Shown here piece after piece: positions 1-64,000 of a stretch of 64,000 nt of DNA. The position numbers and the translations under genes were made by a program. The DNA is from a bacterium (lineage in GTDB: Bacteria; UBA10199; JAIBAG01). Numbering within the stretch: position 1 is the first letter of the stretch; the number at the start of each line of letters is the position of its first letter. The notes under the pieces were generated by a model. That model worked only from the letters and a program-made list of their open reading frames with translations. It did not search any database and had not been told where the DNA came from. The stretch spans positions 18,774 to 82,773 of the forward strand of contig JAIBAG010000001.1 of NCBI GenBank assembly GCA_019695305.1. The letters are read 5' to 3'.

Positions 1-1453
1 CATTGCCTTCATAAAAAGCTCTTAACGTTTCATCCACTACATCCTTCACGCTTTTAAAATTCTGATCTTGGCCAAAAATATCATCCCCTTTAAAATAATT
101 TTTAATGAGCTCAAGGCGAAAGATAATTCCTAGAATATTTTCGTTTATATGCCCGGTTACATTTTGTATAGTTGATACAAGTAATGCATATTCATCCACT
201 AATCTGTCTTTTGCTTCAGCATTTAAACGGGGCCATGTTGTATTAATAATAGGCGCTATTCGCTCATCATGAAAAGCCTCATCCAGTAAACGCGCTACCC
301 AGTTGGCATTATCTTTTAACCCCCCCGGGATATCGTGGCGTAATGCATGGCCGGTTTCTGCTTCAAGTGTTTCTTCATTAAGAATTCTTGCTAAAGCCCT
401 ATGCGCCAAATCGTCCGGAATAATGCGTGCATGGCCCGTTACAATATCACGGTACATTTTTTCTAGTTTACGCCATGTAAGATCAAGATTTGCTACTCTC
501 TTTTTTTCTGCAGGTAACAGTGGATAAAGATATTCTGCTAAATATCGTGCCTCTTGCCAGGTTAATAAATCAGGTCTTGTATAGTCTTGCCCAGTGCCTA
601 TTATTGAACTCGCGTCAATAAAACCGCATTTTTCTAATGCATTAATAAATTCACGCCGTTTTTCTGCGTTGTGACCGATGTACTGAACAACATCATTCGT
701 TATTTCTATTTCACCTAAATCATAATAAAGGCACATCTCTAACGCCACATTTGGCTTTTCACCTGCTTGCATGCACAGGATAAGAATTTTTTTAATTTCG
801 GGATAATCGGGTTCATCTTCTGTAAAACCGGCTTCTTCTAAAATGGCTTCAGCGGTTTCTGATATATTTTCATCATCACCGGCGCTCATACGCAGGCCCT
901 CAATCTCCGGTTCTTCTGGCTCTGCATGGGGCTTTGGGGGGATAACAAGGGGCAATACAGGCTCCCCTGGTTTTTTATGTTGCTCTTCCGGGTCTACAAC
1001 AACAGTGGGGGTATTTTCCAAATCAATCTCTTGTTCTTGGTACGGTGAAAAACCCAGTTCACTAGTTTCTGTATTGTGACTTTCCAATTCACAAACACCT
1101 AAATCAATTTCCAAATTTTGAGGTGTTTCATAATGAACAGAATTTTTGCCTAATACAGGACCTCTAAAAGTAAAAACCATGCCCTTATCAATTACTGGAG
1201 CATGGCAAGCGTAGGGATTTGCTAATTCACAATATACTCCAGGAGTTAAAAAGGCACCTAAGGCTAAGGCGCTTGTTGCGGGCGCAGCAATAGGGGTACG
1301 CACTGCCTTTTTAGCCACTTCTTTTGCCGCACTGGCAGCGGGAATAACAATTTGAGGTGGTGGCATTACAAAAGCTGGTAAAGGTTCTGACCTTGCTTCT
1401 TCAAACCACGATGTTTGATCGAGATACAGAGTCGTTAAATCGACAGGGCTCAT
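1..1453 (-). CDS. Hypothetical single-pass membrane protein. It is partial: the ATG lies at 1451-1453 and the C-terminus runs past the left edge of the window.
   Basis: Continuous minus-strand frame from the ATG through position 1. One predicted TM helix (ALALGAFLTPGVY) is followed by a Pro/Glu-rich linker. The first ~80 aa resemble the N-terminus of the next gene (1459..2454). Confidence 0.5.
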   Translation of the reverse strand, partial: MSPVDLTTLYLDQTSWFEEARSEPLPAFVMPPPQIVIPAASAAKEVAKKAVRTPIAAPATSALALGAFLTPGVYCELANPYACHAPVIDKGMVFTFRGPVLGKNSVHYETPQNLEIDLGVCELESHNTETSELGFSPYQEQEIDLENTPTVVVDPEEQHKKPGEPVLPLVIPPKPHAEPEEPEIEGLRMSAGDDENISETAEAILEEAGFTEDEPDYPEIKKILILCMQAGEKPNVALEMCLYYDLGEIEITNDVVQYIGHNAEKRREFINALEKCGFIDASSIIGTGQDYTRPDLLTWQEARYLAEYLYPLLPAEKKRVANLDLTWRKLEKMYRDIVTGHARIIPDDLAHRALARILNEETLEAETGHALRHDIPGGLKDNANWVARLLDEAFHDERIAPIINTTWPRLNAEAKDRLVDEYALLVSTIQNVTGHINENILGIIFRLELIKNYFKGDDIFGQDQNFKSVKDVVDETLRAFYEGN

Positions 1454-1458
1454 AAAAA

Positions 1459-2454
1459 TTAATCGATCCCGGGAGGTTTTGCACTGCCTTTTTCAATTGA
1501 AAAAAATTGAGATAAGTACTGCACGGCAGGATCTAAACCAGATACATCATCATGTGAAAACATGGTTGCTTCACCAAAATATTGATCATTTTGAGTAGGG
1601 AAATTTCCGCTTTGACCATCCACAAGCATGTCTCCACTCTCATCAATTCTTATCCACCCCGCTGCAATACCCCTTGGGGCAATACGATCCGCCATTTTAG
1701 CAGCATAAGCCCCTGCCATATGCGCATCTGTTGGCCTGATGAGGTAGAGATAGTAATGATCTTTCCCATCTGTTCCATTAGTTTGACGCACCAAATGATA
1801 TTTGTATGCTCCAGAAAAACTTTTCGTAGTATCAGCGCCATAATATTGAATTGTTAATTTATTTCCATTGTCCAACATAATTGTAACGCGTTTGGGAAAA
1901 GTTGTTTTAGCACGCGATGTGTTATTTTTCCAATTTAGCTCTGTTAAATCGGATACCTTCTCACTTATGTGTTGTTCGTTTGATTCTGGATTATCTGCGC
2001 TCATCATAATTTCTTCGCTTGCAGATTCTTTGGGCTCTTCGGGATTGCGTGGAATTATAACCACTGGGGCCGAAGGCGGTTGGCCAATTGTGGTAGCGGG
2101 ATCGGACAAAGGAGAAAATTTAATTTTTGTTTCGGGGTTTTCTAAATCAACTTCTGGATCTTCGTAAGGAGTAAAACCAGGTTCTTCAAGGGTTGGATTA
2201 ATATCCTCCTCGCTGCCACTCAAATACCACACGGTACCAAGGCTGCCTGCAGCCAAAGCAAGGCCCCACGGTCCAGGTATTTTGGGTAACCTTGCAAAGC
2301 GTGCGGCATTTACGGCCAAACCTTCAGTGGCTTGTGGTAAAAACGGGGGGGCAAATAAAGGCAACGGTGCCGGATCACTTTTTTCCGGAAGTACCGATTC
2401 GTTTTCGTAAAAATACCAAGGTGTTTGTAAACCGTTTATTGCATCAGTTCCCAT
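1459..2454 (-). CDS. Hypothetical single-pass membrane protein of 331 aa with a Pro-rich linker. Its N-terminus is paralogous to the partial gene at 1..1453.
   Basis: ORF from the six-frame track. A TM helix (GLALAAGSLGTVWYL) is followed by a PEEP-rich linker and a C-terminal globular domain. It sits directly downstream of the large secreted protein in the same orientation. Confidence 0.55.
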   Translation of the reverse strand: MGTDAINGLQTPWYFYENESVLPEKSDPAPLPLFAPPFLPQATEGLAVNAARFARLPKIPGPWGLALAAGSLGTVWYLSGSEEDINPTLEEPGFTPYEDPEVDLENPETKIKFSPLSDPATTIGQPPSAPVVIIPRNPEEPKESASEEIMMSADNPESNEQHISEKVSDLTELNWKNNTSRAKTTFPKRVTIMLDNGNKLTIQYYGADTTKSFSGAYKYHLVRQTNGTDGKDHYYLYLIRPTDAHMAGAYAAKMADRIAPRGIAAGWIRIDESGDMLVDGQSGNFPTQNDQYFGEATMFSHDDVSGLDPAVQYLSQFFSIEKGSAKPPGID

Positions 2455-2457
2455 AAA

Positions 2458-4803
2458 TTATCCTAATTTTCGTTTTAAGAAATAAATCCCCATAAGCGGC
2501 ATCCACAACATAACAAATGCCAAATTAAAACTGCTGTTAGCAGGTGCTAAACTACAACCACCACCGCTGCTGCCACCAGCTTTGTTGCTATCGCCAGGGT
2601 TTTGGCTATTGCCTGTATCGGTACCAGTTGGGCTGGTTTCGGGATCGGAGGTAGTTTCAGAGTCGTCTGATACTTCCGGCTCGTCAGACGGGTCGGATTC
2701 TTCGGAGATGTCCGATTCGTCCGATTCACCTGAAGTATCACCACTATCTACTTCTTCGTTATTAACCGTATCCACACAATCGGCCAAACCATCGCTATCA
2801 ACATCGCTAAAGCTTTCATCAATAGCGCCGTCGCCGTCGTTGTCTAAACCGTCACATTCTTCGGTGTCTACGCAATCGGCAACACCATCGGTATCGTTAT
2901 CTGAAAATCCTTCGTCAATAGTGCCATTGCCATCATTATCAAGTCCGTCGCACGTTTCTTCTTCGGCACAGTTCATAACGCCATCGCCGTCGGTATCACC
3001 TGTATCCAAACCTTCGTCATATTCACCGTTGCAATTGTTGTCTTCTCCGTCACAGGTTTCGGGAGAATCGGGTGTGAGTACGTTAATGTTATTGTCATCG
3101 CAGTCCTGATTATTAGTGACAAAATTGGGTGATGTTTTGCAGGTGTAAAATGATTCACCAGCTCCATAACCGTCGCTATCGCTATCCACATAATATTGTG
3201 TAGCAGCACAATTTAATTCGAATGCTCCTATGTCACATTTGGTATTGTTAGCGGGTATTGCAGTTCCAGCTTGATCGTAAGATAAAGGTAAGCCATCAAT
3301 ATTGGTGCATTGTGTATTTTCAGCTGCATCCAAGGCTAAACCGGCTATGGTAGGAAGATAGCCCGCTTTATAACCATTCAGTATAATTGGATCTACAGAT
3401 ACTTGAGCGTCATCGCTTACAAAAGTAGTTACATCTGTTTCGGTTGAGTACACCACATCGCTACCCACAACACTTAAGCCTACAATATGAATAATAGTAT
3501 CGGGATAAGAACTGGCGTAGTTATCCATATAAATTTCGTTAGTAGCGCTGTTGTTGTGATTGTTTTGATTAAAAATGTTGTGCTTAAAAATAGCGGCAGT
3601 TTCGGTGATGTCGGTAAAATATATTCCGCCACCTTGAGGATCGGTGCTCGTGGTTTCAACAGTATTGTTTACAATAGTGGAATACGAAATGGCTAATGGG
3701 GTATTACTATAAATACCACCGCCTTGAGGGTTGCCATCATTAAGCATAGATATGGCTTTGTTATCGATAATACTAATTTGATTTAAACTAACTTGGGCGA
3801 TTGAAATGTAGTCGCTTGGTTGACGATCGACAATATATAGCGCTCCGCCTTGGCTGGCCTGATTATTGGCAAAGTTTATTTGATTGGCATCTATATTTAA
3901 AGGTATGAGACAGGTGTTTACATCGAGGCAAGCTGTAGATTGAGTAAATGCAAAAGCACCACCATGCAAAGCCTTGTTATTGTTAAACTGGATTTGTCCG
4001 CCTAGTAGAGATGAGTTTTCGAGATTGATGGCGCCACCGTCGGTAGCGGATTCATTTCCATCAAATATCATTTTAGCAAGGAAAGTATAGCCAGTGTCTG
4101 CATAAATAGCGCCGCCGCCAAGTGCAGCTTTGTTGTTTTTAAAAATGTTATAGGCTGTTGGTATAGCGTCACTAATATTGGAAATTAAAAGACCTTTAGA
4201 TGACTTAATGGCACCGCCGGTTCCTGCAGTTGTATTGTTTTCAAACACGCAACCATTTAAGAGATTAATTGAGCCCTTGCCAAAAGTTGTGGCATTTAAA
4301 ACGATGGCGCCTCCACCAGAAAACGATGTTGTAGACGCGTTATTTAAAAATGAGGTGTGATTAAGTGTGATGGAAAAATCGCCTGTTATGCCAAGAACAC
4401 CGGCTGAGGTATCGGTAAAATTTTGAAAGGTCAAATTTTCAAAATTAACTTTTTTAGCGCTTGTCGTTGAAAAATTGCTGGTTAAGATATTGGAAAAGCG
4501 GCGGTTTGCGTTATTGGTTCCATCTATCACCGCTGGGTTTGTAGAAGTTCCTTTTATGGTGAGTTCGGCACGAATACTCATGCGTCCTAAATCGATTGAA
4601 TACGGACCTTCCTGATTAAGTTCGATAGTATCAAGATCAGCTGTTAGATTGGCCTTAAGTATAGCTTCGCGGAGAGAGCAATCGGTATCGCAGGCACCGT
4701 CATTTGTATCGGCTGTTTTAGTAACCATGATGGTTTCGGCCTGGGCTGCAAGTGAAAAAAAAGTGAGCGTTAAAAGTGCTAAAAGTTTAATTGTATGTTT
4801 CAT
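2458..4803 (-). CDS. Large secreted beta-helix repeat protein with MopE-like Cys/Asp repeats, an acidic Ser/Asp/Glu tail and a MYXO-CTERM-like C-terminal sorting signal
   Basis: Signal peptide MKHTIKLLALLTLTFFSLAAQA. The ATG at 4801-4803 is preferred over the upstream extension, and a GAGGAT Shine-Dalgarno sits 7 nt upstream. GGGAI/GGAL beta-helix repeats of the pectate-lyase/Pmp type are present. There are four CDG(E/L)DNDxNGxxDE repeats. The C-terminus is GGGCSLAP, then a hydrophobic stretch, then KRK. Confidence 0.7.
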   Translation of the reverse strand: MKHTIKLLALLTLTFFSLAAQAETIMVTKTADTNDGACDTDCSLREAILKANLTADLDTIELNQEGPYSIDLGRMSIRAELTIKGTSTNPAVIDGTNNANRRFSNILTSNFSTTSAKKVNFENLTFQNFTDTSAGVLGITGDFSITLNHTSFLNNASTTSFSGGGAIVLNATTFGKGSINLLNGCVFENNTTAGTGGAIKSSKGLLISNISDAIPTAYNIFKNNKAALGGGAIYADTGYTFLAKMIFDGNESATDGGAINLENSSLLGGQIQFNNNKALHGGAFAFTQSTACLDVNTCLIPLNIDANQINFANNQASQGGALYIVDRQPSDYISIAQVSLNQISIIDNKAISMLNDGNPQGGGIYSNTPLAISYSTIVNNTVETTSTDPQGGGIYFTDITETAAIFKHNIFNQNNHNNSATNEIYMDNYASSYPDTIIHIVGLSVVGSDVVYSTETDVTTFVSDDAQVSVDPIILNGYKAGYLPTIAGLALDAAENTQCTNIDGLPLSYDQAGTAIPANNTKCDIGAFELNCAATQYYVDSDSDGYGAGESFYTCKTSPNFVTNNQDCDDNNINVLTPDSPETCDGEDNNCNGEYDEGLDTGDTDGDGVMNCAEEETCDGLDNDGNGTIDEGFSDNDTDGVADCVDTEECDGLDNDGDGAIDESFSDVDSDGLADCVDTVNNEEVDSGDTSGESDESDISEESDPSDEPEVSDDSETTSDPETSPTGTDTGNSQNPGDSNKAGGSSGGGCSLAPANSSFNLAFVMLWMPLMGIYFLKRKLG

Positions 4804-4933
4804 ATTCGATATCCTCAAAAAATGTTCGTACACTATTATCGGTTTAACATCTAAATAAGTTGCCTGGTTGGCTTATTTTTTTTAAAAAAAATAAATTCCT
4901 ATAATAACTAAATTAAATCAATAAGTTATATAA

Positions 4934-6250
4934 TTAGCTTAGCTCCGTGGCCATCATTTTGGCTGATAATACAGCCGATTCAATGGTGGCCGGGTAGCCG
5001 GTTTGGGTCCAGTCACCGATTACATAGAAATTATCGAAGGGGGATTTTTGAGGGGGGCGTAATTTGTCACTTTGAGGCGTAATCGACATGGTGGCATTTA
5101 CTTCCTTATTCACCAAGCTATGGATGAGTGAGGCTTCGTTTGCTTTGGGAAAAAGAGATTTAAATTCACTCAAAGCAAAAGCCATGATCTCTTCTTTCCC
5201 ACTATTCAAGAGATCATAAGCCCCGCTAATAACCCCCATATAATGATACGGTGGATGCGTGATATCGGATATTCTATTTTTATCAAACCACCAATGCACC
5301 TTTTTATCGGCCGCCCCCACAAACATATCGTCCATTATCGGGCGATCGAACCATAAGTTGATGGAAACAATTGGCGCTGTTTCTATTTTTTTAAGATTCG
5401 AAAAATAAGGAAGTTTTTCTACAAAACCTTCGGGAATAAGAGGCAACAAAGAGTTAGGCGGGAGGCTACTCACTACGAGATCCGCTTTAAAATGTTCTTT
5501 ATCCGTTTCTACCATCTGAACTTTGTTATCGAGCACATGAATTTTTTTTACACCACATCCTTTTATTACCTTGTGCCCTCTTAGTGTAAGATACTGCTCG
5601 GCCGGGTTAGCCAAAATATCGGAGAGATGCGTTTTAGCAATAATCAAACGTGAGTCAAAAACACTGCCTAAAATTCCTTTGGCCAATACTACAGCGAGCA
5701 TTGAAGCGGAGGCGCGTTTAGGATCATCATTGAGAGTAGCCAGCGTTAAGATATCCCAAAAATTTTTCTGAGAAAACTCGCTTTGATTTAATTTTTTAAG
5801 CCAGGGGGTAACGGTTAGCCCTTCCATATCATTTTTTTGGAGCGATTTTTGAAGTGCCACAAGCCCCAGCTTGTCTTTGAATGTAAGCGCTTTAAAGTTA
5901 AGAAAGGCGCGTAATAAATTAAGCGGTGGTTTTAAATCTGTAAGCTTAAAAATAGTTTTTTCGCCGTTTTCTAAAACAAGAGGAACTACGGTGGGATTTA
6001 AAATATTAAGATGGCGTTTTACACCCAGATAATCAAATAATTTAAGCGTTTCGTGATACGCTCCCATCATGAGATGCTGTCCGTTATCCACCCAGCTTCC
6101 CGTTTTTTTATCCTGAAAGGCATAGGCGCGCCCGCCCAAGAGAGGTTTCCGTTCGATTAAGGTGACAGCATAGCCCAACGCATCCAAATGGATAGCGGCG
6201 GCAATACCCGCAAAACCTCCGCCGATGATGATGGCCGTATTTTTACTCAT
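4934..6250 (-). CDS. hpnE: FAD-dependent oxidoreductase, HpnE-like squalene-associated desaturase (hydroxysqualene dehydroxylase)
   Basis: N-terminal Rossmann fold IIIGGGFAGIAAA...LIERKPLLGGRA, then DNGQHLMMGAY, the pattern of the HpnE / amine oxidase family. The internal ATG at 6248-6250 is chosen as start. Confidence 0.65.
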   Translation of the reverse strand: MSKNTAIIIGGGFAGIAAAIHLDALGYAVTLIERKPLLGGRAYAFQDKKTGSWVDNGQHLMMGAYHETLKLFDYLGVKRHLNILNPTVVPLVLENGEKTIFKLTDLKPPLNLLRAFLNFKALTFKDKLGLVALQKSLQKNDMEGLTVTPWLKKLNQSEFSQKNFWDILTLATLNDDPKRASASMLAVVLAKGILGSVFDSRLIIAKTHLSDILANPAEQYLTLRGHKVIKGCGVKKIHVLDNKVQMVETDKEHFKADLVVSSLPPNSLLPLIPEGFVEKLPYFSNLKKIETAPIVSINLWFDRPIMDDMFVGAADKKVHWWFDKNRISDITHPPYHYMGVISGAYDLLNSGKEEIMAFALSEFKSLFPKANEASLIHSLVNKEVNATMSITPQSDKLRPPQKSPFDNFYVIGDWTQTGYPATIESAVLSAKMMATELS

Positions 6251-6252
6251 GA

Positions 6253-7167
6253 TTATGTTCGTAAGGGCACACGGCCGTGTGCCCCTACAAGACAATGTTG
6301 CAAACAATTTTCTAAATTTGGATATTGAAACTGAAACCCGACTTTTGTTAACACGTGCGGATATACACGCGTGCTACCCAATAATAAATTTTGAGCCATC
6401 TCGCCCAACGCTAGTTTTAAAGCAAAGCCTGGTACAGGTAAAACTGTTGGTCGCTTTAAAACCTTACCGAGCGTTGCGGTAAATTCTTTATTAGTCACAG
6501 GCTGTGGAGAAACCAAATTTACCGGACCTGTTATTTCTTTTTGCACAATAAATTGAAACGAATTTATCCAATCGTCCAAATCAATCCAGCTCATATATTG
6601 CTGGCCGCTCCCCACAACACCACCTGCCCCCATTTTAAACGGCAAGTACATTTTAGATAACGCACCACCTTTAAGACTCAACACAATACCCGTGCGTAAA
6701 TAAGTGATAGGAACATTTTTTAAATGCTTAGTTTCATTTTCCCAGGCTACGCACACTTCTGGCAAAAAACCTGTGCCAGGTTCTGATTTTTCATCCAGCT
6801 TTTCATCACCACGCAACCCATAATAACCAATGGCCGAAGCTTGAAGATAATGTGCCGGTTTATTTTTAACTTTATTAAGAGCACCGCACAAAAGACGGGT
6901 AGATAAAATGCGGCTATCAATAATTTTCTTTTTTTGTTTATCGGTCCAGCGACCCGCGGCAATATTTTCACCGGAGAGATGAATAACAACATCGAAATTC
7001 TCAAGACTTTTTGGATCTAAAACTTGTTTTTCAATATCCCAAAAAATTTCGTTTTTATTTTTCGGCTGATGACGAACTAATTTATAAATTTGATCGTCAG
7101 GAAATGACTGGCTAATAGCCTGACCAATTAATCCCGAAGCACCTGAAATGAGAATTCGTCTCCCCAT
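6253..7167 (-). CDS. TIGR01777 family epimerase/oxidoreductase (YfcH-like, SDR fold with a DUF1731 C-terminus)
   Basis: N-terminal MGRRILISGASGLIGQ Rossmann motif. Length and C-terminal region fit YfcH. The start is taken at the MGRR ATG at 7165-7167. Confidence 0.7.
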   Translation of the reverse strand: MGRRILISGASGLIGQAISQSFPDDQIYKLVRHQPKNKNEIFWDIEKQVLDPKSLENFDVVIHLSGENIAAGRWTDKQKKKIIDSRILSTRLLCGALNKVKNKPAHYLQASAIGYYGLRGDEKLDEKSEPGTGFLPEVCVAWENETKHLKNVPITYLRTGIVLSLKGGALSKMYLPFKMGAGGVVGSGQQYMSWIDLDDWINSFQFIVQKEITGPVNLVSPQPVTNKEFTATLGKVLKRPTVLPVPGFALKLALGEMAQNLLLGSTRVYPHVLTKVGFQFQYPNLENCLQHCLVGAHGRVPLRT

Positions 7168-7190
7168 ACTCACATAAACACACAAAAGTA

Positions 7191-7349
7191 GTAATCTTTG
7201 AATACTTTTTTATTTTTTTGTAAATATGCGTCTCACCAACAAGCCCTCACCCTGCCATCCAAAAGCCCATCTTCACAGAACTTGTGAGGGCGTCATCTAA
7301 TAGACAGACTTCAGATTTACAAAAAAATAAAAAAGTATTCAAAGATTAC
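7191..7349. repeat. Nested-hairpin element, copy 1: 35-bp perfect terminal inverted repeats around a conserved core
   Basis: 7191-7225 (GTAATCTTTGAATACTTTTTTATTTTTTTGTAAAT) is the exact reverse complement of 7315-7349. The core carries an inner hairpin GCCCTCAC...GTGAGGGC and the motif GTCATCTAATAGACAG, which also occurs at 14350-14366. Confidence 0.75.
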
Positions 7350-7939
7350 GGATACAAACGCCCCACCACCCACTCCCCTTTTTCATTTTTACGATAGACA
7401 AAGCGATCGTGCAGGCGATACGGCTGCTCTATCCAAAATTCAATTTTAGAAGGATTTACTCTAAAACCACTCCAATGGGGCGGACGCGGAATTTCCTTAC
7501 CCTTAAACTTTTCAGAAAATTCCTTAAAACGTTTCTCTAAAGTATCACGGCTATCTAACACTTCACTCTGAAGGGAAGCCCAGGCGCCAATTTGGCTATC
7601 TAAAGGACGGGAACGAAAATACTCATCGGCTTCAGCATCACTAACAACACTAACCTTACCTTTAATACGCACCTGTTTTTTTAATTTTTCCCAATAAAAA
7701 TTAAGTGCTGCAACAGGATTCTTTTTTAAAGCGCGTCCTTTCGACGAATTAAAATTGGTAAAAAATACAAAACCATTTTCGTCAAAGCCTTTTAGTAAAA
7801 CAGTGCGGATGTCTGGATACCCGTTATCATCAAGAGTAGCCAGCATCATAGCCTCGGGCATGGAAAGCCCTGCATTTTTTTTGGCTTCTTCAAACCATTG
7901 GCCAAATTGCACAATAGGATTTGGGTTGAGTGCACTCAT
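7346..7939 (-). CDS. pdxH: Pyridoxamine 5'-phosphate oxidase
   Basis: Full-length match to the PdxH family, including the RTVLLKGFDENGFVFFTN region and the C-terminal WxGxR...P motif. Confidence 0.9.
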   Translation of the reverse strand: MSALNPNPIVQFGQWFEEAKKNAGLSMPEAMMLATLDDNGYPDIRTVLLKGFDENGFVFFTNFNSSKGRALKKNPVAALNFYWEKLKKQVRIKGKVSVVSDAEADEYFRSRPLDSQIGAWASLQSEVLDSRDTLEKRFKEFSEKFKGKEIPRPPHWSGFRVNPSKIEFWIEQPYRLHDRFVYRKNEKGEWVVGRLYP

Positions 7940-8913
7940 TAATTTCCCAACACATAGTTAAAAACGAGCGGCGCTACAATGGATGCGTCCGATTCAATAA
8001 TAAAACTGGGTGTGTCGATATTGAGTTTACCCCAAGTAATTTTTTCGTTCGGTACCGCACCGGAATAAGACCCGTATGATGTCGTAGAATCGGAAATTTG
8101 GCAAAAATAACTCCAGTAAGGTACATCGTGCCATTCCAAATCCTGGTACATCATGGGCACCACGCAGATGGGGAAATCGCCGGCAATACCACCACCAATC
8201 TGGAAAAAGCCAACGCCTTTTCCGGAAGAGTTTTGTTTATACCAATCGGCTAGCCACACCATGTATTCGATACCGCTCTTCATGGTAGACGCTTTGAGTT
8301 CTTTTTTAATGACGTACGAGGCAAAAATATTGCCCATGGTAGAATCTTCCCAGCCTGGCACAATGATGGGGATATTTTTTTCGGCCGCAGCCAGCATCCA
8401 AGAATTTTTAGGATCGATTTCGTAATATTGTTTTAATTCGCCCGAGAGCAAAATTTTGTACATGTACTCGTGCGGAAAATAACGTTCGTTCTTTGTTTCG
8501 GCATCTTTCCACACTTTATGGATATGCTTTTGCAAACGACGGAATGCTTCTTCTTCGGGAATACAGGTGTCGGTCACGCGGTTATAGTGATTTTCTAAAA
8601 GATCCCATTCTTGTTGTTTGGAAAGCTCTCGATAGCCCGGCACTCGCTTGTAGTGTGAGTGGGCTACCAGGTTCATGATATCTTCTTCCAGGTTAGCACC
8701 CGTACATGAGATGATTTTCACTTTATCCTGGCGTATCATTTCGGCAAACGAAATACCCAATTCGGCCGTACTCATGGCACCGGCCAGACTTACCAGCATT
8801 TTGCCACCTTGGTCTAAATGGGCAATCCAGCCATCGGCCGCATCACGCACCACAGCGGCATTAAAGTGTTTGTAATTTTTTTGGATAAACTGGGTAATGG
8901 GTCCTTTTGTCAT
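7939..8913 (-). CDS. Deoxyhypusine synthase family protein (DHS-like, possibly homospermidine synthase-like)
   Basis: GGGIAGD and SGAVPNEKITWGKL motifs parallel the GGGIIKHH and SGARPDEAVSWGKI motifs of DHS. Length is 324 aa. Confidence 0.75.
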   Translation of the reverse strand: MTKGPITQFIQKNYKHFNAAVVRDAADGWIAHLDQGGKMLVSLAGAMSTAELGISFAEMIRQDKVKIISCTGANLEEDIMNLVAHSHYKRVPGYRELSKQQEWDLLENHYNRVTDTCIPEEEAFRRLQKHIHKVWKDAETKNERYFPHEYMYKILLSGELKQYYEIDPKNSWMLAAAEKNIPIIVPGWEDSTMGNIFASYVIKKELKASTMKSGIEYMVWLADWYKQNSSGKGVGFFQIGGGIAGDFPICVVPMMYQDLEWHDVPYWSYFCQISDSTTSYGSYSGAVPNEKITWGKLNIDTPSFIIESDASIVAPLVFNYVLGN

Positions 8914-9116
8914 ATATTAGATCTCCTGTGTATGCCGTATGTAGGAAAAAACCCCAAAATGGTCCACTTTTTTTTAAAACTATCCATTTTTTATTTGACG
9001 TAAACCCCAAATCTTAATATCCACCCTGTTCTGTATCCTATATTGGATATAATCTCTCCTCCGATGGTTTGGAAGATGGATTGGGCATATTGCCCGTATT
9101 ATTTAATGGAGTATCT

Positions 9117-9332
9117 ATGAAAACACGCGGTCGCGTAAAATGGTTTAACGATTCTAAAGGTTTTGGTTTTATCGAGCAGGACAATGGCCAGGATGTATTT
9201 GTTCATTATTCAGCCATTGGTGGTGACGGTTATAAATCCCTCCAAGAAGGTCAGGAAGTTGAGTTTGAACTTCAAACTGGTGCTAAGGGCCCTATGGCTC
9301 AAAACGTAACCAAAGTTGAAGCTAACGCTTAA
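9117..9332 (+). CDS. Cold-shock protein, CspA family
   Basis: KGFGFI and [11 protein letters not shown] motifs. ATG at 9117 with a GGAG Shine-Dalgarno 7 nt upstream. The 5' UTR is long. Confidence 0.9.
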
Positions 9333-9401
9333 TCTTTTAAACGTTTCTTAAAAATTGAGTTTAAAATTCCCGCTCTATAAGCGGCATGGTTTTTTGCGGC
9401 C

Positions 9402-11078
9402 TTATTCTGTCTCATCGGGGGCAATAAGGCCATAATCCCTTAGCCGTCTAAATAGCGTGGAACGGGCCATCCCTAAGGCTTCGGCGGCACGCGTGCGGTT
9501 ACCCTGCACTTCGCGCAGCACTTCCAAAATCTTCTGCTTTTCCACCAAGGCTACATGATCAGGGGGAGGAGTAAAACTGGAAGATGCAGGCTCGGGGGAC
9601 GCTACGCTTAATAGCTCAATATCCTGCGGCATAATTTGCGCCTGTGTGGCATATACCATACTGCGGCAAATAACATTGCGCAACTCGCGCACGTTGCCAG
9701 GCCATGGATAGCTAATAAGCTTGTCGCGCGCTTCAAACGATAGGGTTTTGCGATAAGATCCGGATTGTTTTGATAAAAAATGCTCGGCTAAAAGCAGCAC
9801 ATCTCCTACTCGCTCACGCAGTGGCGGCACAAAGAGTGGAATAACATGCAGGCGATAAAAGAGATCTTCTCTAAATTTTCCTTCTTTTACTTTTTCAGTT
9901 AAATTGCGGTGTGTAGCCGCCACAATACGCACATCTACTTTTATTTCTTCGGCACCCCCTACTCGGCGGATTGTGCCATTTTCCAAAACGCGCAAAAGCT
10001 TGGGCTGCAATTCTAACGGCAATTCGCCAATTTCATCCAAAAACAGGGTGCCGCCGTTTGCTTGTTCAAAGGCTCCCGTATGACGACTAATAGCCCCCGT
10101 AAAGGCTCCCTTTTCATGACCAAATAACTCGCTTTCAATCAAATTTGCCGAAATAGCACCGCAATTAAGGATAACATACGGTTTTTCACTGCGTGTAGAA
10201 AGACGATAAAGAGATTGTGCAATTAATTCCTTACCGGTACCCGATTCGCCCTGAATTAAAACGCTTAAATCGGTTGGGGCCACTTTTTGAATTTTTCCAA
10301 AAAGCACCTTCATAACAGAAGTAGTACCCACCATACCCATAAAAAAATCGTCGGTAACAGGCAAAATGGCTTCGGTTTGTTCTTTCCAGCGTATTGTAAG
10401 CTTGGTTTCACCAATACGGATAATATCGTCCGGTTTTAAACCAATATCACCCACGCGCGTATCATTTACATAAGTACCATTGGTTGATTTAAGATCGGTT
10501 AAAAAAATTCCAGAACTTGTAAATTTAAGTTCGCAATGTTTGCCCGATACGTAATCGTCTTTTAACAAAACATCCACACCCTCACGTGAGCCAATGGTAA
10601 TTTTATTTTTTAAAATTTTTACCTCGCGAACACTCCCGGCCTCGTCCAATACTAATAGAGGTTTTTCTACCAGTAATTGATTCCCCAAATCGGCAAGCTT
10701 AATAATTTTGGTGGGGGCTTCGGCCGTATGTGGTGTTAACTGGGTAGATAGACGGGTTGACACCTCCATGCGTAAATCTTCGTCATCTTGCGTGCGTGCT
10801 TCAAAAACAAATTCCCAGGCACCTGCTTTAATACTATCGCCATGATGAAGCATGGCTTCATCGCCAATAGATTTTTGATTAATAAAAATTTTTCCGCCGC
10901 TTTTATCTTTAACACGCGCACTATCGGCCGATAAAAAAAGGGTGAAATGATTTTTAGATAGCTCTTGGTCGTGCAGCGACAAATCACAATCGGGTGCACT
11001 ACCCACTTTAAAAATACCGGGAGGCAAATTAATTTTAAAAAGGGATTTAGCCTCTTTTTTAACGGATAAGCCTGGCAT
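9402..11078 (-). CDS. Sigma-54-dependent transcriptional activator with two N-terminal FHA domains
   Basis: AAA+ sigma-54 interaction domain (GESGTGKE, GAFTGA, ESELFGHEKGAFTGA), a C-terminal Fis-type HTH, and two FHA-like segments at the N-terminus. Confidence 0.85.
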   Translation of the reverse strand: MPGLSVKKEAKSLFKINLPPGIFKVGSAPDCDLSLHDQELSKNHFTLFLSADSARVKDKSGGKIFINQKSIGDEAMLHHGDSIKAGAWEFVFEARTQDDEDLRMEVSTRLSTQLTPHTAEAPTKIIKLADLGNQLLVEKPLLVLDEAGSVREVKILKNKITIGSREGVDVLLKDDYVSGKHCELKFTSSGIFLTDLKSTNGTYVNDTRVGDIGLKPDDIIRIGETKLTIRWKEQTEAILPVTDDFFMGMVGTTSVMKVLFGKIQKVAPTDLSVLIQGESGTGKELIAQSLYRLSTRSEKPYVILNCGAISANLIESELFGHEKGAFTGAISRHTGAFEQANGGTLFLDEIGELPLELQPKLLRVLENGTIRRVGGAEEIKVDVRIVAATHRNLTEKVKEGKFREDLFYRLHVIPLFVPPLRERVGDVLLLAEHFLSKQSGSYRKTLSFEARDKLISYPWPGNVRELRNVICRSMVYATQAQIMPQDIELLSVASPEPASSSFTPPPDHVALVEKQKILEVLREVQGNRTRAAEALGMARSTLFRRLRDYGLIAPDETE

Positions 11079-11201
11079 AAGCCTTGTGTCTAGCTGCGAG
11101 GTTTTGATTTAGCAAGATAGTTTTACGCAATTGGATGGAAAAGTGATAACAAAAATGACGCACCGTGGATAAACTTTTATCCCTTCTTAACAGGGAATTT
11201 C

Positions 11202-11612
11202 TTATTTTTCAAAGCTAACTAAATCGCCCTCTTTAAGTCCCCACACATGACTGCTTCCTCCGTTGACTTCCAGCACATAACGGTAAGATTTTGGTGAGCT
11301 AATATAATCGAGCGATAAGGGTTTGGCGTAAGGGGCTATGTGTACAATTTGTTTAGCGGAATTAATAAAAATTATATCGAGAGTAAGCGGGGTATTTTTC
11401 ATCCAAAATGAATTGTGCACATCTTCCTGCCACACAAAAAGCATGCCGCTAAATTTACCCAAAGATTCGCGAAACATCAGTCCCTTTTCGCGCGCTTCAG
11501 GGGTATCGGCTATTTCTGCGCTAACAACTTTATCCCCTACAATAACCTTAACTTGAGCATTTCCAAAACAGGCCGTAGAAAAGAGAAGAATACAAAATAA
11601 TATTTTTACCGA
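11202..11612 (-). CDS. DUF192 domain-containing secreted protein
   Basis: Length and conserved region (GLMFR...MLFVW) fit DUF192, and a signal peptide is present. The start is probably the GTG at 11610-11612, right after the gyrA stop. The longer ORF would overlap gyrA. Confidence 0.6.
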   Translation of the reverse strand, partial: SVKILFCILLFSTACFGNAQVKVIVGDKVVSAEIADTPEAREKGLMFRESLGKFSGMLFVWQEDVHNSFWMKNTPLTLDIIFINSAKQIVHIAPYAKPLSLDYISSPKSYRYVLEVNGGSSHVWGLKEGDLVSFEK

Positions 11613-11613
11613 T

Positions 11614-14121
11614 TTACTCACTACCTTCCTCAGAAATAGCTTCGGGTGGTAAATCAGCTGCAGTTTCAATGGGAGCGGCTACAGCCACTTCATCGTCACT
11701 TTCGGCAACTTTAGCAACCGATACAACTTTTTCGCCGGTTTCTAAACGTACTAACCGTACACCCTGGGTATTACGTCCCATGTCGGAAATTTGCTTCACA
11801 TGCATGCGGATAATACGGCCCAAGGTAGTAATCAGCATAATGTCGTCAGTTTCAATCACTTCCAAAACACCCACCACATTGCCGGTTTTATCGGTGGTTT
11901 TCATGGTAATAATGCCACTTCCACCACGACCCTGACAACGATACTCGTCGGTGGAGGTTCTTTTACCATAACCCAATTCCGATACAGTAAGCATGCTGGC
12001 ACCTGTAGAAACAACATCCATGCTTACAACACGGTCGCCATTGCCAAGAGAAATACCACGCACGCCGGTAGCTACACGCCCCATGTTACGCACGTCTTCT
12101 TCTTTAAAACGAATGGTTTGGCCTTGTAGGGTAGAAATCATCACATCGTTTTTATTATGTGTTACACGCACCATGACTAATTCATCGCCATCGTCAATAG
12201 AAATGGCAATAATACCACCGGCACGCGGGTTGGAATAAGCCAATAGCTCGGTTTTTTTAACCGTCCCGTTTTTAGTCACAAACACAATGCTTTCGGCCGC
12301 CTCAAAATTTTTAATGGGCATAATCGCCGCCACTTTTTCGTTAGGCTGAAGCGTAATAAGATTGGCAATTGATTTACCCTTGGCGGCGCGGCCGGCCTGG
12401 GGAATTTCATGTACACGCACCCAATGCAAGCGACCCAGCGATGTAAACACCAGCATATAGCTATGTGTGCTGGCAATAAAAAGCTGTTCTACAAAATCTT
12501 CTTCGCGCGTAGCCATACCCATTTTACCTTTACCACCACGGTTTTGTGCACGGTAAATGGCACTGGGGTTACGCTTAATAAAACCTTGATGACTAACAGT
12601 AACCACCATTTCTTCTTCTTGGATAAGATCTTCAACAGAAATATCATCTAAGGAACCAGCCAACAATTCGGTACGGCGGGGATCGGCATATTTGGCTTTA
12701 ATTTCTTTTAATTCATTGGTGATAATTTCAAATACCAGTTTTTCGGACGCCAAAATTTCACGCAGTTTGCCAATTAAGGTTAATACTTCTTTATACTCAT
12801 TAATAATTTTATCCCGTTCAAGCCCCGTTAAGCGTTGCAGGCGCATTTCCAAAATGGCCTGAGCCTGAATTTCGGTTAATCCAAAGCGGGCACACAAGCC
12901 GCTTTTGGCTTCAAGAGGATTGGGTGCTTTTTTAATAAGCGCAATCACTTCGTCGATATTTTCAACAGCAATTTTAAGACCTTCTAAAATATGAGCCCGA
13001 CGAAGCGCTTCTTCCAGTTCAAAATGTGTGCGACGCAAAACAACTTCTTTGCGGTGCGACACAAAAAGAAGTAGCATGTCTTTTAAATTTAAAATTTTAG
13101 GCTGACCGTCTACAATAGCCAACATAATCACGCCAAACGAACTTTGCATGGCGGTATGTTTGTACAGTTGATTAAGCACAACTGAACTTGCGGCCGCTTT
13201 TTTAAGCTCAATCACCACGCGCAAGCCTTCGCGGTCGGATTCGTCGCGAATTTCGCTAATTCCTTCAATTTTATCTTCGTGCACTAGGTTTGCAATCGAC
13301 TCAATAAGGCGCGCTTTATTAACCTGAAACGGAAGTTCGGTAATCACAATCATTTCGCGCTCGGCCTTATTCATGGGTTCAATGGTGGCTTTGGCGCGCA
13401 TCTGCAAAATACCACGACCGGTGCGGTAAGCCTGATGAATACCACCCAAACCATGTATTTGAGCGCCGGTAGGGAAATCGGGGCCTGGCACAATTTTAAT
13501 TAATTCTTCAATAGTCACATCGGGCTTATTAATAACGGCCACCAGCGCATCAATCACTTCACCTAAATTATGGGGAGGAATTTTGGTAGCCATCCCCACA
13601 GCAATACCGTCGGAACCGTTAATTAAAAGATTAGGAACTTTTGTAGGAAGTACGGTGGGTTCTTCGGTAGACGTATCAAAATTAGGGGTAAATTCGACAG
13701 TATTTTTGTCGATGTCGGCCATCATTTCTTCAGCCAAACTCATCATTTTACATTCGGTGTAACGGTAAGCAGCAGCCGAATCACCATCGATGGAACCAAA
13801 GTTACCTTGCCCATCAATTAAGGGGTAACGCATGTTCCATTCTTGCGCCATGCGAACAAGAGAATCATAAACAGCCGAATCGCCATGAGGGTGATATTTT
13901 TTAAGCACTTCCCCCACCACACCGGCGCATTTTGAATAACGCTTGGAAGACAGGAGACCCTCACGAAACATGGCATAAAGGATTCTCCGATGAACCGGTT
14001 TTAAACCGTCACGGATATCAGGTAGCGCACGGCCTACAATCACGCTCATGGCGTAATCGAGGTAAGAGTGCTTCATTTCATCTTCAATGTTAATGCTTTG
14101 AGTTTCTTTTGTAAGGGTCAT
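11614..14121 (-). CDS. gyrA: DNA gyrase subunit A
   Basis: N-terminus [29 protein letters not shown] with the catalytic Tyr region, followed by C-terminal beta-pinwheel repeats. Length is 835 aa. Confidence 0.97.
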
Positions 14122-14253
14122 GGGCGTCTATTTTTACGAGTGAAAATTGATCAATTTTTATAGAAATTTATGCCCCAAAAGTCAATTGTGAAAGAGAGGT
14201 TTTTAACTTTATTTTCAACTCTTTTTCTCCTCTTAAACACCCAAAATCAGAAG

Positions 14254-14405
14254 GACTGGGTTGTATTTAAAAATTTGAGAAAACGTGTGGCCAACCTTAT
14301 AAGCCCTCACTCCACCACCCAAAAGACTCGTTTCCCAGCAATGGTGAGGGCGTCATCTAATAGACAGCCTCCACGTTTTCTCAAATTTTTAAATACAGCC
14401 CAGTC
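14254..14405. repeat. Nested-hairpin element, copy 2: same conserved core as 7191..7349 but with different ~35-bp terminal inverted repeats
   Basis: 14254-14290 is the near-perfect reverse complement of 14371-14405. The core AAGCCCTCAC...GGTGAGGGCGTCATCTAATAGACAG matches copy 1, while the outer arms differ in sequence and still pair. Confidence 0.7.
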
Positions 14406-14664
14406 CAATGCACTGCGTCAACTGAACAAAAGTGTTCAAACTGGCAAATTCGCATGTTTTCTGCATTTGCGGGCGTTAAAAAAATACATGGCCCGCATTA
14501 TTAATCTTGACTTTGGTTTGCCGTTCGCTATCCTTTTCAAACTTCAACATTTTTCTTCGTGCAAAAATTTTTTCCCACGAAGATTACAGGGCTTCTTGCA
14601 TAACGCTTAAGCCTAACCGGGCAATACGTTATACAAAAAGACCAATACCTTAAGGAGGTAACAA

Positions 14665-14937
14665 ATGACTAAAGCCGAACTGATCGATCAGATCGCAAAT
14701 GAAGCTGAATGTTCCAAGGCTCAAGCCGAAAAAGCCTTGAACGCCGCTACCGACTCTATTGCCAAGTGCCTTAAAAAGGGTGGTAAAATTACCTTAACCG
14801 GTTTTGGAACTTTCTCGGTTTCTAAACGTAAGGCCCGTATTGGCCGTAACCCTCAAACCGGCGCCGAAATTAAAATTAAGGCTACCCGTGTTCCTAAATT
14901 TAAGGCCGGTCAGGCTTTAAAAAGTCTTGTTAGCTAA
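14665..14937 (+). CDS. hup: HU family DNA-binding protein
   Basis: Typical 90-aa HU sequence (MTKAELIDQIA...GFGTF...RNPQTGAEI). AAGGAGG Shine-Dalgarno upstream. Confidence 0.93.
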   Translation: MTKAELIDQIANEAECSKAQAEKALNAATDSIAKCLKKGGKITLTGFGTFSVSKRKARIGRNPQTGAEIKIKATRVPKFKAGQALKSLVS

Positions 14938-14961
14938 TAAGACTGAAATTGTGTTACAATA

Positions 14962-14994
14962 AGGGCGTCCTTTCAAAAGGACGCCCTTTTTTTA
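14962..14994 (+). terminator. Rho-independent terminator downstream of hup
   Basis: 10-bp stem AGGGCGTCCT/AGGACGCCCT with loop TTCAAA, followed by TTTTTTT. Confidence 0.85.
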
Positions 14995-15034
14995 TAGGAC
15001 CCCTGTCTCACAAGGGAAAAGGCATAAAAAGTAA

Positions 15035-15400
15035 ATGACATCTAAAGATAAAAAAGATTTTGACTGGAAAGAAGGCGCAAAGCTTAAAGGTGACGACTAC
15101 GACGCCCTGGGTGACGTACGCACAACCGGCTTTACCAAGCTTGCCGATGGTATTTATGCCGACCCCGAAGCCCGCAAAAAAGCTCGTACTCAAAAACTAA
15201 ACAAAGCCCCCAAAATAAAAGACGGTGAATTTATTTTTGAAGAAACCGAATCGGGATTATCGGGTAATTTCACACCAACAAACGCCGAAAAATATCTTAA
15301 AAAAGAAGGCAAATTTAAAGGTATCCGCCAGTTTGACGATACATCCGTTTCTGGTTCTTACGATAAAATCGACAAAACTGAAAAATCAAAAAAGCCTTAG
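15035..15400 (+). CDS. Hypothetical Lys/Asp-rich protein of 121 aa, probably disordered
   Basis: ORF with ATG start. Composition is highly charged and low in complexity. No recognised motif. Confidence 0.45.
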   Translation: MTSKDKKDFDWKEGAKLKGDDYDALGDVRTTGFTKLADGIYADPEARKKARTQKLNKAPKIKDGEFIFEETESGLSGNFTPTNAEKYLKKEGKFKGIRQFDDTSVSGSYDKIDKTEKSKKP

Positions 15401-15454
15401 CCCAATATTTTCCCCTATTGATTTAAAACTCCACATTGCCTATAGCTTCGCACT

Positions 15455-16360
15455 ATGAATGCTCCCACGCTTCATTCTGCAAGCCCTACGCCTCCCCAAA
15501 AGCCATCTGTATCGCTGGCCGAGGCTTATACCTTTTGCCTAAAATTGGCTCAGGGCCATTATGAAAATTTTCCTGTAGCTTCTTTTATTTTACCTAAAAA
15601 AATTCGTAAGCCGGTTGCCGCTATTTATGCCTTTTCACGAACGGCCGACGATTTTGCCGATGAAAAGGAACATGAAGGTTTGCGGATGGAAAAATTAAAG
15701 GACTGGGAAAAAGAATTAAAAACAATGGATTCTTCCCAAAACCCCATTTTTATTGCCTTAAACGACACGGTTAAAAATTTTAATGTGCCCGTATCGTTAT
15801 TGTCTGATCTTCTAACCGCTTTTAAAATGGATGTAACCGTAAACCGTTACAATAATTTTGAACAACTCTTAAACTATTGCCGCTATTCGGCCAATCCCGT
15901 AGGGCGTTTAGTTCTTACAATTATGGGGTATCCGGCTCCCAAGTTTATGGAGTATTCCGATTATATATGTACCGCTTTGCAACTGGCCAACCATTGGCAA
16001 GATGTTGGTATTGACGTTGATAAAAACCGCGTGTATCTCCCGCACGAAGATATGCTGCGCTTTGGCTATACCGAAAATGATCTTTTGGCTAAACGCTATA
16101 ATGTGCAATTTAAGAGGTTAATGAGTTTTGAAGTAGAACGCGCTATGGAACTTTTTGAGCAAGGAAAGCCTTTATGCGCTCTCTTACCTGGCCGTTTAGG
16201 TTTTGAAATACGTCTCACCTGGTTGGGTGGCGTGAGTATTCTTAAAAAAATAAAGGAAGTAGATGGTGACGTTTTTAACCATCGTCCACAGCTCACTAAA
16301 ATGGAAATGGCTAAACTTGCGTTTAACGCCTTGAGCCGAAACCACTTTAAAGGTATATAA
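15455..16360 (+). CDS. hpnC: Squalene/phytoene synthase family protein, HpnC-like (hydroxysqualene synthase)
   Basis: YENFPVASF motif and Asp-rich boxes (DDFADE) of trans-isoprenyl diphosphate synthases. Typical hpnC-hpnD gene order. Confidence 0.72.
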   Translation: MNAPTLHSASPTPPQKPSVSLAEAYTFCLKLAQGHYENFPVASFILPKKIRKPVAAIYAFSRTADDFADEKEHEGLRMEKLKDWEKELKTMDSSQNPIFIALNDTVKNFNVPVSLLSDLLTAFKMDVTVNRYNNFEQLLNYCRYSANPVGRLVLTIMGYPAPKFMEYSDYICTALQLANHWQDVGIDVDKNRVYLPHEDMLRFGYTENDLLAKRYNVQFKRLMSFEVERAMELFEQGKPLCALLPGRLGFEIRLTWLGGVSILKKIKEVDGDVFNHRPQLTKMEMAKLAFNALSRNHFKGI

Positions 16361-16365
16361 ACAAC

Positions 16366-17247
16366 ATGACTTCTAAAGTTGAAATACTTCCTAGCGATGA
16401 AGCCTTAAGTGGCCTGCCCAACGCAGCTACCATTACAGCCAGAGCCAAATCTAATTTTTCAAGTGCCTTTATTTTTTTGCCAGCCGAAAAACGCCTTGCC
16501 ATGAAGCGCGTATACGCTTTTTTTAGAGTTATTGACGATGTAGTCGATGAAGAACCCAATCCACTTCGCCAAAAAACCTTAATTGATTCGTGGAAACGTG
16601 AACTAGACAACACCTATAAAGGCACTACTATCGTTCCCTTACTTCAGGAACTTAAGGAATCTATCGATCGATTTCATATTCCAAAAGATTATTTTTTAAA
16701 GCTCATTGAAGGCTGTGAAATGGATATCACCAAAACTCGTTATGAAACTTTTGAGGAATTATACGAGTACTGCTACCGGGTTGCATCCATGGTGGGGCTT
16801 GTGTGTATGAAAATTTTTGAATTTGAAAGCCCTACATCTCAAAAAACAGCAATCGATTTGGGAATTGCCTTACAACTCACCAATATTATTAGAGACGTAG
16901 GTGTAGATTATTTTACCAAAGGCCGTATTTATTTGCCGTATGACGATTTAAAACGTTTTGGGATTACGGCTAACGATATTGAAAATAAAACAATGACACC
17001 CCCATTGCGTGCACTTCTTAATTTTCAATACGAACGGGCTGTACGTTATTACGAAAGCGGTGTGTCGGAATTTAACAACGATAAGCACAACAAACTACTG
17101 GCTGCCCGTATTATGGCCAGCGTTTACCGCACCATTTTAGAAAAAATTCGCAAAAAAGATTATCCTGTGCTCGAACCCAAACCTCTTAAGCTTAGCTTTA
17201 CCCGAAAAATGCTTATTTTGGCCCGTGTAATGCTTTTTTCGCACTAA
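16366..17247 (+). CDS. hpnD: Squalene/phytoene synthase family protein, HpnD-like (presqualene diphosphate synthase)
   Basis: SNFSSAFIFLP and VIDDVVDE motifs. 293 aa, directly downstream of hpnC. Confidence 0.72.
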   Translation: MTSKVEILPSDEALSGLPNAATITARAKSNFSSAFIFLPAEKRLAMKRVYAFFRVIDDVVDEEPNPLRQKTLIDSWKRELDNTYKGTTIVPLLQELKESIDRFHIPKDYFLKLIEGCEMDITKTRYETFEELYEYCYRVASMVGLVCMKIFEFESPTSQKTAIDLGIALQLTNIIRDVGVDYFTKGRIYLPYDDLKRFGITANDIENKTMTPPLRALLNFQYERAVRYYESGVSEFNNDKHNKLLAARIMASVYRTILEKIRKKDYPVLEPKPLKLSFTRKMLILARVMLFSH

Positions 17248-17264
17248 ATGAACTGCTCTGTAAT

Positions 17265-18914
17265 TTACTTAGAATCCCCAAACGATTTAGCCAAAACAGT
17301 ATCGTATTTGTAAATATCGTTCCCAAATTTAAGAATACCGTCATCATCCACCCAGGCAGTTTGGTAAAAAAGATGGATGGGCACGTGATGTTTCAGTGGC
17401 ACGGTGGTAAGCGCACCGCCGCTCATGGCTTTAATTTTTTTCATATCCCAGCCTTTTACATCACGTAAAATCCACTCGGCCATTTCCATGGGTTTTTCAA
17501 TACGAATACAACCCGAACTAAAGGCTCGTACACCACCTTTAAACAAATTGTGGTCGTTGGTATCGTGCAAATAAACATCTTCCCCATTGGGAAAAATAAA
17601 TTTGATGGTCCCTAAAGCATTATCGGTACCCGGACGCTGCACAATGCGATAATTAAAATTATCTTCATTTACATTTTTCCAATCAATTGTTGCAGGATCT
17701 ACCTCGGTTACATTTCCGTTATCGGTGGTATATACTTTCATCCCCATATTTTTTAAAAAATCGGGATTGTTTTGAATTTTGGATAGTTTGTCTTTAACAG
17801 CGATACTTTTGGGAACTGTCCATGTGGGGTTAAACACTACAAACTCAATTTCATCGCTAAAAAGAGGCGTTTTCCTGTCGGGACGGCCGGCAATCACGTT
17901 CATACCTAAGCGGGTACTCTCGCCATCTTTTACCTTAAGATAAAAACCCGGGATATTTACAAACACATAAGGACGTGAGGTGTCGGGTCTAAAACCACGC
18001 AAACGATCAAGACTAATACGGATACGTGCTAATTTTTGTTCGGGTGTTAAATTAAGCGCTTCTAAAGTTCCGCCACCAATCACACCATCCGGAGGCAAGG
18101 CATGTACTTCCTGAAACTTTTTTACCGCTATAACCAAATTATCATCGTAGGTGGTGGAGGCGTTATCAGCTTTTAAATAGCCTTCGGCCTGCAGACGTTT
18201 GCGGACTTCACGGATACGTAAATCGCGCATACCTGGTTCTAACTTGGCACCACCGGCCACTTTGGGCCACTCCATTTTAGGATAAGTTTTTAATACCCGT
18301 AAATATGCTTCTTTAAGCGTTCTATAGTCACGACTATTAGGTAACAATTCATTAAGGGCTGTACGGACAGCCCCATTTTGGGCATCCGTTAAAAATTGAA
18401 CATAGTTGAATGAGTTTGCATTTTTTACCCATTCCACTTTAGAGCCAACTCGTGGAAAAAGACCAAAACGATAAGCCGAAGTAAGAGCAAAAAATGCATC
18501 CGTCATCAGAACATCGGCTTTGGCCATAGATTCGGGGTTTACTTTTTTACCGCTTGATTTGAGATAATCTTCTAAAATTTTTTTATGAAACAGAGAAAAT
18601 CCCAAACCTTCATTTGCAGATTCATTGAGAATGCGTAAAAGATCTATTCCTTTACGTGTTAATCTTCCTTCAAAAAACCAGGCTGGTAAATGCCCTCGGC
18701 TTTCGTAAAAACTTTTTACTAAACTCAACGCTTTAAGCGAGGCATCCAATTTTTTGGAATTATTGATAACAGTAGAAATTTCTTTAGCACCATCAGAGTC
18801 ATTTTGTGCAAAAACAGGTGAGATAGTACCGGCAATGATTATGAAACAAAAAATATACTTTTTTAAACTGCCTAAAACAAACTGCCTGGAACCATAAAGG
18901 AATTTTTTATACAT
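17265..18914 (-). CDS. L,D-transpeptidase, YcbB/LdtD-like (PG-binding domain plus YkuD catalytic domain)
   Basis: PG_binding_1-like segment (KKFQEVHALPPDGVIGGGTLEAL) and the YkuD active site HDTN...SSGCIRI. Signal peptide present. The internal ATG at 18912-18914 is preferred to the TTG-initiated extension. Confidence 0.75.
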   Translation of the reverse strand: MYKKFLYGSRQFVLGSLKKYIFCFIIIAGTISPVFAQNDSDGAKEISTVINNSKKLDASLKALSLVKSFYESRGHLPAWFFEGRLTRKGIDLLRILNESANEGLGFSLFHKKILEDYLKSSGKKVNPESMAKADVLMTDAFFALTSAYRFGLFPRVGSKVEWVKNANSFNYVQFLTDAQNGAVRTALNELLPNSRDYRTLKEAYLRVLKTYPKMEWPKVAGGAKLEPGMRDLRIREVRKRLQAEGYLKADNASTTYDDNLVIAVKKFQEVHALPPDGVIGGGTLEALNLTPEQKLARIRISLDRLRGFRPDTSRPYVFVNIPGFYLKVKDGESTRLGMNVIAGRPDRKTPLFSDEIEFVVFNPTWTVPKSIAVKDKLSKIQNNPDFLKNMGMKVYTTDNGNVTEVDPATIDWKNVNEDNFNYRIVQRPGTDNALGTIKFIFPNGEDVYLHDTNDHNLFKGGVRAFSSGCIRIEKPMEMAEWILRDVKGWDMKKIKAMSGGALTTVPLKHHVPIHLFYQTAWVDDDGILKFGNDIYKYDTVLAKSFGDSK

Positions 18915-19042
18915 ATAATAATAAATTATTGATGAGGGTTTTTTTAAAAAATAAACCAACCATATCCTTAAATTATAACAATGGTCAAGATTGCATAATT
19001 TTTCAATTGCACCCCTAAAAACGTGGTGTTAGGCCTTTTTCA

Positions 19043-19849
19043 ATGACCTATTTTTTATCACTCTGCGAGTATATTTTCTTACGTTTAGTCAGACGCTTTT
19101 TCTTTACCGACAATGTGTTAGTGAAAGTTGGCAAATTGCTCCCTTACTACAGGGTCAATAGAGGGCAATCTAATTTTAAAAAATTAGTGGATGATTATGA
19201 GAGGCATTTAAAGAGTGTAAACAGTTCCCTCCAAAATAAATCTGTTCTCGAAATAGGTATAGGGAGTACTAATGCCAATGGATACGAAATTATTGCTCGC
19301 AACGCAGCCTTTTATTATGGGCTTGAACCTTATAGAAGCTTGGATATTTTACAAAATCAGCATGCCCTAACACTTTTACAAAACGAGCATCCCGATAAAA
19401 CCCTTTTATTTGAAAACTGCACTTCCCGCATCACATCATTTAAAGAAATAAAACCTAATTCAATTGATATTGTTCTTTCCAGTTCTGTTTTAGAACATGT
19501 AGAAAACAATAAACTTTTGTTTGAAAATATTAAAAAATGCCTTAAACCAGACGGTATCATGATTCACCAGGTAGATTATCGCGATCATTTTTTTAAATAC
19601 CCCTACCATTTTCTTATTTTTTCAAAAAAAATATGGAATACTTTTTTAAACCCGGGTGATTTGTATCGGTATAGGCTAGATGACCACATTAAAATACTTG
19701 ATGAGTTAGAATTTAAAACAAAAATACTGTCCAAACAAAGTTTAGAAAATGATTTTATAAAAATAAAAAAACACATAAACCCTCTTTTTCAAGGTTATTC
19801 TGAAGAATCATTAAAAACATCAGAGGCAGTTCTTTGTTCTCACTGTTAG
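19043..19849 (+). CDS. Class I SAM-dependent methyltransferase
   Basis: Motif I (VLEIGIGS) and the post-I acidic region. LKPDGIMI motif. Confidence 0.6.
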   Translation: MTYFLSLCEYIFLRLVRRFFFTDNVLVKVGKLLPYYRVNRGQSNFKKLVDDYERHLKSVNSSLQNKSVLEIGIGSTNANGYEIIARNAAFYYGLEPYRSLDILQNQHALTLLQNEHPDKTLLFENCTSRITSFKEIKPNSIDIVLSSSVLEHVENNKLLFENIKKCLKPDGIMIHQVDYRDHFFKYPYHFLIFSKKIWNTFLNPGDLYRYRLDDHIKILDELEFKTKILSKQSLENDFIKIKKHINPLFQGYSEESLKTSEAVLCSHC

Positions 19850-19850
19850 T

Positions 19851-21548
19851 ATGACAAACAAAATATATAAATCTTTGTCTCTTACTTTAGGCTCTATTCT
19901 CATTCTTCACATTATTTTGTCTATCCCCAGTTTTTGGGTGCCCTTTTACAAGGTAGACGAACTCACAAACGCTATTTATGCCCGTTTAATTGTTAATCAT
20001 GAATTAAGCTTAAAAGACTTTTTAGGAAGCACTTATTTTTTCACTCATTATTTTTACGCTCTCATTTTTCGCTTAATCGATAACAATTCTCTTATTCCTG
20101 TACATATAGCTCATTGTCTTTGGAAATGCGGAACAATCACAGGCTTATATTTAGCCGGGAGTGAACTGAAAGATAAAAAAACAGGACTTTACGCTGCACT
20201 TTTTTATACCGTTTATAATTGGTGTTTTATGAGTAAAGACTTTCATACTCCCAGCGCCGAAAGCTTATCACTTTTACCTGCCAGCTTTACCGCCTATTTT
20301 TTATTTAAGGGCCTGCGCTTAAGTCAGCCTTATCTTTTTTTTATAACAGGAATTTTTTGTGGAATGGCGGCTCTTTTTAAAGCCCCCATGGGAATTACTT
20401 TAGTAGCACTTAATTTAGTTTTTATTTTTTATCATCAAAACAGAATTAAATCATTCTTGCTTCTTAATATAGGTTTTATTCTTACCTATTTATCTCCCAC
20501 AATTTTTTATGGCGATGTGGTGGAAGGCTTTAAAATAGTTTTTGCCACGCTGTACGATACTAAAACAGCCTACATGTCGTACCACAAAGACTCGTTTATT
20601 TATTGGGGAATAAAGTTTTTATTACGCACCATGCTTATTTTTGCTTCAACTTTTGGCATGAGCTTTTTGGCGGTATATGCCATTCGTTTTTTATTTAAAA
20701 ACAAAAATAAAAATTCTCAATGGATCCATGTATGGTTTCTTACGTTGTGGTTATTATTTTTGTGGTACGACGCGACGCTTGGAAAAAGAATTTTCTTTTA
20801 CTACTTTAAATTTATGTTGGTACCACTATCTCTTATGGCAGCTCTTAGCATTACTTCGTTAGATCATATTACAAAAAATACCACTTTCTCGTTTAAAACA
20901 TCCCGCTTTATTAAAAAGCATTTGGCTTATTTTATGCTTATTCCGCTCATTGGTTTTTCGGTTGAAGGCGCTTTTAATTTTTCTACCAAAGCAGTTATTC
21001 CTTTTAATTTTACACCGGCTATTGACTACATCAAAAGCACTACAAAACCCGACGATAAAATTTTTGTTTGGGGCTATATTCCGCAGCTTTATTTTTATAC
21101 CAATAGAGAACCCGCCTCTACCTTTTTTTGGAGCGATGTATTGGCAGGCTCTTCCCCCGGTTCGCCTGCCATGGAGTATATTCATGCTACCGGCAATAAT
21201 TTAACCCTAAGTGAAAAGCTCACCAAAGACATGGTGCCATTTTCTTTTTCCGAAGAAGAAGCCGAAAAAATTGATCATCATTCTCTGAGTAAAGTATCGG
21301 ATAACGACTTATTTACGGTAAATGAGCTTTTGGGGCGTATTGATAATGATCATTGGAAAAAGGTTTTTGATGATTTTTTTAAGCATCCCCCTGTTCTTTT
21401 TATTGATACAGCCCCTCTTAATTACCGCGGCTTTGGTTATTACCCCATTTCAAACTATGAACTGTTAAAACGTTTTATTGCCGATAATTATGTGTACGAC
21501 TCTACGGTAAGCGGCATGCCCATTTATAGGCTTAAAAATAACCTATGA
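19851..21548 (+). CDS. Polytopic membrane protein with a C-terminal soluble domain (GT-C / ArnT-PMT-like fold suspected)
   Basis: At least 10 predicted TM helices in the N-terminal two-thirds, then a ~150 aa hydrophilic domain. Its start is 1 bp after the stop of the upstream methyltransferase. Confidence 0.45.
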   Translation: MTNKIYKSLSLTLGSILILHIILSIPSFWVPFYKVDELTNAIYARLIVNHELSLKDFLGSTYFFTHYFYALIFRLIDNNSLIPVHIAHCLWKCGTITGLYLAGSELKDKKTGLYAALFYTVYNWCFMSKDFHTPSAESLSLLPASFTAYFLFKGLRLSQPYLFFITGIFCGMAALFKAPMGITLVALNLVFIFYHQNRIKSFLLLNIGFILTYLSPTIFYGDVVEGFKIVFATLYDTKTAYMSYHKDSFIYWGIKFLLRTMLIFASTFGMSFLAVYAIRFLFKNKNKNSQWIHVWFLTLWLLFLWYDATLGKRIFFYYFKFMLVPLSLMAALSITSLDHITKNTTFSFKTSRFIKKHLAYFMLIPLIGFSVEGAFNFSTKAVIPFNFTPAIDYIKSTTKPDDKIFVWGYIPQLYFYTNREPASTFFWSDVLAGSSPGSPAMEYIHATGNNLTLSEKLTKDMVPFSFSEEEAEKIDHHSLSKVSDNDLFTVNELLGRIDNDHWKKVFDDFFKHPPVLFIDTAPLNYRGFGYYPISNYELLKRFIADNYVYDSTVSGMPIYRLKNNL

Positions 21549-22234
21549 AAGAAACTAAGATTAAAAGTGCGTTTATCTGCGGCACCGACACAGGGGTAGG
21601 TAAAACCATCATCACCGCCTCAATGGCCGCCGCCTCTTTAAAAAAGGGGCAGCCCGTTGCCGTTTATAAACCGCTCGAATCGGGTCGTGCCCGTGCTGAT
21701 AGTACTTTGCTTAAAAAAATGTCGGGAATGAATGAAAAATTAAGCGAGATCAACACTTTCTTTTTCAAAAACCCGCTAGCGCCGGGTGTGGCTGCGGAGA
21801 TAGAAAAGAAAAATGTGTCGCTCACGGCAATTAAAAAGCAATTTAAAGTATTAGAAAAAAAGTACGGAACGGTTTTAGTGGAGGGAGCTGGCGGGCTGAT
21901 TGTGCCTGTATGGAAAAATAAAACAAATTTGGATTTAATTAAGTTTTTGGATATCCCGGTAATCCTCGTTGGCCGATTGGGATTGGGAACTATTAATCAT
22001 ACGCTTTTAACGCTTGAACATTTAAAACGAAACAAAATTAAAGTAGCGGGTGTCATTTTGAATCAAACTACAAAGAAAATAGGACTGGCGGAAAAAACAA
22101 ATCCTGAAATTCTTAAAAAAATGGGGGTTAAGCTGTGGGGGATTTTTCCTTATTTGCAAAAAATTGATCAGAAAACTCTGGCCCTTCACGGTTCACTCTT
22201 CACCCTTCAATTTCTTCCACCCCGAAGGCCGTAA
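21545..22234 (+). CDS. bioD: Dethiobiotin synthetase
   Basis: P-loop CGTDTGVGKT, KPLESG and EGAGGLIVP motifs typical of BioD. Confidence 0.8.
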   Translation: MKETKIKSAFICGTDTGVGKTIITASMAAASLKKGQPVAVYKPLESGRARADSTLLKKMSGMNEKLSEINTFFFKNPLAPGVAAEIEKKNVSLTAIKKQFKVLEKKYGTVLVEGAGGLIVPVWKNKTNLDLIKFLDIPVILVGRLGLGTINHTLLTLEHLKRNKIKVAGVILNQTTKKIGLAEKTNPEILKKMGVKLWGIFPYLQKIDQKTLALHGSLFTLQFLPPRRP

Positions 22235-22963
22235 TATTCTTCTACAAATCCCGCGTAAAATCGTCACTTCGCGATTGAGCAAACCTGCACGGTTAAAAAT
22301 ATTGCGCAAATCACGCATGATATGGTTGGGGTTTTGAGGGTGTAAAAAATCGATATGCAAGAGTGCTTCCTGCAGGTGGGCATATAACCCCTCTTTGCTT
22401 TTAACAGTGGCACTTTGTGCTTCTTTTTCTTCAACGGGGCTTAATTTCTTTTTTAAACTTGGTTTGGCCCCTAAAAACATCATTCTTAATTCATATAAAA
22501 CTACAACCAACGCATGCGATAAATTAAGCGATGAAAATTCTTCGGATGACGGGATTTCAACAACAGCATCACATAATAAAAGTTCTTCGTTGGATAAGCC
22601 TCTATCTTCGGGCCCAAAAACCAAAGCAATGGACCGTGGCTTTTTAAAGGCCTTAATTGTTTGCGCCAATTCGCGCGGATCTTGAGTAGCAATCCGTATA
22701 TCTTTTAACTTGCCTGAGGTACCAACAACAAAATCGCACGAGGCTAAAGCCTCCGGTAATGTGGCATAAAGTTTTGCTTTTTTAAGTACATCCTGGGCTT
22801 TTACAGAGCGATCGAGGGCTTCTGCTGCAAGATGGGAGGCTTCCGGGCTTACCAAACGCAAATCGCTAAAACCCATATTTTTAATGGCCCTTGCACAAGC
22901 ACCAATATTTCCCGCATGCTTGGGGCCCATCAGCACAATACGAATGGAATGAGGTAAAGACAT
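22193..22963 (-). CDS. trmJ: tRNA/rRNA 2'-O-methyltransferase of the SPOUT (TrmH) family, TrmJ-like
   Basis: IVLMGPKHAGNIGA..., FGPEDRGLSNEEL..., SLNLSHA SPOUT motifs plus a C-terminal extension typical of TrmJ. Start at the ATG at 22961-22963. Confidence 0.72.
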   Translation of the reverse strand: MSLPHSIRIVLMGPKHAGNIGACARAIKNMGFSDLRLVSPEASHLAAEALDRSVKAQDVLKKAKLYATLPEALASCDFVVGTSGKLKDIRIATQDPRELAQTIKAFKKPRSIALVFGPEDRGLSNEELLLCDAVVEIPSSEEFSSLNLSHALVVVLYELRMMFLGAKPSLKKKLSPVEEKEAQSATVKSKEGLYAHLQEALLHIDFLHPQNPNHIMRDLRNIFNRAGLLNREVTILRGICRRILRPSGWKKLKGEE

Positions 22964-23007
22964 GTTTTGCCCGTATATCCAAGTTGATGAGGAATGCAAA
23001 GAAAGGA

Positions 23008-23211
23008 TTAATGCACCACGCGGTCGGCGGGCATCGTTACTTTTTTGGGAGCTTTTGGTGCAGCTGGCTTGCCATCCAAAATATTTTCCAAGCGGCTTAA
23101 ATCGTCGTTTAATTTTTTCAGATCGTCACAGATGGCATTCTGCATTTGCTGCACTTCCTGCAAATGCCGATAAACCCTGAGAATCATATTTAAAACAAGA
23201 GGTTCTAACAT
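23008..23211 (-). CDS. Small hypothetical protein of 67 aa with predicted coiled coil
   Basis: ORF only. Lies between the trmJ start and the divergent folD promoter. No homology recognised. Confidence 0.3.
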   Translation of the reverse strand: MLEPLVLNMILRVYRHLQEVQQMQNAICDDLKKLNDDLSRLENILDGKPAAPKAPKKVTMPADRVVH

Positions 23212-23412
23212 ACACGTATACCGTCAATCTTGAACAATAAGGCTTTCTTTTGTTTATTTATAAAAATGCCTACAGATGAACGATGCCCCAACATATCGGC
23301 ACTGCGTTAAAAAAGTTGCTAAGTTTTTTAAATTTTTTGAAAAAAGCTGTAAGTACTGGAATTACTCATGATTTTTGTTGACGATTTGGGGGCATAAAAT
23401 TATGCATCCTGT

Positions 23413-24261
23413 ATGGCTCAAATCATCGACGGAAAAGCACTCTCCCAGCAGGTAAGAAACGATATTAAAACGAGAGTAAGCGAACTTAAAAATACAAAAA
23501 ACATCACACCGGGGCTTGCCACCATCCTTGTAGGCGAAGACCCCGCCAGCCAAGTTTATATCAACAGCAAAAATAAAATGTGTGTGGAAGCCGGCATGGC
23601 CTCGTTCCATGAACATTTACCAGCCGATACGTCCGAAGCCGATTTGCTCAAACTGATTGATAAACTCAACAACGATAAAAACGTGCACGGCATTTTAGTA
23701 CAGCTGCCTCTTCCTAAACAGATTAATGCCGATCGTGTGCTGGAAGCCATCGATCCCAAAAAAGACGTAGATGGTTTTCATCCAATCAATGTTGGTAATC
23801 TGGTTGTCGGTAAAAAATGTTTAAAACCCTGCACCCCCTACGGGATGATTAAAATGCTCGAGTCGATCAACTACGATTTAAGCGGTAAACACGCGGTGGT
23901 GATTGGCCGTAGTAATATTGTAGGTAAACCCATTGCGCTGATGCTCTTGGAAAAAAACGCGACGGTCACAATCTGTCATTCACGCACGCCCGATATTGCT
24001 TCTGTTGTAAGACAAGCCGATGTGGTGGTGGCCGCTGTGGGCCGTGCTCAATTTGTAAAAGGGGACTGGATTAAAAAAGGCGCTGTTGTGCTCGATGTCG
24101 GCATCAACCGTTTAGAGTCCGGCAAACTGGTAGGAGATGTTGATTACGAAGCAGCCTCTCAAAACGCCAGCGCCATCACCCCCGTCCCCGGCGGCGTGGG
24201 GCCCATGACGATTGCGATGCTCTTGTATAATACGGTGGAAGCAGCTGGAAACACTCTATAA
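23413..24261 (+). CDS. folD: Bifunctional methylenetetrahydrofolate dehydrogenase / methenyltetrahydrofolate cyclohydrolase
   Basis: IIDGKALS N-terminus, YINSKNK and GRSNIVGKP motifs. 282 aa. Confidence 0.92.
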
Positions 24262-24308
24262 ATCAGCCCTTTACTTCAGCATGCCACTCATGTACATTGT
24301 ACATAGTT

Positions 24309-24563
24309 ATGAAACATTACTCCGCAACCGAAGCCCGCAAAAACTTTTTTAGCCTTCTGGACGATGCCTTGGAAGGCAACAAGGTTTATATTGAAAGAGA
24401 AGGGCACGTTTTGGAGCTTTTGCCAAAAAAGAAAAAAACCAAAAAACTTTCTTATAAAAAATTCTTCCTTTCTTCTCCTTCCGTTGATGATGCCGATACC
24501 TGGGGCTGGGAATGGAAACCTGATAGTGGACTTCATTTTATTAACAAAAAAAGAAAAAAATGA
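24309..24563 (+). CDS. Type II antitoxin, Phd/YefM-like
   Basis: MKHYSATEARKNFFSLLDDALEGNKVYIEREGH resembles the Phd/YefM N-terminal fold. The gene overlaps the downstream PIN gene by 4 bp (ATGA). Confidence 0.6.
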   Translation: MKHYSATEARKNFFSLLDDALEGNKVYIEREGHVLELLPKKKKTKKLSYKKFFLSSPSVDDADTWGWEWKPDSGLHFINKKRKK

Positions 24564-24931
24564 AGACCGTCCTTCTTGATACGCATATCCTCATTTGGCT
24601 CTTAAGCGATTCTTCCAAACTCAAAAACCTTTCGTGGCTTAGAAAGCCTTCGTATTATACAGTTTCACCTGTTTCTCTTCTGGAATTAAAATTTTTAAAT
24701 GAATGCGGAAGGCTCAATTTATCGCTCGAATCTCTAATCAAGCAATTACAAAAAGATGAAACCTACCATATCGACTCGGTTGATCTGTCCACCATATGCT
24801 TTGCAGCCTTTAATCTAGAATGGACCAGAGATCCTTTTGACAGGCTAATAACAGCTCATAGTCTGGCCAAAAAAATACCCTTGGGAACCTGCGATAACCT
24901 GATTTTAAAAAACCACAAGCTTTTGGCTTAA
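24560..24931 (+). CDS. vapC: Type II toxin, VapC-like PIN-domain ribonuclease
   Basis: LLDTHILIW (first acidic residue), DPFDRLI and the other conserved acidic PIN positions. 123 aa. Confidence 0.75.
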   Translation: MKTVLLDTHILIWLLSDSSKLKNLSWLRKPSYYTVSPVSLLELKFLNECGRLNLSLESLIKQLQKDETYHIDSVDLSTICFAAFNLEWTRDPFDRLITAHSLAKKIPLGTCDNLILKNHKLLA

Positions 24932-24982
24932 ATAAGATCCTTCTTTCTTGCCATGCCCAAAAAATCTTGCTAGTCGCAATGT

Positions 24983-26065
24983 GTGCTTAAAAAAACTCCG
25001 CTCAATGAAATTCATAAATCGTTAGGTGCCCGCATGGTAGAGTTTGGCGGCTGGGAAATGCCTGTTCAATACACGGGTGTAATTGATGAACACAATGCCG
25101 TTCGCAATGCCGTTGGCCTATTTGATATCAGCCACATGGGCGAGATTATTGTTGAGGGCGAACTCGCCAAAGATTTCATCAATTACATCACCACCAATAA
25201 AATCGATAAAATTAAAGACGGAGGCTGCCAATATGCCGCCGTATGTAACCCAGATGGCGGCTGCGTGGATGATGTGATTAGCTACCAGTACAACCCTCAG
25301 AAATATCTGGTAGTGGTGAACGCCTCTAACACCGATAAAGATTTTGCCTGGTTTACTGAAAACAACATGCATGGGGTTTCTATTGCCAACGTCAGCCCCC
25401 AATATTGCCAATTAGCCCTCCAGGGCCCAAAAGCAGAGGCAACACTCCAGCCATTAATCCGCTTTCCTCTGGGCGATCTCAAATATTACACTTTTTGCGA
25501 AACCGAAATGAAAGGCATCCCCATCATCCTCTCGCGCACGGGCTACACCGGCGAAGATGGATTTGAAATTTACGGGGCATCAAACCGAGCCGTGGATTTA
25601 TGGAACATGCTGATGAAAGCGGGCGAAGCCCATGGTATTAAGCCTATCGGTTTGGCGGCCCGCGACACCTTAAGATTGGAACCTTCTTACTCGCTTTATG
25701 GCCACGAAATTACCGATACTGTTAATCCATTAGAAGCAAGGCTTGGATGGGTAGTAGCACTTGACAAACCCGACTTTATTGGCAAAGACTCACTTGAAAA
25801 AATAAAGCAAAGCGGGGTAAAACGCACCATTATCGGTTTGGAAATGATCGATAAAGCAGTTCCCCGCCAAGGTTACGAAATTGAAAATGCGAGTGGCAAA
25901 ATAGGGGTGGTAACGAGTGGCACTTTTTCTCCCACACTCGAAAAATCGATCGCCATGGCATTGATTGATAAAAAAGCTGCCGATCATGATGAATTTTTTG
26001 TAGTGGTGCGCGGTAAAAAAATGAAAGCTAAAAAAATATCTCTGCCTTTTTATAAAAGAAAGTAG
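24983..26065 (+). CDS. gcvT: Glycine cleavage system aminomethyltransferase T
   Basis: Family-wide similarity (KTPL...GARMVEFGGWEMPVQY, DISHMG). GTG start at 24983. Confidence 0.9.
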   Translation: MLKKTPLNEIHKSLGARMVEFGGWEMPVQYTGVIDEHNAVRNAVGLFDISHMGEIIVEGELAKDFINYITTNKIDKIKDGGCQYAAVCNPDGGCVDDVISYQYNPQKYLVVVNASNTDKDFAWFTENNMHGVSIANVSPQYCQLALQGPKAEATLQPLIRFPLGDLKYYTFCETEMKGIPIILSRTGYTGEDGFEIYGASNRAVDLWNMLMKAGEAHGIKPIGLAARDTLRLEPSYSLYGHEITDTVNPLEARLGWVVALDKPDFIGKDSLEKIKQSGVKRTIIGLEMIDKAVPRQGYEIENASGKIGVVTSGTFSPTLEKSIAMALIDKKAADHDEFFVVVRGKKMKAKKISLPFYKRK

Positions 26066-26070
26066 GTTTT

Positions 26071-26457
26071 ATGGAATTTCCAGGTGATTTAAAATACTCC
26101 AAAGAACATGAATGGATCCGCATTGAAGGTAAAGTGGCCACTATTGGCATCACCGACTTTGCCCAAGATCAATTGGGAGATGTCGTGATGGTAGAATTTC
26201 CTAACGAAGGTGCCATCCTTACCAAAGACGAAACCTTTGGTGTGGTGGAATCGGTAAAATCTGTGAGCGATGTGTTTGCTCCCATTTCGGGCAAAGTGTT
26301 AGAAACCAACGAACCCTTAGCCGACAGCCCGGGCATTATTAACGAAGATTGTTATAACGAAGGTTGGATCATTAAAATGGAAATTACGGATCCTAAGCAA
26401 GTAGACGAATTATTAACAGTGGACCAATACAAGGCTTACTTGGCCGAACAAGGCTAA
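26071..26457 (+). CDS. gcvH: Glycine cleavage system H protein
   Basis: Lipoyl-lysine motif ESVKSVSDV and YSKEHEW N-terminus. Confidence 0.92.
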
Positions 26458-26458
26458 T

Positions 26459-29338
26459 ATGGACTCTCACGAATCTTTTGCACGCCGGCATTTGGGATTA
26501 AACGAACGTGAAACCCAAATTATGCTGGCCTATTTGGGCTATAAAAATATCGACTCTTTTATAGACGCTGTAGTTCCCGCCAATATTCGTCTTAAAAAAG
26601 AACTCAATTTGGGACCCGGCGTTTCGGAGCGCGAAGCACTTATTGAACTCAAAGAACTTTCCCGTAAAAACAAGGTTTTTAAAAATTACATTGGCATGGG
26701 TTATGCCGATTGCATGACACCCTCGGTAATTTTACGCAATATCATGGAAGATCCGGGTTGGTACACACAGTACACTCCCTATCAATCCGAAATTTCTCAG
26801 GGGCGCCTGGAAGCGCTTCTCAACTTTCAAACGCTCATTTGCGATTTGACTAAAATGGATATTGCCAATGCGTCACTTTTAGACGAAGCCACCGCCACCG
26901 CCGAAGCCATGAGCATGTGCTTTAATTTAAAGGAAAATGACTCCAATCTGTTTTTTGTATCCGATAAATGCCATCCGCAAAATATTGCCGTTGTACAAAC
27001 ACGCGCTAAACCTTTGGGAATTAACGTAGTGGTTGGCGATTATAAAAAATTTGATTTTTCGCAAAAAGTATTTGGCGTTTTACTCCAATATCCCGACACT
27101 ACCGGCAGCATTGAAAGTTACGGCGATTTTATTACCAAAGTAAAAGCTCAAGGAGGCCTCTCGGTTGTTTCGGCCGATTTAATGAGTTTAGTGCTTATTA
27201 CCCCTCCGGGTGAATTTGGCGCCGATATTGTGGTGGGATGTGCGCAACGTTTTGGTGTGCCCTTAGGCTACGGCGGCCCTCATGCCGCTTATATGGCTAC
27301 ACGGGATGATTTTAAACGCAAACTCCCTGGCCGTTTGGTGGGTGTATCTAAAGATGCCCAGGGAAATCCGGCTATTCGTCTTACCTTGCAGACGCGTGAA
27401 CAGCACATTCGACGTGACAAGGCCACCAGCAACATTTGTACTGCCCAAGTTTTACTTGCCGTAATGGCTTCTATGTATGCCGTGTATCATGGGCCAGAGG
27501 GATTAAAGGCCATTGCCACAAAAATTAACTTTATGGCCCGCCTGTTAAAAGAAGGGCTTCTTGGTTTGGGTTTAAAAGTAGCCGACAATGCTTTTTTTGA
27601 CACGCTCACCGTTAATTTAGATAGTGATACCGCCCAAAAAATTATTAATTTGGCCCGCAACCGTGAAATGAATTTCCGTAATTTTGAAAACGGTGCCATT
27701 GGGCTTGCGGTAGATGAAACCACCAGTGAAAAAGACGTAGAAAAAGTACTTACTGTTTTTCAGAATGTATTGGAAAAAAACTCACCGCAAAAATTATCAA
27801 TAGCTGTAAAGCCAGAAGGGTTAAAACCTTCTTTTTCTAAAAACTTTGCTCGCACCAGTACCTTCTTAACGCACCCTTCTTTTAATACTTATCATAGCGA
27901 AACCGAAATGCTGCGTTATATGAACCGCTTAAAAGCAAAAGATTTATCGCTCACTACCTCCATGATTCCTCTTGGTTCGTGCACCATGAAACTCAATGCC
28001 ACAACCGAGATGATGCCGGTTACCTGGAATGGTTTTTCCAAACTCCATCCCTTTGTACCCGTTGAACAAGCCCCCGGTTATACCGAAATGAACACGCAGC
28101 TAGAAGCATGGCTGAGTGAAATTACAGGTTTTGCAGCAACTTCGTTACAACCTAATGCCGGCAGCCAGGGTGAATATGCCGGACTTTTGGTCATTGCGGC
28201 TTATCACGAAGCACGCGGTGAAGCGCATCGTAATGTATGCCTTATTCCTCAATCGGCTCATGGTACTAACCCTGCAACAGCAGCAATGGCGGGCATGGAG
28301 GTTGTGGTGGTGAAGTGCGATAAAAATGGAAACGTGGATATCAGCGATTTACAAGCTAAAGCCAAAGAACATTCTAAAAACTTGGCTGCACTCATGATTA
28401 CTTATCCGTCTACACACGGTGTGTTTGAAGAAGAAATTAAAGAAATTTGTGCCATTATCCATCAACAAGGTGGCCAGGTATATATGGATGGCGCCAATAT
28501 GAATGCTCAGGTAGGACTTACTCGTCCTGGCGATTTTGGAGCGGATGTTTGCCATCTTAATTTGCACAAAACCTTTTGCATCCCGCACGGGGGTGGTGGC
28601 CCAGGAATTGGCCCTATTTGTGTAGCGGAGCACTTAAAAGAATTTTTGCCCAATAATCCGGTAGTACCTATGGGCGGCAAACAATCGGTGGGCGCGGTTT
28701 CGGCAGCCCCCTGGGGTTCAGCCAGCATTTTACCCATTCCCTACACCTATATCCGCATGATGGGCTTTAGCGGCCTTAAGCAAGCCACTCAGGTGGCTAT
28801 TTTAAATGCCAACTACATGGCCAAAAAACTTTCTCCTCATTATCCTGTTCTTTATAAAGGCAAAAGCGGTTTGGTTGCGCACGAATGTATTATTGATTTA
28901 CGCCCGTTAAAAACAACATCGGGTGTTGAAGTGGAAGATGTAGCAAAAAGACTGATGGATTATGGTTTTCATGCTCCCACGGTTTCCTTTCCTGTGCCCG
29001 GAACCTTGATGGTGGAACCAACAGAAAGCGAAAGCTTGGCCGAACTCGATCGTTTTTGCGAGGCCATGATTCTCATTAAAAAAGAAATTGATGATATTGC
29101 TAGTGGCAAAATGGATAAGCAAAATAACCCGCTTAAAAACGCCCCGCATACAGCTACAGTTGTAACCGCTACCTCTTGGGATAAACCCTATAGCCGCGAA
29201 CAAGCCGCCTACCCCGCGCCTTGGTTACGCGACCATAAATACTGGCCTCCCGTCTCCCGCGTGGACAATGTATATGGGGATCGCAATGTGTTTTGCAGCT
29301 GTATCCCTGTGCAAGATGCTGAAATTACGCAGAGTTAG
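26459..29338 (+). CDS. gcvP: Glycine dehydrogenase (decarboxylating), single-chain P protein
   Basis: 959 aa. Two PLP-fold halves, including the [19 protein letters not shown] region. Confidence 0.95.
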
Positions 29339-29367
29339 GCTGTTTTTTCAAAAAAATCACATTTTAA

Positions 29368-29394
29368 AAAAAATCCCTCAAGTTTAAGCACTTT
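29368..29394 (+). promoter_or_regulatory. Candidate sigma-28 (FliA) type promoter upstream of the flagellin gene
   Basis: TCAAGTTT-N11-GCCGTACA compared with the consensus TAAAGTTT-N11-GCCGATAA. About 70 nt upstream of the fliC start. Confidence 0.35.
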
Positions 29395-29463
29395 CTGCCG
29401 TACAGCGTAAATGAGGGATGTTTTAGTCGGCAAAAGCTGCCGCCCCTCGCAGAAAGGGTTTTT

Positions 29464-30273
29464 ATGATTTCGGGGATCAAAAGCGGCAATAATTATGCAC
29501 TTAATGCCTTACACCGCACCAATAAAAAACAGCAGGATAATTTTAACCAGCTTTCTACCGGTAAACGCGTCACCAAAGGCGCCGATGATCCGTTGGCCTT
29601 AACCAAAATAGGCAAACTGGTTTCGGACTATAAAGGGTTAGAAACATCCCTCGCGCAAACTTCCAGCGCCCAAGATACAGTAAACATTGCTTCCGGTGGG
29701 CTTTCGTCGGTTCTTGAAAATTTACAAAACTTGCGTACGGTTGCGCTACAAGCAGCCGACGACAATGCCAGCAGCAGCGATAGACGTGCTTTTGAAACTT
29801 ATAAAGCCGAAACTTTAAATCAAATTAACGCCACGGCGGGTAGCGTGAATAATGGTTCACAAAATTTATTAGATGGAACCTATAACAATAGAAATATTCA
29901 GGTAGGTCCTAATGCCGGCGAAACAGTTAATATTGATATAGAAGCAGCCAATACATCGGCTCTGCATTTAACCGATCTCGATTTTTCATCGGCCAGCGGA
30001 GCCCAGTCTGCCATCGAATCTATCGATCAGGCTATTGGAAACGTTTTGTCTTCAATGAGTGATTTAGGTTCTAAAAGCAATAGATTGGACGCCGCGTACG
30101 AAAGTAACCAATCTAAAAAAGAATCTATTGCCTCGGCCAAAAGTGAAATTGAAGATTTAGATTACGCTAAAGCGCTTACCGACGCCAAGGCACTCGATTT
30201 TCAAAAACGAGCCGTGATTAGTTTACTCAGCACGCTCAATAGTTCGGCCAGCACCTTAAGCAAGCTGGTTTGA
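29464..30273 (+). CDS. fliC: Flagellin
   Basis: Conserved flagellin N-terminal helix region (NALHRTNKKQQDNFNQLSTGKRVTKGADDP) and C-terminal region (DLGSKSNRLDAAYESNQ...LDYAKALTDAKALDFQKRAVISLLS). Confidence 0.85.
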   Translation: MISGIKSGNNYALNALHRTNKKQQDNFNQLSTGKRVTKGADDPLALTKIGKLVSDYKGLETSLAQTSSAQDTVNIASGGLSSVLENLQNLRTVALQAADDNASSSDRRAFETYKAETLNQINATAGSVNNGSQNLLDGTYNNRNIQVGPNAGETVNIDIEAANTSALHLTDLDFSSASGAQSAIESIDQAIGNVLSSMSDLGSKSNRLDAAYESNQSKKESIASAKSEIEDLDYAKALTDAKALDFQKRAVISLLSTLNSSASTLSKLV

Positions 30274-30488
30274 TAATATGAAAAAATCTCGTCTTTATAG
30301 CGACGAGAAAATATCAGATGCAAGGCGCCTGAGGAGACCCGACTGAGGCGTATCGTGAATACGCCGCAGGGAGTGGTCGACGAAGGCAACGCGGCCACGA
30401 AGTGGTCCCCTTGGGACAGATGATGTTTTATCGTCGCTATAAAGTCTTAATCCCGTGTTCCTCCTCGGAACACTTTATTACCCTAACG

Positions 30489-30526
30489 CAAGCCCCCCGG
30501 ATGGTCCGGGGGGCTTGTAATTTCTT
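30489..30526 (+). terminator. Rho-independent terminator lying ~215 nt downstream of the fliC stop
   Basis: 12-bp GC-rich stem CAAGCCCCCCGG/CCGGGGGGCTTG with loop ATGGT, followed by TAATTTCTT. Confidence 0.65.
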
Positions 30527-30576
30527 GCACCTTCTTGACGCTTTTATTATGAGTACCCCAACACACTGGGGGCTCT

Positions 30577-31362
30577 ATGAAAAAAATTCTCGTTTTCCTT
30601 CTTATTTGCCTAACACCATTTCAATTGGCCTTGGCTACACAAAAAAATTTTCAAAAAAAAGCCGATCAGGAATGGCTCAACCGTTCACAAAAATCGGAAA
30701 ATTGGCTTTTTAAAACACTTCCCCGGCATGTGGCCGGTGATTTAAAAAATACATTTATTAACCCTTATCACGCCGCCATTATAGCAGCAGGCATTGGTAT
30801 TACTTTGGGTATTCACGAGCTAGATCCACAAATAAAAAACAAATTTAAAAATAAACCACTGGGCAAAAAATTTGATGATGTGATGGGTACTGCCTTTAAC
30901 CCCTATGTGATGTTGGGCACCACTATAGGCGCATTTGGTTTTTCTAAAATTATTAAAAATCCCAAAGCAGCCCAGTTTACGGGCACCATGCTTGAAGCCA
31001 TGCTTGTAACCGATGCAGCCACACTGGGTTTAAAACTGGCTACTCGTCGTGGGCGACCCGACGGCAATGGAAACGATTCATTTCCATCGGCTCATACCTC
31101 CACTCTTTTTGCTATGGCTTCGGTCACTCAAAAATTTTACGGTTTTAAAGCTGGCATTCCAGCCTATGCTTTGGCGTCGGTAGTGGGAATATCGCGCCTG
31201 GATGCCAACCGGCATGCGGCATCCGATGTACTGGCCGGAGCTTTATTGGGAGGACTTTTGGGCTGGGGAACAGCCCAATTTCATCAAAAAGAATTTTCAA
31301 AAAATATGATATTGCCTGTAAGCAATAATCATCCTGGAATTTCACTCATCCATCAGTTTTAA
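30577..31362 (+). CDS. PAP2 family phosphatase (type 2 phosphatidic acid phosphatase / undecaprenyl-pyrophosphatase-like)
   Basis: The three PAP2 motifs: KLATRRGRP, PSAHTS and SRLDANRHAASD. Signal peptide or TM helices present. Confidence 0.8.
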   Translation: MKKILVFLLICLTPFQLALATQKNFQKKADQEWLNRSQKSENWLFKTLPRHVAGDLKNTFINPYHAAIIAAGIGITLGIHELDPQIKNKFKNKPLGKKFDDVMGTAFNPYVMLGTTIGAFGFSKIIKNPKAAQFTGTMLEAMLVTDAATLGLKLATRRGRPDGNGNDSFPSAHTSTLFAMASVTQKFYGFKAGIPAYALASVVGISRLDANRHAASDVLAGALLGGLLGWGTAQFHQKEFSKNMILPVSNNHPGISLIHQF

Positions 31363-32570
31363 AGGACTTTGCAATGATTGATCAGGCGTTTTAGGTTATT
31401 TAGCTTATCGGTATTTACACTAATCCAATCATCTTTTAAAATTCCGCCTGTATCACCCGAATTGGGATTTAAACTCCAATAAAAAAAACTGCACATGTCT
31501 TTTTCTATAAAATAATCAATGAGTGCCTTTTGCCAGGTTTGGTCGAGCCCCTGATATTTGCCACCAAACTCACCGGGTATAACGGGCTTTGTTTGAGACA
31601 ATTGCCCAAAATGCTTGGTCCAAATGGCAGGCATGTTTTGAGGGAAATTAGGTGCAGAAAAATAAGATTGAAAAAAAACATCAGGCCCATAAACATGCGG
31701 GCTGTACACTGTTTTAGAAGCCGGGAGCGTGGGCGTATAACAATTAAAAGGTTCCAAATTACCACCCCACCAATGCCCAACACTATTATCGGAACAGGCG
31801 GGATTGTTTTCGATACCTTCTATAAAAATAAGCAAATTGGGATTGGTATTAAGAATAGCTGTGCCGGCCTTGGAAGCCGCTTTCATCCAGTCTGTATTAT
31901 TGCCGGTTCCAATAGTAGCCACACCATGCGGTTCATTTTTAAGATCAATTCCCATAAAATAAGGCAAATTTTTAAAATGCTCGGCCACAAAAGTAAGGTC
32001 GTTTATCCAGTCTTGTTCGGAATAGGTGGCATCGTACCACAACTCGGTAATAGCACCTCCGCAACTAAATTTATGAAAATCAAAAAGGATATAAATTTTT
32101 TGCCGGTTAAACTCGGCCGCAATTTTATCCATTACCTCTAAACTATCCAAATTTTTAAGATCGGTATTAATACCCGATGTATTAATATTAGGATTACTCT
32201 GCCCATCCAAAGTACCCGGGCAAAACGGCAACCGTACCGAGTTAAAACCCAGGCTTTTAATCTGGGCAATCATGTCTTTATAATCGCGCTGCCATAAACC
32301 ATGCGGGGCATAACTTTGTTCTTCCATCCCAAACCAGTTAATACCGTAAAAAATTATTTTTTGAGTGCCTAAAAAAACCTGGTTATCAACTACAGTGTAA
32401 CCAGCAGTAGCATCAAATTGAGGCGAGGGACTGGTAGGAGTGCCAGTTGACGAATCATCATCGTCGACTACCGGATCTTTACTAGTATCTTCTGGCAAAT
32501 TAAACGTGTTTTTTCCGCATGACACAAAAAGAAAAAAACATAACAGTATTAAAATATTTTTAGTACACAT
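31359..32570 (-). CDS. Glycoside hydrolase family 5 (cellulase-like) lipoprotein
   Basis: GH5 catalytic motifs NEP (LKNEPHG) and GEFG. Lipobox LFVSC after the signal peptide. Confidence 0.75.
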   Translation of the reverse strand: MCTKNILILLCFFLFVSCGKNTFNLPEDTSKDPVVDDDDSSTGTPTSPSPQFDATAGYTVVDNQVFLGTQKIIFYGINWFGMEEQSYAPHGLWQRDYKDMIAQIKSLGFNSVRLPFCPGTLDGQSNPNINTSGINTDLKNLDSLEVMDKIAAEFNRQKIYILFDFHKFSCGGAITELWYDATYSEQDWINDLTFVAEHFKNLPYFMGIDLKNEPHGVATIGTGNNTDWMKAASKAGTAILNTNPNLLIFIEGIENNPACSDNSVGHWWGGNLEPFNCYTPTLPASKTVYSPHVYGPDVFFQSYFSAPNFPQNMPAIWTKHFGQLSQTKPVIPGEFGGKYQGLDQTWQKALIDYFIEKDMCSFFYWSLNPNSGDTGGILKDDWISVNTDKLNNLKRLINHCKVL

Positions 32571-32600
32571 GATAAAAATAGCGCTGCTATTATGCAGGCA

Positions 32601-32933
32601 CTAACGCATCCCCAGCATTTCCCAGGATGTGACTTTCCATCCCAAGGGAGGGGTTGTTTTGGCAGTGAGTAAAACCCGGGCTAAAGTGCCGGATTTGAAA
32701 GTTAATACAGCATCGATATCGGCTACGTGCAAACTTTGTTCGCGTACATCGTTAATTTCAATTTTATCGATAGGATCTTTGGCAAAAAGAGAGGTTTTAT
32801 ACTTTTTTCCATACCGTTCAAAATGATGCTGAGTAAGCGAATGAGCCGATTTGGTGGATGGCACACGACCCCCACAAGCAGTGAGGGTTAAAAAAAGGAT
32901 TGCGGCCAGGCCTGTTTTAAACAAAAGTTTCAT
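32601..32933 (-). CDS. Hypothetical small lipoprotein
   Basis: Signal peptide with lipobox LTLTAC. Start taken at the internal ATG (MKLLFKTGLAAILF). The longer ORF would collide with the divergent gene. Confidence 0.5.
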   Translation of the reverse strand: MKLLFKTGLAAILFLTLTACGGRVPSTKSAHSLTQHHFERYGKKYKTSLFAKDPIDKIEINDVREQSLHVADIDAVLTFKSGTLARVLLTAKTTPPLGWKVTSWEMLGMR

Positions 32934-32937
32934 CTCC

Positions 32938-33753
32938 ATGCCAAATACGATCAAAAATAGGCCTTTGTCAAAGAGAAAGATAGAGGCCAAAAATCACCTT
33001 TTTGAAGAATTAGAGGAACTATACACCCGCTTTAACCGCTTTGAGCTTATTAAACCCGATCCTTTACAATACGTATGGGACTACAGTGCCAAAGAAGATC
33101 AGGAGGTGGTGGGGCTTCTGATGTCGAGTTTAGCTTATGGGAACGTAAAGCAAATTTTAACCAGCGGCCAAAAACTGCTTAAACCATTAGGCAAAAGCCC
33201 TGCTCATTTTATTAAAGAGGCCTCCGAGCCTGAAATTTATGCCCTAACCAAAAACTTTAAACACCGCTGGCACACAGGCCATGATTTAAGTGGTTTGATC
33301 ATTGGTATTAAAAACTGCCAACATCAATACGGTTTTCTTGAAAATATTTTTTTAAAAGAATTAAAAAATGAACATGCACATGTACTACCAGCCTTAAGCG
33401 GATTTGTTAAAACAATAGTAGAAAATGCACCGGCATTTAGAAAAAACTTACTGCCCTTCCCCAATTTAAAAAGCGCCTGCAAGCGCCTGATGATGTATTT
33501 ACGCTGGATGGTAAGAAAAGACGCTGTAGACCCAGGGCCATGGAATCAAGTTCCTGCATCGTTACTTTTAATGCCTCTCGACACTCACAGCTTTAGATTT
33601 TGCCGATTTAAAAAAATGACCAAACTAAATCAGGCCAATATGCAAAGTGTTTTAGATATTACAGAAGCGTTTAAACAAATAAATCCGGCAGATCCAGTTA
33701 AATACGATTTTGCTATTTCACGTTTAGGAATTAGAAGAAAACTGCTAAATTAA
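32938..33753 (+). CDS. TIGR02757 family protein (DUF2400)
   Basis: Conserved RWHTGHDL and YLRWMVRKDxVDPGxW segments characteristic of DUF2400. Start at ATG 32938 (MPNTIK). Confidence 0.65.
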   Translation: MPNTIKNRPLSKRKIEAKNHLFEELEELYTRFNRFELIKPDPLQYVWDYSAKEDQEVVGLLMSSLAYGNVKQILTSGQKLLKPLGKSPAHFIKEASEPEIYALTKNFKHRWHTGHDLSGLIIGIKNCQHQYGFLENIFLKELKNEHAHVLPALSGFVKTIVENAPAFRKNLLPFPNLKSACKRLMMYLRWMVRKDAVDPGPWNQVPASLLLMPLDTHSFRFCRFKKMTKLNQANMQSVLDITEAFKQINPADPVKYDFAISRLGIRRKLLN

Positions 33754-33757
33754 AAAA

Positions 33758-34324
33758 CTACAAACTTTTCCAGGCTTCTAACAAATCTACCAAAATACGC
33801 CCGGTGGCCCCCCAAATGCGATGTTCTCCATAGGTAAAAACAGGATCGTGGTACTCGCTGCCAAAATAATTTCTTTTTTCTAAAACAAAATTTTGGGGGT
33901 TTAATACATGCGATACCGGAACAGTAAAAATTTGGGCAATTTCGGTAGGATTCGTATTCCACTCATACGCTTCGTCAATCCAGCCCACAAAAGGATGAAT
34001 AATAAAATTAGTAGGAGTTACCACCTGACTTAATTCACCCACATAGTGCACTTTTTGAGGAGGCAGGCCAATTTCTTCGTATGTTTCACGCAGTGCTGTT
34101 TGCCACAACGTGTTGTCGCTTGCATCTTTAACACCACCCGGAAAACAAATTTGACCCTTATGATGCTCTACTTCTTCCGAACGTTTGGTAAGCACAATAT
34201 GTGGTTCTACCGGATGCGCCATACACAACACCATAACAGCCGATTCTACAGGTGTTTTTTCTAGCTTTAAATTAAGAGGCTTACGGTTTTGCGACTTTAA
34301 AATTTGTGACAAACGTTCATTCAT
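33758..34324 (-). CDS. NUDIX hydrolase, CoA pyrophosphatase type
   Basis: NuDiX CoAse signature LTKRS...GQICFPGG and NUDIX box RETYEEIGL. Start at the ATG at 34322-34324, just after the stop of the upstream gene. Confidence 0.75.
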   Translation of the reverse strand: MNERLSQILKSQNRKPLNLKLEKTPVESAVMVLCMAHPVEPHIVLTKRSEEVEHHKGQICFPGGVKDASDNTLWQTALRETYEEIGLPPQKVHYVGELSQVVTPTNFIIHPFVGWIDEAYEWNTNPTEIAQIFTVPVSHVLNPQNFVLEKRNYFGSEYHDPVFTYGEHRIWGATGRILVDLLEAWKSL

Positions 34325-34337
34325 AAAATACTCATAA

Positions 34338-35978
34338 TCATTGTAATACGGTTTCGTCAACCCCCTCACGTGCCATATCGGCCGCCTGCGGCAGCTCTAC
34401 CAAGGCCCCTTGAGCAAGCTTTTCACCGGGCAAATAAGGGTTCATACTTTCCAAAACCGTTAGCGACATTTTTAAATCTTTGGCTATTTTTTCAAGTGTT
34501 TCGCCTTTTTGGGCCAAATAAAAGCGCCCCTGATTTTTAGTTTTGTCCATTTCATCGGCACGGCTGGCAAATAGCTTGCCCAAATCGTGAGGCACTTTTA
34601 CCAAATATCCACCCGGCAAATTAACTTCACCGGCCAACACTTCGGGTGCAAGCGCCGGATTTAATTTTTGCATCACTTCGTTATCTACGGCAAGCGAGCT
34701 TGATAGTTCATACAAATTGACGGGCGTTTGGGTTAAAAATAAATCGTATTTAATGGAAGGTAAAATGCGTATTTTACCAAAATAGCGATCACGGTTTTCG
34801 TACACATGGAGGGCTGCCAAAAATTCGGGATAATAGTTGCGTGAATAAAATTTGTAGCCTGGCCCATTATAAAAACGATTAATCACACCAATATCGGTTG
34901 TTTTAAGCGTTTTCATTGCATCCATGATGCGACCAGGGCCTGTATTGTAGGCATTAATAGCAAGTGGCCATGCTCCTAAAAGATCGTAATCATTTTTTAA
35001 ATGGCTGGCCGCCGCATAGGTAGCCAAAATAGGATCGAGACGTTCGTCTATATACTCGTCCATTTTTAAATAACGTTCACCCGATTCAGGGATAAATTGC
35101 CAGAGCCCTGCTGCTTGTGCGCTCGATACAGCATCTACATCAAAAGCCGATTCTACAAATGGGAGCCGTGTAATTTCAACCGGAATACCTTTCATGGCAA
35201 AAATATTTTCCATTTCTTTCATGTATTGTCCCGATGAGGTAATAGCCTGACGAAAACGATGCGAAAAACCACCTTGAATACGAATAGAATCCATCCCCAG
35301 CGATTCATCTAATTTGGGAGCGCCTGGGCGTGAAAAAAGAGACACAATACGACTTTCTTCATCGTTAAGAGCTTCCTTCTTGGATAATTTTTCTTTGAGG
35401 CTAATCAGCATTTTCTGAATGCGCTTTAATTCGTCGTTCAGATATTGGTTTTTGAGCGTTTTTAAATCGGCGTTCATTGTACCGTCTTCGGAAGGCAACA
35501 CATCACTTAAATCGAGCGAGCTGTATACAATACCCACATCGTCACGGTTGTGAAACACAAACTGATTTTTTCCGTACACGCCAAAAATTTGAATCCAAAA
35601 TCCCACCATTTCACGCAAGGCCTGAGGGACCTGAAAGTTTCCGGTAATACTCGAGGGCGCTTCTTCCCAGGCTTCGTCATAATCGTTACCAAAACGTTCC
35701 AGAAAACGCTGACGAGCCGCCAAATAATCATCAACACCGCTTGGGCTTTCGGGATCTTCACCACTGGCTTTGATTTGAATAGCATCGGTTGTAAACGGAA
35801 ATAAAATGAGCGGTTCTTGTGTTGCTTCTTCTACCACCGTATGCGGAGTGACTTGATTTAAAGCCAGGTTTTTAGGAAAGTGGAGGTCTTTTTGATAAGG
35901 CGCAAAAAAGCCTAAGAAAAACAAGCTGATAATGAGGCTTAGGCTAAAATAGAGATACTGCAACTTCGTGTGAGGCAT
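34338..35978 (-). CDS. mltD: Lytic transglycosylase with a C-terminal LysM domain (MltD-like)
   Basis: SLT domain (AAGLWQFIPESG...AYNTGPGR) and a C-terminal LysM (YLAQKGETLEKIAKDL). TM or signal segment at the N-terminus. Confidence 0.8.
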   Translation of the reverse strand: MPHTKLQYLYFSLSLIISLFFLGFFAPYQKDLHFPKNLALNQVTPHTVVEEATQEPLILFPFTTDAIQIKASGEDPESPSGVDDYLAARQRFLERFGNDYDEAWEEAPSSITGNFQVPQALREMVGFWIQIFGVYGKNQFVFHNRDDVGIVYSSLDLSDVLPSEDGTMNADLKTLKNQYLNDELKRIQKMLISLKEKLSKKEALNDEESRIVSLFSRPGAPKLDESLGMDSIRIQGGFSHRFRQAITSSGQYMKEMENIFAMKGIPVEITRLPFVESAFDVDAVSSAQAAGLWQFIPESGERYLKMDEYIDERLDPILATYAAASHLKNDYDLLGAWPLAINAYNTGPGRIMDAMKTLKTTDIGVINRFYNGPGYKFYSRNYYPEFLAALHVYENRDRYFGKIRILPSIKYDLFLTQTPVNLYELSSSLAVDNEVMQKLNPALAPEVLAGEVNLPGGYLVKVPHDLGKLFASRADEMDKTKNQGRFYLAQKGETLEKIAKDLKMSLTVLESMNPYLPGEKLAQGALVELPQAADMAREGVDETVLQ

Positions 35979-36062
35979 AGCGGAGTTATTCTAGTGTTTG
36001 TTTGGCTTAATTTCAATGAGTATAAAGGGGAATAAATACAGAGCTATCACGTGACATGATAC

Positions 36063-36097
36063 AGAAAAAATATAGCAGGGGGCAAAGCCCCCTGCTT
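36063..36097 (-). terminator. Rho-independent terminator for the 36140..38755 gene
   Basis: Stem AGCAGGGGG/CCCCCTGCT with loop CAAAG. On the minus strand the hairpin is followed by ATATTTTTTCT. Confidence 0.65.
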
Positions 36098-36139
36098 TTC
36101 GTTCCTCCCGAAGAGGTCTAGTTTCCGAGAGAAAAAGTT

Positions 36140-38755
36140 TTAATCATACCAATGGTATCTAATGTCGTTATATTCCTCCATCGTATAACAGGTTACGTTA
36201 TCGGGCATGGTATCAACAGCCAGCACCTTACCTTCAAAACTATTGATATCCACCACGCATTGGTAATCGGCCACAATTAAATCATATTGTGCCTTCATGG
36301 TTGCTTGGTCTGTTTCTACCCATTTGCCGTTGTCCACATGCCAGCCTCTAAATTGAAGTTTTATATCGGCATATTCACCACAATCATCCCGTGTGGCATA
36401 AAGGCCGGGCACTTCCGACACCAAGAAAAAACCATTTCCAGCAAAATAAAGCTCTTCTCCGTAGCAAACATGAGTAGTGGCCGTCGGTACACTCATTTCA
36501 TCTAACGGCGTGCTGGCAAAAACATCATCTGGTGTGGTGATGGCCATTTTATAGGAATCGTTGACTGTTGTTTTTCTAACCCAATACTCATTCACTACCG
36601 CCTCATAAACAGTGTTAGGTAAATGAATGTCTAATAGAGCATGGCTTTGCCAGGTATCGGTTTTGTAAAAAATGTTGATGAGATAGTTTGAAAAACTCAT
36701 GGCCACATTTTCGTCAAAACTTAAAGCACGTTCAGCGCTTGTGTTAAGCTCAAAAGTAGCCACGTCATTAATTTGATTTCCATCCACATCAGCAATTTGC
36801 AGACGATCTTTATAAGAATATCCCAAGCCATCTACAAAGCCCGAACTTGTAAAAGGAAGAATAATTCTCTTCAGCGATTCATCAACCCGAACCACCTGGT
36901 CATCATTATCGGCCAAAGAACTATAATTTTGATAATCGGTGCCTAACAATAAGGCATCTTGTTCGGCGCCCGTTAAATCAAATAAATTTACTGTTCCCAT
37001 GCTCTGACGGCTTTCTGCTGCACCATAAAAGGTAGTGCCAAAAGCAAGCAATTGATTATCCAAAACAAACATTTGAGACAAATCTCCCGCCAATGCAATA
37101 TCACTATCCAAAACAGGAATTGCAGGGTTTGTTAAATTAACCGCATGGAGAGTGCTCAAATCCATGACATCATAATAGTTAGAATTATCGGTGGTATTGA
37201 CAAAAAGTTTTTCCGGCGAAAACTGAGAAGCCGAAATTCTTTCAGCATCTGTACCAATACCCTCCAAAACATTGGTTTCAATTACAGAATTGCCCTGCAA
37301 TGAAAATGTGTTTAATTCATTTTCGGTAGATAACGCATAAAAGAATCCCTCGTTAAAATAGAGGCGGCTTAAATCATCAACATGGCCTTTAATTTCAACC
37401 GGGTTTTGTGTGATGTTAATTTTATTAGTACTAACAGTTGAAAGAGTATCATCCAAACGAATAAAATTATCGTTTTCAAAACGGTAGATGGTAAAACGAG
37501 TGGATAAATCATCCCTATAAATGGGGTAGTCGTCTGTTTTTGTAATTGTCTGTGTACACACTTGATACGTAACATCTTCACATTCGGTCCCTTTATTGAC
37601 ATAGATATAACGACTTAAACTAGGACCTTTAGATTGCAGACATTCTAACAAACTCCCACGGCACGAAACTGTAGATCCCTGCGCTACATAATCTGGATTA
37701 GGTACTTTTTCCCACTCGATATGACACACTTCTTTTGTAACCTGTCTATAAGCAGTACATTCTTGATAAGTACGCTTTTCGTAATGGTCTAATACCATTT
37801 CATTATGAGAGCGGCTTACCACTAAATAACGATCACTGGCACTTACAAAATTATTGTAGCGTGTCCACGACGAAACCACATCGGCATCATCTTTTTCTTC
37901 CTCATAAAGAAAATCATCATGCGATGTTTCTAAAAGTTTATCGTTTGTTGCTATAATGGTGAGTGAATAATTTTTAGGTTCTTGATAATACCAGTATGGT
38001 ATAGGCTCCGGATCTTCATCCGAAAAAGTTTGTGTATAAACGGCCAGTGTATGATTAAACAAGCGGGCATCTACAATAAATTTGTTCTCTAAAAACACAC
38101 CGCTGTCATAAATCAAATTGCCATTTTCAATAGTGTACTTAAGAACGCCGCCACTTTTACCATCCAAACTGTTGGTAAAAACAAGAATGGCATTATCTTT
38201 TAAAATAAAATTTTTAGGAGATCCCGGTAAAGTTACGGCACAACTGATTTTGCTGGCCACAGGATTAGCGCTATTAACATCCGCCATAAATAAACCAAGG
38301 GGCCTGGATAAATACAAAGCATGATTTTGTTCTTGAGCTACAAGATCGGGGCGAAGAATCTCAACTGATGCAGGGCTTAATGCCACATCTTCTACTAGGT
38401 CCCAGCCTTCAAATCCCGATAACACACGGGGATTGGTATCGTCTTCAGCAACTGGTATTTGATAAGGTTTAGAAAACCCACCTAATTCATCCGAAATAGT
38501 TTTAAAGCTATCGCTATTTGGAAACTCACAGCGAGACGATACGAGCGGATCAAACGAGAGATATTGACGCATTTCATCGGTTGATAAGCTGGTTACAGAT
38601 GCGTTTAAAACAGAGAGACTATCTGGCATTTCCCCTTTTGGTTTAATTACAAGCTTATTATCTTTAGTTTCTGTACTGCTATTACTACTACTATTGCAGT
38701 TGATGACAAAAAAAATCAAAGACACACTTAAAAAATTTCGTATTAAGTTTTTCAT
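36140..38755 (-). CDS. Large hypothetical lipoprotein of 871 aa
   Basis: Signal peptide with a Cys lipobox (FFVINC), then a Ser-rich linker and a long beta-rich region. No motif recognised. Confidence 0.55.
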   Translation of the reverse strand: MKNLIRNFLSVSLIFFVINCNSSSNSSTETKDNKLVIKPKGEMPDSLSVLNASVTSLSTDEMRQYLSFDPLVSSRCEFPNSDSFKTISDELGGFSKPYQIPVAEDDTNPRVLSGFEGWDLVEDVALSPASVEILRPDLVAQEQNHALYLSRPLGLFMADVNSANPVASKISCAVTLPGSPKNFILKDNAILVFTNSLDGKSGGVLKYTIENGNLIYDSGVFLENKFIVDARLFNHTLAVYTQTFSDEDPEPIPYWYYQEPKNYSLTIIATNDKLLETSHDDFLYEEEKDDADVVSSWTRYNNFVSASDRYLVVSRSHNEMVLDHYEKRTYQECTAYRQVTKEVCHIEWEKVPNPDYVAQGSTVSCRGSLLECLQSKGPSLSRYIYVNKGTECEDVTYQVCTQTITKTDDYPIYRDDLSTRFTIYRFENDNFIRLDDTLSTVSTNKINITQNPVEIKGHVDDLSRLYFNEGFFYALSTENELNTFSLQGNSVIETNVLEGIGTDAERISASQFSPEKLFVNTTDNSNYYDVMDLSTLHAVNLTNPAIPVLDSDIALAGDLSQMFVLDNQLLAFGTTFYGAAESRQSMGTVNLFDLTGAEQDALLLGTDYQNYSSLADNDDQVVRVDESLKRIILPFTSSGFVDGLGYSYKDRLQIADVDGNQINDVATFELNTSAERALSFDENVAMSFSNYLINIFYKTDTWQSHALLDIHLPNTVYEAVVNEYWVRKTTVNDSYKMAITTPDDVFASTPLDEMSVPTATTHVCYGEELYFAGNGFFLVSEVPGLYATRDDCGEYADIKLQFRGWHVDNGKWVETDQATMKAQYDLIVADYQCVVDINSFEGKVLAVDTMPDNVTCYTMEEYNDIRYHWYD

Positions 38756-38817
38756 ATTTTATTCTTTCTATAGACCTCTCGTTATTATTAAGCCCCCTTC
38801 CCCCTTTATTTATAAAA

Positions 38818-39066
38818 TTATCCCTCTTCTTCGGCCGGACATTCTTCATCCGGATCGATAATATTCTCATCTGGACATTCACATTCGGTTTCACTTAACA
38901 GAATGCCACCACTTGCCTCACACAATGTCTCTTCATCAGCTGGCCCTATACCACAATTTCCACAACCAGGATCAGGCGTTGGGTTTCCCGTATTAGTTCC
39001 ATTGCCGCAGGCAACAAAACTAACCAACAACAACATGCTCATTATTTTTAAAACAAAAGACTTCAT
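38818..39066 (-). CDS. Small Cys-rich acidic lipoprotein of 82 aa
   Basis: Signal peptide with lipobox SFVAC. Eight further Cys in CGNCG, CEASGG and ECECP contexts. Its start overlaps the stop of the upstream gene (ATGA). Confidence 0.5.
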   Translation of the reverse strand: MKSFVLKIMSMLLLVSFVACGNGTNTGNPTPDPGCGNCGIGPADEETLCEASGGILLSETECECPDENIIDPDEECPAEEEG

Positions 39067-39926
39067 TTTTTAACTCCTGTCTTAACCCCCGGATTGGTAT
39101 CTTTACTAAGTGGAAAAAGCTGAAAATTGAGTTGATAGACCCTAGTTTGACTTTTTTCGGCATCGGCTAACGCAAGCAATTCTTTACGAAACGCCTGAAT
39201 CATCAATTTAAAGCGGTTAAAATTTTCAGGCGACAGTCCAAAAGTAACCGATGAAATTTCTCTTTCGGATGCAGAAATGATATCGAGCGCTTCGCCTGCC
39301 TTTTGCATCATCTCGCGATGAAATTGCACCACCAAGCTACTCACCACTTCATCACCGGTGGAAACAAGAGATTCACTCTGCGTGTATTTTCCCTCTTCAT
39401 CTTTTTTAAGAAGGCCAAGGGACTCAAGATCATCCAGTGCTTTTTTAGCCTCGTGAGTGGTGATGGAGGGTGTGAGCTGGCGCGCTACCCATTCCGGATC
39501 GGAAACGAAATAGGGGCTGGCCGCCAGCTCACGGATAGGAACATAATACCAGTTGGTATAATAAGCATGCTGCGCTTCTTTAAGCGGGTTTACCTTTTTA
39601 TAATAGTTGGTGCTAATAAGGCCTTCGGCAAAATGACGTTTTTCATCCGAGGTTGTAGCCTGATTAAGCATAACTAAGTTGCGAAATAAGCCACGCTCCT
39701 CTTTATTAAGCTTAAAAGCACCAGCCACTTTATCGATAGAATCGTTAGAGAGATTCCGCTTCCCATCTATTACTAGTTTAAAAAAATTGGGGGACTTAAA
39801 ACCGGCCTGTCGCGACAAAAAACGAAACGATACTTTGCCCTTGGATTCTTTATGATAAAGATACAGGTCCTTTAAATAAGTACGGTAATTGTCATAGGTA
39901 AAAATATTAGGTTTTACAGTTTCCAT
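39063..39926 (-). CDS. TIGR02147 family protein (Fibrobacter-type paralogous family, putative HTH-containing)
   Basis: N-terminal YRTYLKDLY...VSFRFLSRQAGFKSPNFFKLVIDGKRNLS matches the conserved TIGR02147 N-terminal region as recalled. Start taken at the ATG at 39924-39926. Confidence 0.55.
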   Translation of the reverse strand: METVKPNIFTYDNYRTYLKDLYLYHKESKGKVSFRFLSRQAGFKSPNFFKLVIDGKRNLSNDSIDKVAGAFKLNKEERGLFRNLVMLNQATTSDEKRHFAEGLISTNYYKKVNPLKEAQHAYYTNWYYVPIRELAASPYFVSDPEWVARQLTPSITTHEAKKALDDLESLGLLKKDEEGKYTQSESLVSTGDEVVSSLVVQFHREMMQKAGEALDIISASEREISSVTFGLSPENFNRFKLMIQAFRKELLALADAEKSQTRVYQLNFQLFPLSKDTNPGVKTGVKK

Positions 39927-40162
39927 AATTTCCTTGTATATAGTATCGGTTAATATGTCACGAAAGTTGCTAATAAAATGTATTCTTTTAGAATACACCA
40001 TATAAACTATTATATTAATTAAATATATGATAAATAACAATAAAATTTATTTTTAAATATTAATAATTATAAATATTTTACTATTTTAGTTATCAATACT
40101 GATATCGATCACAAAAAATATTGGCAATGCGCATACCTTTAGGTTAAGGCGTGGAACTCGTT

Positions 40163-40672
40163 ATGAAAACTTTCTTCAAACAACTTAAAATTGACTCCGA
40201 TCAAAACAATCTTTTAACTTTAGACCCCAAATTAAAAGACCATGTGCAAGATTTGGATTATTTTTACGTGAATGATTTAACCGAACAAAGTTATGATTGG
40301 GTAAAAGAAAGCGGCATTCAAAATGGCCTTTTAACCATTCAAACAATGCACACCACATGCTTTATCAGTGTGAACGAATTAGATGAACCCTGCCTGTTGG
40401 GCGATATCAATAACATGCTCCGCGAAGTTGCCCCTAAAACAAAATCGTACTTACACAACGGTCCTTTACGCTGGAAAAATCTCTGTGCCGACGATCACAA
40501 ATGCGATCGCAATGGCGATGCCCATGTTAAATCATTCCTCTTTGGTAACCCATCACAAACAGTGATTGTGAAAGATGGCACACCCCTTTGGGGACAATGG
40601 CAACGTGTGTGCTTAATTGATTTAGATGGGCCTCGCAATCGTCAGGTTGCTGTGCAAATTTTGGGTGAATAA
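40163..40672 (+). CDS. yjbQ: YjbQ/UPF0047 family protein (secondary thiamine-phosphate synthase enzyme)
   Basis: Conserved LTIQTMHTTCFISVNE, HNGPL and GDAHVKSFLFG segments of the YjbQ family. Confidence 0.8.
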   Translation: MKTFFKQLKIDSDQNNLLTLDPKLKDHVQDLDYFYVNDLTEQSYDWVKESGIQNGLLTIQTMHTTCFISVNELDEPCLLGDINNMLREVAPKTKSYLHNGPLRWKNLCADDHKCDRNGDAHVKSFLFGNPSQTVIVKDGTPLWGQWQRVCLIDLDGPRNRQVAVQILGE

Positions 40673-40682
40673 AATTTTTAGT

Positions 40683-41642
40683 ATGAATAATCCGAGTGTT
40701 GTATTTTTAGATGCGTCTACGCTCGATTTAGGTGATATAGATTTATCTCCGCTCTATAAAAAAGCCCGTCTAGTATGTTATAGCGACACTAAATCGTTTC
40801 AAGTAATAACACGACTTAAGCAAGCCGATATAGCCATCATCAATAAAATTGTTCTTAAAGAAAAGGAATTAAAACAATTACCACAGCTTAAGCTTATCAG
40901 CGTAGCGGCCACCGGCGTTAATAATGTTGATTTGGATTATTGCGCCAAAAATAAAATAGCCGTTACCAATGTAGCCGGCTATTCCACCACAACTGTTGCC
41001 GAACATGCCCTGATGATGATGCTGGCCACTTCTCACCGTTTAGTAGAACATCGTGATAGTACTCTTGCTAAAAAATGGAGCCGCTCGCCTCACTTTGCAC
41101 TACTTGATTATCCATTTCGCGATTTACGCGGTAAAACATTGGGCATAATAGGCTATGGCAATATTGGCAAAGAAGTATCTCGTTTAGCGCGTGCCTTTGG
41201 CATGACCGTGTTAGCATCCCAAATACCAGGGCGCAGTACAAAGGGCAGAGTTTCTTTTAAAACCGTTTTGAAAAAAAGTGATTTTATCTCGCTCCACTGT
41301 CCGCTCTCACGCCACACCCATCATCTCATCAATAAAACATCGCTCAAGATGATGAAAAAGGATTGCGTCCTTCTTAATTTAGCGCGTGGACCTGTAGTCA
41401 ATGAGCCCGATGTAGCACAAGCCTTAAAACAAAACAGGCTCGCCTGTTATGCAACGGATGTGATGCAACAAGAACCTCCATCGGCCAATAATCCTCTCTT
41501 TGATAAAAAAATCAGAAATAAAGTGCTCATTACCCCGCACGTAGCCTGGGCCAGCCTGGAATCGCGCCAAAGATTGACGGATGAAATGGGAAAAAATATT
41601 GAGGCTTTTTTAAAAGGAAAAAAGAGAAACCGACTTATTTAA
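40683..41642 (+). CDS. D-isomer-specific 2-hydroxyacid dehydrogenase (glycerate dehydrogenase / hydroxypyruvate reductase-like)
   Basis: NAD-binding GIIGYGNIGKEV, a catalytic-domain His/Glu/Arg arrangement, and the ITPHVA C-terminal motif. Confidence 0.82.
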   Translation: MNNPSVVFLDASTLDLGDIDLSPLYKKARLVCYSDTKSFQVITRLKQADIAIINKIVLKEKELKQLPQLKLISVAATGVNNVDLDYCAKNKIAVTNVAGYSTTTVAEHALMMMLATSHRLVEHRDSTLAKKWSRSPHFALLDYPFRDLRGKTLGIIGYGNIGKEVSRLARAFGMTVLASQIPGRSTKGRVSFKTVLKKSDFISLHCPLSRHTHHLINKTSLKMMKKDCVLLNLARGPVVNEPDVAQALKQNRLACYATDVMQQEPPSANNPLFDKKIRNKVLITPHVAWASLESRQRLTDEMGKNIEAFLKGKKRNRLI

Positions 41643-42012
41643 ACATTTTTCGGGAAGCCATGAGAGCATCGGCCGTAGACCTATTACAAGCTACCGGAAT
41701 ATCCCACACCGCCGCCACACGCAAAAGAGCCTTTACATCTGGATCGTGTGGTTGAGGTTCTAGCGGATCCCAAAAGAAAACCAGCATGTCCACTTTACCT
41801 TCAGTAATCAAAGCTCCAATTTGTTGATCGCCCCCTAAGGGCCCGCTGTTTAATTTTTTAACTTTTAGTTTAAATTCATTCTGAATGAGTGTGCCGGTAG
41901 TACCCGTAGCAATAATATTAAGCTTTTTAATAATATGTAGATGAGCCTTTATCCACTTGAGAATTTCTGGCTTTTTATTGTCGTGGGCTACAATTGCGAT
42001 GCTTTTTTTCAT
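41635..42012 (-). CDS. mgsA: Methylglyoxal synthase
   Basis: IAIVAHDNKK...ATGTTG...GPLGGDQQIGA motifs typical of MgsA. 125 aa. Confidence 0.9.
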   Translation of the reverse strand: MKKSIAIVAHDNKKPEILKWIKAHLHIIKKLNIIATGTTGTLIQNEFKLKVKKLNSGPLGGDQQIGALITEGKVDMLVFFWDPLEPQPHDPDVKALLRVAAVWDIPVACNRSTADALMASRKMFK

Positions 42013-42094
42013 GTGACGCTAAACTATCACAAAAAAAATGAAGGCTAAACAGTTTTCTGTTGAATTTTGTATGGAATTATTGCTTTAAGAAAGC

Positions 42095-42697
42095 ATGGTA
42101 AAAGACTCCCGTTTAGTACTCGATTTAGAAACCAAAAAAACTTTTGATGAAGTAGGAGGCCGCAACAACCTGGCCGAGCTTGGCATTTCGGTTGTGGGTG
42201 TGTACGATTATGCAACCAATACCTACAAGGCCTACCAAGAACACGAGTTTGGCGTTCTGCAAAATCTGCTTATCAATGCTTCGCTCATCATTGGGTTTAA
42301 TCACCTATATTTCGACATGCCTGTGTTACAACCCTATCTTTCGGTAGATGTTACCAAACTTCCCTTGTTTGACATCATGGACGATCTTAAAAATATTTTG
42401 GGTCATCGTGTGGGGCTCGATAGCGTAGCTCAGGCTACTCTTAACGTAGGTAAAAACGGACACGGGCTGGATGCTATCCGTTACTGGCGCGAGGGTAAAA
42501 TAGAAGAACTCAAAAATTACTGTTTAAATGACGTAAAAGTAACCAAAGAAGTTTTTGATTACGGTGTTGCCAACGGGAAAATTTCCTACTTATCCAAGCT
42601 GGGTAACCAGAAAAAGGAAGTTAAGGTAGACTGGAAAAAATACAAAAAACCGGTAAGCGACACGCCTGCCGCTCCTGCTCAATATAAATTATTTTAA
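42095..42697 (+). CDS. DEDDy-type 3'-5' exonuclease (RNase H-like fold)
   Basis: Exo I LVLDLET, Exo II GFNHLYFDMPVL and Exo III YCLNDVKV motifs. 200 aa. Confidence 0.65.
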   Translation: MVKDSRLVLDLETKKTFDEVGGRNNLAELGISVVGVYDYATNTYKAYQEHEFGVLQNLLINASLIIGFNHLYFDMPVLQPYLSVDVTKLPLFDIMDDLKNILGHRVGLDSVAQATLNVGKNGHGLDAIRYWREGKIEELKNYCLNDVKVTKEVFDYGVANGKISYLSKLGNQKKEVKVDWKKYKKPVSDTPAAPAQYKLF

Positions 42698-42704
42698 TGG
42701 ATGA

Positions 42705-42867
42705 AGCGCCCAAAATTTGTGAGCTGTGTAAAACAATTCTGGAATTTGTGCACGGCCATGGTGCCTGCCTAAATAGCACATGCCCCCTCTTTGGCCAAAA
42801 CCAGGCTCCTTGTTGTGATGGAGAAAACATTTGTCCCACAGATTCTGCCGATAAAAACTCTTATTGA
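42705..42867 (+). CDS. Candidate unannotated small Cys-rich protein of 54 aa (zinc-ribbon-like CxxC ... CxxxxC ... CC ... C)
   Basis: ATG-initiated ORF MDEAPKICELCKTILEFVHGHGACLNSTCPLFGQNQAPCCDGENICPTDSADKNSY. It is below the 60-aa cutoff of the ORF track. No clear Shine-Dalgarno. Its 3' end overlaps the convergent hydrolase gene by a few bp. Confidence 0.3.
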
Positions 42868-43907
42868 TGTAAATTTTCTACAATCACATCGTGCGCTTTA
42901 GGCCTGAATTTTTTAATAGCCTCGTTTATTCGTGTGGGATGAATGCGGTTGGTAAGTAAAATAACAGAAAAATCTTTTTTACGGTCCCACCAAAAAGAAG
43001 TGCCGGTATAACCCAGATGACCCACCGACAATTCTGAAAAATATTTGCCGGATGACGAAGGAAAGCTGGGCGTATCAAAACCAAGAGTAAAGCCACCACT
43101 AGCTGGCTTTGTTAAAAAAGTTTTAAGGACTGCCGGATTAACAAAAGTACTCTCGCCTTTTTCAACTTTCCTTAACTCTATGAGATACCCCGCTACATCC
43201 CGCGCTGTGCCAAACAGGCCGGCATGGCCGGCAACACCATTAAGCAGATAACAACGCTCATCCATCGCTTCGCCCAATAAAATTTTATTGCGCAACGGAC
43301 AGAGCTCGGTGGCCACAAAATGACTTTCTGTTTTATCAAGCGGCTTACTGATTGGATTATAAAATAGATTTAGCTTCAGGGGATTGGCAATTTCATTTTT
43401 AAATAATACATCAAGGGGTAATGAAAATATTTTTTCTAAAATAAAACCCAATAATAAATAACCCAAATCACTGTACACCACTTTAGTCCCCACGGGGTTT
43501 TCTAAAGACTCGGAAACAATTTTATCCGTCATCCACTGTTTTATGTCAGCTGGATGCGATTCTTTCTCATATTCTTTATAAGCAGCAAGACCGGAAGAGT
43601 GATTGAGCAAATGAGCTAATGTTATTTGTGGATTTGCTTTCGAAAAATATTTGGAAAGAGGATCATGAAGGGAACAAAGTTTTCGTTCTACCGCCTTCAT
43701 GAAGAGTGTCGCGGTCGCAATGGGCTTTGTAAGAGAGGCAATATCAAAAAATAAATGGGGCGTTAAGGCACGCTCTATAGGTTCTTTTTGCGCCAAGCCA
43801 TACACTTTTTCAAAAACAATCTTCTGATGACTCAACACAAGAACACTGGCCCCGGGAAAAACGCCATCGGCTAAAGCTTGTTCGAATAAAGAATCAATTT
43901 TATTCAA
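42861..43907 (-). CDS. Serine hydrolase of the beta-lactamase (class C / esterase) family
   Basis: S-x-x-K active site (FDIASLTKP) and the YxN-like region. The start is uncertain. The TTG at 43905-43907 lies just after the ldcA stop, while the longer GTG-initiated ORF (to 43967) would overlap ldcA by 67 bp. Confidence 0.65.
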   Translation of the reverse strand: MNKIDSLFEQALADGVFPGASVLVLSHQKIVFEKVYGLAQKEPIERALTPHLFFDIASLTKPIATATLFMKAVERKLCSLHDPLSKYFSKANPQITLAHLLNHSSGLAAYKEYEKESHPADIKQWMTDKIVSESLENPVGTKVVYSDLGYLLLGFILEKIFSLPLDVLFKNEIANPLKLNLFYNPISKPLDKTESHFVATELCPLRNKILLGEAMDERCYLLNGVAGHAGLFGTARDVAGYLIELRKVEKGESTFVNPAVLKTFLTKPASGGFTLGFDTPSFPSSSGKYFSELSVGHLGYTGTSFWWDRKKDFSVILLTNRIHPTRINEAIKKFRPKAHDVIVENLHQ

Positions 43908-44805
43908 GAGGACTTTCCAGATACTTGAGGGTTTTATTTGTGGCGTTAAGCTCCACCTTGGCTCCAAAAGCCAGTGTCACTTTTTGCGCCCCATGGCCTG
44001 CCGGAAAATTATATAGCACCGGGCCTTTAAAATCTTTTAAAACATCCTTGATGGTTTCAATATAATGCTCGTTCTCACCACCATTTACAAAATTTCCAAA
44101 TATAATTCCCTTGGCCTTTTTAAGTTTTCCAGCCAATTTGAGCTGAGTCAGCATGCGGTCTACCGCGTAGGGTTTTTCGTTAATATCTTCAAAAAATAAT
44201 ATTTTGTTCGTCGTATCAAGCTCATAAGGAGTGGCCAATGTAGAAATGATGAGAGATAGACATCCCCCAGTCAGCATGCCCTGCGCCCTACCCTTTTTTA
44301 AGCACACAGTTTCGTCAAACTGGTAAAACGGTTTTTGCACAATTCCGGTAAGTGTTTGAAAAAGTGTTTTTTCGGTTAAAAGATCCACTGGTGGCGTTAA
44401 GTCTTTAGCTACTACCGGCCCGTAAAAAGTAATCCATTTCTTTTTTTGCGTGAGATAATTTAAAAGTGGCGTGATATCGCTATAGCCCATCACAATTTTA
44501 GGATGGCTGGGCTTCATCATCTTATCAACAAAGGGCAAAATACGCATCATCCCGTAACCACCACGGGCAAAAAACAGCGCGTTTATTTTTTTATTTGATA
44601 AAAGAGAAAGCAGCTCTTTAGCACGTCTGGCATCGTTACCAGCCAGATAATTTTTCTTTTCAAAGATATCGTCTTTGTAAAAAACTTTATAATCTTTAGA
44701 CCGAAGATGCTCCACAGCGGCTAAAAATTTATCTTTTTCAAATGGACTCGCCGAGGCCGCAATACCGATAATGTCACCATCTCTTAGTTGTTTTGCTTTT
44801 TTCAT
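43900..44805 (-). CDS. ldcA: LD-carboxypeptidase (muramoyltetrapeptide carboxypeptidase, peptidase S66)
   Basis: S66 family motifs including the catalytic Ser context GYSDITPL and the C-terminal HG. 301 aa. Confidence 0.82.
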   Translation of the reverse strand: MKKAKQLRDGDIIGIAASASPFEKDKFLAAVEHLRSKDYKVFYKDDIFEKKNYLAGNDARRAKELLSLLSNKKINALFFARGGYGMMRILPFVDKMMKPSHPKIVMGYSDITPLLNYLTQKKKWITFYGPVVAKDLTPPVDLLTEKTLFQTLTGIVQKPFYQFDETVCLKKGRAQGMLTGGCLSLIISTLATPYELDTTNKILFFEDINEKPYAVDRMLTQLKLAGKLKKAKGIIFGNFVNGGENEHYIETIKDVLKDFKGPVLYNFPAGHGAQKVTLAFGAKVELNATNKTLKYLESPLE

Positions 44806-44839
44806 CTTCTTATAAAAAACTCTCTAAACACTTTCTTGA

Positions 44840-45012
44840 AATTACTTAAAAATCCCTGGAGGGACCTTTCTTATATTGAGACCCTCCGTCGTCAATTGGA
44901 ACAACCGGGATACAATAGACCCAATTGGCGGTGGCGGAGCGTCGCTCGGGTCGGCCCGAGCGTAAGCGTGTCTCAATATAAGAAAGGTTCTGGAAGGGAT
45001 TTTTAAGTAATT
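44840..45012. repeat. 173-bp long-stem palindromic element: 43-bp arms with a 6-bp central mismatch, flanking a structured 87-bp core
   Basis: 44840-44882 pairs with 44970-45012. The two 18-19 bp blocks are perfect, with GGAGGG/TCCAGA unpaired between them. The core contains sub-hairpins GCTCGGG/CCCGAGC and CAATTGG/CCAATTG. It lies in the divergent promoter region between ldcA and the E1-alpha gene. Confidence 0.7.
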
Positions 45013-45099
45013 TCTCCCACTTAACGCACCACATCAAAATCTACCTCAGAATAAAGATTTCCATAGACGGAATCAACGCCTTTCTTTTACAATTTGCAT

Positions 45100-46170
45100 A
45101 TGCCCATGCTGGATTCACAAGATCTGCATGGATTCAAACCGAGCGGGGATGCACAACAACCCCAGGAACTGGCAACACATGGTTTGATCCATTCTCTCCT
45201 CACCAAGCAAGACTTGCTGAATCTCTACCATTATCTGGTTTTAACCCGCACCCTGGAAGACAAAATTCATTACATATGCTCACACCAAAACCCCAAAAAC
45301 CCACTTATTATCGGTAAAGGTTATTTATCAACGGGACAAGAAGCGGTGTCTATTGGGGCTGCTTATACGCTGAAAGAAAACGATTGGGTGGCACAAAGCC
45401 ATCGTGATTTTGGTTGTTTGCTCATGCGCGGACTGACGGTGGATGATTTGCTCATGCAATATTTTAGTAAAGTAGATGGCCCCACCAAGGGACGCGATGC
45501 CAATGTGCACCTGGGAAACACGCAAAAAAGAATATTGGGATTTATCTCGCACATGGGTGCCATGCTTCCTGCTGCCAACGGTGTAGCCTGGGCCTCCAAA
45601 TACAAAGGCGAAAACAATGTTACACTCGCCTTTTTTGGCGATGGTGCCTCCTCACAGGGTGCTGTGCACGAAGCCATGAATTACGCAGCCGTGTTTAAAC
45701 TGCCCGTTGTTTTTATTTGCAACAATAATGGCTGGGCTATTTCTACACCCACCCATCAGCAATATGCCATTCAGGATATCTCGGCACGAGCCAGCGCTTA
45801 CGGCATGCCAGGATCAACATGCGACGGCAATAATGTGGTAGAGGTTTATAATCACCTTAAAAAAGCCGTTGATCATGCAAGAAATGGTAATGGCCCAAGT
45901 TTAGTAGAATGCAAAACCATGCGCATGGCTGGCCACGGCACACACGACCGCGCTCAATACATGCCTAAAGATCAAATAGAATATTGGAAGTCCCGCGACC
46001 CCATTTCAAATTTTGAACAAAGATTGATCAATAATGGGGTCGCGGATGATTTTTTATTTAAAAACAAAAAAGAAGAACTCGCCCAACTGGTGAATGAGGC
46101 TGTGGAACGGATTAGTCAAATGCCGGGGCCCACAGTGGATAAGCAGTTGGACGATGTATTTGCAAAATGA
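45100..46170 (+). CDS. 2-oxoacid dehydrogenase E1 component, alpha subunit (TPP-dependent; pyruvate, branched-chain or acetoin type)
   Basis: TPP-binding motif GDGASSQGAVHEAMNYAAVFKLPVVFICNNNGWAIS. 358 aa. Confidence 0.85.
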   Translation: MPMLDSQDLHGFKPSGDAQQPQELATHGLIHSLLTKQDLLNLYHYLVLTRTLEDKIHYICSHQNPKNPLIIGKGYLSTGQEAVSIGAAYTLKENDWVAQSHRDFGCLLMRGLTVDDLLMQYFSKVDGPTKGRDANVHLGNTQKRILGFISHMGAMLPAANGVAWASKYKGENNVTLAFFGDGASSQGAVHEAMNYAAVFKLPVVFICNNNGWAISTPTHQQYAIQDISARASAYGMPGSTCDGNNVVEVYNHLKKAVDHARNGNGPSLVECKTMRMAGHGTHDRAQYMPKDQIEYWKSRDPISNFEQRLINNGVADDFLFKNKKEELAQLVNEAVERISQMPGPTVDKQLDDVFAK

Positions 46171-47144
46171 ATCGACCCCTCTATTACGCCGATGCCATTA
46201 AAGAAGCACTGGCTCTAGAAATGCGCCGTGATGACAACGTGTACATTTTTGGAGAAGATATTGCCCAATATGGCGGCGTGTTTGGAGTGACTAAAGGTTT
46301 AGTGGATGAATTTGGCGAAAAGCGTGTGCGCAACACACCGCTAAGTGAAATTGCGATTATGGGCGAAGCTGTTGGGGCGGCCGTGGCGGGGTTAGTTCCT
46401 GTTCCTGAAATTCAATTTTCAGATTTCCTCACCACGGCCATGTCCCCTTTGGTAGATTTAGCCGCTACGTATCATTACCGCATTGGCACCGCTCTACCCA
46501 TCACCATTAGAGCTCCCAGCGGAGGCGCCATGAATATCGGCAATTTTCATTCTAAATGTTTAGAAAGCTGGTTTACACACGTGCCGGGGTTAAAAGTAGT
46601 GGTGCCCGCTACCGCCCACGATGCCAAAGGGCTTTTGATCAGTGCCATAAGAGATAAAAACCCCGTTTTATTTTTTGAACAAAAAAAGCTCTATCGTGAA
46701 ATTAAAGATGATGTACCCGAGGGTGATTATACGGTGCCCCTGGGAAAAGCCAATATTGACCGCGAAGGAAAAGATATTTCGATCATTACCTATGGAACAC
46801 CAGTTCATTGGGCAAGACAAGCGCGTGAGGAATTAAAACAAAAAAATATTTTTGCCGAAATTGTCGATCTACGGACACTGGCCCCTTTAGATAAAGACAC
46901 CATTAAAGAATCGTTTAAAAAAACAAACCGCGCCATTGTGCTGCACGAAGCCCCTAAAACAAGCGGCTTTGGAGCCGAGATTGCTGCTATGTTAGAAGAA
47001 GAGTGTTTTCATGATTTAGCAGCACCCATTGTGAGGATTGGAGCTAAACACATGCCTGTTCCTACAAATCCAACGCTCGAGCAATATTATTTACCCAGTA
47101 TTCAAGACATTACAACGGCAGCAGAAAAATTAATGGAGTATTAA
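46167..47144 (+). CDS. 2-oxoacid dehydrogenase E1 component, beta subunit
   Basis: Transketolase-like Pyr and C-terminal domains (GEDIAQYGGVFGVTKGL). Overlaps the E1-alpha stop. Confidence 0.9.
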   Translation: MNRPLYYADAIKEALALEMRRDDNVYIFGEDIAQYGGVFGVTKGLVDEFGEKRVRNTPLSEIAIMGEAVGAAVAGLVPVPEIQFSDFLTTAMSPLVDLAATYHYRIGTALPITIRAPSGGAMNIGNFHSKCLESWFTHVPGLKVVVPATAHDAKGLLISAIRDKNPVLFFEQKKLYREIKDDVPEGDYTVPLGKANIDREGKDISIITYGTPVHWARQAREELKQKNIFAEIVDLRTLAPLDKDTIKESFKKTNRAIVLHEAPKTSGFGAEIAAMLEEECFHDLAAPIVRIGAKHMPVPTNPTLEQYYLPSIQDITTAAEKLMEY

Positions 47145-47145
47145 A

Positions 47146-48312
47146 ATGACGCAAATTTATCTCACCATGCCTCAACCCGGTGAAACTATTACCGAGGGAA
47201 AAATCATCCGCTGGATTGCAAAAGAGGGCGATATGATCAAAGAAGGCGATATTGTGAGCGAGCTAGAAACAGAAAAAGCTCTCTTTGAATTTGAATCGCC
47301 CTTTGAAGGCCGTATTACAACGCTTATACATCACAATGGAGATAATGTTCCCGTAGGCGAACCAATTGCAGTGCTAGAAGTGGAAGATTCTAAAGCCAAA
47401 AACTATTTAATGATGGGCTTGGGTCAAAAAGGCCCGGAAGTTTCTCAAACAACGATTATAGAAACTAAAAAAGAAACTCCGGTTAAAAACAAGGCCCCTC
47501 TTTCTCATTCACCTTATATACGGAAAATGATCACGCAGCACAATCTCTCTGACAAACAAATTGAAGATTATTTAGAACAGCATCAAAAAGAAAAACTCAC
47601 CAAGGAGGATATTGAGAAACTGATAAAACCGAACCTGGATTCCGGCCTACGCCGGAATGGCACAGATCTTTACCAAGACATCCCCGTCTCTCCTATCCGC
47701 GAACGCATTGCTCAAAATATGCTTAAAGCGGTAACCACTATCCCGCACGCGCATACCAATGTGACCATTGATATGACTAAAATTGTAGAAAAACGAAAAC
47801 AAACAAAACAAAATTATTTGGTTCTTCTGTGGCCGGCATTAAAAGCCGCTATTCAAAAACACCCGTTGGTAAACGCTACTTATAAAAATGATCCGCCCAC
47901 GATCCGTACTTTTAATAAAATTCACTTGGGGGTGAGTGTAGATACCGATAAAGGGCTTTTTGTTCCTGTGCTAAAAGATGCCCATCTTGAAAAAGATTTC
48001 GAAACAAAATGGAACTCTTTGCTTCAAAAAACAAAAGACAACAAGCTGAGTGTGGATGAAGTTACCGGCGCCACATTTACGTTTAACAATTTTGGATATT
48101 TTGGAACAAACGTAGGGGTCCAAATTATTCCCTACCCGCAAGCAGCAAGTTTAGGCATGGGCCGCATTGAAAAACGCCCGTGGATTGTGGGTGAAGGTAT
48201 TGCTATACGCTCTGTATCGGAATGGACTTTAGCCTTTGATCACCGCGTGATGGACGGACGCGATGCCGCCCGCTTTATGGAAACGTTAAAAGAATTAATC
48301 GAACAAGCTTAA
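47146..48312 (+). CDS. Dihydrolipoamide acyltransferase, E2 component (single lipoyl domain)
   Basis: Lipoyl-lysine motif ELETEKALFEFESP and catalytic DHRVMDG motif. Confidence 0.9.
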   Translation: MTQIYLTMPQPGETITEGKIIRWIAKEGDMIKEGDIVSELETEKALFEFESPFEGRITTLIHHNGDNVPVGEPIAVLEVEDSKAKNYLMMGLGQKGPEVSQTTIIETKKETPVKNKAPLSHSPYIRKMITQHNLSDKQIEDYLEQHQKEKLTKEDIEKLIKPNLDSGLRRNGTDLYQDIPVSPIRERIAQNMLKAVTTIPHAHTNVTIDMTKIVEKRKQTKQNYLVLLWPALKAAIQKHPLVNATYKNDPPTIRTFNKIHLGVSVDTDKGLFVPVLKDAHLEKDFETKWNSLLQKTKDNKLSVDEVTGATFTFNNFGYFGTNVGVQIIPYPQAASLGMGRIEKRPWIVGEGIAIRSVSEWTLAFDHRVMDGRDAARFMETLKELIEQA

Positions 48313-48968
48313 ATTTGTTTTCTATCGGCCCCACGCGGGCGATTCATCATCTCTTGAAATAATTTCCGATCAATATCCAGCTTGCCCTGGAGATATAATT
48401 CGAGATGCTCCAAACGGTCGTTGCCCCAGAATACTTCGTCATCCACCACAAATGAAGGCACACCAAACACGTTTTGGTTAATTGCCTTATCGGTATTTTC
48501 TTTTAATTTGTTTTTGATAGCGAGATCGTTTGCTTTCGCAAGTAACGCATCGGCGTCGTACTTATTATTCATAAGAATGGACCGAACAACGTTAGCATCT
48601 GATATGTCAAGCCCCTCTTCCCACGACGCTTTTGAAAAAATGTTTGCCAGCTTAAAGCATTCATCACCTTCACCTAAAGACGTTAAAATTCGCAAAACTG
48701 TGAGTGGATTATAAGGATGTTGCGGTGGCAGCTTCATTTGAATTCCCAAAATTTTTCCAAAACGTAAAATCTCTTTCATCACATTCACGCGCTTGGCTGC
48801 TATTTCAGCCGGCCCCTTTTGCCCATGGGCATTGAGAAGGCCTGCAAATAAAACGGGAACGTATTTGATTTGTACATTTTGATTTCGTTTTAAAAACGCA
48901 GGCAGGCCATGAAAAGCCATATGCACATACGGACTGATGGGGTCAAAATAATAAGTGACGGTTTTCAT
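48309..48968 (-). CDS. DsbA-like thioredoxin-fold protein (2-hydroxychromene-2-carboxylate isomerase family)
   Basis: N-terminal YYFDPISPY and C-terminal GVPSFVVDDEVFWGNDRL motifs typical of HCCA isomerase / DsbA-family proteins. Start at MKTV. Confidence 0.75.
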   Translation of the reverse strand: MKTVTYYFDPISPYVHMAFHGLPAFLKRNQNVQIKYVPVLFAGLLNAHGQKGPAEIAAKRVNVMKEILRFGKILGIQMKLPPQHPYNPLTVLRILTSLGEGDECFKLANIFSKASWEEGLDISDANVVRSILMNNKYDADALLAKANDLAIKNKLKENTDKAINQNVFGVPSFVVDDEVFWGNDRLEHLELYLQGKLDIDRKLFQEMMNRPRGADRKQI

Positions 48969-48988
48969 AGTATTTCGCATGCTATGAA

Positions 48989-49534
48989 TTAACTTAGAAC
49001 ATCAGAAGCAAAATTTACTAAATGTAAATACCCTTTAAGGCCACCAAAATGAGGAAATTTTAGTTTCGTACCATGTTTATCTCTAGCATCAAGCTGAACC
49101 TGCCCATCGGGCGTATTTACAGTATAAATCGCTTTATTTCTGTTTGGATCTATATTCCAATAAACATCAGGCATTTTATGAGCATATGCCGATCGAATTA
49201 AAAAAATAATTTCACGAAGTGCATTTAAATCAGATGGGGTTTTTTCCCAATTTCGAAAACTACTTTTACCATGCCTAATTGAAAGGGCCTCGTCTACGGC
49301 AATAGTACAAGCGGCAAGCGATGCCATTAGTTGATTCATGACTGCCTTGTTCAATTCTTCTTGATTTATAATATCCCATTCAGGGACATCAAAAGTTACA
49401 TCATTCTGAATATTAAAAGTAACTTTGGGCTTAAATATATTAAAATCGATTTTGGCATTAAAACAACATACCACCAGTTTTACAGCAAAAGTAAACTGTT
49501 GTAATGCCCAATAAACACTTTCTTTTTCTGTCAT
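48989..49534 (-). CDS. Hypothetical protein of ~181 aa
   Basis: ORF only, with no motif recognised. Start taken at MTEKES (ATG at 49532-49534). Lies directly downstream of the dinD-like gene. Confidence 0.45.
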   Translation of the reverse strand: MTEKESVYWALQQFTFAVKLVVCCFNAKIDFNIFKPKVTFNIQNDVTFDVPEWDIINQEELNKAVMNQLMASLAACTIAVDEALSIRHGKSSFRNWEKTPSDLNALREIIFLIRSAYAHKMPDVYWNIDPNRNKAIYTVNTPDGQVQLDARDKHGTKLKFPHFGGLKGYLHLVNFASDVLS

Positions 49535-49622
49535 AATTTTTTGATGCCTTTCTACCACCCACAACATCCAGATCAAGCAAAAGCACATTTCAACGAATAT
49601 GAATTTACTCTTAATATAAACC

Positions 49623-50471
49623 TTAATTCTTCAATCTTTTCTCTTCTTTTTTCTCTCTAACTTTTTTCCTTTGTACTTTCTTAATACTGTCAGGGGTTGG
49701 CAAGTGCTCTGGCATGGTACCACCTAATTCTTTTATGGTTTCCCTCACCTTTTGGCCCACATTATAGTGGGTTTGATTAGCTTGAAATTTATTTTGATGC
49801 GGTTCTCGCTTGAGTTTTTCTTCTGTTTGGGTAGCACGAAATAAATTAGCAGCTAATTCTGTACTTCCCATATGATCCAAAATTTTTTGACTTTTCTTTA
49901 AGTTTTTTTTCGAATGAATATCCTTCGCTCCTAAACCCCCATATAGTCCTTTGTAACCAAAATCCTGAAAAATAGCATAATCAAGAGGTTCTCTTACTCC
50001 CGCTTTTTTAGCTACCTCGGCAAGGTGAATATTATGCTTGGAAATTTCATCACGCAAAAGTAAACGTTTTTCATTTTCACGATCTTGCTCCGAAAGCTCC
50101 TGTTTCCTGGTTTGAATTGCAAAATAGGTTTGGCCTTTGGCTACTATTTCTTTGGAGGGATCAGCATTTTGGACAATCAAATAACAAGCATACCGCGATA
50201 ACAAAACAGTGGGCATCACCCTATTTGCTCCTGACCCGAGAACCACATTTTCTGTGGTATCAATAAAATGCTGTTCGGCGATATTACCACTATTGATACA
50301 GGCCAACTTTGCTTTATCGATAACGGCTTGAAAATTTCTATACTCGAAATATTCAAGTATCTTTCCTAAATCACGAGACGACCAATATTCTTTTCCATTG
50401 GGATCCATTTTTTTGGCTATTTCAAAAATATTTTTGGAACCGACCATCAAATCATCTTTTTTCTCTTCCAT
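49623..50471 (-). CDS. dinD: DNA-damage-inducible protein D (DinD) family, with Bro-N-like N-terminal domain
   Basis: N-terminal DPNGKEYWSSRDLGKILEY...RNFQAVIDKAKLACINSG...HF pattern matches the DinD family as recalled. Lys/Glu-rich C-terminal tail. Confidence 0.65.
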   Translation of the reverse strand: MEEKKDDLMVGSKNIFEIAKKMDPNGKEYWSSRDLGKILEYFEYRNFQAVIDKAKLACINSGNIAEQHFIDTTENVVLGSGANRVMPTVLLSRYACYLIVQNADPSKEIVAKGQTYFAIQTRKQELSEQDRENEKRLLLRDEISKHNIHLAEVAKKAGVREPLDYAIFQDFGYKGLYGGLGAKDIHSKKNLKKSQKILDHMGSTELAANLFRATQTEEKLKREPHQNKFQANQTHYNVGQKVRETIKELGGTMPEHLPTPDSIKKVQRKKVREKKEEKRLKN

Positions 50472-50579
50472 ATGATAACCTCTTGTTTTTTATACAAAAC
50501 CATTTCGTGCATACCCACGAGATGGTCCATATCACTCCATAAAGAGTTCACTTTTCAAGAGAAAATATCTTAGGATCAC

Positions 50580-50597
50580 TTTGCCAAAGCTGGCAAA
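50580..50597. promoter_or_regulatory. Palindromic candidate operator TTTGCC-N6-GGCAAA, site 1, upstream of the dinD-like gene
   Basis: TTTGCCAAAGCTGGCAAA followed by ATGATCC. A second copy with the same architecture lies 117 bp away. Confidence 0.4.
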
Positions 50598-50696
50598 ATG
50601 ATCCAAGCAACCTAAAGTAATTTTCATAGGTGTAAAAATTACTAAATAATCTTTATTTATCAATAATTTTTGATCATGCCTGGCCAAAAGCACCAT

Positions 50697-50714
50697 TTTG
50701 CCGGCATTGGCAAA
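50697..50714. promoter_or_regulatory. Palindromic candidate operator TTTGCC-N6-GGCAAA, site 2
   Basis: TTTGCCGGCATTGGCAAA followed by ATGGTAT. The extended motif TTTGCC-N5-TGGCAAAATG is shared with site 1. Confidence 0.4.
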
Positions 50715-50873
50715 ATGGTATGGAGCGGTTACATCTCTATACAGTATCTGGCACCGAGCTATTCTGAATAAAAATCGATTCTAACATTGAATCGAGAGTT
50801 AGATATTTGTCTGGTAATTTTAATAAATTGTAATTAGGACATGCTTACAAAATTCTGAAATAAATATAGTGAA

Positions 50874-51227
50874 CTATAAACCCCATCTCCGAAGACAATT
50901 ATTATAATTTCGTTTTGCTTCTTGATAATCACTATCTGTGATAGTTTTTTTCATAAATATACTATATTTAGATTTTCGTTCGGGTGATAATTCATCATAT
51001 TCAAAGCCAGATATATATCGAGATAATGAAGAATCATCCTCATATATTTGTAATAATCGATAATCAATATTTTTTTGAATTACCCAATTAATATACCCAT
51101 CATACTCGTGCCTTTGACAATAAGATCGAATGCCCATTGGGCGTAATTGAAACCAAATAAATAATAAAAAGCCGATAATAGATCCTATAACTATTTTATT
51201 TTTTTTAGTCATATAAATATAGTGCAA
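50874..51227 (-). CDS. Hypothetical small membrane-anchored protein of 117 aa
   Basis: N-terminal TM helix (IVIGSIIGFLLFIWF) then a soluble domain. AT-rich codon usage. Confidence 0.4.
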   Translation of the reverse strand: MHYIYMTKKNKIVIGSIIGFLLFIWFQLRPMGIRSYCQRHEYDGYINWVIQKNIDYRLLQIYEDDSSLSRYISGFEYDELSPERKSKYSIFMKKTITDSDYQEAKRNYNNCLRRWGL

Positions 51228-51378
51228 AACGTGTTTACAAAACCATAAAAAATAAACAAGTTTTTTGATCTGACAGGTCTTAATAAAGCTTTATAACTCC
51301 TCCATAACAGTTTCATGTCTATTTCTGGAACTGTTCCCGTTCACAATACAAGTAAAAATTAAAAAATATGCAGTAACT

Positions 51379-52029
51379 TTATTGTTGGAAGCCTAATAGC
51401 CATAGCGCCACAAAATTATTAAAAAAGTGGCAAAGGATACAGAGCCACAAGTTTTGTTCTTTAGCGTACAAGCGGCTGATGTAAAACCCCAACACTAAAA
51501 GTCCGGGTAAAAACCAGGGATTTAAATGCGCTACGCCAAATACAATGGTTGCTGTTGCTACCGCAAAAGACGCACTCTGTTTTTTTAAGAGCGCATTGAG
51601 ATAAAAACCTCTAAAGAAAAATTCTTCGCACACAGCAGGCATCAACGCATAAAACGCCACATCACGCACGTTACTAAAACTAGCATCCTGCGGCATCATA
51701 TTTAAAATCCATTCGGGGATAGGAAAAAAATAATCGGTAAGGGTGACGAGTGACATGGCTATAAACGAAACCGCCAGCATTTGCAGAAGTATTTTAAAAA
51801 TTAATTTGAGAGAAGGAAAACTTAAAGATGGATCCTCCGCCTTAGGCGGACCGGAATGACGATGGGTGATTATATAAACAACCCCAGGAATTAAAAAAAA
51901 GGCAATTTGCGCCACATATAAATAATCCATCCCCAATACCTGTCCGGTGAGATGGTAAAGAATAATAAGAATAATGGCTAAAAAGTGGAGCATGGATCCT
52001 TTCTTGATTTTCCTTCCACAACCTGCCAA
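51379..52029 (-). CDS. CPBP family intramembrane glutamic endopeptidase (CAAX protease / bacteriocin self-immunity type)
   Basis: Motif 1 EEFFFRG, motif 2 FGVAHL and motif 3 HFFNN across multiple TM helices. Confidence 0.75.
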   Translation of the reverse strand: MAGCGRKIKKGSMLHFLAIILIILYHLTGQVLGMDYLYVAQIAFFLIPGVVYIITHRHSGPPKAEDPSLSFPSLKLIFKILLQMLAVSFIAMSLVTLTDYFFPIPEWILNMMPQDASFSNVRDVAFYALMPAVCEEFFFRGFYLNALLKKQSASFAVATATIVFGVAHLNPWFLPGLLVLGFYISRLYAKEQNLWLCILCHFFNNFVALWLLGFQQ

Positions 52030-52038
52030 ATACCCCTT

Positions 52039-53091
52039 ATGGACGCATCATTACAAGCTTTTATCGCTAACTTTAAAGGCCTGCCCCCTTGGGTGCTTCA
52101 CTATGGTTTTCCACTGTCGTTAATTTTATTTTTAGCTGTTCAGCGTTTTGTTATTCGACGTATTCAAAAGCAGATTACTTTCTTTTCAAGTGAAAGGCTT
52201 AAAATACTAGCTGGGTTAAAAAACCCGCTCACAATTTTAATTTTGGCTGTGTTTATACGTCTTGCCGGTCTTGTTTATAAAATTTCTGGCGACTGGAAAG
52301 ATTTTTTTGTTCTCACACCCAAAATTCTCATTTTTCTGGCAGTCGCTCAAACCATCAAACATGCTCTTTTAACACTCATTACTCGAGTAACAAAACATAA
52401 CCATTCCTTAAGCATTTACGAAGCCATGTTAAGCGTGCTTGTGAATGTGGCCATTTACTCCATGCTGCTTATTGTAGTGCTCGATCTCTTTGGTATTTCG
52501 GTAACACCACTGGTAGCATCACTGGGTATTGGAAGCGCCGCTGTAGCACTGGCTTTGCAAAAAACCTTGTCCGATTTTATAAGCGGCCTTCATCTTATTA
52601 TGGATAAACCCATTAGCGTGGGGCATTTTGTACGTTTGGATAGTGGCGAAGAAGGGCTTGTAGAACAAATTGGCTGGCGCAATAGCCGCATACGTACCAT
52701 GGCCAATAATACAGTAGTTATGCCCAACTCAAAACTGGCCGATACAACGCTGGTTAATTTTAACATGCCCGAAAAAGAACTGGCTGTGCCAGTTGAAGTA
52801 TCGGTAGCTTACGAGAGCAATCTGGAACACGTAGAAAAAATTACGCTTGAAGTAGCCGAACAAACGCTAACCACGCATGCGCATTTAACGTCATCTTTTA
52901 AGCCCCTGCTTCGATTTCATACCTTTGGCGATTCGGGAATAGGATTTACTGTTGTTTTACGCGCACGGGAATATGGCGATCAATACATCATTAAAAGTCA
53001 GTTTATTAAATCGCTTCACAAGCGCTACGAGCAAGAAGGCATTATTATTCCTTACCCTCAACGGGTAGTATGGTCCAAAACTACTTCTTAA
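52039..53091 (+). CDS. Mechanosensitive ion channel, MscS family
   Basis: Conserved MscS TM3 / beta-domain region (GIGSAAVALALQKTLSDFISG ... GHFVRLDSGEEGLVEQIGWRNSRIRT). Start taken at ATG 52039 to avoid overlap with the CPBP gene start. Confidence 0.8.
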   Translation: MDASLQAFIANFKGLPPWVLHYGFPLSLILFLAVQRFVIRRIQKQITFFSSERLKILAGLKNPLTILILAVFIRLAGLVYKISGDWKDFFVLTPKILIFLAVAQTIKHALLTLITRVTKHNHSLSIYEAMLSVLVNVAIYSMLLIVVLDLFGISVTPLVASLGIGSAAVALALQKTLSDFISGLHLIMDKPISVGHFVRLDSGEEGLVEQIGWRNSRIRTMANNTVVMPNSKLADTTLVNFNMPEKELAVPVEVSVAYESNLEHVEKITLEVAEQTLTTHAHLTSSFKPLLRFHTFGDSGIGFTVVLRAREYGDQYIIKSQFIKSLHKRYEQEGIIIPYPQRVVWSKTTS

Positions 53092-53749
53092 AAATGAGTG
53101 CCTGAATTTTTTGTATGTTTAATTCGGATAGTTTTACAGCTGGCAATTTGCGCGTTTCTTTTTTTGAACTCACCAAATTTTCACCTTTTTGCACCTCGGT
53201 TACTAAAACTCCTGTGCTCCAATTCACATCAACTTTTGTGCCCGATAACTCAAGTCCATCGTTAGTAGAATCGGTATAGCCAATAAGATACCAATCGTTA
53301 TTTTGATAACGAAGACGATAGACTTGCCCCCAACGGTCACGGCTGCCACCATAAAACGAAACCACCACAGCCCCACGCTCAATACTTAAATTATCCAACG
53401 GATCACCAAATACACCGCCGCAATTTTTACACATGATAAAATCGCCTTTTACAGCGGATAATTTATACGTGTTGTCGGGATTTTTAAACGCTAAAACAAG
53501 ATAACGGTCGCGCTTATCATTATCGGGCTGAATATCGATTGTTTTCTCCCAATCGGGCGCTAACACCAAAGCCAAGTCATTTAATTTATCGCCGTTTAAA
53601 TCGCCTTCGGCCTGATTTTTAATAAAATAGCCGGCTGGCACAAAGTTTTGAGGGCTAGCCCCTGCCTGTGGAATTGTGGGAACTTGAGCTAAAACCGGGA
53701 AAGAAAAAAAAGCCAATAAAGCAAAAAATGGAATAGTTTTCATAATCAT
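53081..53749 (-). CDS. Hypothetical secreted protein of 222 aa
   Basis: Signal peptide MKTIPFFALLAFFSFPVLAQ. No recognised domain. Confidence 0.5.
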   Translation of the reverse strand: MIMKTIPFFALLAFFSFPVLAQVPTIPQAGASPQNFVPAGYFIKNQAEGDLNGDKLNDLALVLAPDWEKTIDIQPDNDKRDRYLVLAFKNPDNTYKLSAVKGDFIMCKNCGGVFGDPLDNLSIERGAVVVSFYGGSRDRWGQVYRLRYQNNDWYLIGYTDSTNDGLELSGTKVDVNWSTGVLVTEVQKGENLVSSKKETRKLPAVKLSELNIQKIQALIFKK

Positions 53750-53838
53750 ATTTATAACAAAGTCTCTAAAAATCCAGAAGAACTTGTTTTTGACAAAGAC
53801 AGGCCATCTGCTATAGGTCTTTTTTACATTTTTATTGC

Positions 53839-53911
53839 TCCGGGCTCGTCCAACGGCAGGACATTTGACTCTGACTCAAAGAATCAAGGTTCGAATCCTT
53901 GGCCCGGATCA
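53839..53911 (+). tRNA. tRNA-Gln (anticodon CUG)
   Basis: Cloverleaf folded by hand: acceptor TCCGGGC/GCCCGGA, D-arm GTCC-AACGGCA-GGAC, anticodon arm TTTGA-CTCTGAC-TCAAA (anticodon CTG), and T-arm CAAGG-TTCGAAT-CCTTG. Confidence 0.85.
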
Positions 53912-53984
53912 CAATTTTTTGTTCTGCGGTCAGCGGTTCCCAAATGCTCCCTCCTCCCTATTCGGTCGGCGCATTCGGGGCCCT

Positions 53985-54009
53985 AGGTTCGAATCCTTGG
54001 CCCGGATCA
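53985..54009 (+). repeat. 25-bp direct repeat of the tRNA-Gln 3' end (T-arm plus acceptor), 73 bp downstream of the tRNA. Candidate att-site remnant.
   Basis: AGGTTCGAATCCTTGGCCCGGATCA is identical to tRNA positions 53887-53911. No matching 5' half, so it is not a second tRNA. It lies 17 bp upstream of the rpoH-like start. Confidence 0.7.
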
Positions 54010-54025
54010 TTTTTAAGATTTCACC

Positions 54026-55045
54026 ATGGCTCCTAAAAAATCCAAAAAGCCTGATAAAAAAGAAGAAAAGAGAGCCTTACCCGTCCCTGTCACTCCCGCT
54101 ATCGTGGCAGAGGTTGAAGAAAAAGAGCCCGAGGAAGAATCTGAAAACGCTCTTGTTCCTATTAAAGCCGACGACAGCCTACCCTCCAGAAGCGATCCTT
54201 TGTATGCTTATATGCGCGAGGTCAATCGCTATCCTCTTTTATCCCGCGAAGAAGAAGCCGAAATTGTGAAGCATTATTTACAACATCAAGATCGCGAATC
54301 AGCTCAAAAACTGGTGACATCTAATCTCCGTCTTGTGGTCAAAATTGCCATGGAATATCGCCGTGCCTTTACAAACGTGCTCGACCTTATTCAGGAAGGC
54401 AACATGGGGCTCATGCGCGCGGTAATTAAGTATGATCCCACTAAAGGCACCCGTTTTTCGTACTATGCCTCGTGGTGGATTAAGGCATTTATTTTAAAAT
54501 ACCTGCTCGATAATTTTAGCCTGGTTAAAATTGGAACCACTCAAGCGCAAAAGAAGCTGTTTTATAATTTGATGAAAGAAAAACAAAAGATTGAAGCCAT
54601 GGGTTTTACGCCCAAAGCCAAGCTTTTGTCGGATACGCTTAATGTAAAAGAAAAAGAAGTGGTAGAAATGGAACAACGCATGGGCGGGCGCGACATGCGG
54701 CTGGATGCCCCCAACCCGCACGCCGAAGGAAAACTCAATATGGATCTTTTTGTTCCCGAAAACGATGCTGCCACTTCAGCCCAGGCCACTACCGAACAAA
54801 ACGAGCTTAAAAATATTTTGTTTAAAAATTTGGATGAGTTTGTGGGAACGCTTAAAGAAAAAGAGCAAAAAATATTTAGCGAACGTCTTTATGCAGAACT
54901 TCCCAAAACTTTGCAGGAAATTGCCGACGAATATGGCATTACCCGCGAACGCGTACGCCAATTGGAAGAACGAGTGGTTGATAAGCTCAAAAACTTTTTT
55001 TCGGAAAAAGGCTTTGAAGTTGATTTAACAAAAGGAAAGAAATGA
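54026..55045 (+). CDS. rpoH: RNA polymerase sigma factor, RpoH-like (sigma-32 family), with a ~55 aa charged N-terminal extension
   Basis: Region 2 (LIQEGNMGLMRAVIKYDP...FSYYASWWIKAFI), the RpoH box QKKLFYNLMK, and a region 4 HTH (LQEIADEYGITRERVRQLE). Confidence 0.78.
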   Translation: MAPKKSKKPDKKEEKRALPVPVTPAIVAEVEEKEPEEESENALVPIKADDSLPSRSDPLYAYMREVNRYPLLSREEEAEIVKHYLQHQDRESAQKLVTSNLRLVVKIAMEYRRAFTNVLDLIQEGNMGLMRAVIKYDPTKGTRFSYYASWWIKAFILKYLLDNFSLVKIGTTQAQKKLFYNLMKEKQKIEAMGFTPKAKLLSDTLNVKEKEVVEMEQRMGGRDMRLDAPNPHAEGKLNMDLFVPENDAATSAQATTEQNELKNILFKNLDEFVGTLKEKEQKIFSERLYAELPKTLQEIADEYGITRERVRQLEERVVDKLKNFFSEKGFEVDLTKGKK

Positions 55046-55722
55046 TTTTTCAAACCGCTACCATCGCCGCCTCAAAAGCTATTACGCCTTTGTGCCAGCA
55101 TATCGAGCTTAATGCTCCGGCTTTAGTAAGCTCGTTTACTATTCCGGGTCAATATGCGGTAATAAAAGCAGAAGGTTTAAAAGATGGCTTTTTTGCCATG
55201 AGTTCAAACCCGGGTGATGCCCCTGTCAGTTTTCTTGTTAAAAAAGCATCTCCCACAGCAACACATATTGCCGGGCTTAAAGTGGGAGACACACTGACGA
55301 TTAGCGATGCTCAAGGCAAAGGTTACGCCTTGGAAAAAGCTCAGGGCAAAAATGTATTTTTGTTTGCTGTGGGCTCAGCCATTGCCCCTATCCGTTCGGC
55401 TGTTTTATACTTGCTTCAACAACGCGCTCACTATAAGGGCATCACGCTTTATTATGGTGCTTTAAATGGAAGCGAATTTGCCTACGAAGCCGATTTTGAT
55501 ACTTGGGAATCGCAGGGAGTAAAAATAATTACAACAGTCGCCCCTGCTCCCGATAAAAACTGGAGAGGACTGACGGGCTTTGTACAAAATCATATCCCTG
55601 AAACTCCTTTAGGTAACGACACGATCGCCTGCGTGTGCGGTATGCCCGATATGATGAAAGAGGTATCGGCTAAATTAATGAGTTTAGGATTGCCTCAAGA
55701 AAATATTTTAACCAATTATTAG
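55042..55722 (+). CDS. Ferredoxin-NADP reductase-like FAD/NAD(P)-binding oxidoreductase
   Basis: FAD-binding PGQYAVI, NAD-binding LFAVGSAIAPIRS, and C-terminal CVCGMPDMM typical of the FNR-like family. Confidence 0.7.
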   Translation: MIFQTATIAASKAITPLCQHIELNAPALVSSFTIPGQYAVIKAEGLKDGFFAMSSNPGDAPVSFLVKKASPTATHIAGLKVGDTLTISDAQGKGYALEKAQGKNVFLFAVGSAIAPIRSAVLYLLQQRAHYKGITLYYGALNGSEFAYEADFDTWESQGVKIITTVAPAPDKNWRGLTGFVQNHIPETPLGNDTIACVCGMPDMMKEVSAKLMSLGLPQENILTNY

Positions 55723-55806
55723 TCTCTTACGGAAAATAGTTATGCGGAGCATAAATAGTTTCCGATAAGAGACTTATCCCGTTTATCGGGATTAAGAGGA
55801 GAACCT

Positions 55807-56580
55807 ATGAGCACCAAAGTAGCCATTGTAACCGGTGGTATTAAAGGAACCGGAAAAGAAATTATTAAACAATTTATCGATCGCGGCGTGAACATTATTA
55901 CCATTTTTAGAAAAGATGTAGAAAGTGCCGAAAAATTCAAAAAGGAAATGGAAACATCCGGTGTAACAGTAGACGTGTTCCAGGCCGATATGGGTGTGGT
56001 GGAGGATGTGAATAAATTATTCGATTTTGCGAAGGAGAAATACGGCCACCTCGATTATTTTATAGCCAATGCCGCCGCCACAGCCTTTAAACCTCTGGCC
56101 GATATCAAACCTCATCACGTAGAAAAAACTTTTGCCATTACAGTAACAGGTTTCATTGTAGCCTGCCAACGTGCCTCGGAACTGATGAAGGGTCGTAAAG
56201 GTAAAATTGTGGCGATCAGCGGTTACGACACTCATACGTATTTGCCCCGTCACGGCGTATTGGGTGCCGCTAAAGCCGCCATGGAAACTTTGGTGAAATA
56301 TTTTGGTGTGGAATTAGCTCCGTTAGGTATAAGTGTAAACGCAGTTAACCCCGGATTTCTCGCTACACAATCCACTCAAATTTACATGGGCCCTTTTTAC
56401 GATAAAATTAAACAGGCCAATGAATCCATCACGCCCATGGGTGGCGTTACTGGTGGAAAAGAAATTGCCGATGTGGTGACGTTTTTATGCAGCGAAGAAT
56501 CCCGCTGGATTTGCGGCCAGACAATACGTGCCGATGGTGGCCTGTCGCATATTCAACCACTAGCTTTGCCAGAAGATTAG
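55807..56580 (+). CDS. SDR family oxidoreductase (possibly an enoyl-ACP reductase-like SDR)
   Basis: Cofactor-binding motif TGGIKGTGKEI, an NAAA motif, and Tyr/Lys catalytic region. Confidence 0.72.
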   Translation: MSTKVAIVTGGIKGTGKEIIKQFIDRGVNIITIFRKDVESAEKFKKEMETSGVTVDVFQADMGVVEDVNKLFDFAKEKYGHLDYFIANAAATAFKPLADIKPHHVEKTFAITVTGFIVACQRASELMKGRKGKIVAISGYDTHTYLPRHGVLGAAKAAMETLVKYFGVELAPLGISVNAVNPGFLATQSTQIYMGPFYDKIKQANESITPMGGVTGGKEIADVVTFLCSEESRWICGQTIRADGGLSHIQPLALPED

Positions 56581-56654
56581 CCCTTTTAGTAATAACAGAG
56601 CCTTCTAAACACCCTATTGACATTTGTCTATAAAACCGACTAGTGACCCCTCAT

Positions 56655-56875
56655 TGGTTGTAAGACCTAGTAACCATAAAGCCGAGCGATGCTTGTCTCT
56701 ATGGAACTAGCTCTAAAGGAAGTCCGGTGTAATTCCGGCACGGTCCCGCCGCTGTAAGCTGGGGGTCTTTTTAAGATCAACCTCTGTGCAAAGCAAGTCA
56801 CTGTCCCGAACTATCGGGGTGGGAAGACCGCACAAGAGGCCAGCAAGTCAGAATACCAGCCAATCCATTCAAAAT
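56655..56875 (+). ncRNA. Cobalamin (B12) riboswitch
   Basis: Core AAAGGAAGTCCGGTGTAATTCCGGCACGGTCCCGCCGCTGTAAG fits the consensus GGGAA..GGTG.AA.TCC..GC.G.CCCGCCACTGT. A downstream AGTCACTG...GGGAAG and a B12-box-like AGTCAGAATACCAGCC are present. A sigma-70-like TTGACA lies at 56618. The element sits in the 5' leader of the lipoprotein gene at 56993. Confidence 0.8.
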
Positions 56876-56992
56876 TATTTGGATGTGCAGTGCGAGCGAC
56901 ACTTTGTTTTGGTTCCTTCCTTTTGGAATTTTTCCCCAAGACATCGTCTGTTCTCGCTTGTTGAAAATATAAAAATTCAACAGGAGAATCCC

Positions 56993-58291
56993 ATGAAAAA
57001 ATATCTTTCTTTATTTACTATTCTATTTCTATTTGCCGCTTGTGGCAGTGTACAAAACCAAGCAACAGGCAGCATTAACGATGATGATTTAGATAACGTA
57101 TTAAGTCCGCTTGATGACCCTGATACTGATATCCCTGAGGATAGTGATGAAATTGTGTATGACGATACCTTTGTTGCTTACATGTACGGAACGGCATATG
57201 GTTCTAATGGCCAGCTTTTTCTTACTTCTACAGCAACGCTTGATACACTTTTTAACAGCGGCGTTCCTAGCTTGGGCAATGATGCCATTATCAAAGCTCA
57301 AAATAATTTGGTGTATGTTTTGCACCGTGGAGGAGCATTCGTTTCGGGCTCTACCGATAACGTGCAAATTATTGATCCGGCCAATAGCTTTGCAACGGTC
57401 AATCAATGGTCTACCGGTAACGGCACCAACCCACAGGACATCATTATTATTGATAATAAAGCCTTCATCAGCTTAGGCAATCCAGAATCCGATCCGGATA
57501 ATGTGGCCGATAATGGTAAACCCGGCGACGTAATTGTGATGAATTTAGATACTGGTAACATCGAAAATCGCATCAGCTTTTTTGATTTGTTAAATGATGA
57601 TGATTACAAAGCATCTAATGCCAACAAAATGTTGCTTATTGACGATAAAATTTATGTATTGGTTCAGGATTTAGGCGAAGGCTTTAATCCTTATGCCATT
57701 AATGCAGCAGGGCATTTAGTCACATTGGATGCCACCACCGGCGAGCGCCTGGATAGCATTACCCTGGCGGGGCGTAATCCTGTAGGGTTGGCCGTTAGTC
57801 ACGATAAAAAAACAATCTATGTTTCTTTTGGAGCTCCATTTGATGACTGGTTTACAATAAACGAATACGAAACGGATGAATTTGGCGGCTTACAAATTTT
57901 ATCGGCCGCCGATACAACGCACAGTACTTTTATTGCCGATAATAGTTTTGGAGGATATTTGGAAGGCATTGCCACCGGTAATGGTCTGTTGTACGTTACC
58001 ATTTCTCATTACAATGCTTCAAATTTTAGTTTTACCTCCAACATTTGGACCATGGATGAGACCAACACAAACGTAGAAGGTTTTTTTAACCTATTGCCTG
58101 CAGCACAAGACATTAGAACTTTTGCCATAGCGCCGGATGGTAATTTATGGGTTTCGTACCGAACCATTTTTAAAGAAACCGGCATAGCAGGTGATGCCAC
58201 AGTAGAAATTTTGGACGGCATCACCGGCGATTATACTGGCACAACATACACGCCCAGTGCGCCCGTAGTTTCTATCGCCTTTGAAAAATAG
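56993..58291 (+). CDS. Beta-propeller surface lipoprotein under a B12 riboswitch. Candidate BtuG-like cobalamin-binding protein.
   Basis: Signal peptide with lipobox LFAACGS. GGAGAA Shine-Dalgarno 6 nt upstream of the ATG. Repeated beta-strand-rich segments consistent with a 7-bladed propeller. Immediately downstream of the cobalamin riboswitch. Confidence 0.55.
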   Translation: MKKYLSLFTILFLFAACGSVQNQATGSINDDDLDNVLSPLDDPDTDIPEDSDEIVYDDTFVAYMYGTAYGSNGQLFLTSTATLDTLFNSGVPSLGNDAIIKAQNNLVYVLHRGGAFVSGSTDNVQIIDPANSFATVNQWSTGNGTNPQDIIIIDNKAFISLGNPESDPDNVADNGKPGDVIVMNLDTGNIENRISFFDLLNDDDYKASNANKMLLIDDKIYVLVQDLGEGFNPYAINAAGHLVTLDATTGERLDSITLAGRNPVGLAVSHDKKTIYVSFGAPFDDWFTINEYETDEFGGLQILSAADTTHSTFIADNSFGGYLEGIATGNGLLYVTISHYNASNFSFTSNIWTMDETNTNVEGFFNLLPAAQDIRTFAIAPDGNLWVSYRTIFKETGIAGDATVEILDGITGDYTGTTYTPSAPVVSIAFEK

Positions 58292-58303
58292 ACCAACAAG
58301 GAA

Positions 58304-58345
58304 TCCGGGGGCCGTAAATAACGACGGCCCCCGGACCCCAATTTT
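58304..58345 (+). terminator. Probable Rho-independent terminator after the riboswitch-controlled lipoprotein gene
   Basis: 12-bp stem TCCGGGGGCCGT/ACGGCCCCCGGA with an 8-nt loop, followed by CCCCAATTTTG. The T-run is weak. Confidence 0.5.
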
Positions 58346-58523
58346 GTAGTCTTCTGTGGTTTTTTCCCCGCATGTTTTTTACAAGTTTTCTTTTCTCACT
58401 TTTTACCACCTATAAATAGTTGATTTATATATATAATTTTAAATCATTTTTCTTTATTTTGGCTTCAAAATTGCATATCTATTGATTGGGCACAATTAGG
58501 GAAATCAACACTTGGAGGACCCT

Positions 58524-59990
58524 ATGCGCCTTTTTTTATTTCTGTTAGCTTTCTTTTTAACCTCAACAGCTTATGCCCAAACCATTGATCAGCTTTTCGA
58601 TGTACGGATTGATGATGCCTTTTTCTACAATGATGATGTAGCTAACCTTATACCAGAATCTTCCGCTGATTATGCAGTTGATAAAATGATTTATGACCCA
58701 AACCTTTCGCGTATGGTGGGGGGCGGAACTCATGGCACCGAATACATCACCCTCATTCAATATTTTATGGAACCACAAGACAGCAGAACCACTTTTGGTG
58801 AATTTGATAAGGTTTATTATTACGATTTAAATGCTAATAAAAAACCAACCCGTGTTGTGAGCTTGATGAGCGACTCTAATTATTATTACATGCTGGCAGA
58901 ATATACTTTAGGCACAGGTGAGTACGCCAAATTTGGCAGCACCATTTTAAAAATTGAAAAACGAAATCCCAATCATTACGAAGAAAAAGATCTTTCCACC
59001 ATTTTTATGACACCTCAGTATGATGCTTCTAAATCTTTAAAAGGTGGCTTTGCCGAATTATCGGTTGATAACAATAAAATTATAGGCAGCGTAACACAAG
59101 TAAAGCGCACTTTTGTGTTTGTTTTATCCACTAGCACTTTAATGCCCACAAATTTTGGTCGCGATCAAACAAGCCCCGAAGGGCGTGTTGGGGTAACCGA
59201 CGGTATACCGGATGGTTATACTGTAATAGATATGCCTAAAGGTGGCAATGTAGGTGCACGCGTTAACGGAGGCTACGTTATTTTTACAAAAGATGCCGAT
59301 CCTCTTGGTAATCATTATGCTGTTTTTATTGACCGTAATGGATTTGTTAAAAATGAATTTAATGATGCAGGTAAAAATTACCGTACATATCACTTTGCGG
59401 AAGATGATTTTAGTTTAGTGGGTGTTAAATACAACAGGCCCACCAACCAAATTATTATTGTTGGCACCATTGAATGCAGCAATAAAATTTTAATTAGCCG
59501 CCTAAGACAAAACAACGGACGTGCAGATATTGAGAACACCAATGTTATTGAAGAAGATCTTGCTTATCAACATGCTATCACGGTCGCCGATTTCGTTGTA
59601 CGTCCCGAATCGGGCATTATTATTTTATTTGGTAAATATACCATATTTGAAATGCGTCCACCGGGTTATGGGTTTTATACAAGTGAGGATCAAATTGAAA
59701 ACGACTTGGCTTTAGGCGCTGATGTTTTTCGAATTAAAAATGCCTATGTTGCTGTTATAGGAAACGATAATGAAATGATCAATTTAGGAACATCCACTGC
59801 TATTACCTCGGACTTTTTGGAAAAGGCCTATATTTTAACAAGAATTGGCATTAGCTATAATGCAGCGGGGTTTACCGCTGGCGCTACATATTCTAATAAT
59901 TATTTGTATATGACAGGCCTCATGGATAATGATTATATGCCCTTTGTTAAAGTGGAATACACCCCACCGGTTTCAAAGTTTGTGCGATAG
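58524..59990 (+). CDS. Hypothetical secreted protein of 489 aa
   Basis: Signal peptide MRLFLFLLAFFLTSTAYAQ. GGAGG Shine-Dalgarno 5 nt upstream of ATG 58524. No recognised domain. Confidence 0.55.
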   Translation: MRLFLFLLAFFLTSTAYAQTIDQLFDVRIDDAFFYNDDVANLIPESSADYAVDKMIYDPNLSRMVGGGTHGTEYITLIQYFMEPQDSRTTFGEFDKVYYYDLNANKKPTRVVSLMSDSNYYYMLAEYTLGTGEYAKFGSTILKIEKRNPNHYEEKDLSTIFMTPQYDASKSLKGGFAELSVDNNKIIGSVTQVKRTFVFVLSTSTLMPTNFGRDQTSPEGRVGVTDGIPDGYTVIDMPKGGNVGARVNGGYVIFTKDADPLGNHYAVFIDRNGFVKNEFNDAGKNYRTYHFAEDDFSLVGVKYNRPTNQIIIVGTIECSNKILISRLRQNNGRADIENTNVIEEDLAYQHAITVADFVVRPESGIIILFGKYTIFEMRPPGYGFYTSEDQIENDLALGADVFRIKNAYVAVIGNDNEMINLGTSTAITSDFLEKAYILTRIGISYNAAGFTAGATYSNNYLYMTGLMDNDYMPFVKVEYTPPVSKFVR

Positions 59991-60015
59991 CAAATTGTTC
60001 AAAGGAAAATATATA

Positions 60016-60948
60016 TCAGTCTCCAGACACATTACTGTAATAATCGCTAGGGGTTAATTCTGAATAACCTAAATTTGGTTCTTTTTTAGATACAGACATT
60101 GGCTCAGGTGAAGGCTCTGCGGCGGCGGCCTTTGTAACAAGAGTAGCCGATGCAGCAGCAATTTTAGCAGCACGCGCGACCGCTAAATCGATTACCTCAC
60201 CCCCGGCTGCAGCCGTAGTTGCGCTTTCAGCCGTTGTTGCAACACTTGTTTCACCAGCAAGCGGAAGATAAGAAAACGCCAATTCTGTAAGAGGCAGTGC
60301 AAACAAACCAGCTAAAAAACCAGTTCTATAAATGTTTGTATCATTATCAGAAAAATCTACCTTTTCTGTTTTAATCTTTAAAACTGATGAGTTTGGATTT
60401 GGACGATTTACCTCTTCAACCGGAGTATCTGAATAGCGTTTTTCCAAAAATTGTTGTGCACCCCTTCTTTCTTCTTCAATATATTCACGACAGGTGCTCT
60501 CTGGAAGTTTTGTATGAATACTAAGCTTGGGGTTTCCTAAACCCAACAAGTAAAAGGGATGATTTTGCAAAAAATCTTTACCAATCTGCGTATTAGCTTT
60601 TCTTTGTAAACCGCCCGCTCCATCTGATAATTTTGAATCGGTAGAATAACTTGGTTGTGTGGGCAAACCGGCAACAACATCAACAATAGATCTTACCAAG
60701 GTTTGATCTTGATCTGTTAAATTTAAAAGCAGTTCATCAGCACAGATTTGCGAAATGATTGTATTGTTAATAAAAAGACCCGAAAAGCTAGAATCACTCT
60801 CTTTACATTGTTCCGATAAGCGCGCTTGACAGCCGGCTATGTAAAATGTTTCAGCCAATTGAACAGCCTGATCATTTACACGACCGCTTAGCAGATTATC
60901 AATATTAACACCAAGAAATTGCGCTCTTACAATTGGACCAGTACCCAT
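60016..60948 (-). CDS. Hypothetical protein of 310 aa with an Ala/Thr-rich C-terminal region
   Basis: ORF only. The C-terminus is low-complexity (ATTAESATTAAAGG...AAKIAAASATLVTKAAAA). Confidence 0.45.
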   Translation of the reverse strand: MGTGPIVRAQFLGVNIDNLLSGRVNDQAVQLAETFYIAGCQARLSEQCKESDSSFSGLFINNTIISQICADELLLNLTDQDQTLVRSIVDVVAGLPTQPSYSTDSKLSDGAGGLQRKANTQIGKDFLQNHPFYLLGLGNPKLSIHTKLPESTCREYIEEERRGAQQFLEKRYSDTPVEEVNRPNPNSSVLKIKTEKVDFSDNDTNIYRTGFLAGLFALPLTELAFSYLPLAGETSVATTAESATTAAAGGEVIDLAVARAAKIAAASATLVTKAAAAEPSPEPMSVSKKEPNLGYSELTPSDYYSNVSGD

Positions 60949-61488
60949 AAAAATTACCTCTTCATACTTAATTGACTACAAAAAGTTATCGTCATTTTTT
61001 TGAAAGAATTGCCTGATATTCATTCCTTCTTCTCACTTTCTGCATCCAAACTGTTATCACCTCCTTATCCCCAGCTGTGGAAAAGCCTGTTGATATTAAT
61101 GTATGGCAATGTAGGGCAATAAAAAGGGTCTGAAGCCCCGTATAAAAGAAAGGTTTTGGGGACTCTACCCCCTAAGCTTGCAAAAGTTCTGCTAAGAGAT
61201 TTAAAAATACAAATAATTTCAATTATTTAAATATGAAACAAAAAAGCTTTATTGGCATAAAGGTTGCTTTATTATGTTTACAAATACAGGCTAGGGAGCT
61301 TTGCTCTTTAGCCCCTTAATACCCTCCGAGCCGCTTGTAGCGAGGATTCTACAAGCGGCTCACCCCCTTTAACACATTTCAATTTAAAGACTTTCTAGAA
61401 CGTGCTCGACAAGAAAGCTTTTAGACCTTAAAAGAACCTTACAATTTTTTGCAAAATATAACGGCCTCGGGCGCGTTATAAAGTTTAT

Positions 61489-62568
61489 ATGCCTCATTTT
61501 AATGTTAATTCCGGTACCAGTTTATACCTCTTGTTGGCGCTCCTCTTTATTGTCATGAATGCCTTTTTTGTAGCGGCCGAATTTGCTTTGGTAAAAATCC
61601 GTAAAACCAGGCTTCAAGTTCTTGTGGGCGAAAGAAACAGACTTGCCAAAATAGCGCTGGGAATGGTGGATAATTTAGATGCTTATCTTTCAGCAACACA
61701 ACTGGGCATTACACTGGCAAGTTTAGGGCTTGGCTGGATAGGCGAACCGGCCTTTGCTGTTTTAGTGAAAGGTTTTCTATCCACGTTTAATCTTAACATA
61801 ACTGACAATACGCTTCATTCCGTAGCTTTTATGTCGGCCTTTCTTATTATCTCGGCCCTTCATATTATTTTAGGCGAACTCGTTCCCAAATCGCTGGCCA
61901 TTCGCACCACCGAATATATTTGCTTAGCCGTTGCCCTGCCCATGCGCATTTTTTACTACGTTTTCTTTCCCTTTTTATGGATGCTCAACGGAACAGCCAA
62001 CGTTGTACTTAAACTTATCCGTTTGCCCATGCCTACAGGCTCAAGCCATGCACATAGCGAAGAAGAATTAAAACTGGTGGTTGAAGATTCGTTTGTAGAA
62101 GGCGCTATCGAATCGGACCAACGTACACTTTTAAATAAAGCAATCGATTTTGGGTCCAAAACCATTGGCGATATCATGTTGCCCTTTGATAAAGTTGTAT
62201 TTTTGGACTTATCCGAAAGTTTAAACGAAAACTTAACCCGCGCACGCGATGCCGGCCATACTCGGTTTCCCGTCTTAAGTATCGACAAAACTATTTTAGG
62301 TTTTGTTCATATGAAAGATATTATTTGGAGCTTGGAAAACCATGAAGTAATTAATTTGTACGATCTTATCCGGCCTCTCATCACTTTTAGGCAACAAGTA
62401 AATATAGACGAAGCTTTAAAACAATTTAGAAGAAAAAAAATTCATATGGCCATGGTTAAAAACCAACACGATGTTATTATTGGTATTGTAACTATGGAAG
62501 ATATTATTGAAGAATTAGTGGGCGAAATTGAGGATGAATTTGATGAAGAAGCCGCTAAAGCTAATTAA
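61489..62568 (+). CDS. HlyC/CorC (CNNM) family transporter: DUF21, CBS pair and CorC_HlyC domains
   Basis: DUF21 N-terminus (FFVAAEFALVKIRKTRL), a CBS pair, and a C-terminal transporter-associated domain with an acidic tail. Confidence 0.85.
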   Translation: MPHFNVNSGTSLYLLLALLFIVMNAFFVAAEFALVKIRKTRLQVLVGERNRLAKIALGMVDNLDAYLSATQLGITLASLGLGWIGEPAFAVLVKGFLSTFNLNITDNTLHSVAFMSAFLIISALHIILGELVPKSLAIRTTEYICLAVALPMRIFYYVFFPFLWMLNGTANVVLKLIRLPMPTGSSHAHSEEELKLVVEDSFVEGAIESDQRTLLNKAIDFGSKTIGDIMLPFDKVVFLDLSESLNENLTRARDAGHTRFPVLSIDKTILGFVHMKDIIWSLENHEVINLYDLIRPLITFRQQVNIDEALKQFRRKKIHMAMVKNQHDVIIGIVTMEDIIEELVGEIEDEFDEEAAKAN

Positions 62569-62628
62569 GGAAAAGCGCTTTGCATTGTAAAAATCATGTG
62601 TTAGGTTGACACCTTAGGAGAAAAGTTC

Positions 62629-63141
62629 GTGGCCATCGTATTAAAACGTAAAAAATTAACTCTACTTCAAAAACTTTATATCTTTGAAATTTTTCGGGGT
62701 TTGGCCATTACCATGCGCCATCTGTTAAAAAATATGTTTAACCCCGGTAAAATGATGACCTACGAATACCCCGAAGAAAAAAAACCGATCGACGAAACAC
62801 ACCGTAGTGAACACCGCTTAATGCTGCGCCCCGACAACTCCGTCCGCTGCACTGCCTGCATGCTGTGCGCTACCGTATGCCCGGCTAAATGTATTCATAT
62901 CGAAGCCACCGAAGGCAAAACCGCCGATAACGAAAAATTTGCCGAAAAATACACGATCGATCTCTTACGCTGCATCTATTGCGGCTTTTGCGTAGAAGCC
63001 TGTCCCTGCGATGCCATCCGTATGGATACCGGTAAACCAGTGGATAGCTACTATCATCGCGAAGATTTTGTTAAAGATATCAACTACTTAAAGGCAAACC
63101 ACCCTCCCGGAAAAAGCCCTTATTCCGAAGGTATGTATTAA
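62629..63141 (+). CDS. nuoI: NADH-quinone oxidoreductase subunit I (2x[4Fe-4S])
   Basis: Two CxxCxxCxxxCP clusters (CTACMLCATVCP, CIYCGFCVEACP) and a NuoI-specific N-terminal region (TYEYPEEKKP...HRSEHRL). GTG start with an AGGAG Shine-Dalgarno. Confidence 0.85.
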   Translation: MAIVLKRKKLTLLQKLYIFEIFRGLAITMRHLLKNMFNPGKMMTYEYPEEKKPIDETHRSEHRLMLRPDNSVRCTACMLCATVCPAKCIHIEATEGKTADNEKFAEKYTIDLLRCIYCGFCVEACPCDAIRMDTGKPVDSYYHREDFVKDINYLKANHPPGKSPYSEGMY

Positions 63142-63233
63142 TTTTTAATGCTCGGTTGACTCTCGTCCATTATCTACTTAATATTAAAGATGTGAAGCAC
63201 TGGCGCGTCCATAAACATTTTTCATTCGTTACC

Positions 63234-63566
63234 ATGCTGGTCTTACTGATGGTAACAGCCTTCAGCACCACTGCTTTATGCAAGCCTTGTGGGATGACCA
63301 GTAACCAGGGCATGATGGATTGCTGTAAAAATCTCCCCCATCAGGGAGTTGCCATTAAAATGAATTGTTGCGATGGCAAGCCAGCCCCGCTCCTCAATCC
63401 AACAATAGCTATTCAGCAAGAACCCACAACAGTTGCTTTATTTACCGTAATTTCTGCTACTCCCACTATTCATCACAATACGTCTTTATCTTTTGGCATA
63501 ATCCCTCAAACAAATATAAGTCCGCCCTTTCCGCCTACACTCGAAAAAACTATTCTTCGCATTTAG
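63234..63566 (+). CDS. Hypothetical secreted Cys/Met-rich small protein, possibly metal-binding
   Basis: Signal-like N-terminus MLVLLMVTAFSTTALC, then CKPCGMTSNQGMMDCCKN and NCCDG motifs. Start uncertain, since the ORF extends upstream with a TTG. Confidence 0.4.
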   Translation: MLVLLMVTAFSTTALCKPCGMTSNQGMMDCCKNLPHQGVAIKMNCCDGKPAPLLNPTIAIQQEPTTVALFTVISATPTIHHNTSLSFGIIPQTNISPPFPPTLEKTILRI

Positions 63567-63644
63567 TCAACTTATCCAAAACTTAGTTTTACCTAAGGCT
63601 TTTTACAAAAGGCCAAGTGTATTCATTTTTTGATGAGTTGATTT

Positions 63645-64000
63645 ATGAAAAAAATATTAATTTTTATTTTACTGCTGGTAGCACCCAAAACCTGGGCCTT
63701 AACACTTGATGACGTGATAAAGCGCGTTGCCAACACTCACCCGGCTATTGCCGCAAAACAGTTTGAGGCCAAAGCCACAAAAGCTAAAAAGGGAGCCGAG
63801 GCCTGGCTAAACGACCCGCAAGCCATGATTGAGCGGGAAGAAGGCAGGCAAACCAATTATAAAATTTCGCAGGAAATTCCCTTTCCCACAACACTCATTA
63901 CCAAAAATAAATCGATTGGTTACGAGTATAAATCCAAGCTTGGTGATTTATCCGAAACCGAACGCACAAAAATATTTGAGGCCAAAAAAACATATTACGA
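63645..64000 (+). CDS. Outer membrane efflux protein of the TolC/OEP family, N-terminal fragment (continues beyond the window)
   Basis: Signal peptide followed by the typical OEP N-terminus (LTLDDVIKRVANTHPAIAAKQFEAKA...). Confidence 0.7.
   Translation, partial: MKKILIFILLLVAPKTWALTLDDVIKRVANTHPAIAAKQFEAKATKAKKGAEAWLNDPQAMIEREEGRQTNYKISQEIPFPTTLITKNKSIGYEYKSKLGDLSETERTKIFEAKKTYY

Follow-up and report, generated by a model that had tools for sequence, protein, structure and literature searches.

The two TTTGCC-N6-GGCAAA palindromes that lie upstream of dinD in this 64,000-nucleotide stretch of DNA (the window) are the cores of two longer inverted repeats, H1 and H3, and they are accompanied by a third unit, H0. 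We are highly confident in the identity of the element as a dinD-associated hairpin palindrome. Judged by its sequence, it is a hairpin-forming element that accompanies dinD across bacteria, E. coli included, and is usually hidden in the coding sequence. It is previously undescribed, as we found neither an Rfam family nor a published account of it. Our best explanation, for which we see the case as evenly balanced, is that a conserved 28-32-nt palindrome, present here in three copies that include H1 and H3, forms a stem-loop of 11-14 bp and is tied to dinD expression in cis. The mode of action that we propose below is more tentative, and we hold it at somewhat less than even confidence.

Palindromes upstream of dinD in the window

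A preliminary description of this region had placed two palindromes, at 50580 and 50697, upstream of the start of a "dinD-like" gene. Both positions are correct. TTTGCCAAAGCTGGCAAA (50580-50597) and TTTGCCGGCATTGGCAAA (50697-50714) are the sole matches to TTTGCC-N6-GGCAAA in the 64 kb window, which has no further sites at one mismatch. In 100 dinucleotide shuffles the chance expectation was 0.01 matches, and none of the 100 had two or more. The gene is a bona fide dinD, scoring 380 bits against NCBIfam NF008573 (cut-off 242), with further matches to Pfam Bro-N and PADLOC PDC-S13 (370 bits). The upstream placement also holds, as both copies lie 109-243 bp from the start (ATG at 50471, minus strand), where 110-245 bp had been given. 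The longer repeats around the two cores, and H0, had been missed. The features are as follows.

49623-50471, minus strand: dinD, encoding DNA damage-inducible protein D with a Bro-N N-domain; the gene that the units accompany
50244-50273, minus strand: decayed intragenic unit, CAG CAT TTT ATT GAT ACC ACA GAA AAT GTG, translated as QHFIDTTENV
50479-50484, minus strand: Shine-Dalgarno sequence AAGAGG of dinD, read from the sequence, between H0 and the start codon
50499-50526: H0, ACCATTTCGTG-catacc-CACGAGATGGT, or ACCATCTCGTG-GGTATG-CACGAAATGGT on the minus strand, ending 27 nt upstream of the dinD ATG
50567-50596, minus strand: candidate sigma-70-like promoter, TTGCCA-18 nt-TAAGAT, with 9/12 matches in a consensus scan; a prediction, since promoter-like sites in the region are no more frequent than the shuffled expectation
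50573-50604: H1, GGATCAcTTTGCC-aaagct-GGCAAAaTGATCC, holding the first core (50580-50597)
50692-50719: H3, ACCATTTTGCC-ggcatt-GGCAAAATGGT, with a 6-nt loop on a stem of 11 perfect base pairs, holding the second core (50697-50714)
50765-50795, minus strand: terminator-like hairpin with a T-run that ends the upstream gene (50874-51227), fold energy -7.4 kcal/mol

H0 has the outer arms and the 11-6-11 geometry of H3 with a different inner stem. The inner arms are CGTG/CACG in H0 versus TGCC/GGCA in H1 and H3. H0 and H3 are the only exact matches to ACCAT-N18-ATGGT in the 64 kb window, and we found no more copies of the unit in the remaining 63.6 kb. All of the window hairpins are strong, with fold energies of -14 to -22 kcal/mol and z of -3.8 to -7.3. 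On the dinD-sense strand the single mismatch of H1 becomes a U-G pair, so the stem extends to 14 bp (-22.1 kcal/mol, z -7.3). As RNA of the same strand, H3 folds at -17.4 kcal/mol (z -4.3), and H0 carries a C-A mismatch. The terminator-like hairpin closes the upstream gene, so H3, H1 and H0 form a separate unit with dinD. The Shine-Dalgarno sequence is conserved in orthologues, which have AAGGAG or GGGAG at this position. H1 and H3, 117 bp apart, share a reading frame.

The palindrome inside other dinD genes

Translated in frame, the palindrome reads HFAxxGKM, which is a conserved motif in the N-domain of DinD proteins. In other dinD genes (n=79), the 30 nt that encode D-H-F-x-x-x-x-(K/E)-M-V are a near-perfect palindrome. 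We aligned 70 distinct intragenic copies (alignment A2) and found that 92.1% of stem positions were paired, with compensatory changes in 9 of the 13 pairs. The covariation score was 0.344, compared with 0.139 +/- 0.010 in shuffles, none of which (0/500) scored as high, and the signal collapsed when we slid the register of the alignment. The extragenic copies, including H0, H1 and H3 (alignment A3), were 94.2% paired and had changes on both sides in 5 pairs. The covariation of the unit exceeds both the shuffled and the slid controls, as expected of a conserved structured cis element.

The pairing can be followed in the codons themselves. TTT~AAA (Lys), TTC~GAA (Glu), CTC~GAG, ATC~GAT, GAC~GTC, GAT~ATC and AAC~GTT covary across the intragenic stem, so that a synonymous Phe change accompanies the switch between Lys and Glu.

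Across copies, the outer arms are conserved in sequence, (G)ACCAT(T/C)T...A(A/G)ATGGT(C), and the gap from CATTTY to RAAATG is always 12. The inner arm varies while remaining self-complementary. The loop consists of the central 4-6 nt, of which the middle 4 nt are non-complementary. This variation is also seen between copies of one locus, both in the window and in three arrays (L027, L044 and L114), where the inner stems differ and self-complementarity is kept. This points to selection for a folded stem over base-specific contacts by a single protein.

A full-text search of the literature returned no description of a dinD-associated palindrome. Rfam gave no significant match over dinD genes with perfect intragenic palindromes, and Rfam 15 gave none over 50400-50950.

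Internal and external copies

There are cases where the intragenic copy has decayed, and the window dinD is one of them, as its copy keeps only 7 of 13 stem pairs. Every locus with a decayed intragenic copy (9/9) has, 27 nt upstream of the ATG, a hairpin of the form ACCAT...ATGGT (in L184 the distance is 36 nt). An upstream hairpin of this kind is absent from all 79 loci whose intragenic copy is intact. These counts represent about two evolutionary events only. As L184 is of a different DinD lineage, the switch from an internal to an external copy arose at least twice. We also found no second copy near the promoter in loci that have an intragenic copy.

H0 accompanies dinD into unrelated genomic contexts, and the similarity between loci begins exactly at the hairpin. 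Most dinD orthologues of the window clade lie inside restriction-modification operons and have H0 as their only copy.

Copies in viral and other genomes

In viral contigs we found at least 120 matches for each of two classes of the unit, and none for an arm-reversed control. The arms of H3 are identical to the consensus of at least 120 of these viral units. Viral copies are mostly intergenic. Only 7-11 of each 120 loci are near DinD-like genes, and nearly all of those copies are inside the dinD-like gene itself. Most viral copies are thus not beside a dinD-like gene, so the element also exists independently of dinD. The units are often near contig ends, beside tRNA genes or integrase genes. 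Tandem arrays occur, and one phage array holds three classes of the unit. In two loci (L083 and L106) the unit is the tip of stem III in type II hammerhead ribozymes, where it is an insertion relative to Rfam Hammerhead_II, and in two others (L015 and L025) it caps terminator-like stems.

In E. coli genomes, the unit was found inside dinD only. Collections of cultured phages and of E. coli gave few matches, without informative annotation. Overall, the sequence of the unit is common to several phyla and phages.

Abundance in viral DNA raises the question of whether the units are selfish or recombination-related palindromes, short structure-specific sites comparable to attC, REP or IS200/IS605 ends, that are used or spread by the enzymes of mobile elements. 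On that view, proliferation beside a mobile dinD cassette would have left H1 and H3 as by-products with no regulatory role. The number of viral matches, the absence of any for the arm-reversed control, the tandem arrays and the proximity to contig ends, tRNA genes and integrase genes all fit this, and the unit follows the pattern of attC in that its outer stem is conserved and its inner stem covaries. The dinD gene itself is demonstrably mobile: L125 has a 1.1-kb dinD insertion flanked by 65-nt direct repeats, and in L127 dinD has a unit on either side. In the window, dinD belongs to an islet of low GC content (27-37% versus 41-45% in the flanks). However, a proliferating repeat does not explain why the other 63.6 kb of the window has no extra copies or why E. 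coli carries the unit only inside dinD, and the complementary distribution of internal and external copies argues that dinD needs one copy. Neither the boundaries of the L125 insertion nor the breakpoints of mosaic dinD genes fall at the unit, there is no recombinase or transposase near the window copies, and the attC and dif consensus sequences are absent. We consider a mobile repeat decidedly unlikely.

The LexA question

The preliminary description had raised the idea that the palindromes are a lineage-specific SOS box. In its favour, the sites are palindromic and lie upstream of dinD, a gene that is SOS-regulated in E. coli and is handled as an SOS gene in PMC2577331 and PMC6590174. However, the E. 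coli dinD locus (L208) has both elements as two distinct sites, the palindrome in the ORF at 755-784 and a canonical CTGT-N8-ACAG LexA box upstream at 520-535. The palindrome coexists there with a true LexA box and so is not the SOS box. Nor is it lineage-specific, since the element spans dinD genes from E. coli to those borne by phages, and the same sequence is conserved across phyla whose LexA boxes differ. No known LexA site comes near the unit in length (28-32 bp, of which each arm takes 11 bp), and the unit differs from LexA boxes in sequence and distribution as well. The restriction-modification operons that hold most clade orthologues, with H0 only, are a further point against an SOS box.

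We scanned 50472-50900 for ten published types of LexA motif and found no exact match; the one-mismatch matches fell in AT-rich stretches clear of H1 and H3. Among the scanned ORFs of the window there was no recA, lexA or uvrA. The earlier interpretation therefore survives in part: the palindromes are non-random, specifically linked to dinD and unlike any of the ten LexA box types scanned, but a lineage-specific LexA box is extremely improbable. The tisAB-dinD antisense site (PMC2577331) maps to the 3' end of the gene and has nothing to do with the palindrome.

Possible operators

Another reading is that the units are double-stranded operators for a symmetric dimer, possibly DinD, that represses or road-blocks transcription of dinD. 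H1 would be the primary operator over the -35, H3 and H0 would be auxiliary, as in lac O1/O2/O3 or gal OE/OI, and the intragenic copy of other dinD genes would be an internal operator. The auxiliary and intragenic operators lac O2 in lacZ, gal OI in galE and purR O2 resemble the unit in being palindromes tied to one gene that can lie upstream, in the leader or in the coding sequence, where they constrain codons, and several can be present per locus.

A good part of the evidence fits an operator. The outer half-sites are conserved and their spacing is fixed. H1 is the only unit that overlaps the predicted promoter: it contains the -35 and the spacer, and the -10 abuts its 3' end. The centres of H3 and H1 are 117 bp apart, or about 11 helical turns, and the flexible position relative to the gene is as seen with road-block operators. 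DinD is a predicted DNA-binding protein with a DdrC-like fold, as the best structural matches of its AlphaFold model were dimers of the Deinococcus DNA-damage protein DdrC (E 1e-4). Diverging pairs of homodimer and operator would also change both half-sites symmetrically. In addition, we found no consistent strand bias of G-U-type versus A-C-type mismatches, which lends no support to folding as sense-strand RNA: there were 24 versus 14 in intragenic copies (13 versus 5 without the outermost pair) and 4 versus 7 in intergenic viral copies oriented by transcription.

The inner arm speaks against operators. Known operators are base-conserved for one repressor, whereas the inner arms of the unit differ within a locus (H0 versus H1 and H3, and three classes in the phage array) and are all self-complementary, and there is no known cognate repressor. 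One protein that contacts the inner arms would not tolerate such variation, and their symmetry would not be kept by a protein that makes no use of them. The viral copies have no local association with DinD-like genes, the loci with an intragenic copy lack a second copy near the promoter, and no regulator gene adjoins dinD in the window. We regard operators as possible but on balance unlikely.

Comparison with other known elements

Integron attC sites. These are 57-141 bp long, with the consensus RYYYAAC/GTTRRRY and extrahelical bases. They are located 3' of cassettes and depend on IntI. Like the unit, they are imperfect palindromes recognised by their fold, with conserved outer repeats and a variable, complementary inner stem, and they are associated with mobile cassettes. 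The unit differs in being 28-32 nt long with arms ACCATTT/AAATGGT, in usually lying within an ORF and in having none of the attC features. We rejected attC on consensus and length, and there is no integrase among the neighbouring ORFs.

Interspersed repeats. REPs are species-specific and have hundreds of copies; Rickettsia RPEs are 100-150 bp and can be translated as part of proteins. REP/BIME and RPE elements share with the unit that they are short hairpin palindromes between co-directional genes, often just past stop codons. However, the conservation of the unit extends across phyla, E. coli has one copy of it, inside dinD, and the rest of the window has none. REP/BIME elements are ruled out by the absence of other window copies, the cross-phylum sequence and the occurrence in E. 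coli within dinD only.

Xer/dif sites. The dif core has an 11-6-11 geometry, which H0 and H3 share, and a conserved inner ATAA-N6-TTAT. In the unit the conservation is outer rather than inner, and the dif consensus is absent.

Stem-loops in leaders and coding regions. Stabiliser or insulator stem-loops in 5'-UTRs, such as the ompA leader, and cis elements in viral coding regions are also placed upstream of the ribosome-binding site or in an ORF, and show compensatory changes at synonymous and non-synonymous sites. They are not shared as the same sequence among unrelated genomes and phages, whereas the unit is.

Terminators. An intrinsic (Rho-independent) terminator is rejected for H0, as no U-tract is conserved after it (TTTTG in the window versus TCTGC, TGTCC and TTCAT in orthologues). 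H1 lacks a T-run, and H3 has nothing more than GCTTTTGG. A T-run is downstream of 13 of 47 viral intergenic copies.

Recombination. Where dinD genes have recombined with one another, the breakpoints lie outside the unit. In a mosaic pair (L171/L200), identity is 47% in the N-terminal part and 95% in the C-terminal part. A recombination hot-spot is rejected, since the breakpoints of mosaic dinD genes are about 100-150 nt downstream of the palindrome.

Coding explanations. A pseudogene remnant is rejected because the translation of 50472-50900 has no similarity to 120 DinD proteins beyond the 9-residue units. A 54-aa ORF at 50532-50696, which starts inside H3, has no ribosome-binding site and no support. 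An upstream ORF conserved from the hairpin ATG is also rejected, as its length and stop position vary among orthologues.

Other sites. The conserved TATAAA/TAAAT after H0 is too near the Shine-Dalgarno sequence to be a promoter, as the transcript would begin inside it. A sigma-54 promoter (GG-N10-GC), read from the sequence, has the wrong spacing in all copies. We also rejected a hammerhead or other ribozyme hidden near the window copies, with core motifs absent and no Rfam match, and the loops of the unit are inconsistent with ANTAR-type hexaloops. Of the known symmetric sites parS, Noc NBS, KorB OB, matS, CIRCE, NrdR and CRP, none fits.

Proposed role of the element

We therefore return to a structural element that would act in cis on dinD as a folded nucleic acid, be it RNA, single-stranded DNA or a cruciform. 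The hairpin normally lies within the dinD ORF and dictates the motif D-H-F-x-x-x-x-(K/E)-M-V. In the window clade, the intragenic copy has decayed and the leader copy H0 has taken its place. H1 and H3 are additional copies, of the class that is commonest in phage DNA. As a stem-loop in the dinD leader, H0 may control or insulate the expression of this mobile gene. H1 and H3, acting at the promoter or slightly upstream of it, may block read-through from the upstream gene or occlude the -35. The only promoter predicted for dinD is the one inside H1, and if it is real, H1 and H3 are outside the dinD mRNA and an RNA role is left for H0 alone. A hairpin about 200 nt into the ORF and one in the leader are not obviously equivalent for translation control.

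A different possibility, and an improbable one, is that the palindrome is the cognate ligand of DinD, read as a folded hairpin or a cruciform. As the dinD gene itself contains the site, this would be a self-referential autoregulatory loop. On this reading DinD would be a DdrC-like, damage-inducible DNA-binding dimer and, from its PADLOC match (PDC-S13), a candidate anti-phage protein. The hundreds of phage copies would then be targets for sensing or attacking invaders, or decoys with which phages titrate DinD.

Significance

dinD has served as an SOS reporter for decades and its function remains poorly understood. The dinD family carries a conserved 30-nt palindrome under selection strong enough to decide amino acids, namely Lys versus Glu and the Ala-Gly, Val-His and Glu-Leu pairs, and where the intragenic copy is lost, an external copy replaces it. 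This is a clear example of a nucleic-acid structure that shapes a protein motif. It is also a warning for annotation, as palindromes upstream of genes with SOS names are not LexA boxes by default. The element gives a concrete handle on the regulation of dinD and on a hairpin that is widespread in phages, and both can be addressed in E. coli K-12.

Palindromes upstream of dinD in the window

The preliminary description reported two 18-bp palindromes of the form TTTGCC-N6-GGCAAA upstream of a dinD-like gene, and both are present as it described them, at 50580-50597 (TTTGCCAAAGCTGGCAAA) and 50697-50714 (TTTGCCGGCATTGGCAAA). The gene is a genuine DinD, scoring 380 bits against NCBIfam NF008573 (cut-off 242) and carrying a Pfam Bro-N domain. 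No other match to the pattern occurs in the 64 kb window, also with one mismatch permitted. Dinucleotide shuffles gave a mean of 0.01 exact matches to the 18-bp palindrome and none of 100 shuffles had two or more; chance as the origin of the pair is negligible. Each palindrome is the core of a longer hairpin, and there is a third hairpin that had been missed, which brings the copies in the window to three.

Features upstream of dinD in the window
49623-50471, minus strand: dinD (NCBIfam NF008573, Pfam Bro-N)
50499-50526, minus strand: hairpin H0, ACCATCTCGTG-GGTATG-CACGAAATGGT, the third element
50573-50604: hairpin H1, GGATCAcTTTGCC-aaagct-GGCAAAaTGATCC, core is the first 18-bp palindrome
50596-50567, pointing at dinD: sigma-70-like site TTGCCA-18-TAAGAT, a consensus match only
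50692-50719: hairpin H3, ACCATTTTGCC-ggcatt-GGCAAAATGGT, 11 perfect pairs, core is the second 18-bp palindrome
50765-50795, minus strand: terminator-like hairpin with a T-run, closing the upstream ORF

We refer to the palindromic family shared by the three hairpins as the unit. H0 has the ACCAT/ATGGT ends and 11-6-11 geometry of H3 with a different inner stem, and it ends 27 nt from the dinD ATG. In the whole window, H0 and H3 are the sole exact matches to ACCAT-N18-ATGGT. Fold energies on the dinD-sense strand are -17.4 (H3), -22.1 (H1) and -14.2 kcal/mol (H0), with z of -4.3, -7.3 and -3.8, and all three local hairpins persist when the 259-nt region is folded whole (z -6.4). On that strand H1 has a U-G pair and H0 a C-A mismatch. 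The predicted sigma-70-like site is the sole one directed at dinD and lies within and directly after H1; if it is real, H1 and H3 fall outside the dinD mRNA.

The gene sits with two ORFs in a low-GC islet (49000-51400; 27-37% GC vs 41-45% in the flanks), which is probably a horizontally acquired insertion. Neither ORF (48989-49588, 199 aa; 50874-51227, 117 aa) has a family match, and the second has a predicted membrane helix. A tRNA gene (53839-53909) lies 3 kb from the islet. Elsewhere in the window, Rfam matches a cspA thermoregulator (8963-9349, plus strand, 83 bits) and a cobalamin riboswitch (56670-56878, plus strand, 64 bits). A sigma-54-dependent activator with two FHA domains (9402-11078, minus strand) and a Chlamydia-PMP-repeat protein (2458-4833) are consistent with the 'Deltaproteobacteria'-type labels of the MAGs holding the nearest dinD relatives.

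A palindrome within the dinD coding sequence

The unit is linked to dinD and lies within the gene or in its leader. The internal form has the 30-bp consensus GAC CAT TTT GCC GAC GTC GGC AAA ATG GTC, which read in frame is DHFADVGKMV. Across 120 DinD proteins the motif is D-H-F-x4-x5-x6-x7-(K/E)-M-V, where x4/x7 is G-T, V-H, V-N, P-R, A-R, A-G or E-L, and every one of these residue pairs has reverse-complementary codons. At the DNA level, nearly all of the 80 metagenomic dinD loci compared have the 30 nt as a near-perfect palindrome; complementarity holds at 10-15 of the 15 positions, and 11 loci are perfect. Formal pair counts on an alignment of 70 distinct intragenic sequences (A2) showed 92.1% of stem positions paired, with changes on both sides in 9 of 13 pairs (117 cells). 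The covariation score was 0.344 vs 0.139 +/- 0.010 for shuffles, none of 500 shuffles scored as high, and sliding the pairing register makes the signal collapse. The unit is a conserved, covariation-supported, stem-forming element.

Covarying codon pairs include TTT/AAA (Phe/Lys), TTC/GAA (Phe/Glu), CTC/GAG (Leu/Glu) and ATC/GAT (Ile/Asp), and those of the outer pair are GAC/GTC, GAT/ATC and AAC/GTT. A charge-reversing switch between Lys and Glu thus tracks a synonymous change of the Phe codon. Our reading of these sequences is that selection probably acts here on the nucleic acid and not on the protein. In an AlphaFold model of DinD (mean pLDDT 80), the motif is the first strand of a long N-domain beta-hairpin (residues 69-91).

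The N-domain seems to be swapped between dinD genes as one module. Two pairs of mosaic genes (L171 vs L200, L134 vs L177; L-numbers are comparison loci) are 47-56% identical over the N-terminal ~65 residues and 91-95% over the remainder, with breakpoints in the conserved LSRYACYL-QNxDP region. Three DinD homologues of 398-435 aa (P0019, P0020 and P0025) have two tandem N-domains, each with its own D-H-F...M-V motif.

Relation to the LexA box

The suggestion that the palindrome is a lineage-specific SOS box is not supported. E. coli dinD (L208) has both a LexA box of the canonical CTGT-N8-ACAG type (520-535, 5' of the ATG at 581) and a separate palindrome inside the ORF (755-784; GACCATTTCGAGGAG/ATCCTCGATATGGTC, 12 of 13 stem pairs). 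Because the gene carries both, the palindrome stands apart from the LexA box as an independent, additional feature of dinD. The consensus unit is present in 2,809 of 5,426 complete E. coli genomes, matching only within dinD, and the remaining genomes have zero matches at the sensitivity of the scan. The reported mismatch to known LexA boxes is borne out, as none of 10 published LexA motif types occurs exactly 5' of the window dinD. No recognisable SOS gene was found among the scanned window ORFs. We consider it highly improbable that the window palindromes are LexA boxes.

Decay of the intragenic copy and the leader hairpin

In the window dinD the internal palindrome has decayed: 50244-50273 reads QHFIDTTENV and 7 of 13 stem pairs are left. 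It is also lost, with 3-6 pairs left, in seven close relatives (L001, L003, L125, L126, L127, L209 and L210; protein identity 72-83%). All close relatives have an H0-type hairpin exactly 27 nt 5' of the ATG, and between the two is a gapless, partly conserved A/T-rich stretch with the Shine-Dalgarno. Their contexts are unrelated: L126 and L127 lie in type I restriction-modification operons, L003 in a helicase/methylase island, L001 downstream of rho, and L125 and L210 at the duplicated 3' end of an Rsm22-like gene. Sequence similarity from locus to locus starts at the hairpin. L184 belongs to a different DinD lineage, and the loci nearest to L184 all have an intact intragenic palindrome. Its motif decayed independently to EYFEVFSESV, and it has a leader copy, ACCATCTCGTG-GAGATG-CACGAGATGGT, 36 nt 5' of the start.

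Of the loci lacking an intragenic copy, 9 of 9 have a leader copy, vs 0 of the 79 that possess an intragenic one, a contrast that reflects about two evolutionary events, not nine. Four 5' hairpins occur in the 79-locus group; their sequences are unrelated and one is the E. coli LexA box. This complementarity of internal and leader copies speaks for dinD requiring one copy close to its 5' part. Extragenic copies (H0, H1, H3, a copy 2 nt 3' of the dinD stop in L127, and others) were aligned; 94.2% of the stem positions are paired, and five pairs have changes on both sides. Neither H1 nor H3 has a counterpart in the other loci; L209 has a shorter TTTTG/CAAAA palindrome in a similar position.

In L125, a 65-nt direct repeat (2779-2843 / 3877-3941, 80% identical) brackets a 1.1-kb segment with nothing in it but the hairpin and dinD. 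The repeat is a duplication of the 3' end of the Rsm22-like gene that lies upstream, and no recombinase is in sight; the segment looks like the insertion footprint of a minimal dinD module. Two loci that keep the intragenic unit (L137, L155) have another perfect palindrome (TTAAACCCGTCGAATTCGACGGGTTTAG and a variant) ~33 nt 5' of dinD, which may be a lineage-specific operator or terminator.

Units in viral contigs

The pattern CAYTTTGCC-N6-GGCAAARTG occurs in at least 120 viral contigs in very diverse contexts, and a control with the 3' arm reversed rather than complemented had no viral matches. One phage group (about 39 loci) dominates the matches listed, 7 of which place the consensus inside a dinD homologue, exactly at the DHF...KMV motif. 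H0-class ACCATYTCG-N10-CGARATGGT is also in at least 120 contigs, with only 9 copies inside dinD homologues among the matches listed. Among the matches listed, viral units have no local association with DinD-like genes. That the unit is a palindrome of selfish or recombination-related origin, without a function at the window locus, seems to us unlikely; at dinD loci the decayed coding copy is accompanied by a leader copy.

By crude ORF calls on the de-replicated matches listed, the genes flanking 47 of 58 intergenic copies are co-directional; 24 copies are at most 60 nt past a stop codon and 7 at most 60 nt short of a start codon. Of the 47, 13 have a T-run downstream. L211, L257, L292 and relatives have an H0-class unit 23-25 nt 5' of a Bacteroidota-type tyrosine integrase start and 61 nt past a conserved 189-aa ORF. 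Ruminococcus phage phiRg519T2 (L331, about 2511-2538) has a degenerate unit in its integrase upstream region.

In tandem arrays, the inner stems of adjacent units differ (GCC/GGC, CGTG/CACG, GTT/AAC) and each is self-complementary. Over roughly 1 Mb of array-type loci, the inner stem is complementary in 11 of 13 additional CATTTY-N12-RAAATG sites. The arms are 12 nt apart at 116 sites vs 7 sites with other spacers within 8-16 nt, and none of those 7 is self-complementary. Because the central four bases of the unit are non-complementary, it is a stem-loop, not a palindrome over its full length.

Arrays of 3-5 units with differing inner stems are found in about 39 related contigs (L027 8250-8480; L044 1890-2060; L093 120-250; L102; L114 6000-6150). 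They sit in a small ORF (MSSTTYDHFANPGKMY...) beside a lysis module and a tRNA, their unit junctions form alternative hairpins (GGTGAC-N5-GTCACC), and many of the contigs end at them.

In two contigs, stem III of a type II hammerhead ribozyme has the unit as its tip (Rfam RF02276; L083 4952-5036, minus strand, 62 bits; L106 10108-10192, minus strand, 54 bits), where a 19-nt insertion lengthens the stem and completes the palindromic unit. Both contigs are P1-like and also have C4 antisense RNA. In L015 and L025 the unit caps longer terminator-like stems.

Comparison with known elements

The unit is like intragenic or auxiliary operators in its flexible position and codon constraint, like attC in its conserved base, covarying top and tie to mobile cassettes, and like REP and RPE elements as an intergenic hairpin after stop codons with in-frame translated copies; it behaves partly like leader stabiliser hairpins. 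By their defining tests, it does not qualify as a LexA box, intrinsic terminator, REP or attC. The dif consensus is absent, though H0 and H3 have the 11-6-11 geometry. No Rfam family covers the unit, and searches of the full-text literature gave no description of it. We rate it as falling within conserved structured cis elements or palindromic repeats. What is unusual is that a family-wide palindrome writes part of a protein, shifts to a leader position on decay of the coding copy, and is widely dispersed in phages.

Proposed role at dinD

That the unit is a duplex operator bound by a dimer, which could be DinD itself, is the more credible of the alternatives, though we think it rather unlikely. 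PADLOC lists DinD as defence candidate PDC-S13, and the DinD model (m016051cfda3c) resembles the DNA-damage protein DdrC of Deinococcus radiodurans, whose structures 7qvb, 7udi and 8u0g are its best matches (Foldseek E about 1e-4, TM 0.36-0.45). A distant relationship between these two damage-inducible DNA-binding proteins is possible on the model. Our main argument for a fold over a classical operator is that copies at the same locus differ in inner stem, and each is still self-complementary.

We believe the best-supported reading is that the unit acts in cis on dinD as a folded nucleic-acid structure. Mismatches are 24 G-U-type vs 14 A-C-type in intragenic copies, and 4 vs 7 in intergenic copies oriented by transcription; with no consistent strand bias, they do not separate an RNA form from a DNA form. 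H1 and H3, at or 5' of the promoter, would serve as accessory copies. H0 would be a leader stem-loop that substitutes for the intragenic hairpin, and it could control or insulate the expression of dinD, a gene that moves between operons.

Follow-up and report, generated by a model that had tools for sequence, protein, structure and literature searches.

The riboswitch and the lipoprotein gene

The DNA analysed here, a stretch of 64 kb (the window), encodes on its forward strand a lipoprotein of 432 amino acids (56993..58291) that belongs to the BtuG superfamily in the wider sense. The product is identical to the NCBI hypothetical protein K1X76_00390, encoded on a 324-kb contig of a MAG of an uncultured "bacterium". 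An N-terminal lipoprotein signal is present: the signal peptide (residues 1–16) is followed by a lipobox, MKKYLSLFTILFLFAA (LFLFAA), directly before the lipid-anchor cysteine, Cys17. A disordered linker (18–58) and the propeller (about 59–432) make up the rest of the protein. The linker is acidic, with 14 D/E and no K/R, and the mature lipoprotein is strongly so (59 D+E vs 16 K+R). An AGGAG ribosome-binding site lies 7 nt 5' of the start codon. The fold was predicted confidently as an all-beta, seven-bladed propeller (pLDDT 82.9, pTM 0.81), in agreement with the initial annotation, which had described a beta-propeller lipoprotein of ~430 residues. It had also stated that the product is not BtuB, a BtuFCD component or a biosynthesis enzyme, and Pfam and NCBIfam searches gave the same answer.

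A cobalamin riboswitch had been proposed upstream of the gene, and an Rfam scan located it: RF00174, an AdoCbl-type aptamer, matches positions 56670..56878 on the forward strand over its full length (model positions 1–189 of 189), and the score of 64.0 bits (E 1.7e-13 across the entire 64-kb window) lies well above the gathering score, which is 31.5. The aptamer contains the core GGAAGUCCGGUG...CCGGC and the B12-box-like AGUCAGAAUACCAGCC; all sequence strings quoted in the initial annotation occur where it had placed them. The aptamer is separated from the lipoprotein start codon by 114 nt on the same strand, with no gene in between, which argues against the view that the riboswitch regulates another gene, or is a chance neighbour, and that the lipoprotein is a generic YncE/YVTN-type surface propeller unrelated to B12.

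Between aptamer and gene, a hairpin predicted at 56950..56989 (forward strand) would sequester the ribosome-binding site, its 5' arm (56950–56965) pairing with 56976–56989 and enclosing the AGGAG at 56982–56986. The hairpin has a dG of -12.9 kcal/mol (z -3.4), and none of 200 dinucleotide shuffles folded equally well. A candidate switching region (anti-sequestor) at 56841..56965 on the same strand was inferred from the predicted fold, where the 3' strand of the aptamer at ~56841–56856 (CAGCAAGUCAGAAUA) can pair with 56950–56964 (UGUUCUCGCUUGUUG). The MFE and centroid structures predicted for 56840–57010 both contain this pairing. The sequestor and anti-sequestor pairings compete for one 5' arm and are thus mutually exclusive helices; the predicted arrangement of the leader matches that of an OFF switch acting on translation. 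The btuB leader of Escherichia coli, also an RF00174 riboswitch, turns off an uptake gene by masking its ribosome-binding site. The window shares its aptamer family, and that of other RF00174 riboswitches, together with the proposed OFF-switch logic, whereas the gene regulated in the window is neither a transporter gene nor a biosynthetic one. The sequestor-hairpin platform of the window also differs from its close homologues, where a common GCGAGGACAA ribosome-binding site lies 11–57 nt 3' of the aptamer. A promoter scan returned 12 sites, no better than shuffled sequence (11.0 +/- 3.3), and a perfect TTGACA at 56617–56622 is accompanied by no convincing -10 element; therefore no promoter is claimed.

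Genomic surroundings

A GC-rich hairpin of 16 bp, 12 of them G-C pairs, follows the stop codon at 58300..58339 on the forward strand, and had been read as a probable terminator. The hairpin is present, but it has only a weak T-tail on that strand (ACCCCAAUUUUG), and shuffled sequence yields at least as many terminator-like sites as the region itself. It therefore hints that the lipoprotein gene is a monocistronic unit, without proving it. Folding gave a further small hairpin, followed on the same strand at 58355–58372 and accompanied by a T-run. The second secreted protein pointed out in the initial annotation (58524–59990) does exist as an open reading frame of 488 amino acids with a predicted Sec signal peptide, but it is an orphan: it had no Pfam or NCBIfam family match and no homologue among 5.8 billion proteins, and it is missing from all 83 homologue loci. 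Nothing links it to the B12 system, and it was rejected as a component.

The expected lack of a transporter nearby was confirmed by a Pfam scan of 49 open reading frames of the window, which identified neither a TonB-dependent receptor nor an ABC importer nor a gene for cobalamin synthesis. An AAA_26/CbiA match at 21545–22234 was considered as a cob gene and rejected, the protein being of the dethiobiotin-synthase type. The lipoprotein may be called stand-alone as far as gene order goes, but not beyond it, because a receptor could be encoded elsewhere in the genome. With neither receptor nor importer visible within 64 kb, the acceptor is therefore hypothetical.

Close homologues

Eleven non-redundant loci encode close homologues of the window protein (family A, 36–45% identity), and all eleven are headed by a cobalamin riboswitch, seven of these identified by Rfam (63–109 bits) and four by nhmmer (E 1e-13 to 1e-23). 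The link between riboswitch and gene is not due to chance, because the same pairing recurs in each of these loci. With the window included it is kept in 12/12 close loci, and also in most of 68 distant ones. The comparative data thus effectively refute the generic, B12-unrelated propeller, which is extremely improbable even though the signals from direct sequence searches are limited to weak ones of YVTN, MADH heavy chain and YncE.

The lipid-anchor cysteine falls in a column that is at least 90% conserved in family A, and 18 of the 22 members have a lipobox pattern. The motif set of the window protein comprises FATDYxSSGQ, SSDNVQIIDP, QWSTGNGTNPQD, GRNP, LGGYVE and DIRD. A TonB receptor gene is adjacent in none of the 12 close loci. 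In ten of the 12 there is a gene for a further lipoprotein (family B), which consists of a Big_2 Ig domain and, C-terminal to it, a conserved beta-sandwich module of 200 amino acids. The window is one of the two lacking it, and a search of all six frames of the window with tblastn and an HMM of the family B module turned up neither partner B nor partner C.

Relationship to BtuG

BtuG1 (BT1490), BtuG2 (BT1954) and BtuG3 (BT2095) are surface lipoproteins of Bacteroides thetaiotaomicron that bind corrinoids with fM–pM affinity and cap BtuB (PMC6143338, PMC10404256). BtuG2 attracts corrinoids via a negatively charged face (PMC10404256). These three proteins are, by two methods, the closest solved structures to the predicted fold of the window protein, with lactonases and YncE ranking below them, and the window protein resembles them in being an acidic, B12-riboswitch-controlled lipoprotein with a seven-bladed propeller. 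Neither an unrelated fold nor a clear homology to lactonases or YncE was found; the NCBIfam model 7_blade_YncE gave the window protein 11.8 bits against a cut-off of 400.

At the sequence level the relationship is distant. Searches with the window protein against Pfam, NCBIfam and the PDB (phmmer) returned single-blade YVTN/NHL/MADH signals only and did not find BtuG, Pfam gave the same result over all 22 members of family A, and the family A HMM likewise produced only single-blade signals in the PDB, with BtuG not matched at E <= 10. A direct hhalign comparison of family A with BtuG reached a probability of 97.5%, in an alignment offset across the blade repeats, and this blade-shifted alignment was rejected as evidence of orthology. 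The homology therefore rests on an intermediate group, the propellers linked to TonB receptors that are described below. Family A aligns with them over the full length (A1 vs A6, hhalign 100%, E 3e-62), and they in turn align with BtuG in register to the C-terminus (A6, hhalign 98.7%, E 2.2e-16). An HMM of the same receptor-linked group matched nine BtuG entries in the PDB at 1e-11 to 6e-10, the next match being at 1e-3. The BtuG family was originally defined by BlastP similarity of E < 1e-10 to BT1490, BT1954 or BT2095, and the window's family, with a mean identity to BtuG of about 15%, lies beyond that definition. In the wider sense, the window protein is placed in the BtuG superfamily by these intermediates. 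The BtuG-like architecture of the initial annotation is thus borne out by structure and by a transitive chain of homology, and this supports a BtuG-like reading of the lipoprotein.

The initial annotation had further raised the question of a corrin-binding face shared with BtuG. The BtuG2 contact residues compared were E55, G56, F58, Q93, N107, S131, R133/135, W149, W194, S195, Q219, W272, Y316 and Y335. In an in-register joint alignment, 7/15 of these positions fall on family A columns that are at least 90% conserved, against a background of 20% (p 0.015); conserved residues of the family are thus concentrated at the positions of the BtuG2 corrinoid pocket. Conservation extends to the positions but not to the residues: 0/15 are identical in the window protein, the conserved pocket-aligned columns hold other polar or aromatic residues than BtuG2, and just two consensus residues of family A, Y162 and N262, equal the consensus of the BtuG family. 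The position of the pocket has probably been kept, with a chemistry different from that of BtuG2. In contrast to BtuG, the window protein has its own set of motifs, an acidic tether of 40 residues and about 60 extra loop residues, and it has not retained the BtuG2 contact residues.

The window protein itself departs from the family A consensus at two of the pocket-aligned positions (D68>A and Y162>G). It also forms the longest branch of its clade in a neighbour-joining tree and has no partner B, which is present in 10 of the 11 remaining close loci; the window copy could therefore be specialised or decaying. Furthermore, its riboswitch score of 64 bits is among the two lowest of the Rfam-confirmed aptamers of the close family (63–109 bits). 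Such a copy, as a degenerating or re-purposed remnant of a BtuG-like family, would no longer serve B12 uptake. We find this very unlikely. The reading frame is intact and complete in length, its signal peptide, lipobox and ribosome-binding site are all good, and its seven deviations over 92 consensus columns lie inside the range of the other core members (0–8). The riboswitch is well over the threshold and is followed by a predicted expression platform with a significant hairpin, and one other close locus (L015) is also a solo propeller without partner B.

Receptor-linked relatives

Distant relatives of the window protein were found in Latescibacterota, Gemmatimonadota, Eisenbacteria, Krumholzibacteriota, Binatia and other MAGs (loci L016–L083). 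A gene for a TonB-dependent receptor is located directly 5' of the propeller gene in 66 of these 68 loci, and the best NCBIfam match of the linked receptor is TIGR01779, the TonB-dependent B12 receptor. A riboswitch lies upstream in 50 of the 64 loci that have enough upstream sequence, and all eight of those tested were confirmed by Rfam (65–129 bits). The distant loci share the BtuB–BtuG layout. No description of riboswitch–receptor–propeller operons in these phyla was found in the literature searched. They have in common with the window the riboswitch class, the protein superfamily (the hhalign match above, mean identity 26%) and the motifs GNGTNPQD and DNxQxLDP; they differ in being receptor-linked, whereas the window's clade is without receptor linkage. 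In the superfamily tree (neighbour joining with Poisson distances, 100 bootstraps), the sister group of the window's clade consists of P0023 and of locus L016, where receptor, propeller and family B genes occur together (96/100 bootstraps). The linkage to a receptor gene was probably lost in the ancestor of the window's clade.

The same operons bear on the idea that the lipoprotein does a B12-related job other than binding, as an enzyme whose substrates are corrinoids or corrinoid precursors, or as a B12-independent substitute, with the conserved polar top face of the propeller as its active site. This is very improbable indeed, as the sequence homology is specific to BtuG and not to lactonases, the Pfam Lactonase model matching just two of the 22 family A members (best E 0.002). 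Relatives in receptor-then-propeller operons, some with salvage genes next to them (btuR-cobU-cobT-cobS downstream of the propeller gene in locus L063), represent a classic uptake context, and a lipoprotein with a disordered tether would be unusual for a metabolic enzyme.

Proposed role in corrinoid capture

Taken together, we consider it fairly likely that the gene is repressed by B12 and that its product is an outer-membrane lipoprotein of the BtuG superfamily which captures corrinoids. With abundant adenosylcobalamin in the cell, the aptamer would retain its own 3' strand, the sequestor would close over the AGGAG, and translation would stop. When B12 is scarce, the lipoprotein would be made, lipidated and anchored in the outer membrane. 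There the top face of its propeller, which is conserved and highly acidic, would bind corrinoids, and the lipoprotein would pass them to an outer-membrane transporter, which in the window's lineage would be encoded away from the propeller gene. In most sister genomes, the hand-over may be helped by the family B lipoprotein, which the window lacks.

An outer-membrane position facing outwards is not the only arrangement to consider. A periplasm-facing corrinoid binder, anchored either in the inner membrane or in the outer membrane on its inner leaflet, might hold and hand over corrinoids in the manner of BtuF. The window protein, unlike BtuG, has no Bacteroidota-type export signal (K/Q-(D/E)2 type) after Cys17 (CGSVQNQ), the acidic run starting only at +13, and none of the 12 close loci has a receptor gene beside it. 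Most diderms outside the Bacteroidota are also thought to have no surface-display machinery for such lids (bioRxiv 10.1101/2023.03.17.533168). Yet homologues of other phyla are encoded right after a TonB receptor, as BtuG is, and BtuG2 is surface-exposed although negative for the canonical export signal. The long acidic linker is compatible with a tethered extracellular domain. The distant receptor-linked members mostly have an ordinary signal peptide and a C-terminal extension, not a lipobox; in many of them the extension is of the FlgD_ig type, in some cases resembling sorting domains, which suggests that these homologues are secreted. Overall, a periplasmic location is unlikely.

Another reading keeps the capture function and dispenses with the receptor. 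A BtuG-like propeller, usually together with family B and family C lipoproteins, could act as an acidic "corrinoid sponge", in which the tethered and extremely acidic propeller would hoard or relay B12 at the cell surface without forming a lid-and-barrel complex; delivery might proceed via a non-TonB channel, or the role might be one in storage, competition or sensing. We regard this as unlikely. If it were true, the family B module would be a previously unrecognised corrinoid-binding domain that is widespread in Myxococcota and FCB-group bacteria. The best PDB sequence match of this module is to BtuH2 (E 0.15; Foldseek E 1.2e-5), the protein BT1956 (PDB 7BIZ), which has Ig-like domains and a C-terminal B12-binding domain. 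These statistics are marginal, generic Ig and CBM32/discoidin domains score equally against the module in Foldseek, and its resemblance to BtuH2 is suggestive only. The module had no Pfam match and no DUF4465 (BtuJ) signal.

The preferred reading, capture of corrinoids for an outer-membrane transporter, can be compared with what is known of such lipoproteins in Bacteroidota. BtuK1 (BT1486), a B12-binding lipoprotein of B. thetaiotaomicron, combines a PKD domain with a seven-bladed propeller (PDB 9S6C; PMC13616437). It resembles the window protein as a propeller lipoprotein under riboswitch control that is distinct from the transporter lid itself, and its cluster has no receptor gene of its own immediately adjacent. 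BtuG was presented as exclusive to Bacteroidetes (PMC6143338), in a later survey BtuB/BtuG gene pairs were almost confined to Bacteroidota (bioRxiv 10.1101/2023.03.17.533168), and a review of September 2026 treats BtuG within Bacteroidota only (PMC13616437). The window differs from these cases in that its host belongs to an uncultured lineage outside the Bacteroidota, where corrinoid binding is putative. Our comparison shows a presumed BtuG-type capture family that extends well beyond Bacteroides, and a member of it in the window's lineage that is encoded apart from the usual transporter gene. The riboswitch–receptor–propeller operon is the rule in these environmental phyla, and lipoprotein-assisted B12 capture would therefore not be a speciality of gut Bacteroides. 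In one clade, to which the window belongs, the propeller seems to have been separated from the receptor and combined with another conserved, uncharacterised secreted module.

Should the lipoprotein bind corrinoids, the scaffold that it shares with BtuG would carry a second corrinoid pocket of different chemistry, there would be a marker for B12 scavenging by uncultured bacteria of groundwater and sediment, and family B would become a candidate new B12-binding domain. Neither Pfam nor NCBIfam has a model for the BtuG superfamily, which is spread over many environmental phyla and amounts to about 94 to 790 clusters at 50% identity.

Cobalamin riboswitch and leader of the lipoprotein gene

The initial annotation had placed the core of a cobalamin riboswitch in front of a lipoprotein gene, and all of its core strings are present in the window. 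A scan with the Rfam model RF00174 matched 56670-56878 (+) at full length with 64.0 bits (gathering score 31.5, E 1.7e-13). The remaining Rfam matches in the window are one tRNA and one cspA-type element. A 432-aa ORF (56993-58291, +), preceded by AGGAG, starts 114 nt after the aptamer. In a fold of 56840-57010, the 3' strand of the aptamer, CAGCAAGUCAGAAUA (approximately 56841-56856), pairs with UGUUCUCGCUUGUUG at 56950-56964; the latter segment alternatively pairs with the stretch around the ribosome-binding site, 56976-56989. The resulting hairpin (dG -12.9 kcal/mol, z -3.4) was equalled by none of 200 shuffles. Judged by these thermodynamics, the leader would be built like a typical translational OFF switch, in which ligand binding would hold the 3' strand within the aptamer and leave the sequestor free. 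The leaders of close homologues are arranged differently and just as compactly, with a common ribosome-binding motif, GCGAGGACAA, 11-57 nt past the aptamer, and two of them carry terminator-like hairpins. A perfect -35 hexamer, TTGACA, is found at 56617-56622, 48 nt upstream of the aptamer, with no convincing -10 element at a spacing of 16-18 nt.

Predicted structure of the lipoprotein

The encoded protein starts with a lipoprotein signal, MKKYLSLFTILFLFAA followed by C, after which comes an acidic stretch of 40 residues and a beta-rich remainder. An AlphaFold2 model made from a 22-sequence alignment was confident (pLDDT 82.9, pTM 0.81); residues 15-57 form a disordered tether, and the 27 strands fit seven blades, bearing out the proposed beta-rich propeller lipoprotein. 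Where the initial annotation had placed a probable terminator, 3' of the stop codon, there is a 16-bp GC-rich hairpin at 58300-58339.

The protein is identical to K1X76_00390, an NCBI "hypothetical protein" from an uncultured "bacterium" MAG. Neither it nor its family matched any Pfam or NCBIfam model above threshold, and direct searches gave weak single-blade signals only (methylamine dehydrogenase heavy chain, YVTN and YncE propellers). Approximately 22 unnamed homologues, 36-45% identical, all come from MAGs labelled Deltaproteobacteria, Nitrospirales or just bacterium. The alignment of the protein with its close homologues (family A) has strong private motifs: FATDYxSSGQ, SSDNVQIIDP, QWSTGNGTNPQD, GRNP, LGGYVE and DIRD.

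A Foldseek search of the model against 350,542 PDB chains placed BtuG2, BtuG3 and Bacteroides uniformis BtuG at ranks 1-12 (E 2.7e-13 to 7e-12; TM 0.70-0.78 on target length). As propellers cross-match readily, this match on its own is a lead rather than proof. The next class consisted of putative lactonases, at about 1e-10. We regard an enzyme on the same scaffold as very improbable.

Homology to BtuG

As reference, 11 full-length BtuG sequences from Table S2 of Wexler et al. 2018 were aligned. Direct hhalign comparison with family A gave a probability of 97.5% (E 5e-12), in an alignment shifted across the repeats. A family-motif scan of one genome per GTDB species revealed 75 loci, seven of them close members. 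The others are distant relatives with 22-36% identity, from Latescibacterota, Krumholzibacteriota, Eisenbacteria, Gemmatimonadota, Binatia, Planctomycetota and unclassified MAGs, and 35 of their sequences were aligned (A6). A6 matched family A in register over the full length (hhalign 100%, E 3e-62), and the BtuG alignment in register to the C-terminus (98.7%, E 2.2e-16). Against all PDB sequences, the A6 HMM retrieved nine BtuG entries (E 9.5e-12 to 6.4e-10), followed by WDR5 at 1e-3. Matching both in register, A6 places the window protein in the BtuG superfamily by transitive homology, at the level of sequence profiles; together with the Foldseek ranking, this supports the initial BtuG-like reading. 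Fold, profile homology and riboswitch control, together with its being a lipoprotein, place the protein in the wider superfamily. It falls outside BtuG in the narrow sense, lacking the BlastP-level similarity of the original definition, the contact residues and the receptor adjacency. Among 1.84 billion cluster representatives, the family profile matched 94 proteins at E <= 1e-30, rising to 787 at E <= 1e-10, so the superfamily is sizeable. No Pfam or NCBIfam model matched the superfamily members tested.

Aligned together by MAFFT, family A and BtuG are in register in every blade (LGD/LG, TSPR/TNPQ, GIQP/GRNP, LGDWP/LGGYxE). The conserved corrin-binding face raised in the initial annotation would be kept in position but not in residue identity: none of the 15 BtuG2 corrinoid contacts (bioRxiv 10.1101/2024.02.16.580637, PMC10404256) is identical in the window protein, whereas seven of these positions fall on columns at least 90% conserved in family A, with the family residues T67, D68, N146, Y162, N262, Y322 and R375 (background 20% of columns; hypergeometric p 0.015). 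By strand assignment, the invariant residues of family A are in the loops that make up the top face in propellers of the YVTN type. The mature window protein is very acidic (59 D+E vs 16 K+R), a property shared with the face of BtuG2 that binds B12. The predicted pocket would have the same location as in BtuG2 and a different chemistry.

Close loci and neighbouring genes

Contigs of the homologues were fetched and 11 non-redundant close loci compared. A cobalamin riboswitch heads the operon in all 11, confirmed by Rfam in seven (63-109 bits) and by an nhmmer profile in four (E 1e-13 to 1e-23). No TonB-dependent receptor gene adjoins the propeller gene in any of them. Nor did the 49 ORFs scanned in the window include a TonB receptor, a BtuFCD-type ABC component, an ECF/BtuM transporter or a cobalamin-synthesis enzyme, in agreement with the lack of a nearby transporter noted initially. 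Their products are of the housekeeping kind: GyrA, FolD, GcvTHP, a 2-oxoacid dehydrogenase complex, squalene/phytoene synthases, flagellin, a sigma factor, MscS, an SDR and others. With no receptor gene beside it, the lipoprotein might be a periplasm-facing binder, which we consider unlikely. The reading we favour as probable is that this member of the BtuG superfamily captures corrinoids at the outer membrane, to which it is anchored, that B12 represses its gene, and that the gene of its partner transporter is located elsewhere.

In the window, about 27 kb separate the folD-gcvT-gcvH-gcvP genes (23413-29338) from the riboswitch downstream of them. In close loci L005 (268-5662) and L010 these genes directly precede the riboswitch-propeller operon, a trace of shared gene order. 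This might point to a link with one-carbon metabolism, in which B12-dependent methionine synthase takes part.

A second lipoprotein (family B), in which a conserved module of about 200 aa comes after a Big_2 Ig-like domain, is encoded in 10 of the 11 close loci, and a third (family C) in several; neither was found in any frame of the window. Family C comprises riboswitch-controlled lipoproteins (L005 8897-10081, L008 4749-6137, L006 3759-5204, L007 3082-4194), and in L002 a 412-aa riboswitch-controlled lipoprotein (3844-5082) is encoded between riboswitch and propeller gene. No family was detectable for any of these.

The family B module (motifs GGFG, DGPGxDFTIFEN, VAVSxDG, GCAG, SGGDxFDL and GFDLDA) has no Pfam match and belongs to a widespread family whose secreted members are about 200-300 aa long (over 245 proteins at E < 1e-5). 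Of the PDB sequences, BtuH2 (7BIZ), which binds B12 in Bacteroides, scored best, at a weak E of 0.15. The confident model (pLDDT 85.3) matched 7BIZ in Foldseek at E 1.2e-5, with generic Ig and CBM32/discoidin folds equally good. A BtuH-like role is plausible, not established. Family B is present in 27 B12-riboswitch loci (L002 6359-7474, L005 7192-8820, L030 6715-7635 and 24 more), as Big_2 Ig fusions in the window's clade; Binatia-type operons have it either solo or with dockerin-like tails. There is a weak resemblance to BtuH2 and to LIC_13355, a lipoprotein family of Leptospira, and the module is a candidate new corrinoid-binding domain.

Receptor-linked relatives and evolution

A TonB-dependent receptor gene is located immediately upstream of the propeller gene in 66 of 68 non-redundant distant loci. 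The receptor's best NCBIfam match is TIGR01779 (TonB-dependent vitamin B12 receptor; E 6e-47, below the equivalog cut-off). Riboswitch matches were found in 50 of the 64 distant loci with enough upstream sequence, and all eight tested were confirmed by Rfam (65-129 bits). In the Latescibacterota locus L063 (7249-14103), riboswitch, receptor (Plug + barrel) and propeller are followed by BtuR/CobO, CobU, CobT and CobS; L081 (Gemmatimonadota, 7305-12839) and L038 (7491-10969) start in the same order. Salvage genes occur in six of the 68 loci and a family B gene in 13, typically ordered riboswitch-B-receptor-propeller in Binatia-like MAGs. The distant loci (L016-L083) thus have the BtuB-BtuG arrangement outside Bacteroidota. 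BtuG has been described as exclusive to Bacteroidetes (PMC6143338), and BtuB/BtuG proximity as almost only found in Bacteroidota (bioRxiv 10.1101/2023.03.17.533168); a 2026 review discusses wider distributions for BtuH and BtuJ only (PMC13616437). Our literature search found no paper joining BtuG with the phyla of the distant loci, and the arrangement appears not to have been described before outside Bacteroidota.

Receptor-linked propellers of FCB-group phyla (for example the A6 members L052 8478-9890 and L083 9848-11260) mostly have, instead of a lipobox, ordinary signal peptides and a C-terminal extension of about 80-100 aa with FlgD_ig-type matches. This suggests an anchoring other than that of the lipoproteins in the window's clade.

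In a neighbour-joining tree (Poisson distances, 349 columns, 100 bootstraps, rooted with BtuG), the window's clade was monophyletic in 100/100 replicates and sister to L016 (order receptor-propeller-B) plus the protein P0023 in 96/100; the other receptor-linked propellers branched outside this group in 57/100. The parsimonious reading is that receptor linkage was ancestral and lost in the window's clade, which we infer from a distance tree at high divergence. The window protein is the longest branch within its clade, and has Ala and Gly where the family consensus has D68 and Y162. Over 92 consensus columns it deviates at 7, within the range of other members, and the close locus L015 is solo as well; a decaying or re-purposed solo copy seems quite unlikely to us.

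Other features of the window

The second secreted protein annotated at 58524-59990 (+, 488 aa) has a clear Sec signal peptide (MRLFLFLLAFFLTSTAYA followed by Q) and no Pfam or NCBIfam family. A search of 5.8 billion proteins gave no homologue at E <= 0.001, none of the related loci has it, and it is placed past the hairpin and a 230-nt AT-rich spacer; on these grounds it was excluded as part of the system. The ORF was not returned by its own search and may therefore lack annotation in its source entry; either it encodes an orphan secreted protein, or it is no real gene.

The cspA thermoregulator match (RF01766, 8963-9349, +; 82.9 bits, slightly over the gathering score of 78) spans both leader and coding sequence of ORF 9069-9332, which encodes a cold-shock protein. 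Its score comes largely from the conserved coding part, and the 5' UTR is a putative thermosensor. The window also encodes a 791-aa protein with Chlamydia polymorphic-membrane-protein repeats (2458-4833, -) and an 871-aa protein without Pfam match (36140-38755, -). Two tandem squalene/phytoene synthase genes (15455-17247, +) and a flavin amine-oxidase-type gene (4934-6307, -) form a set that resembles the HpnCDE route to squalene.
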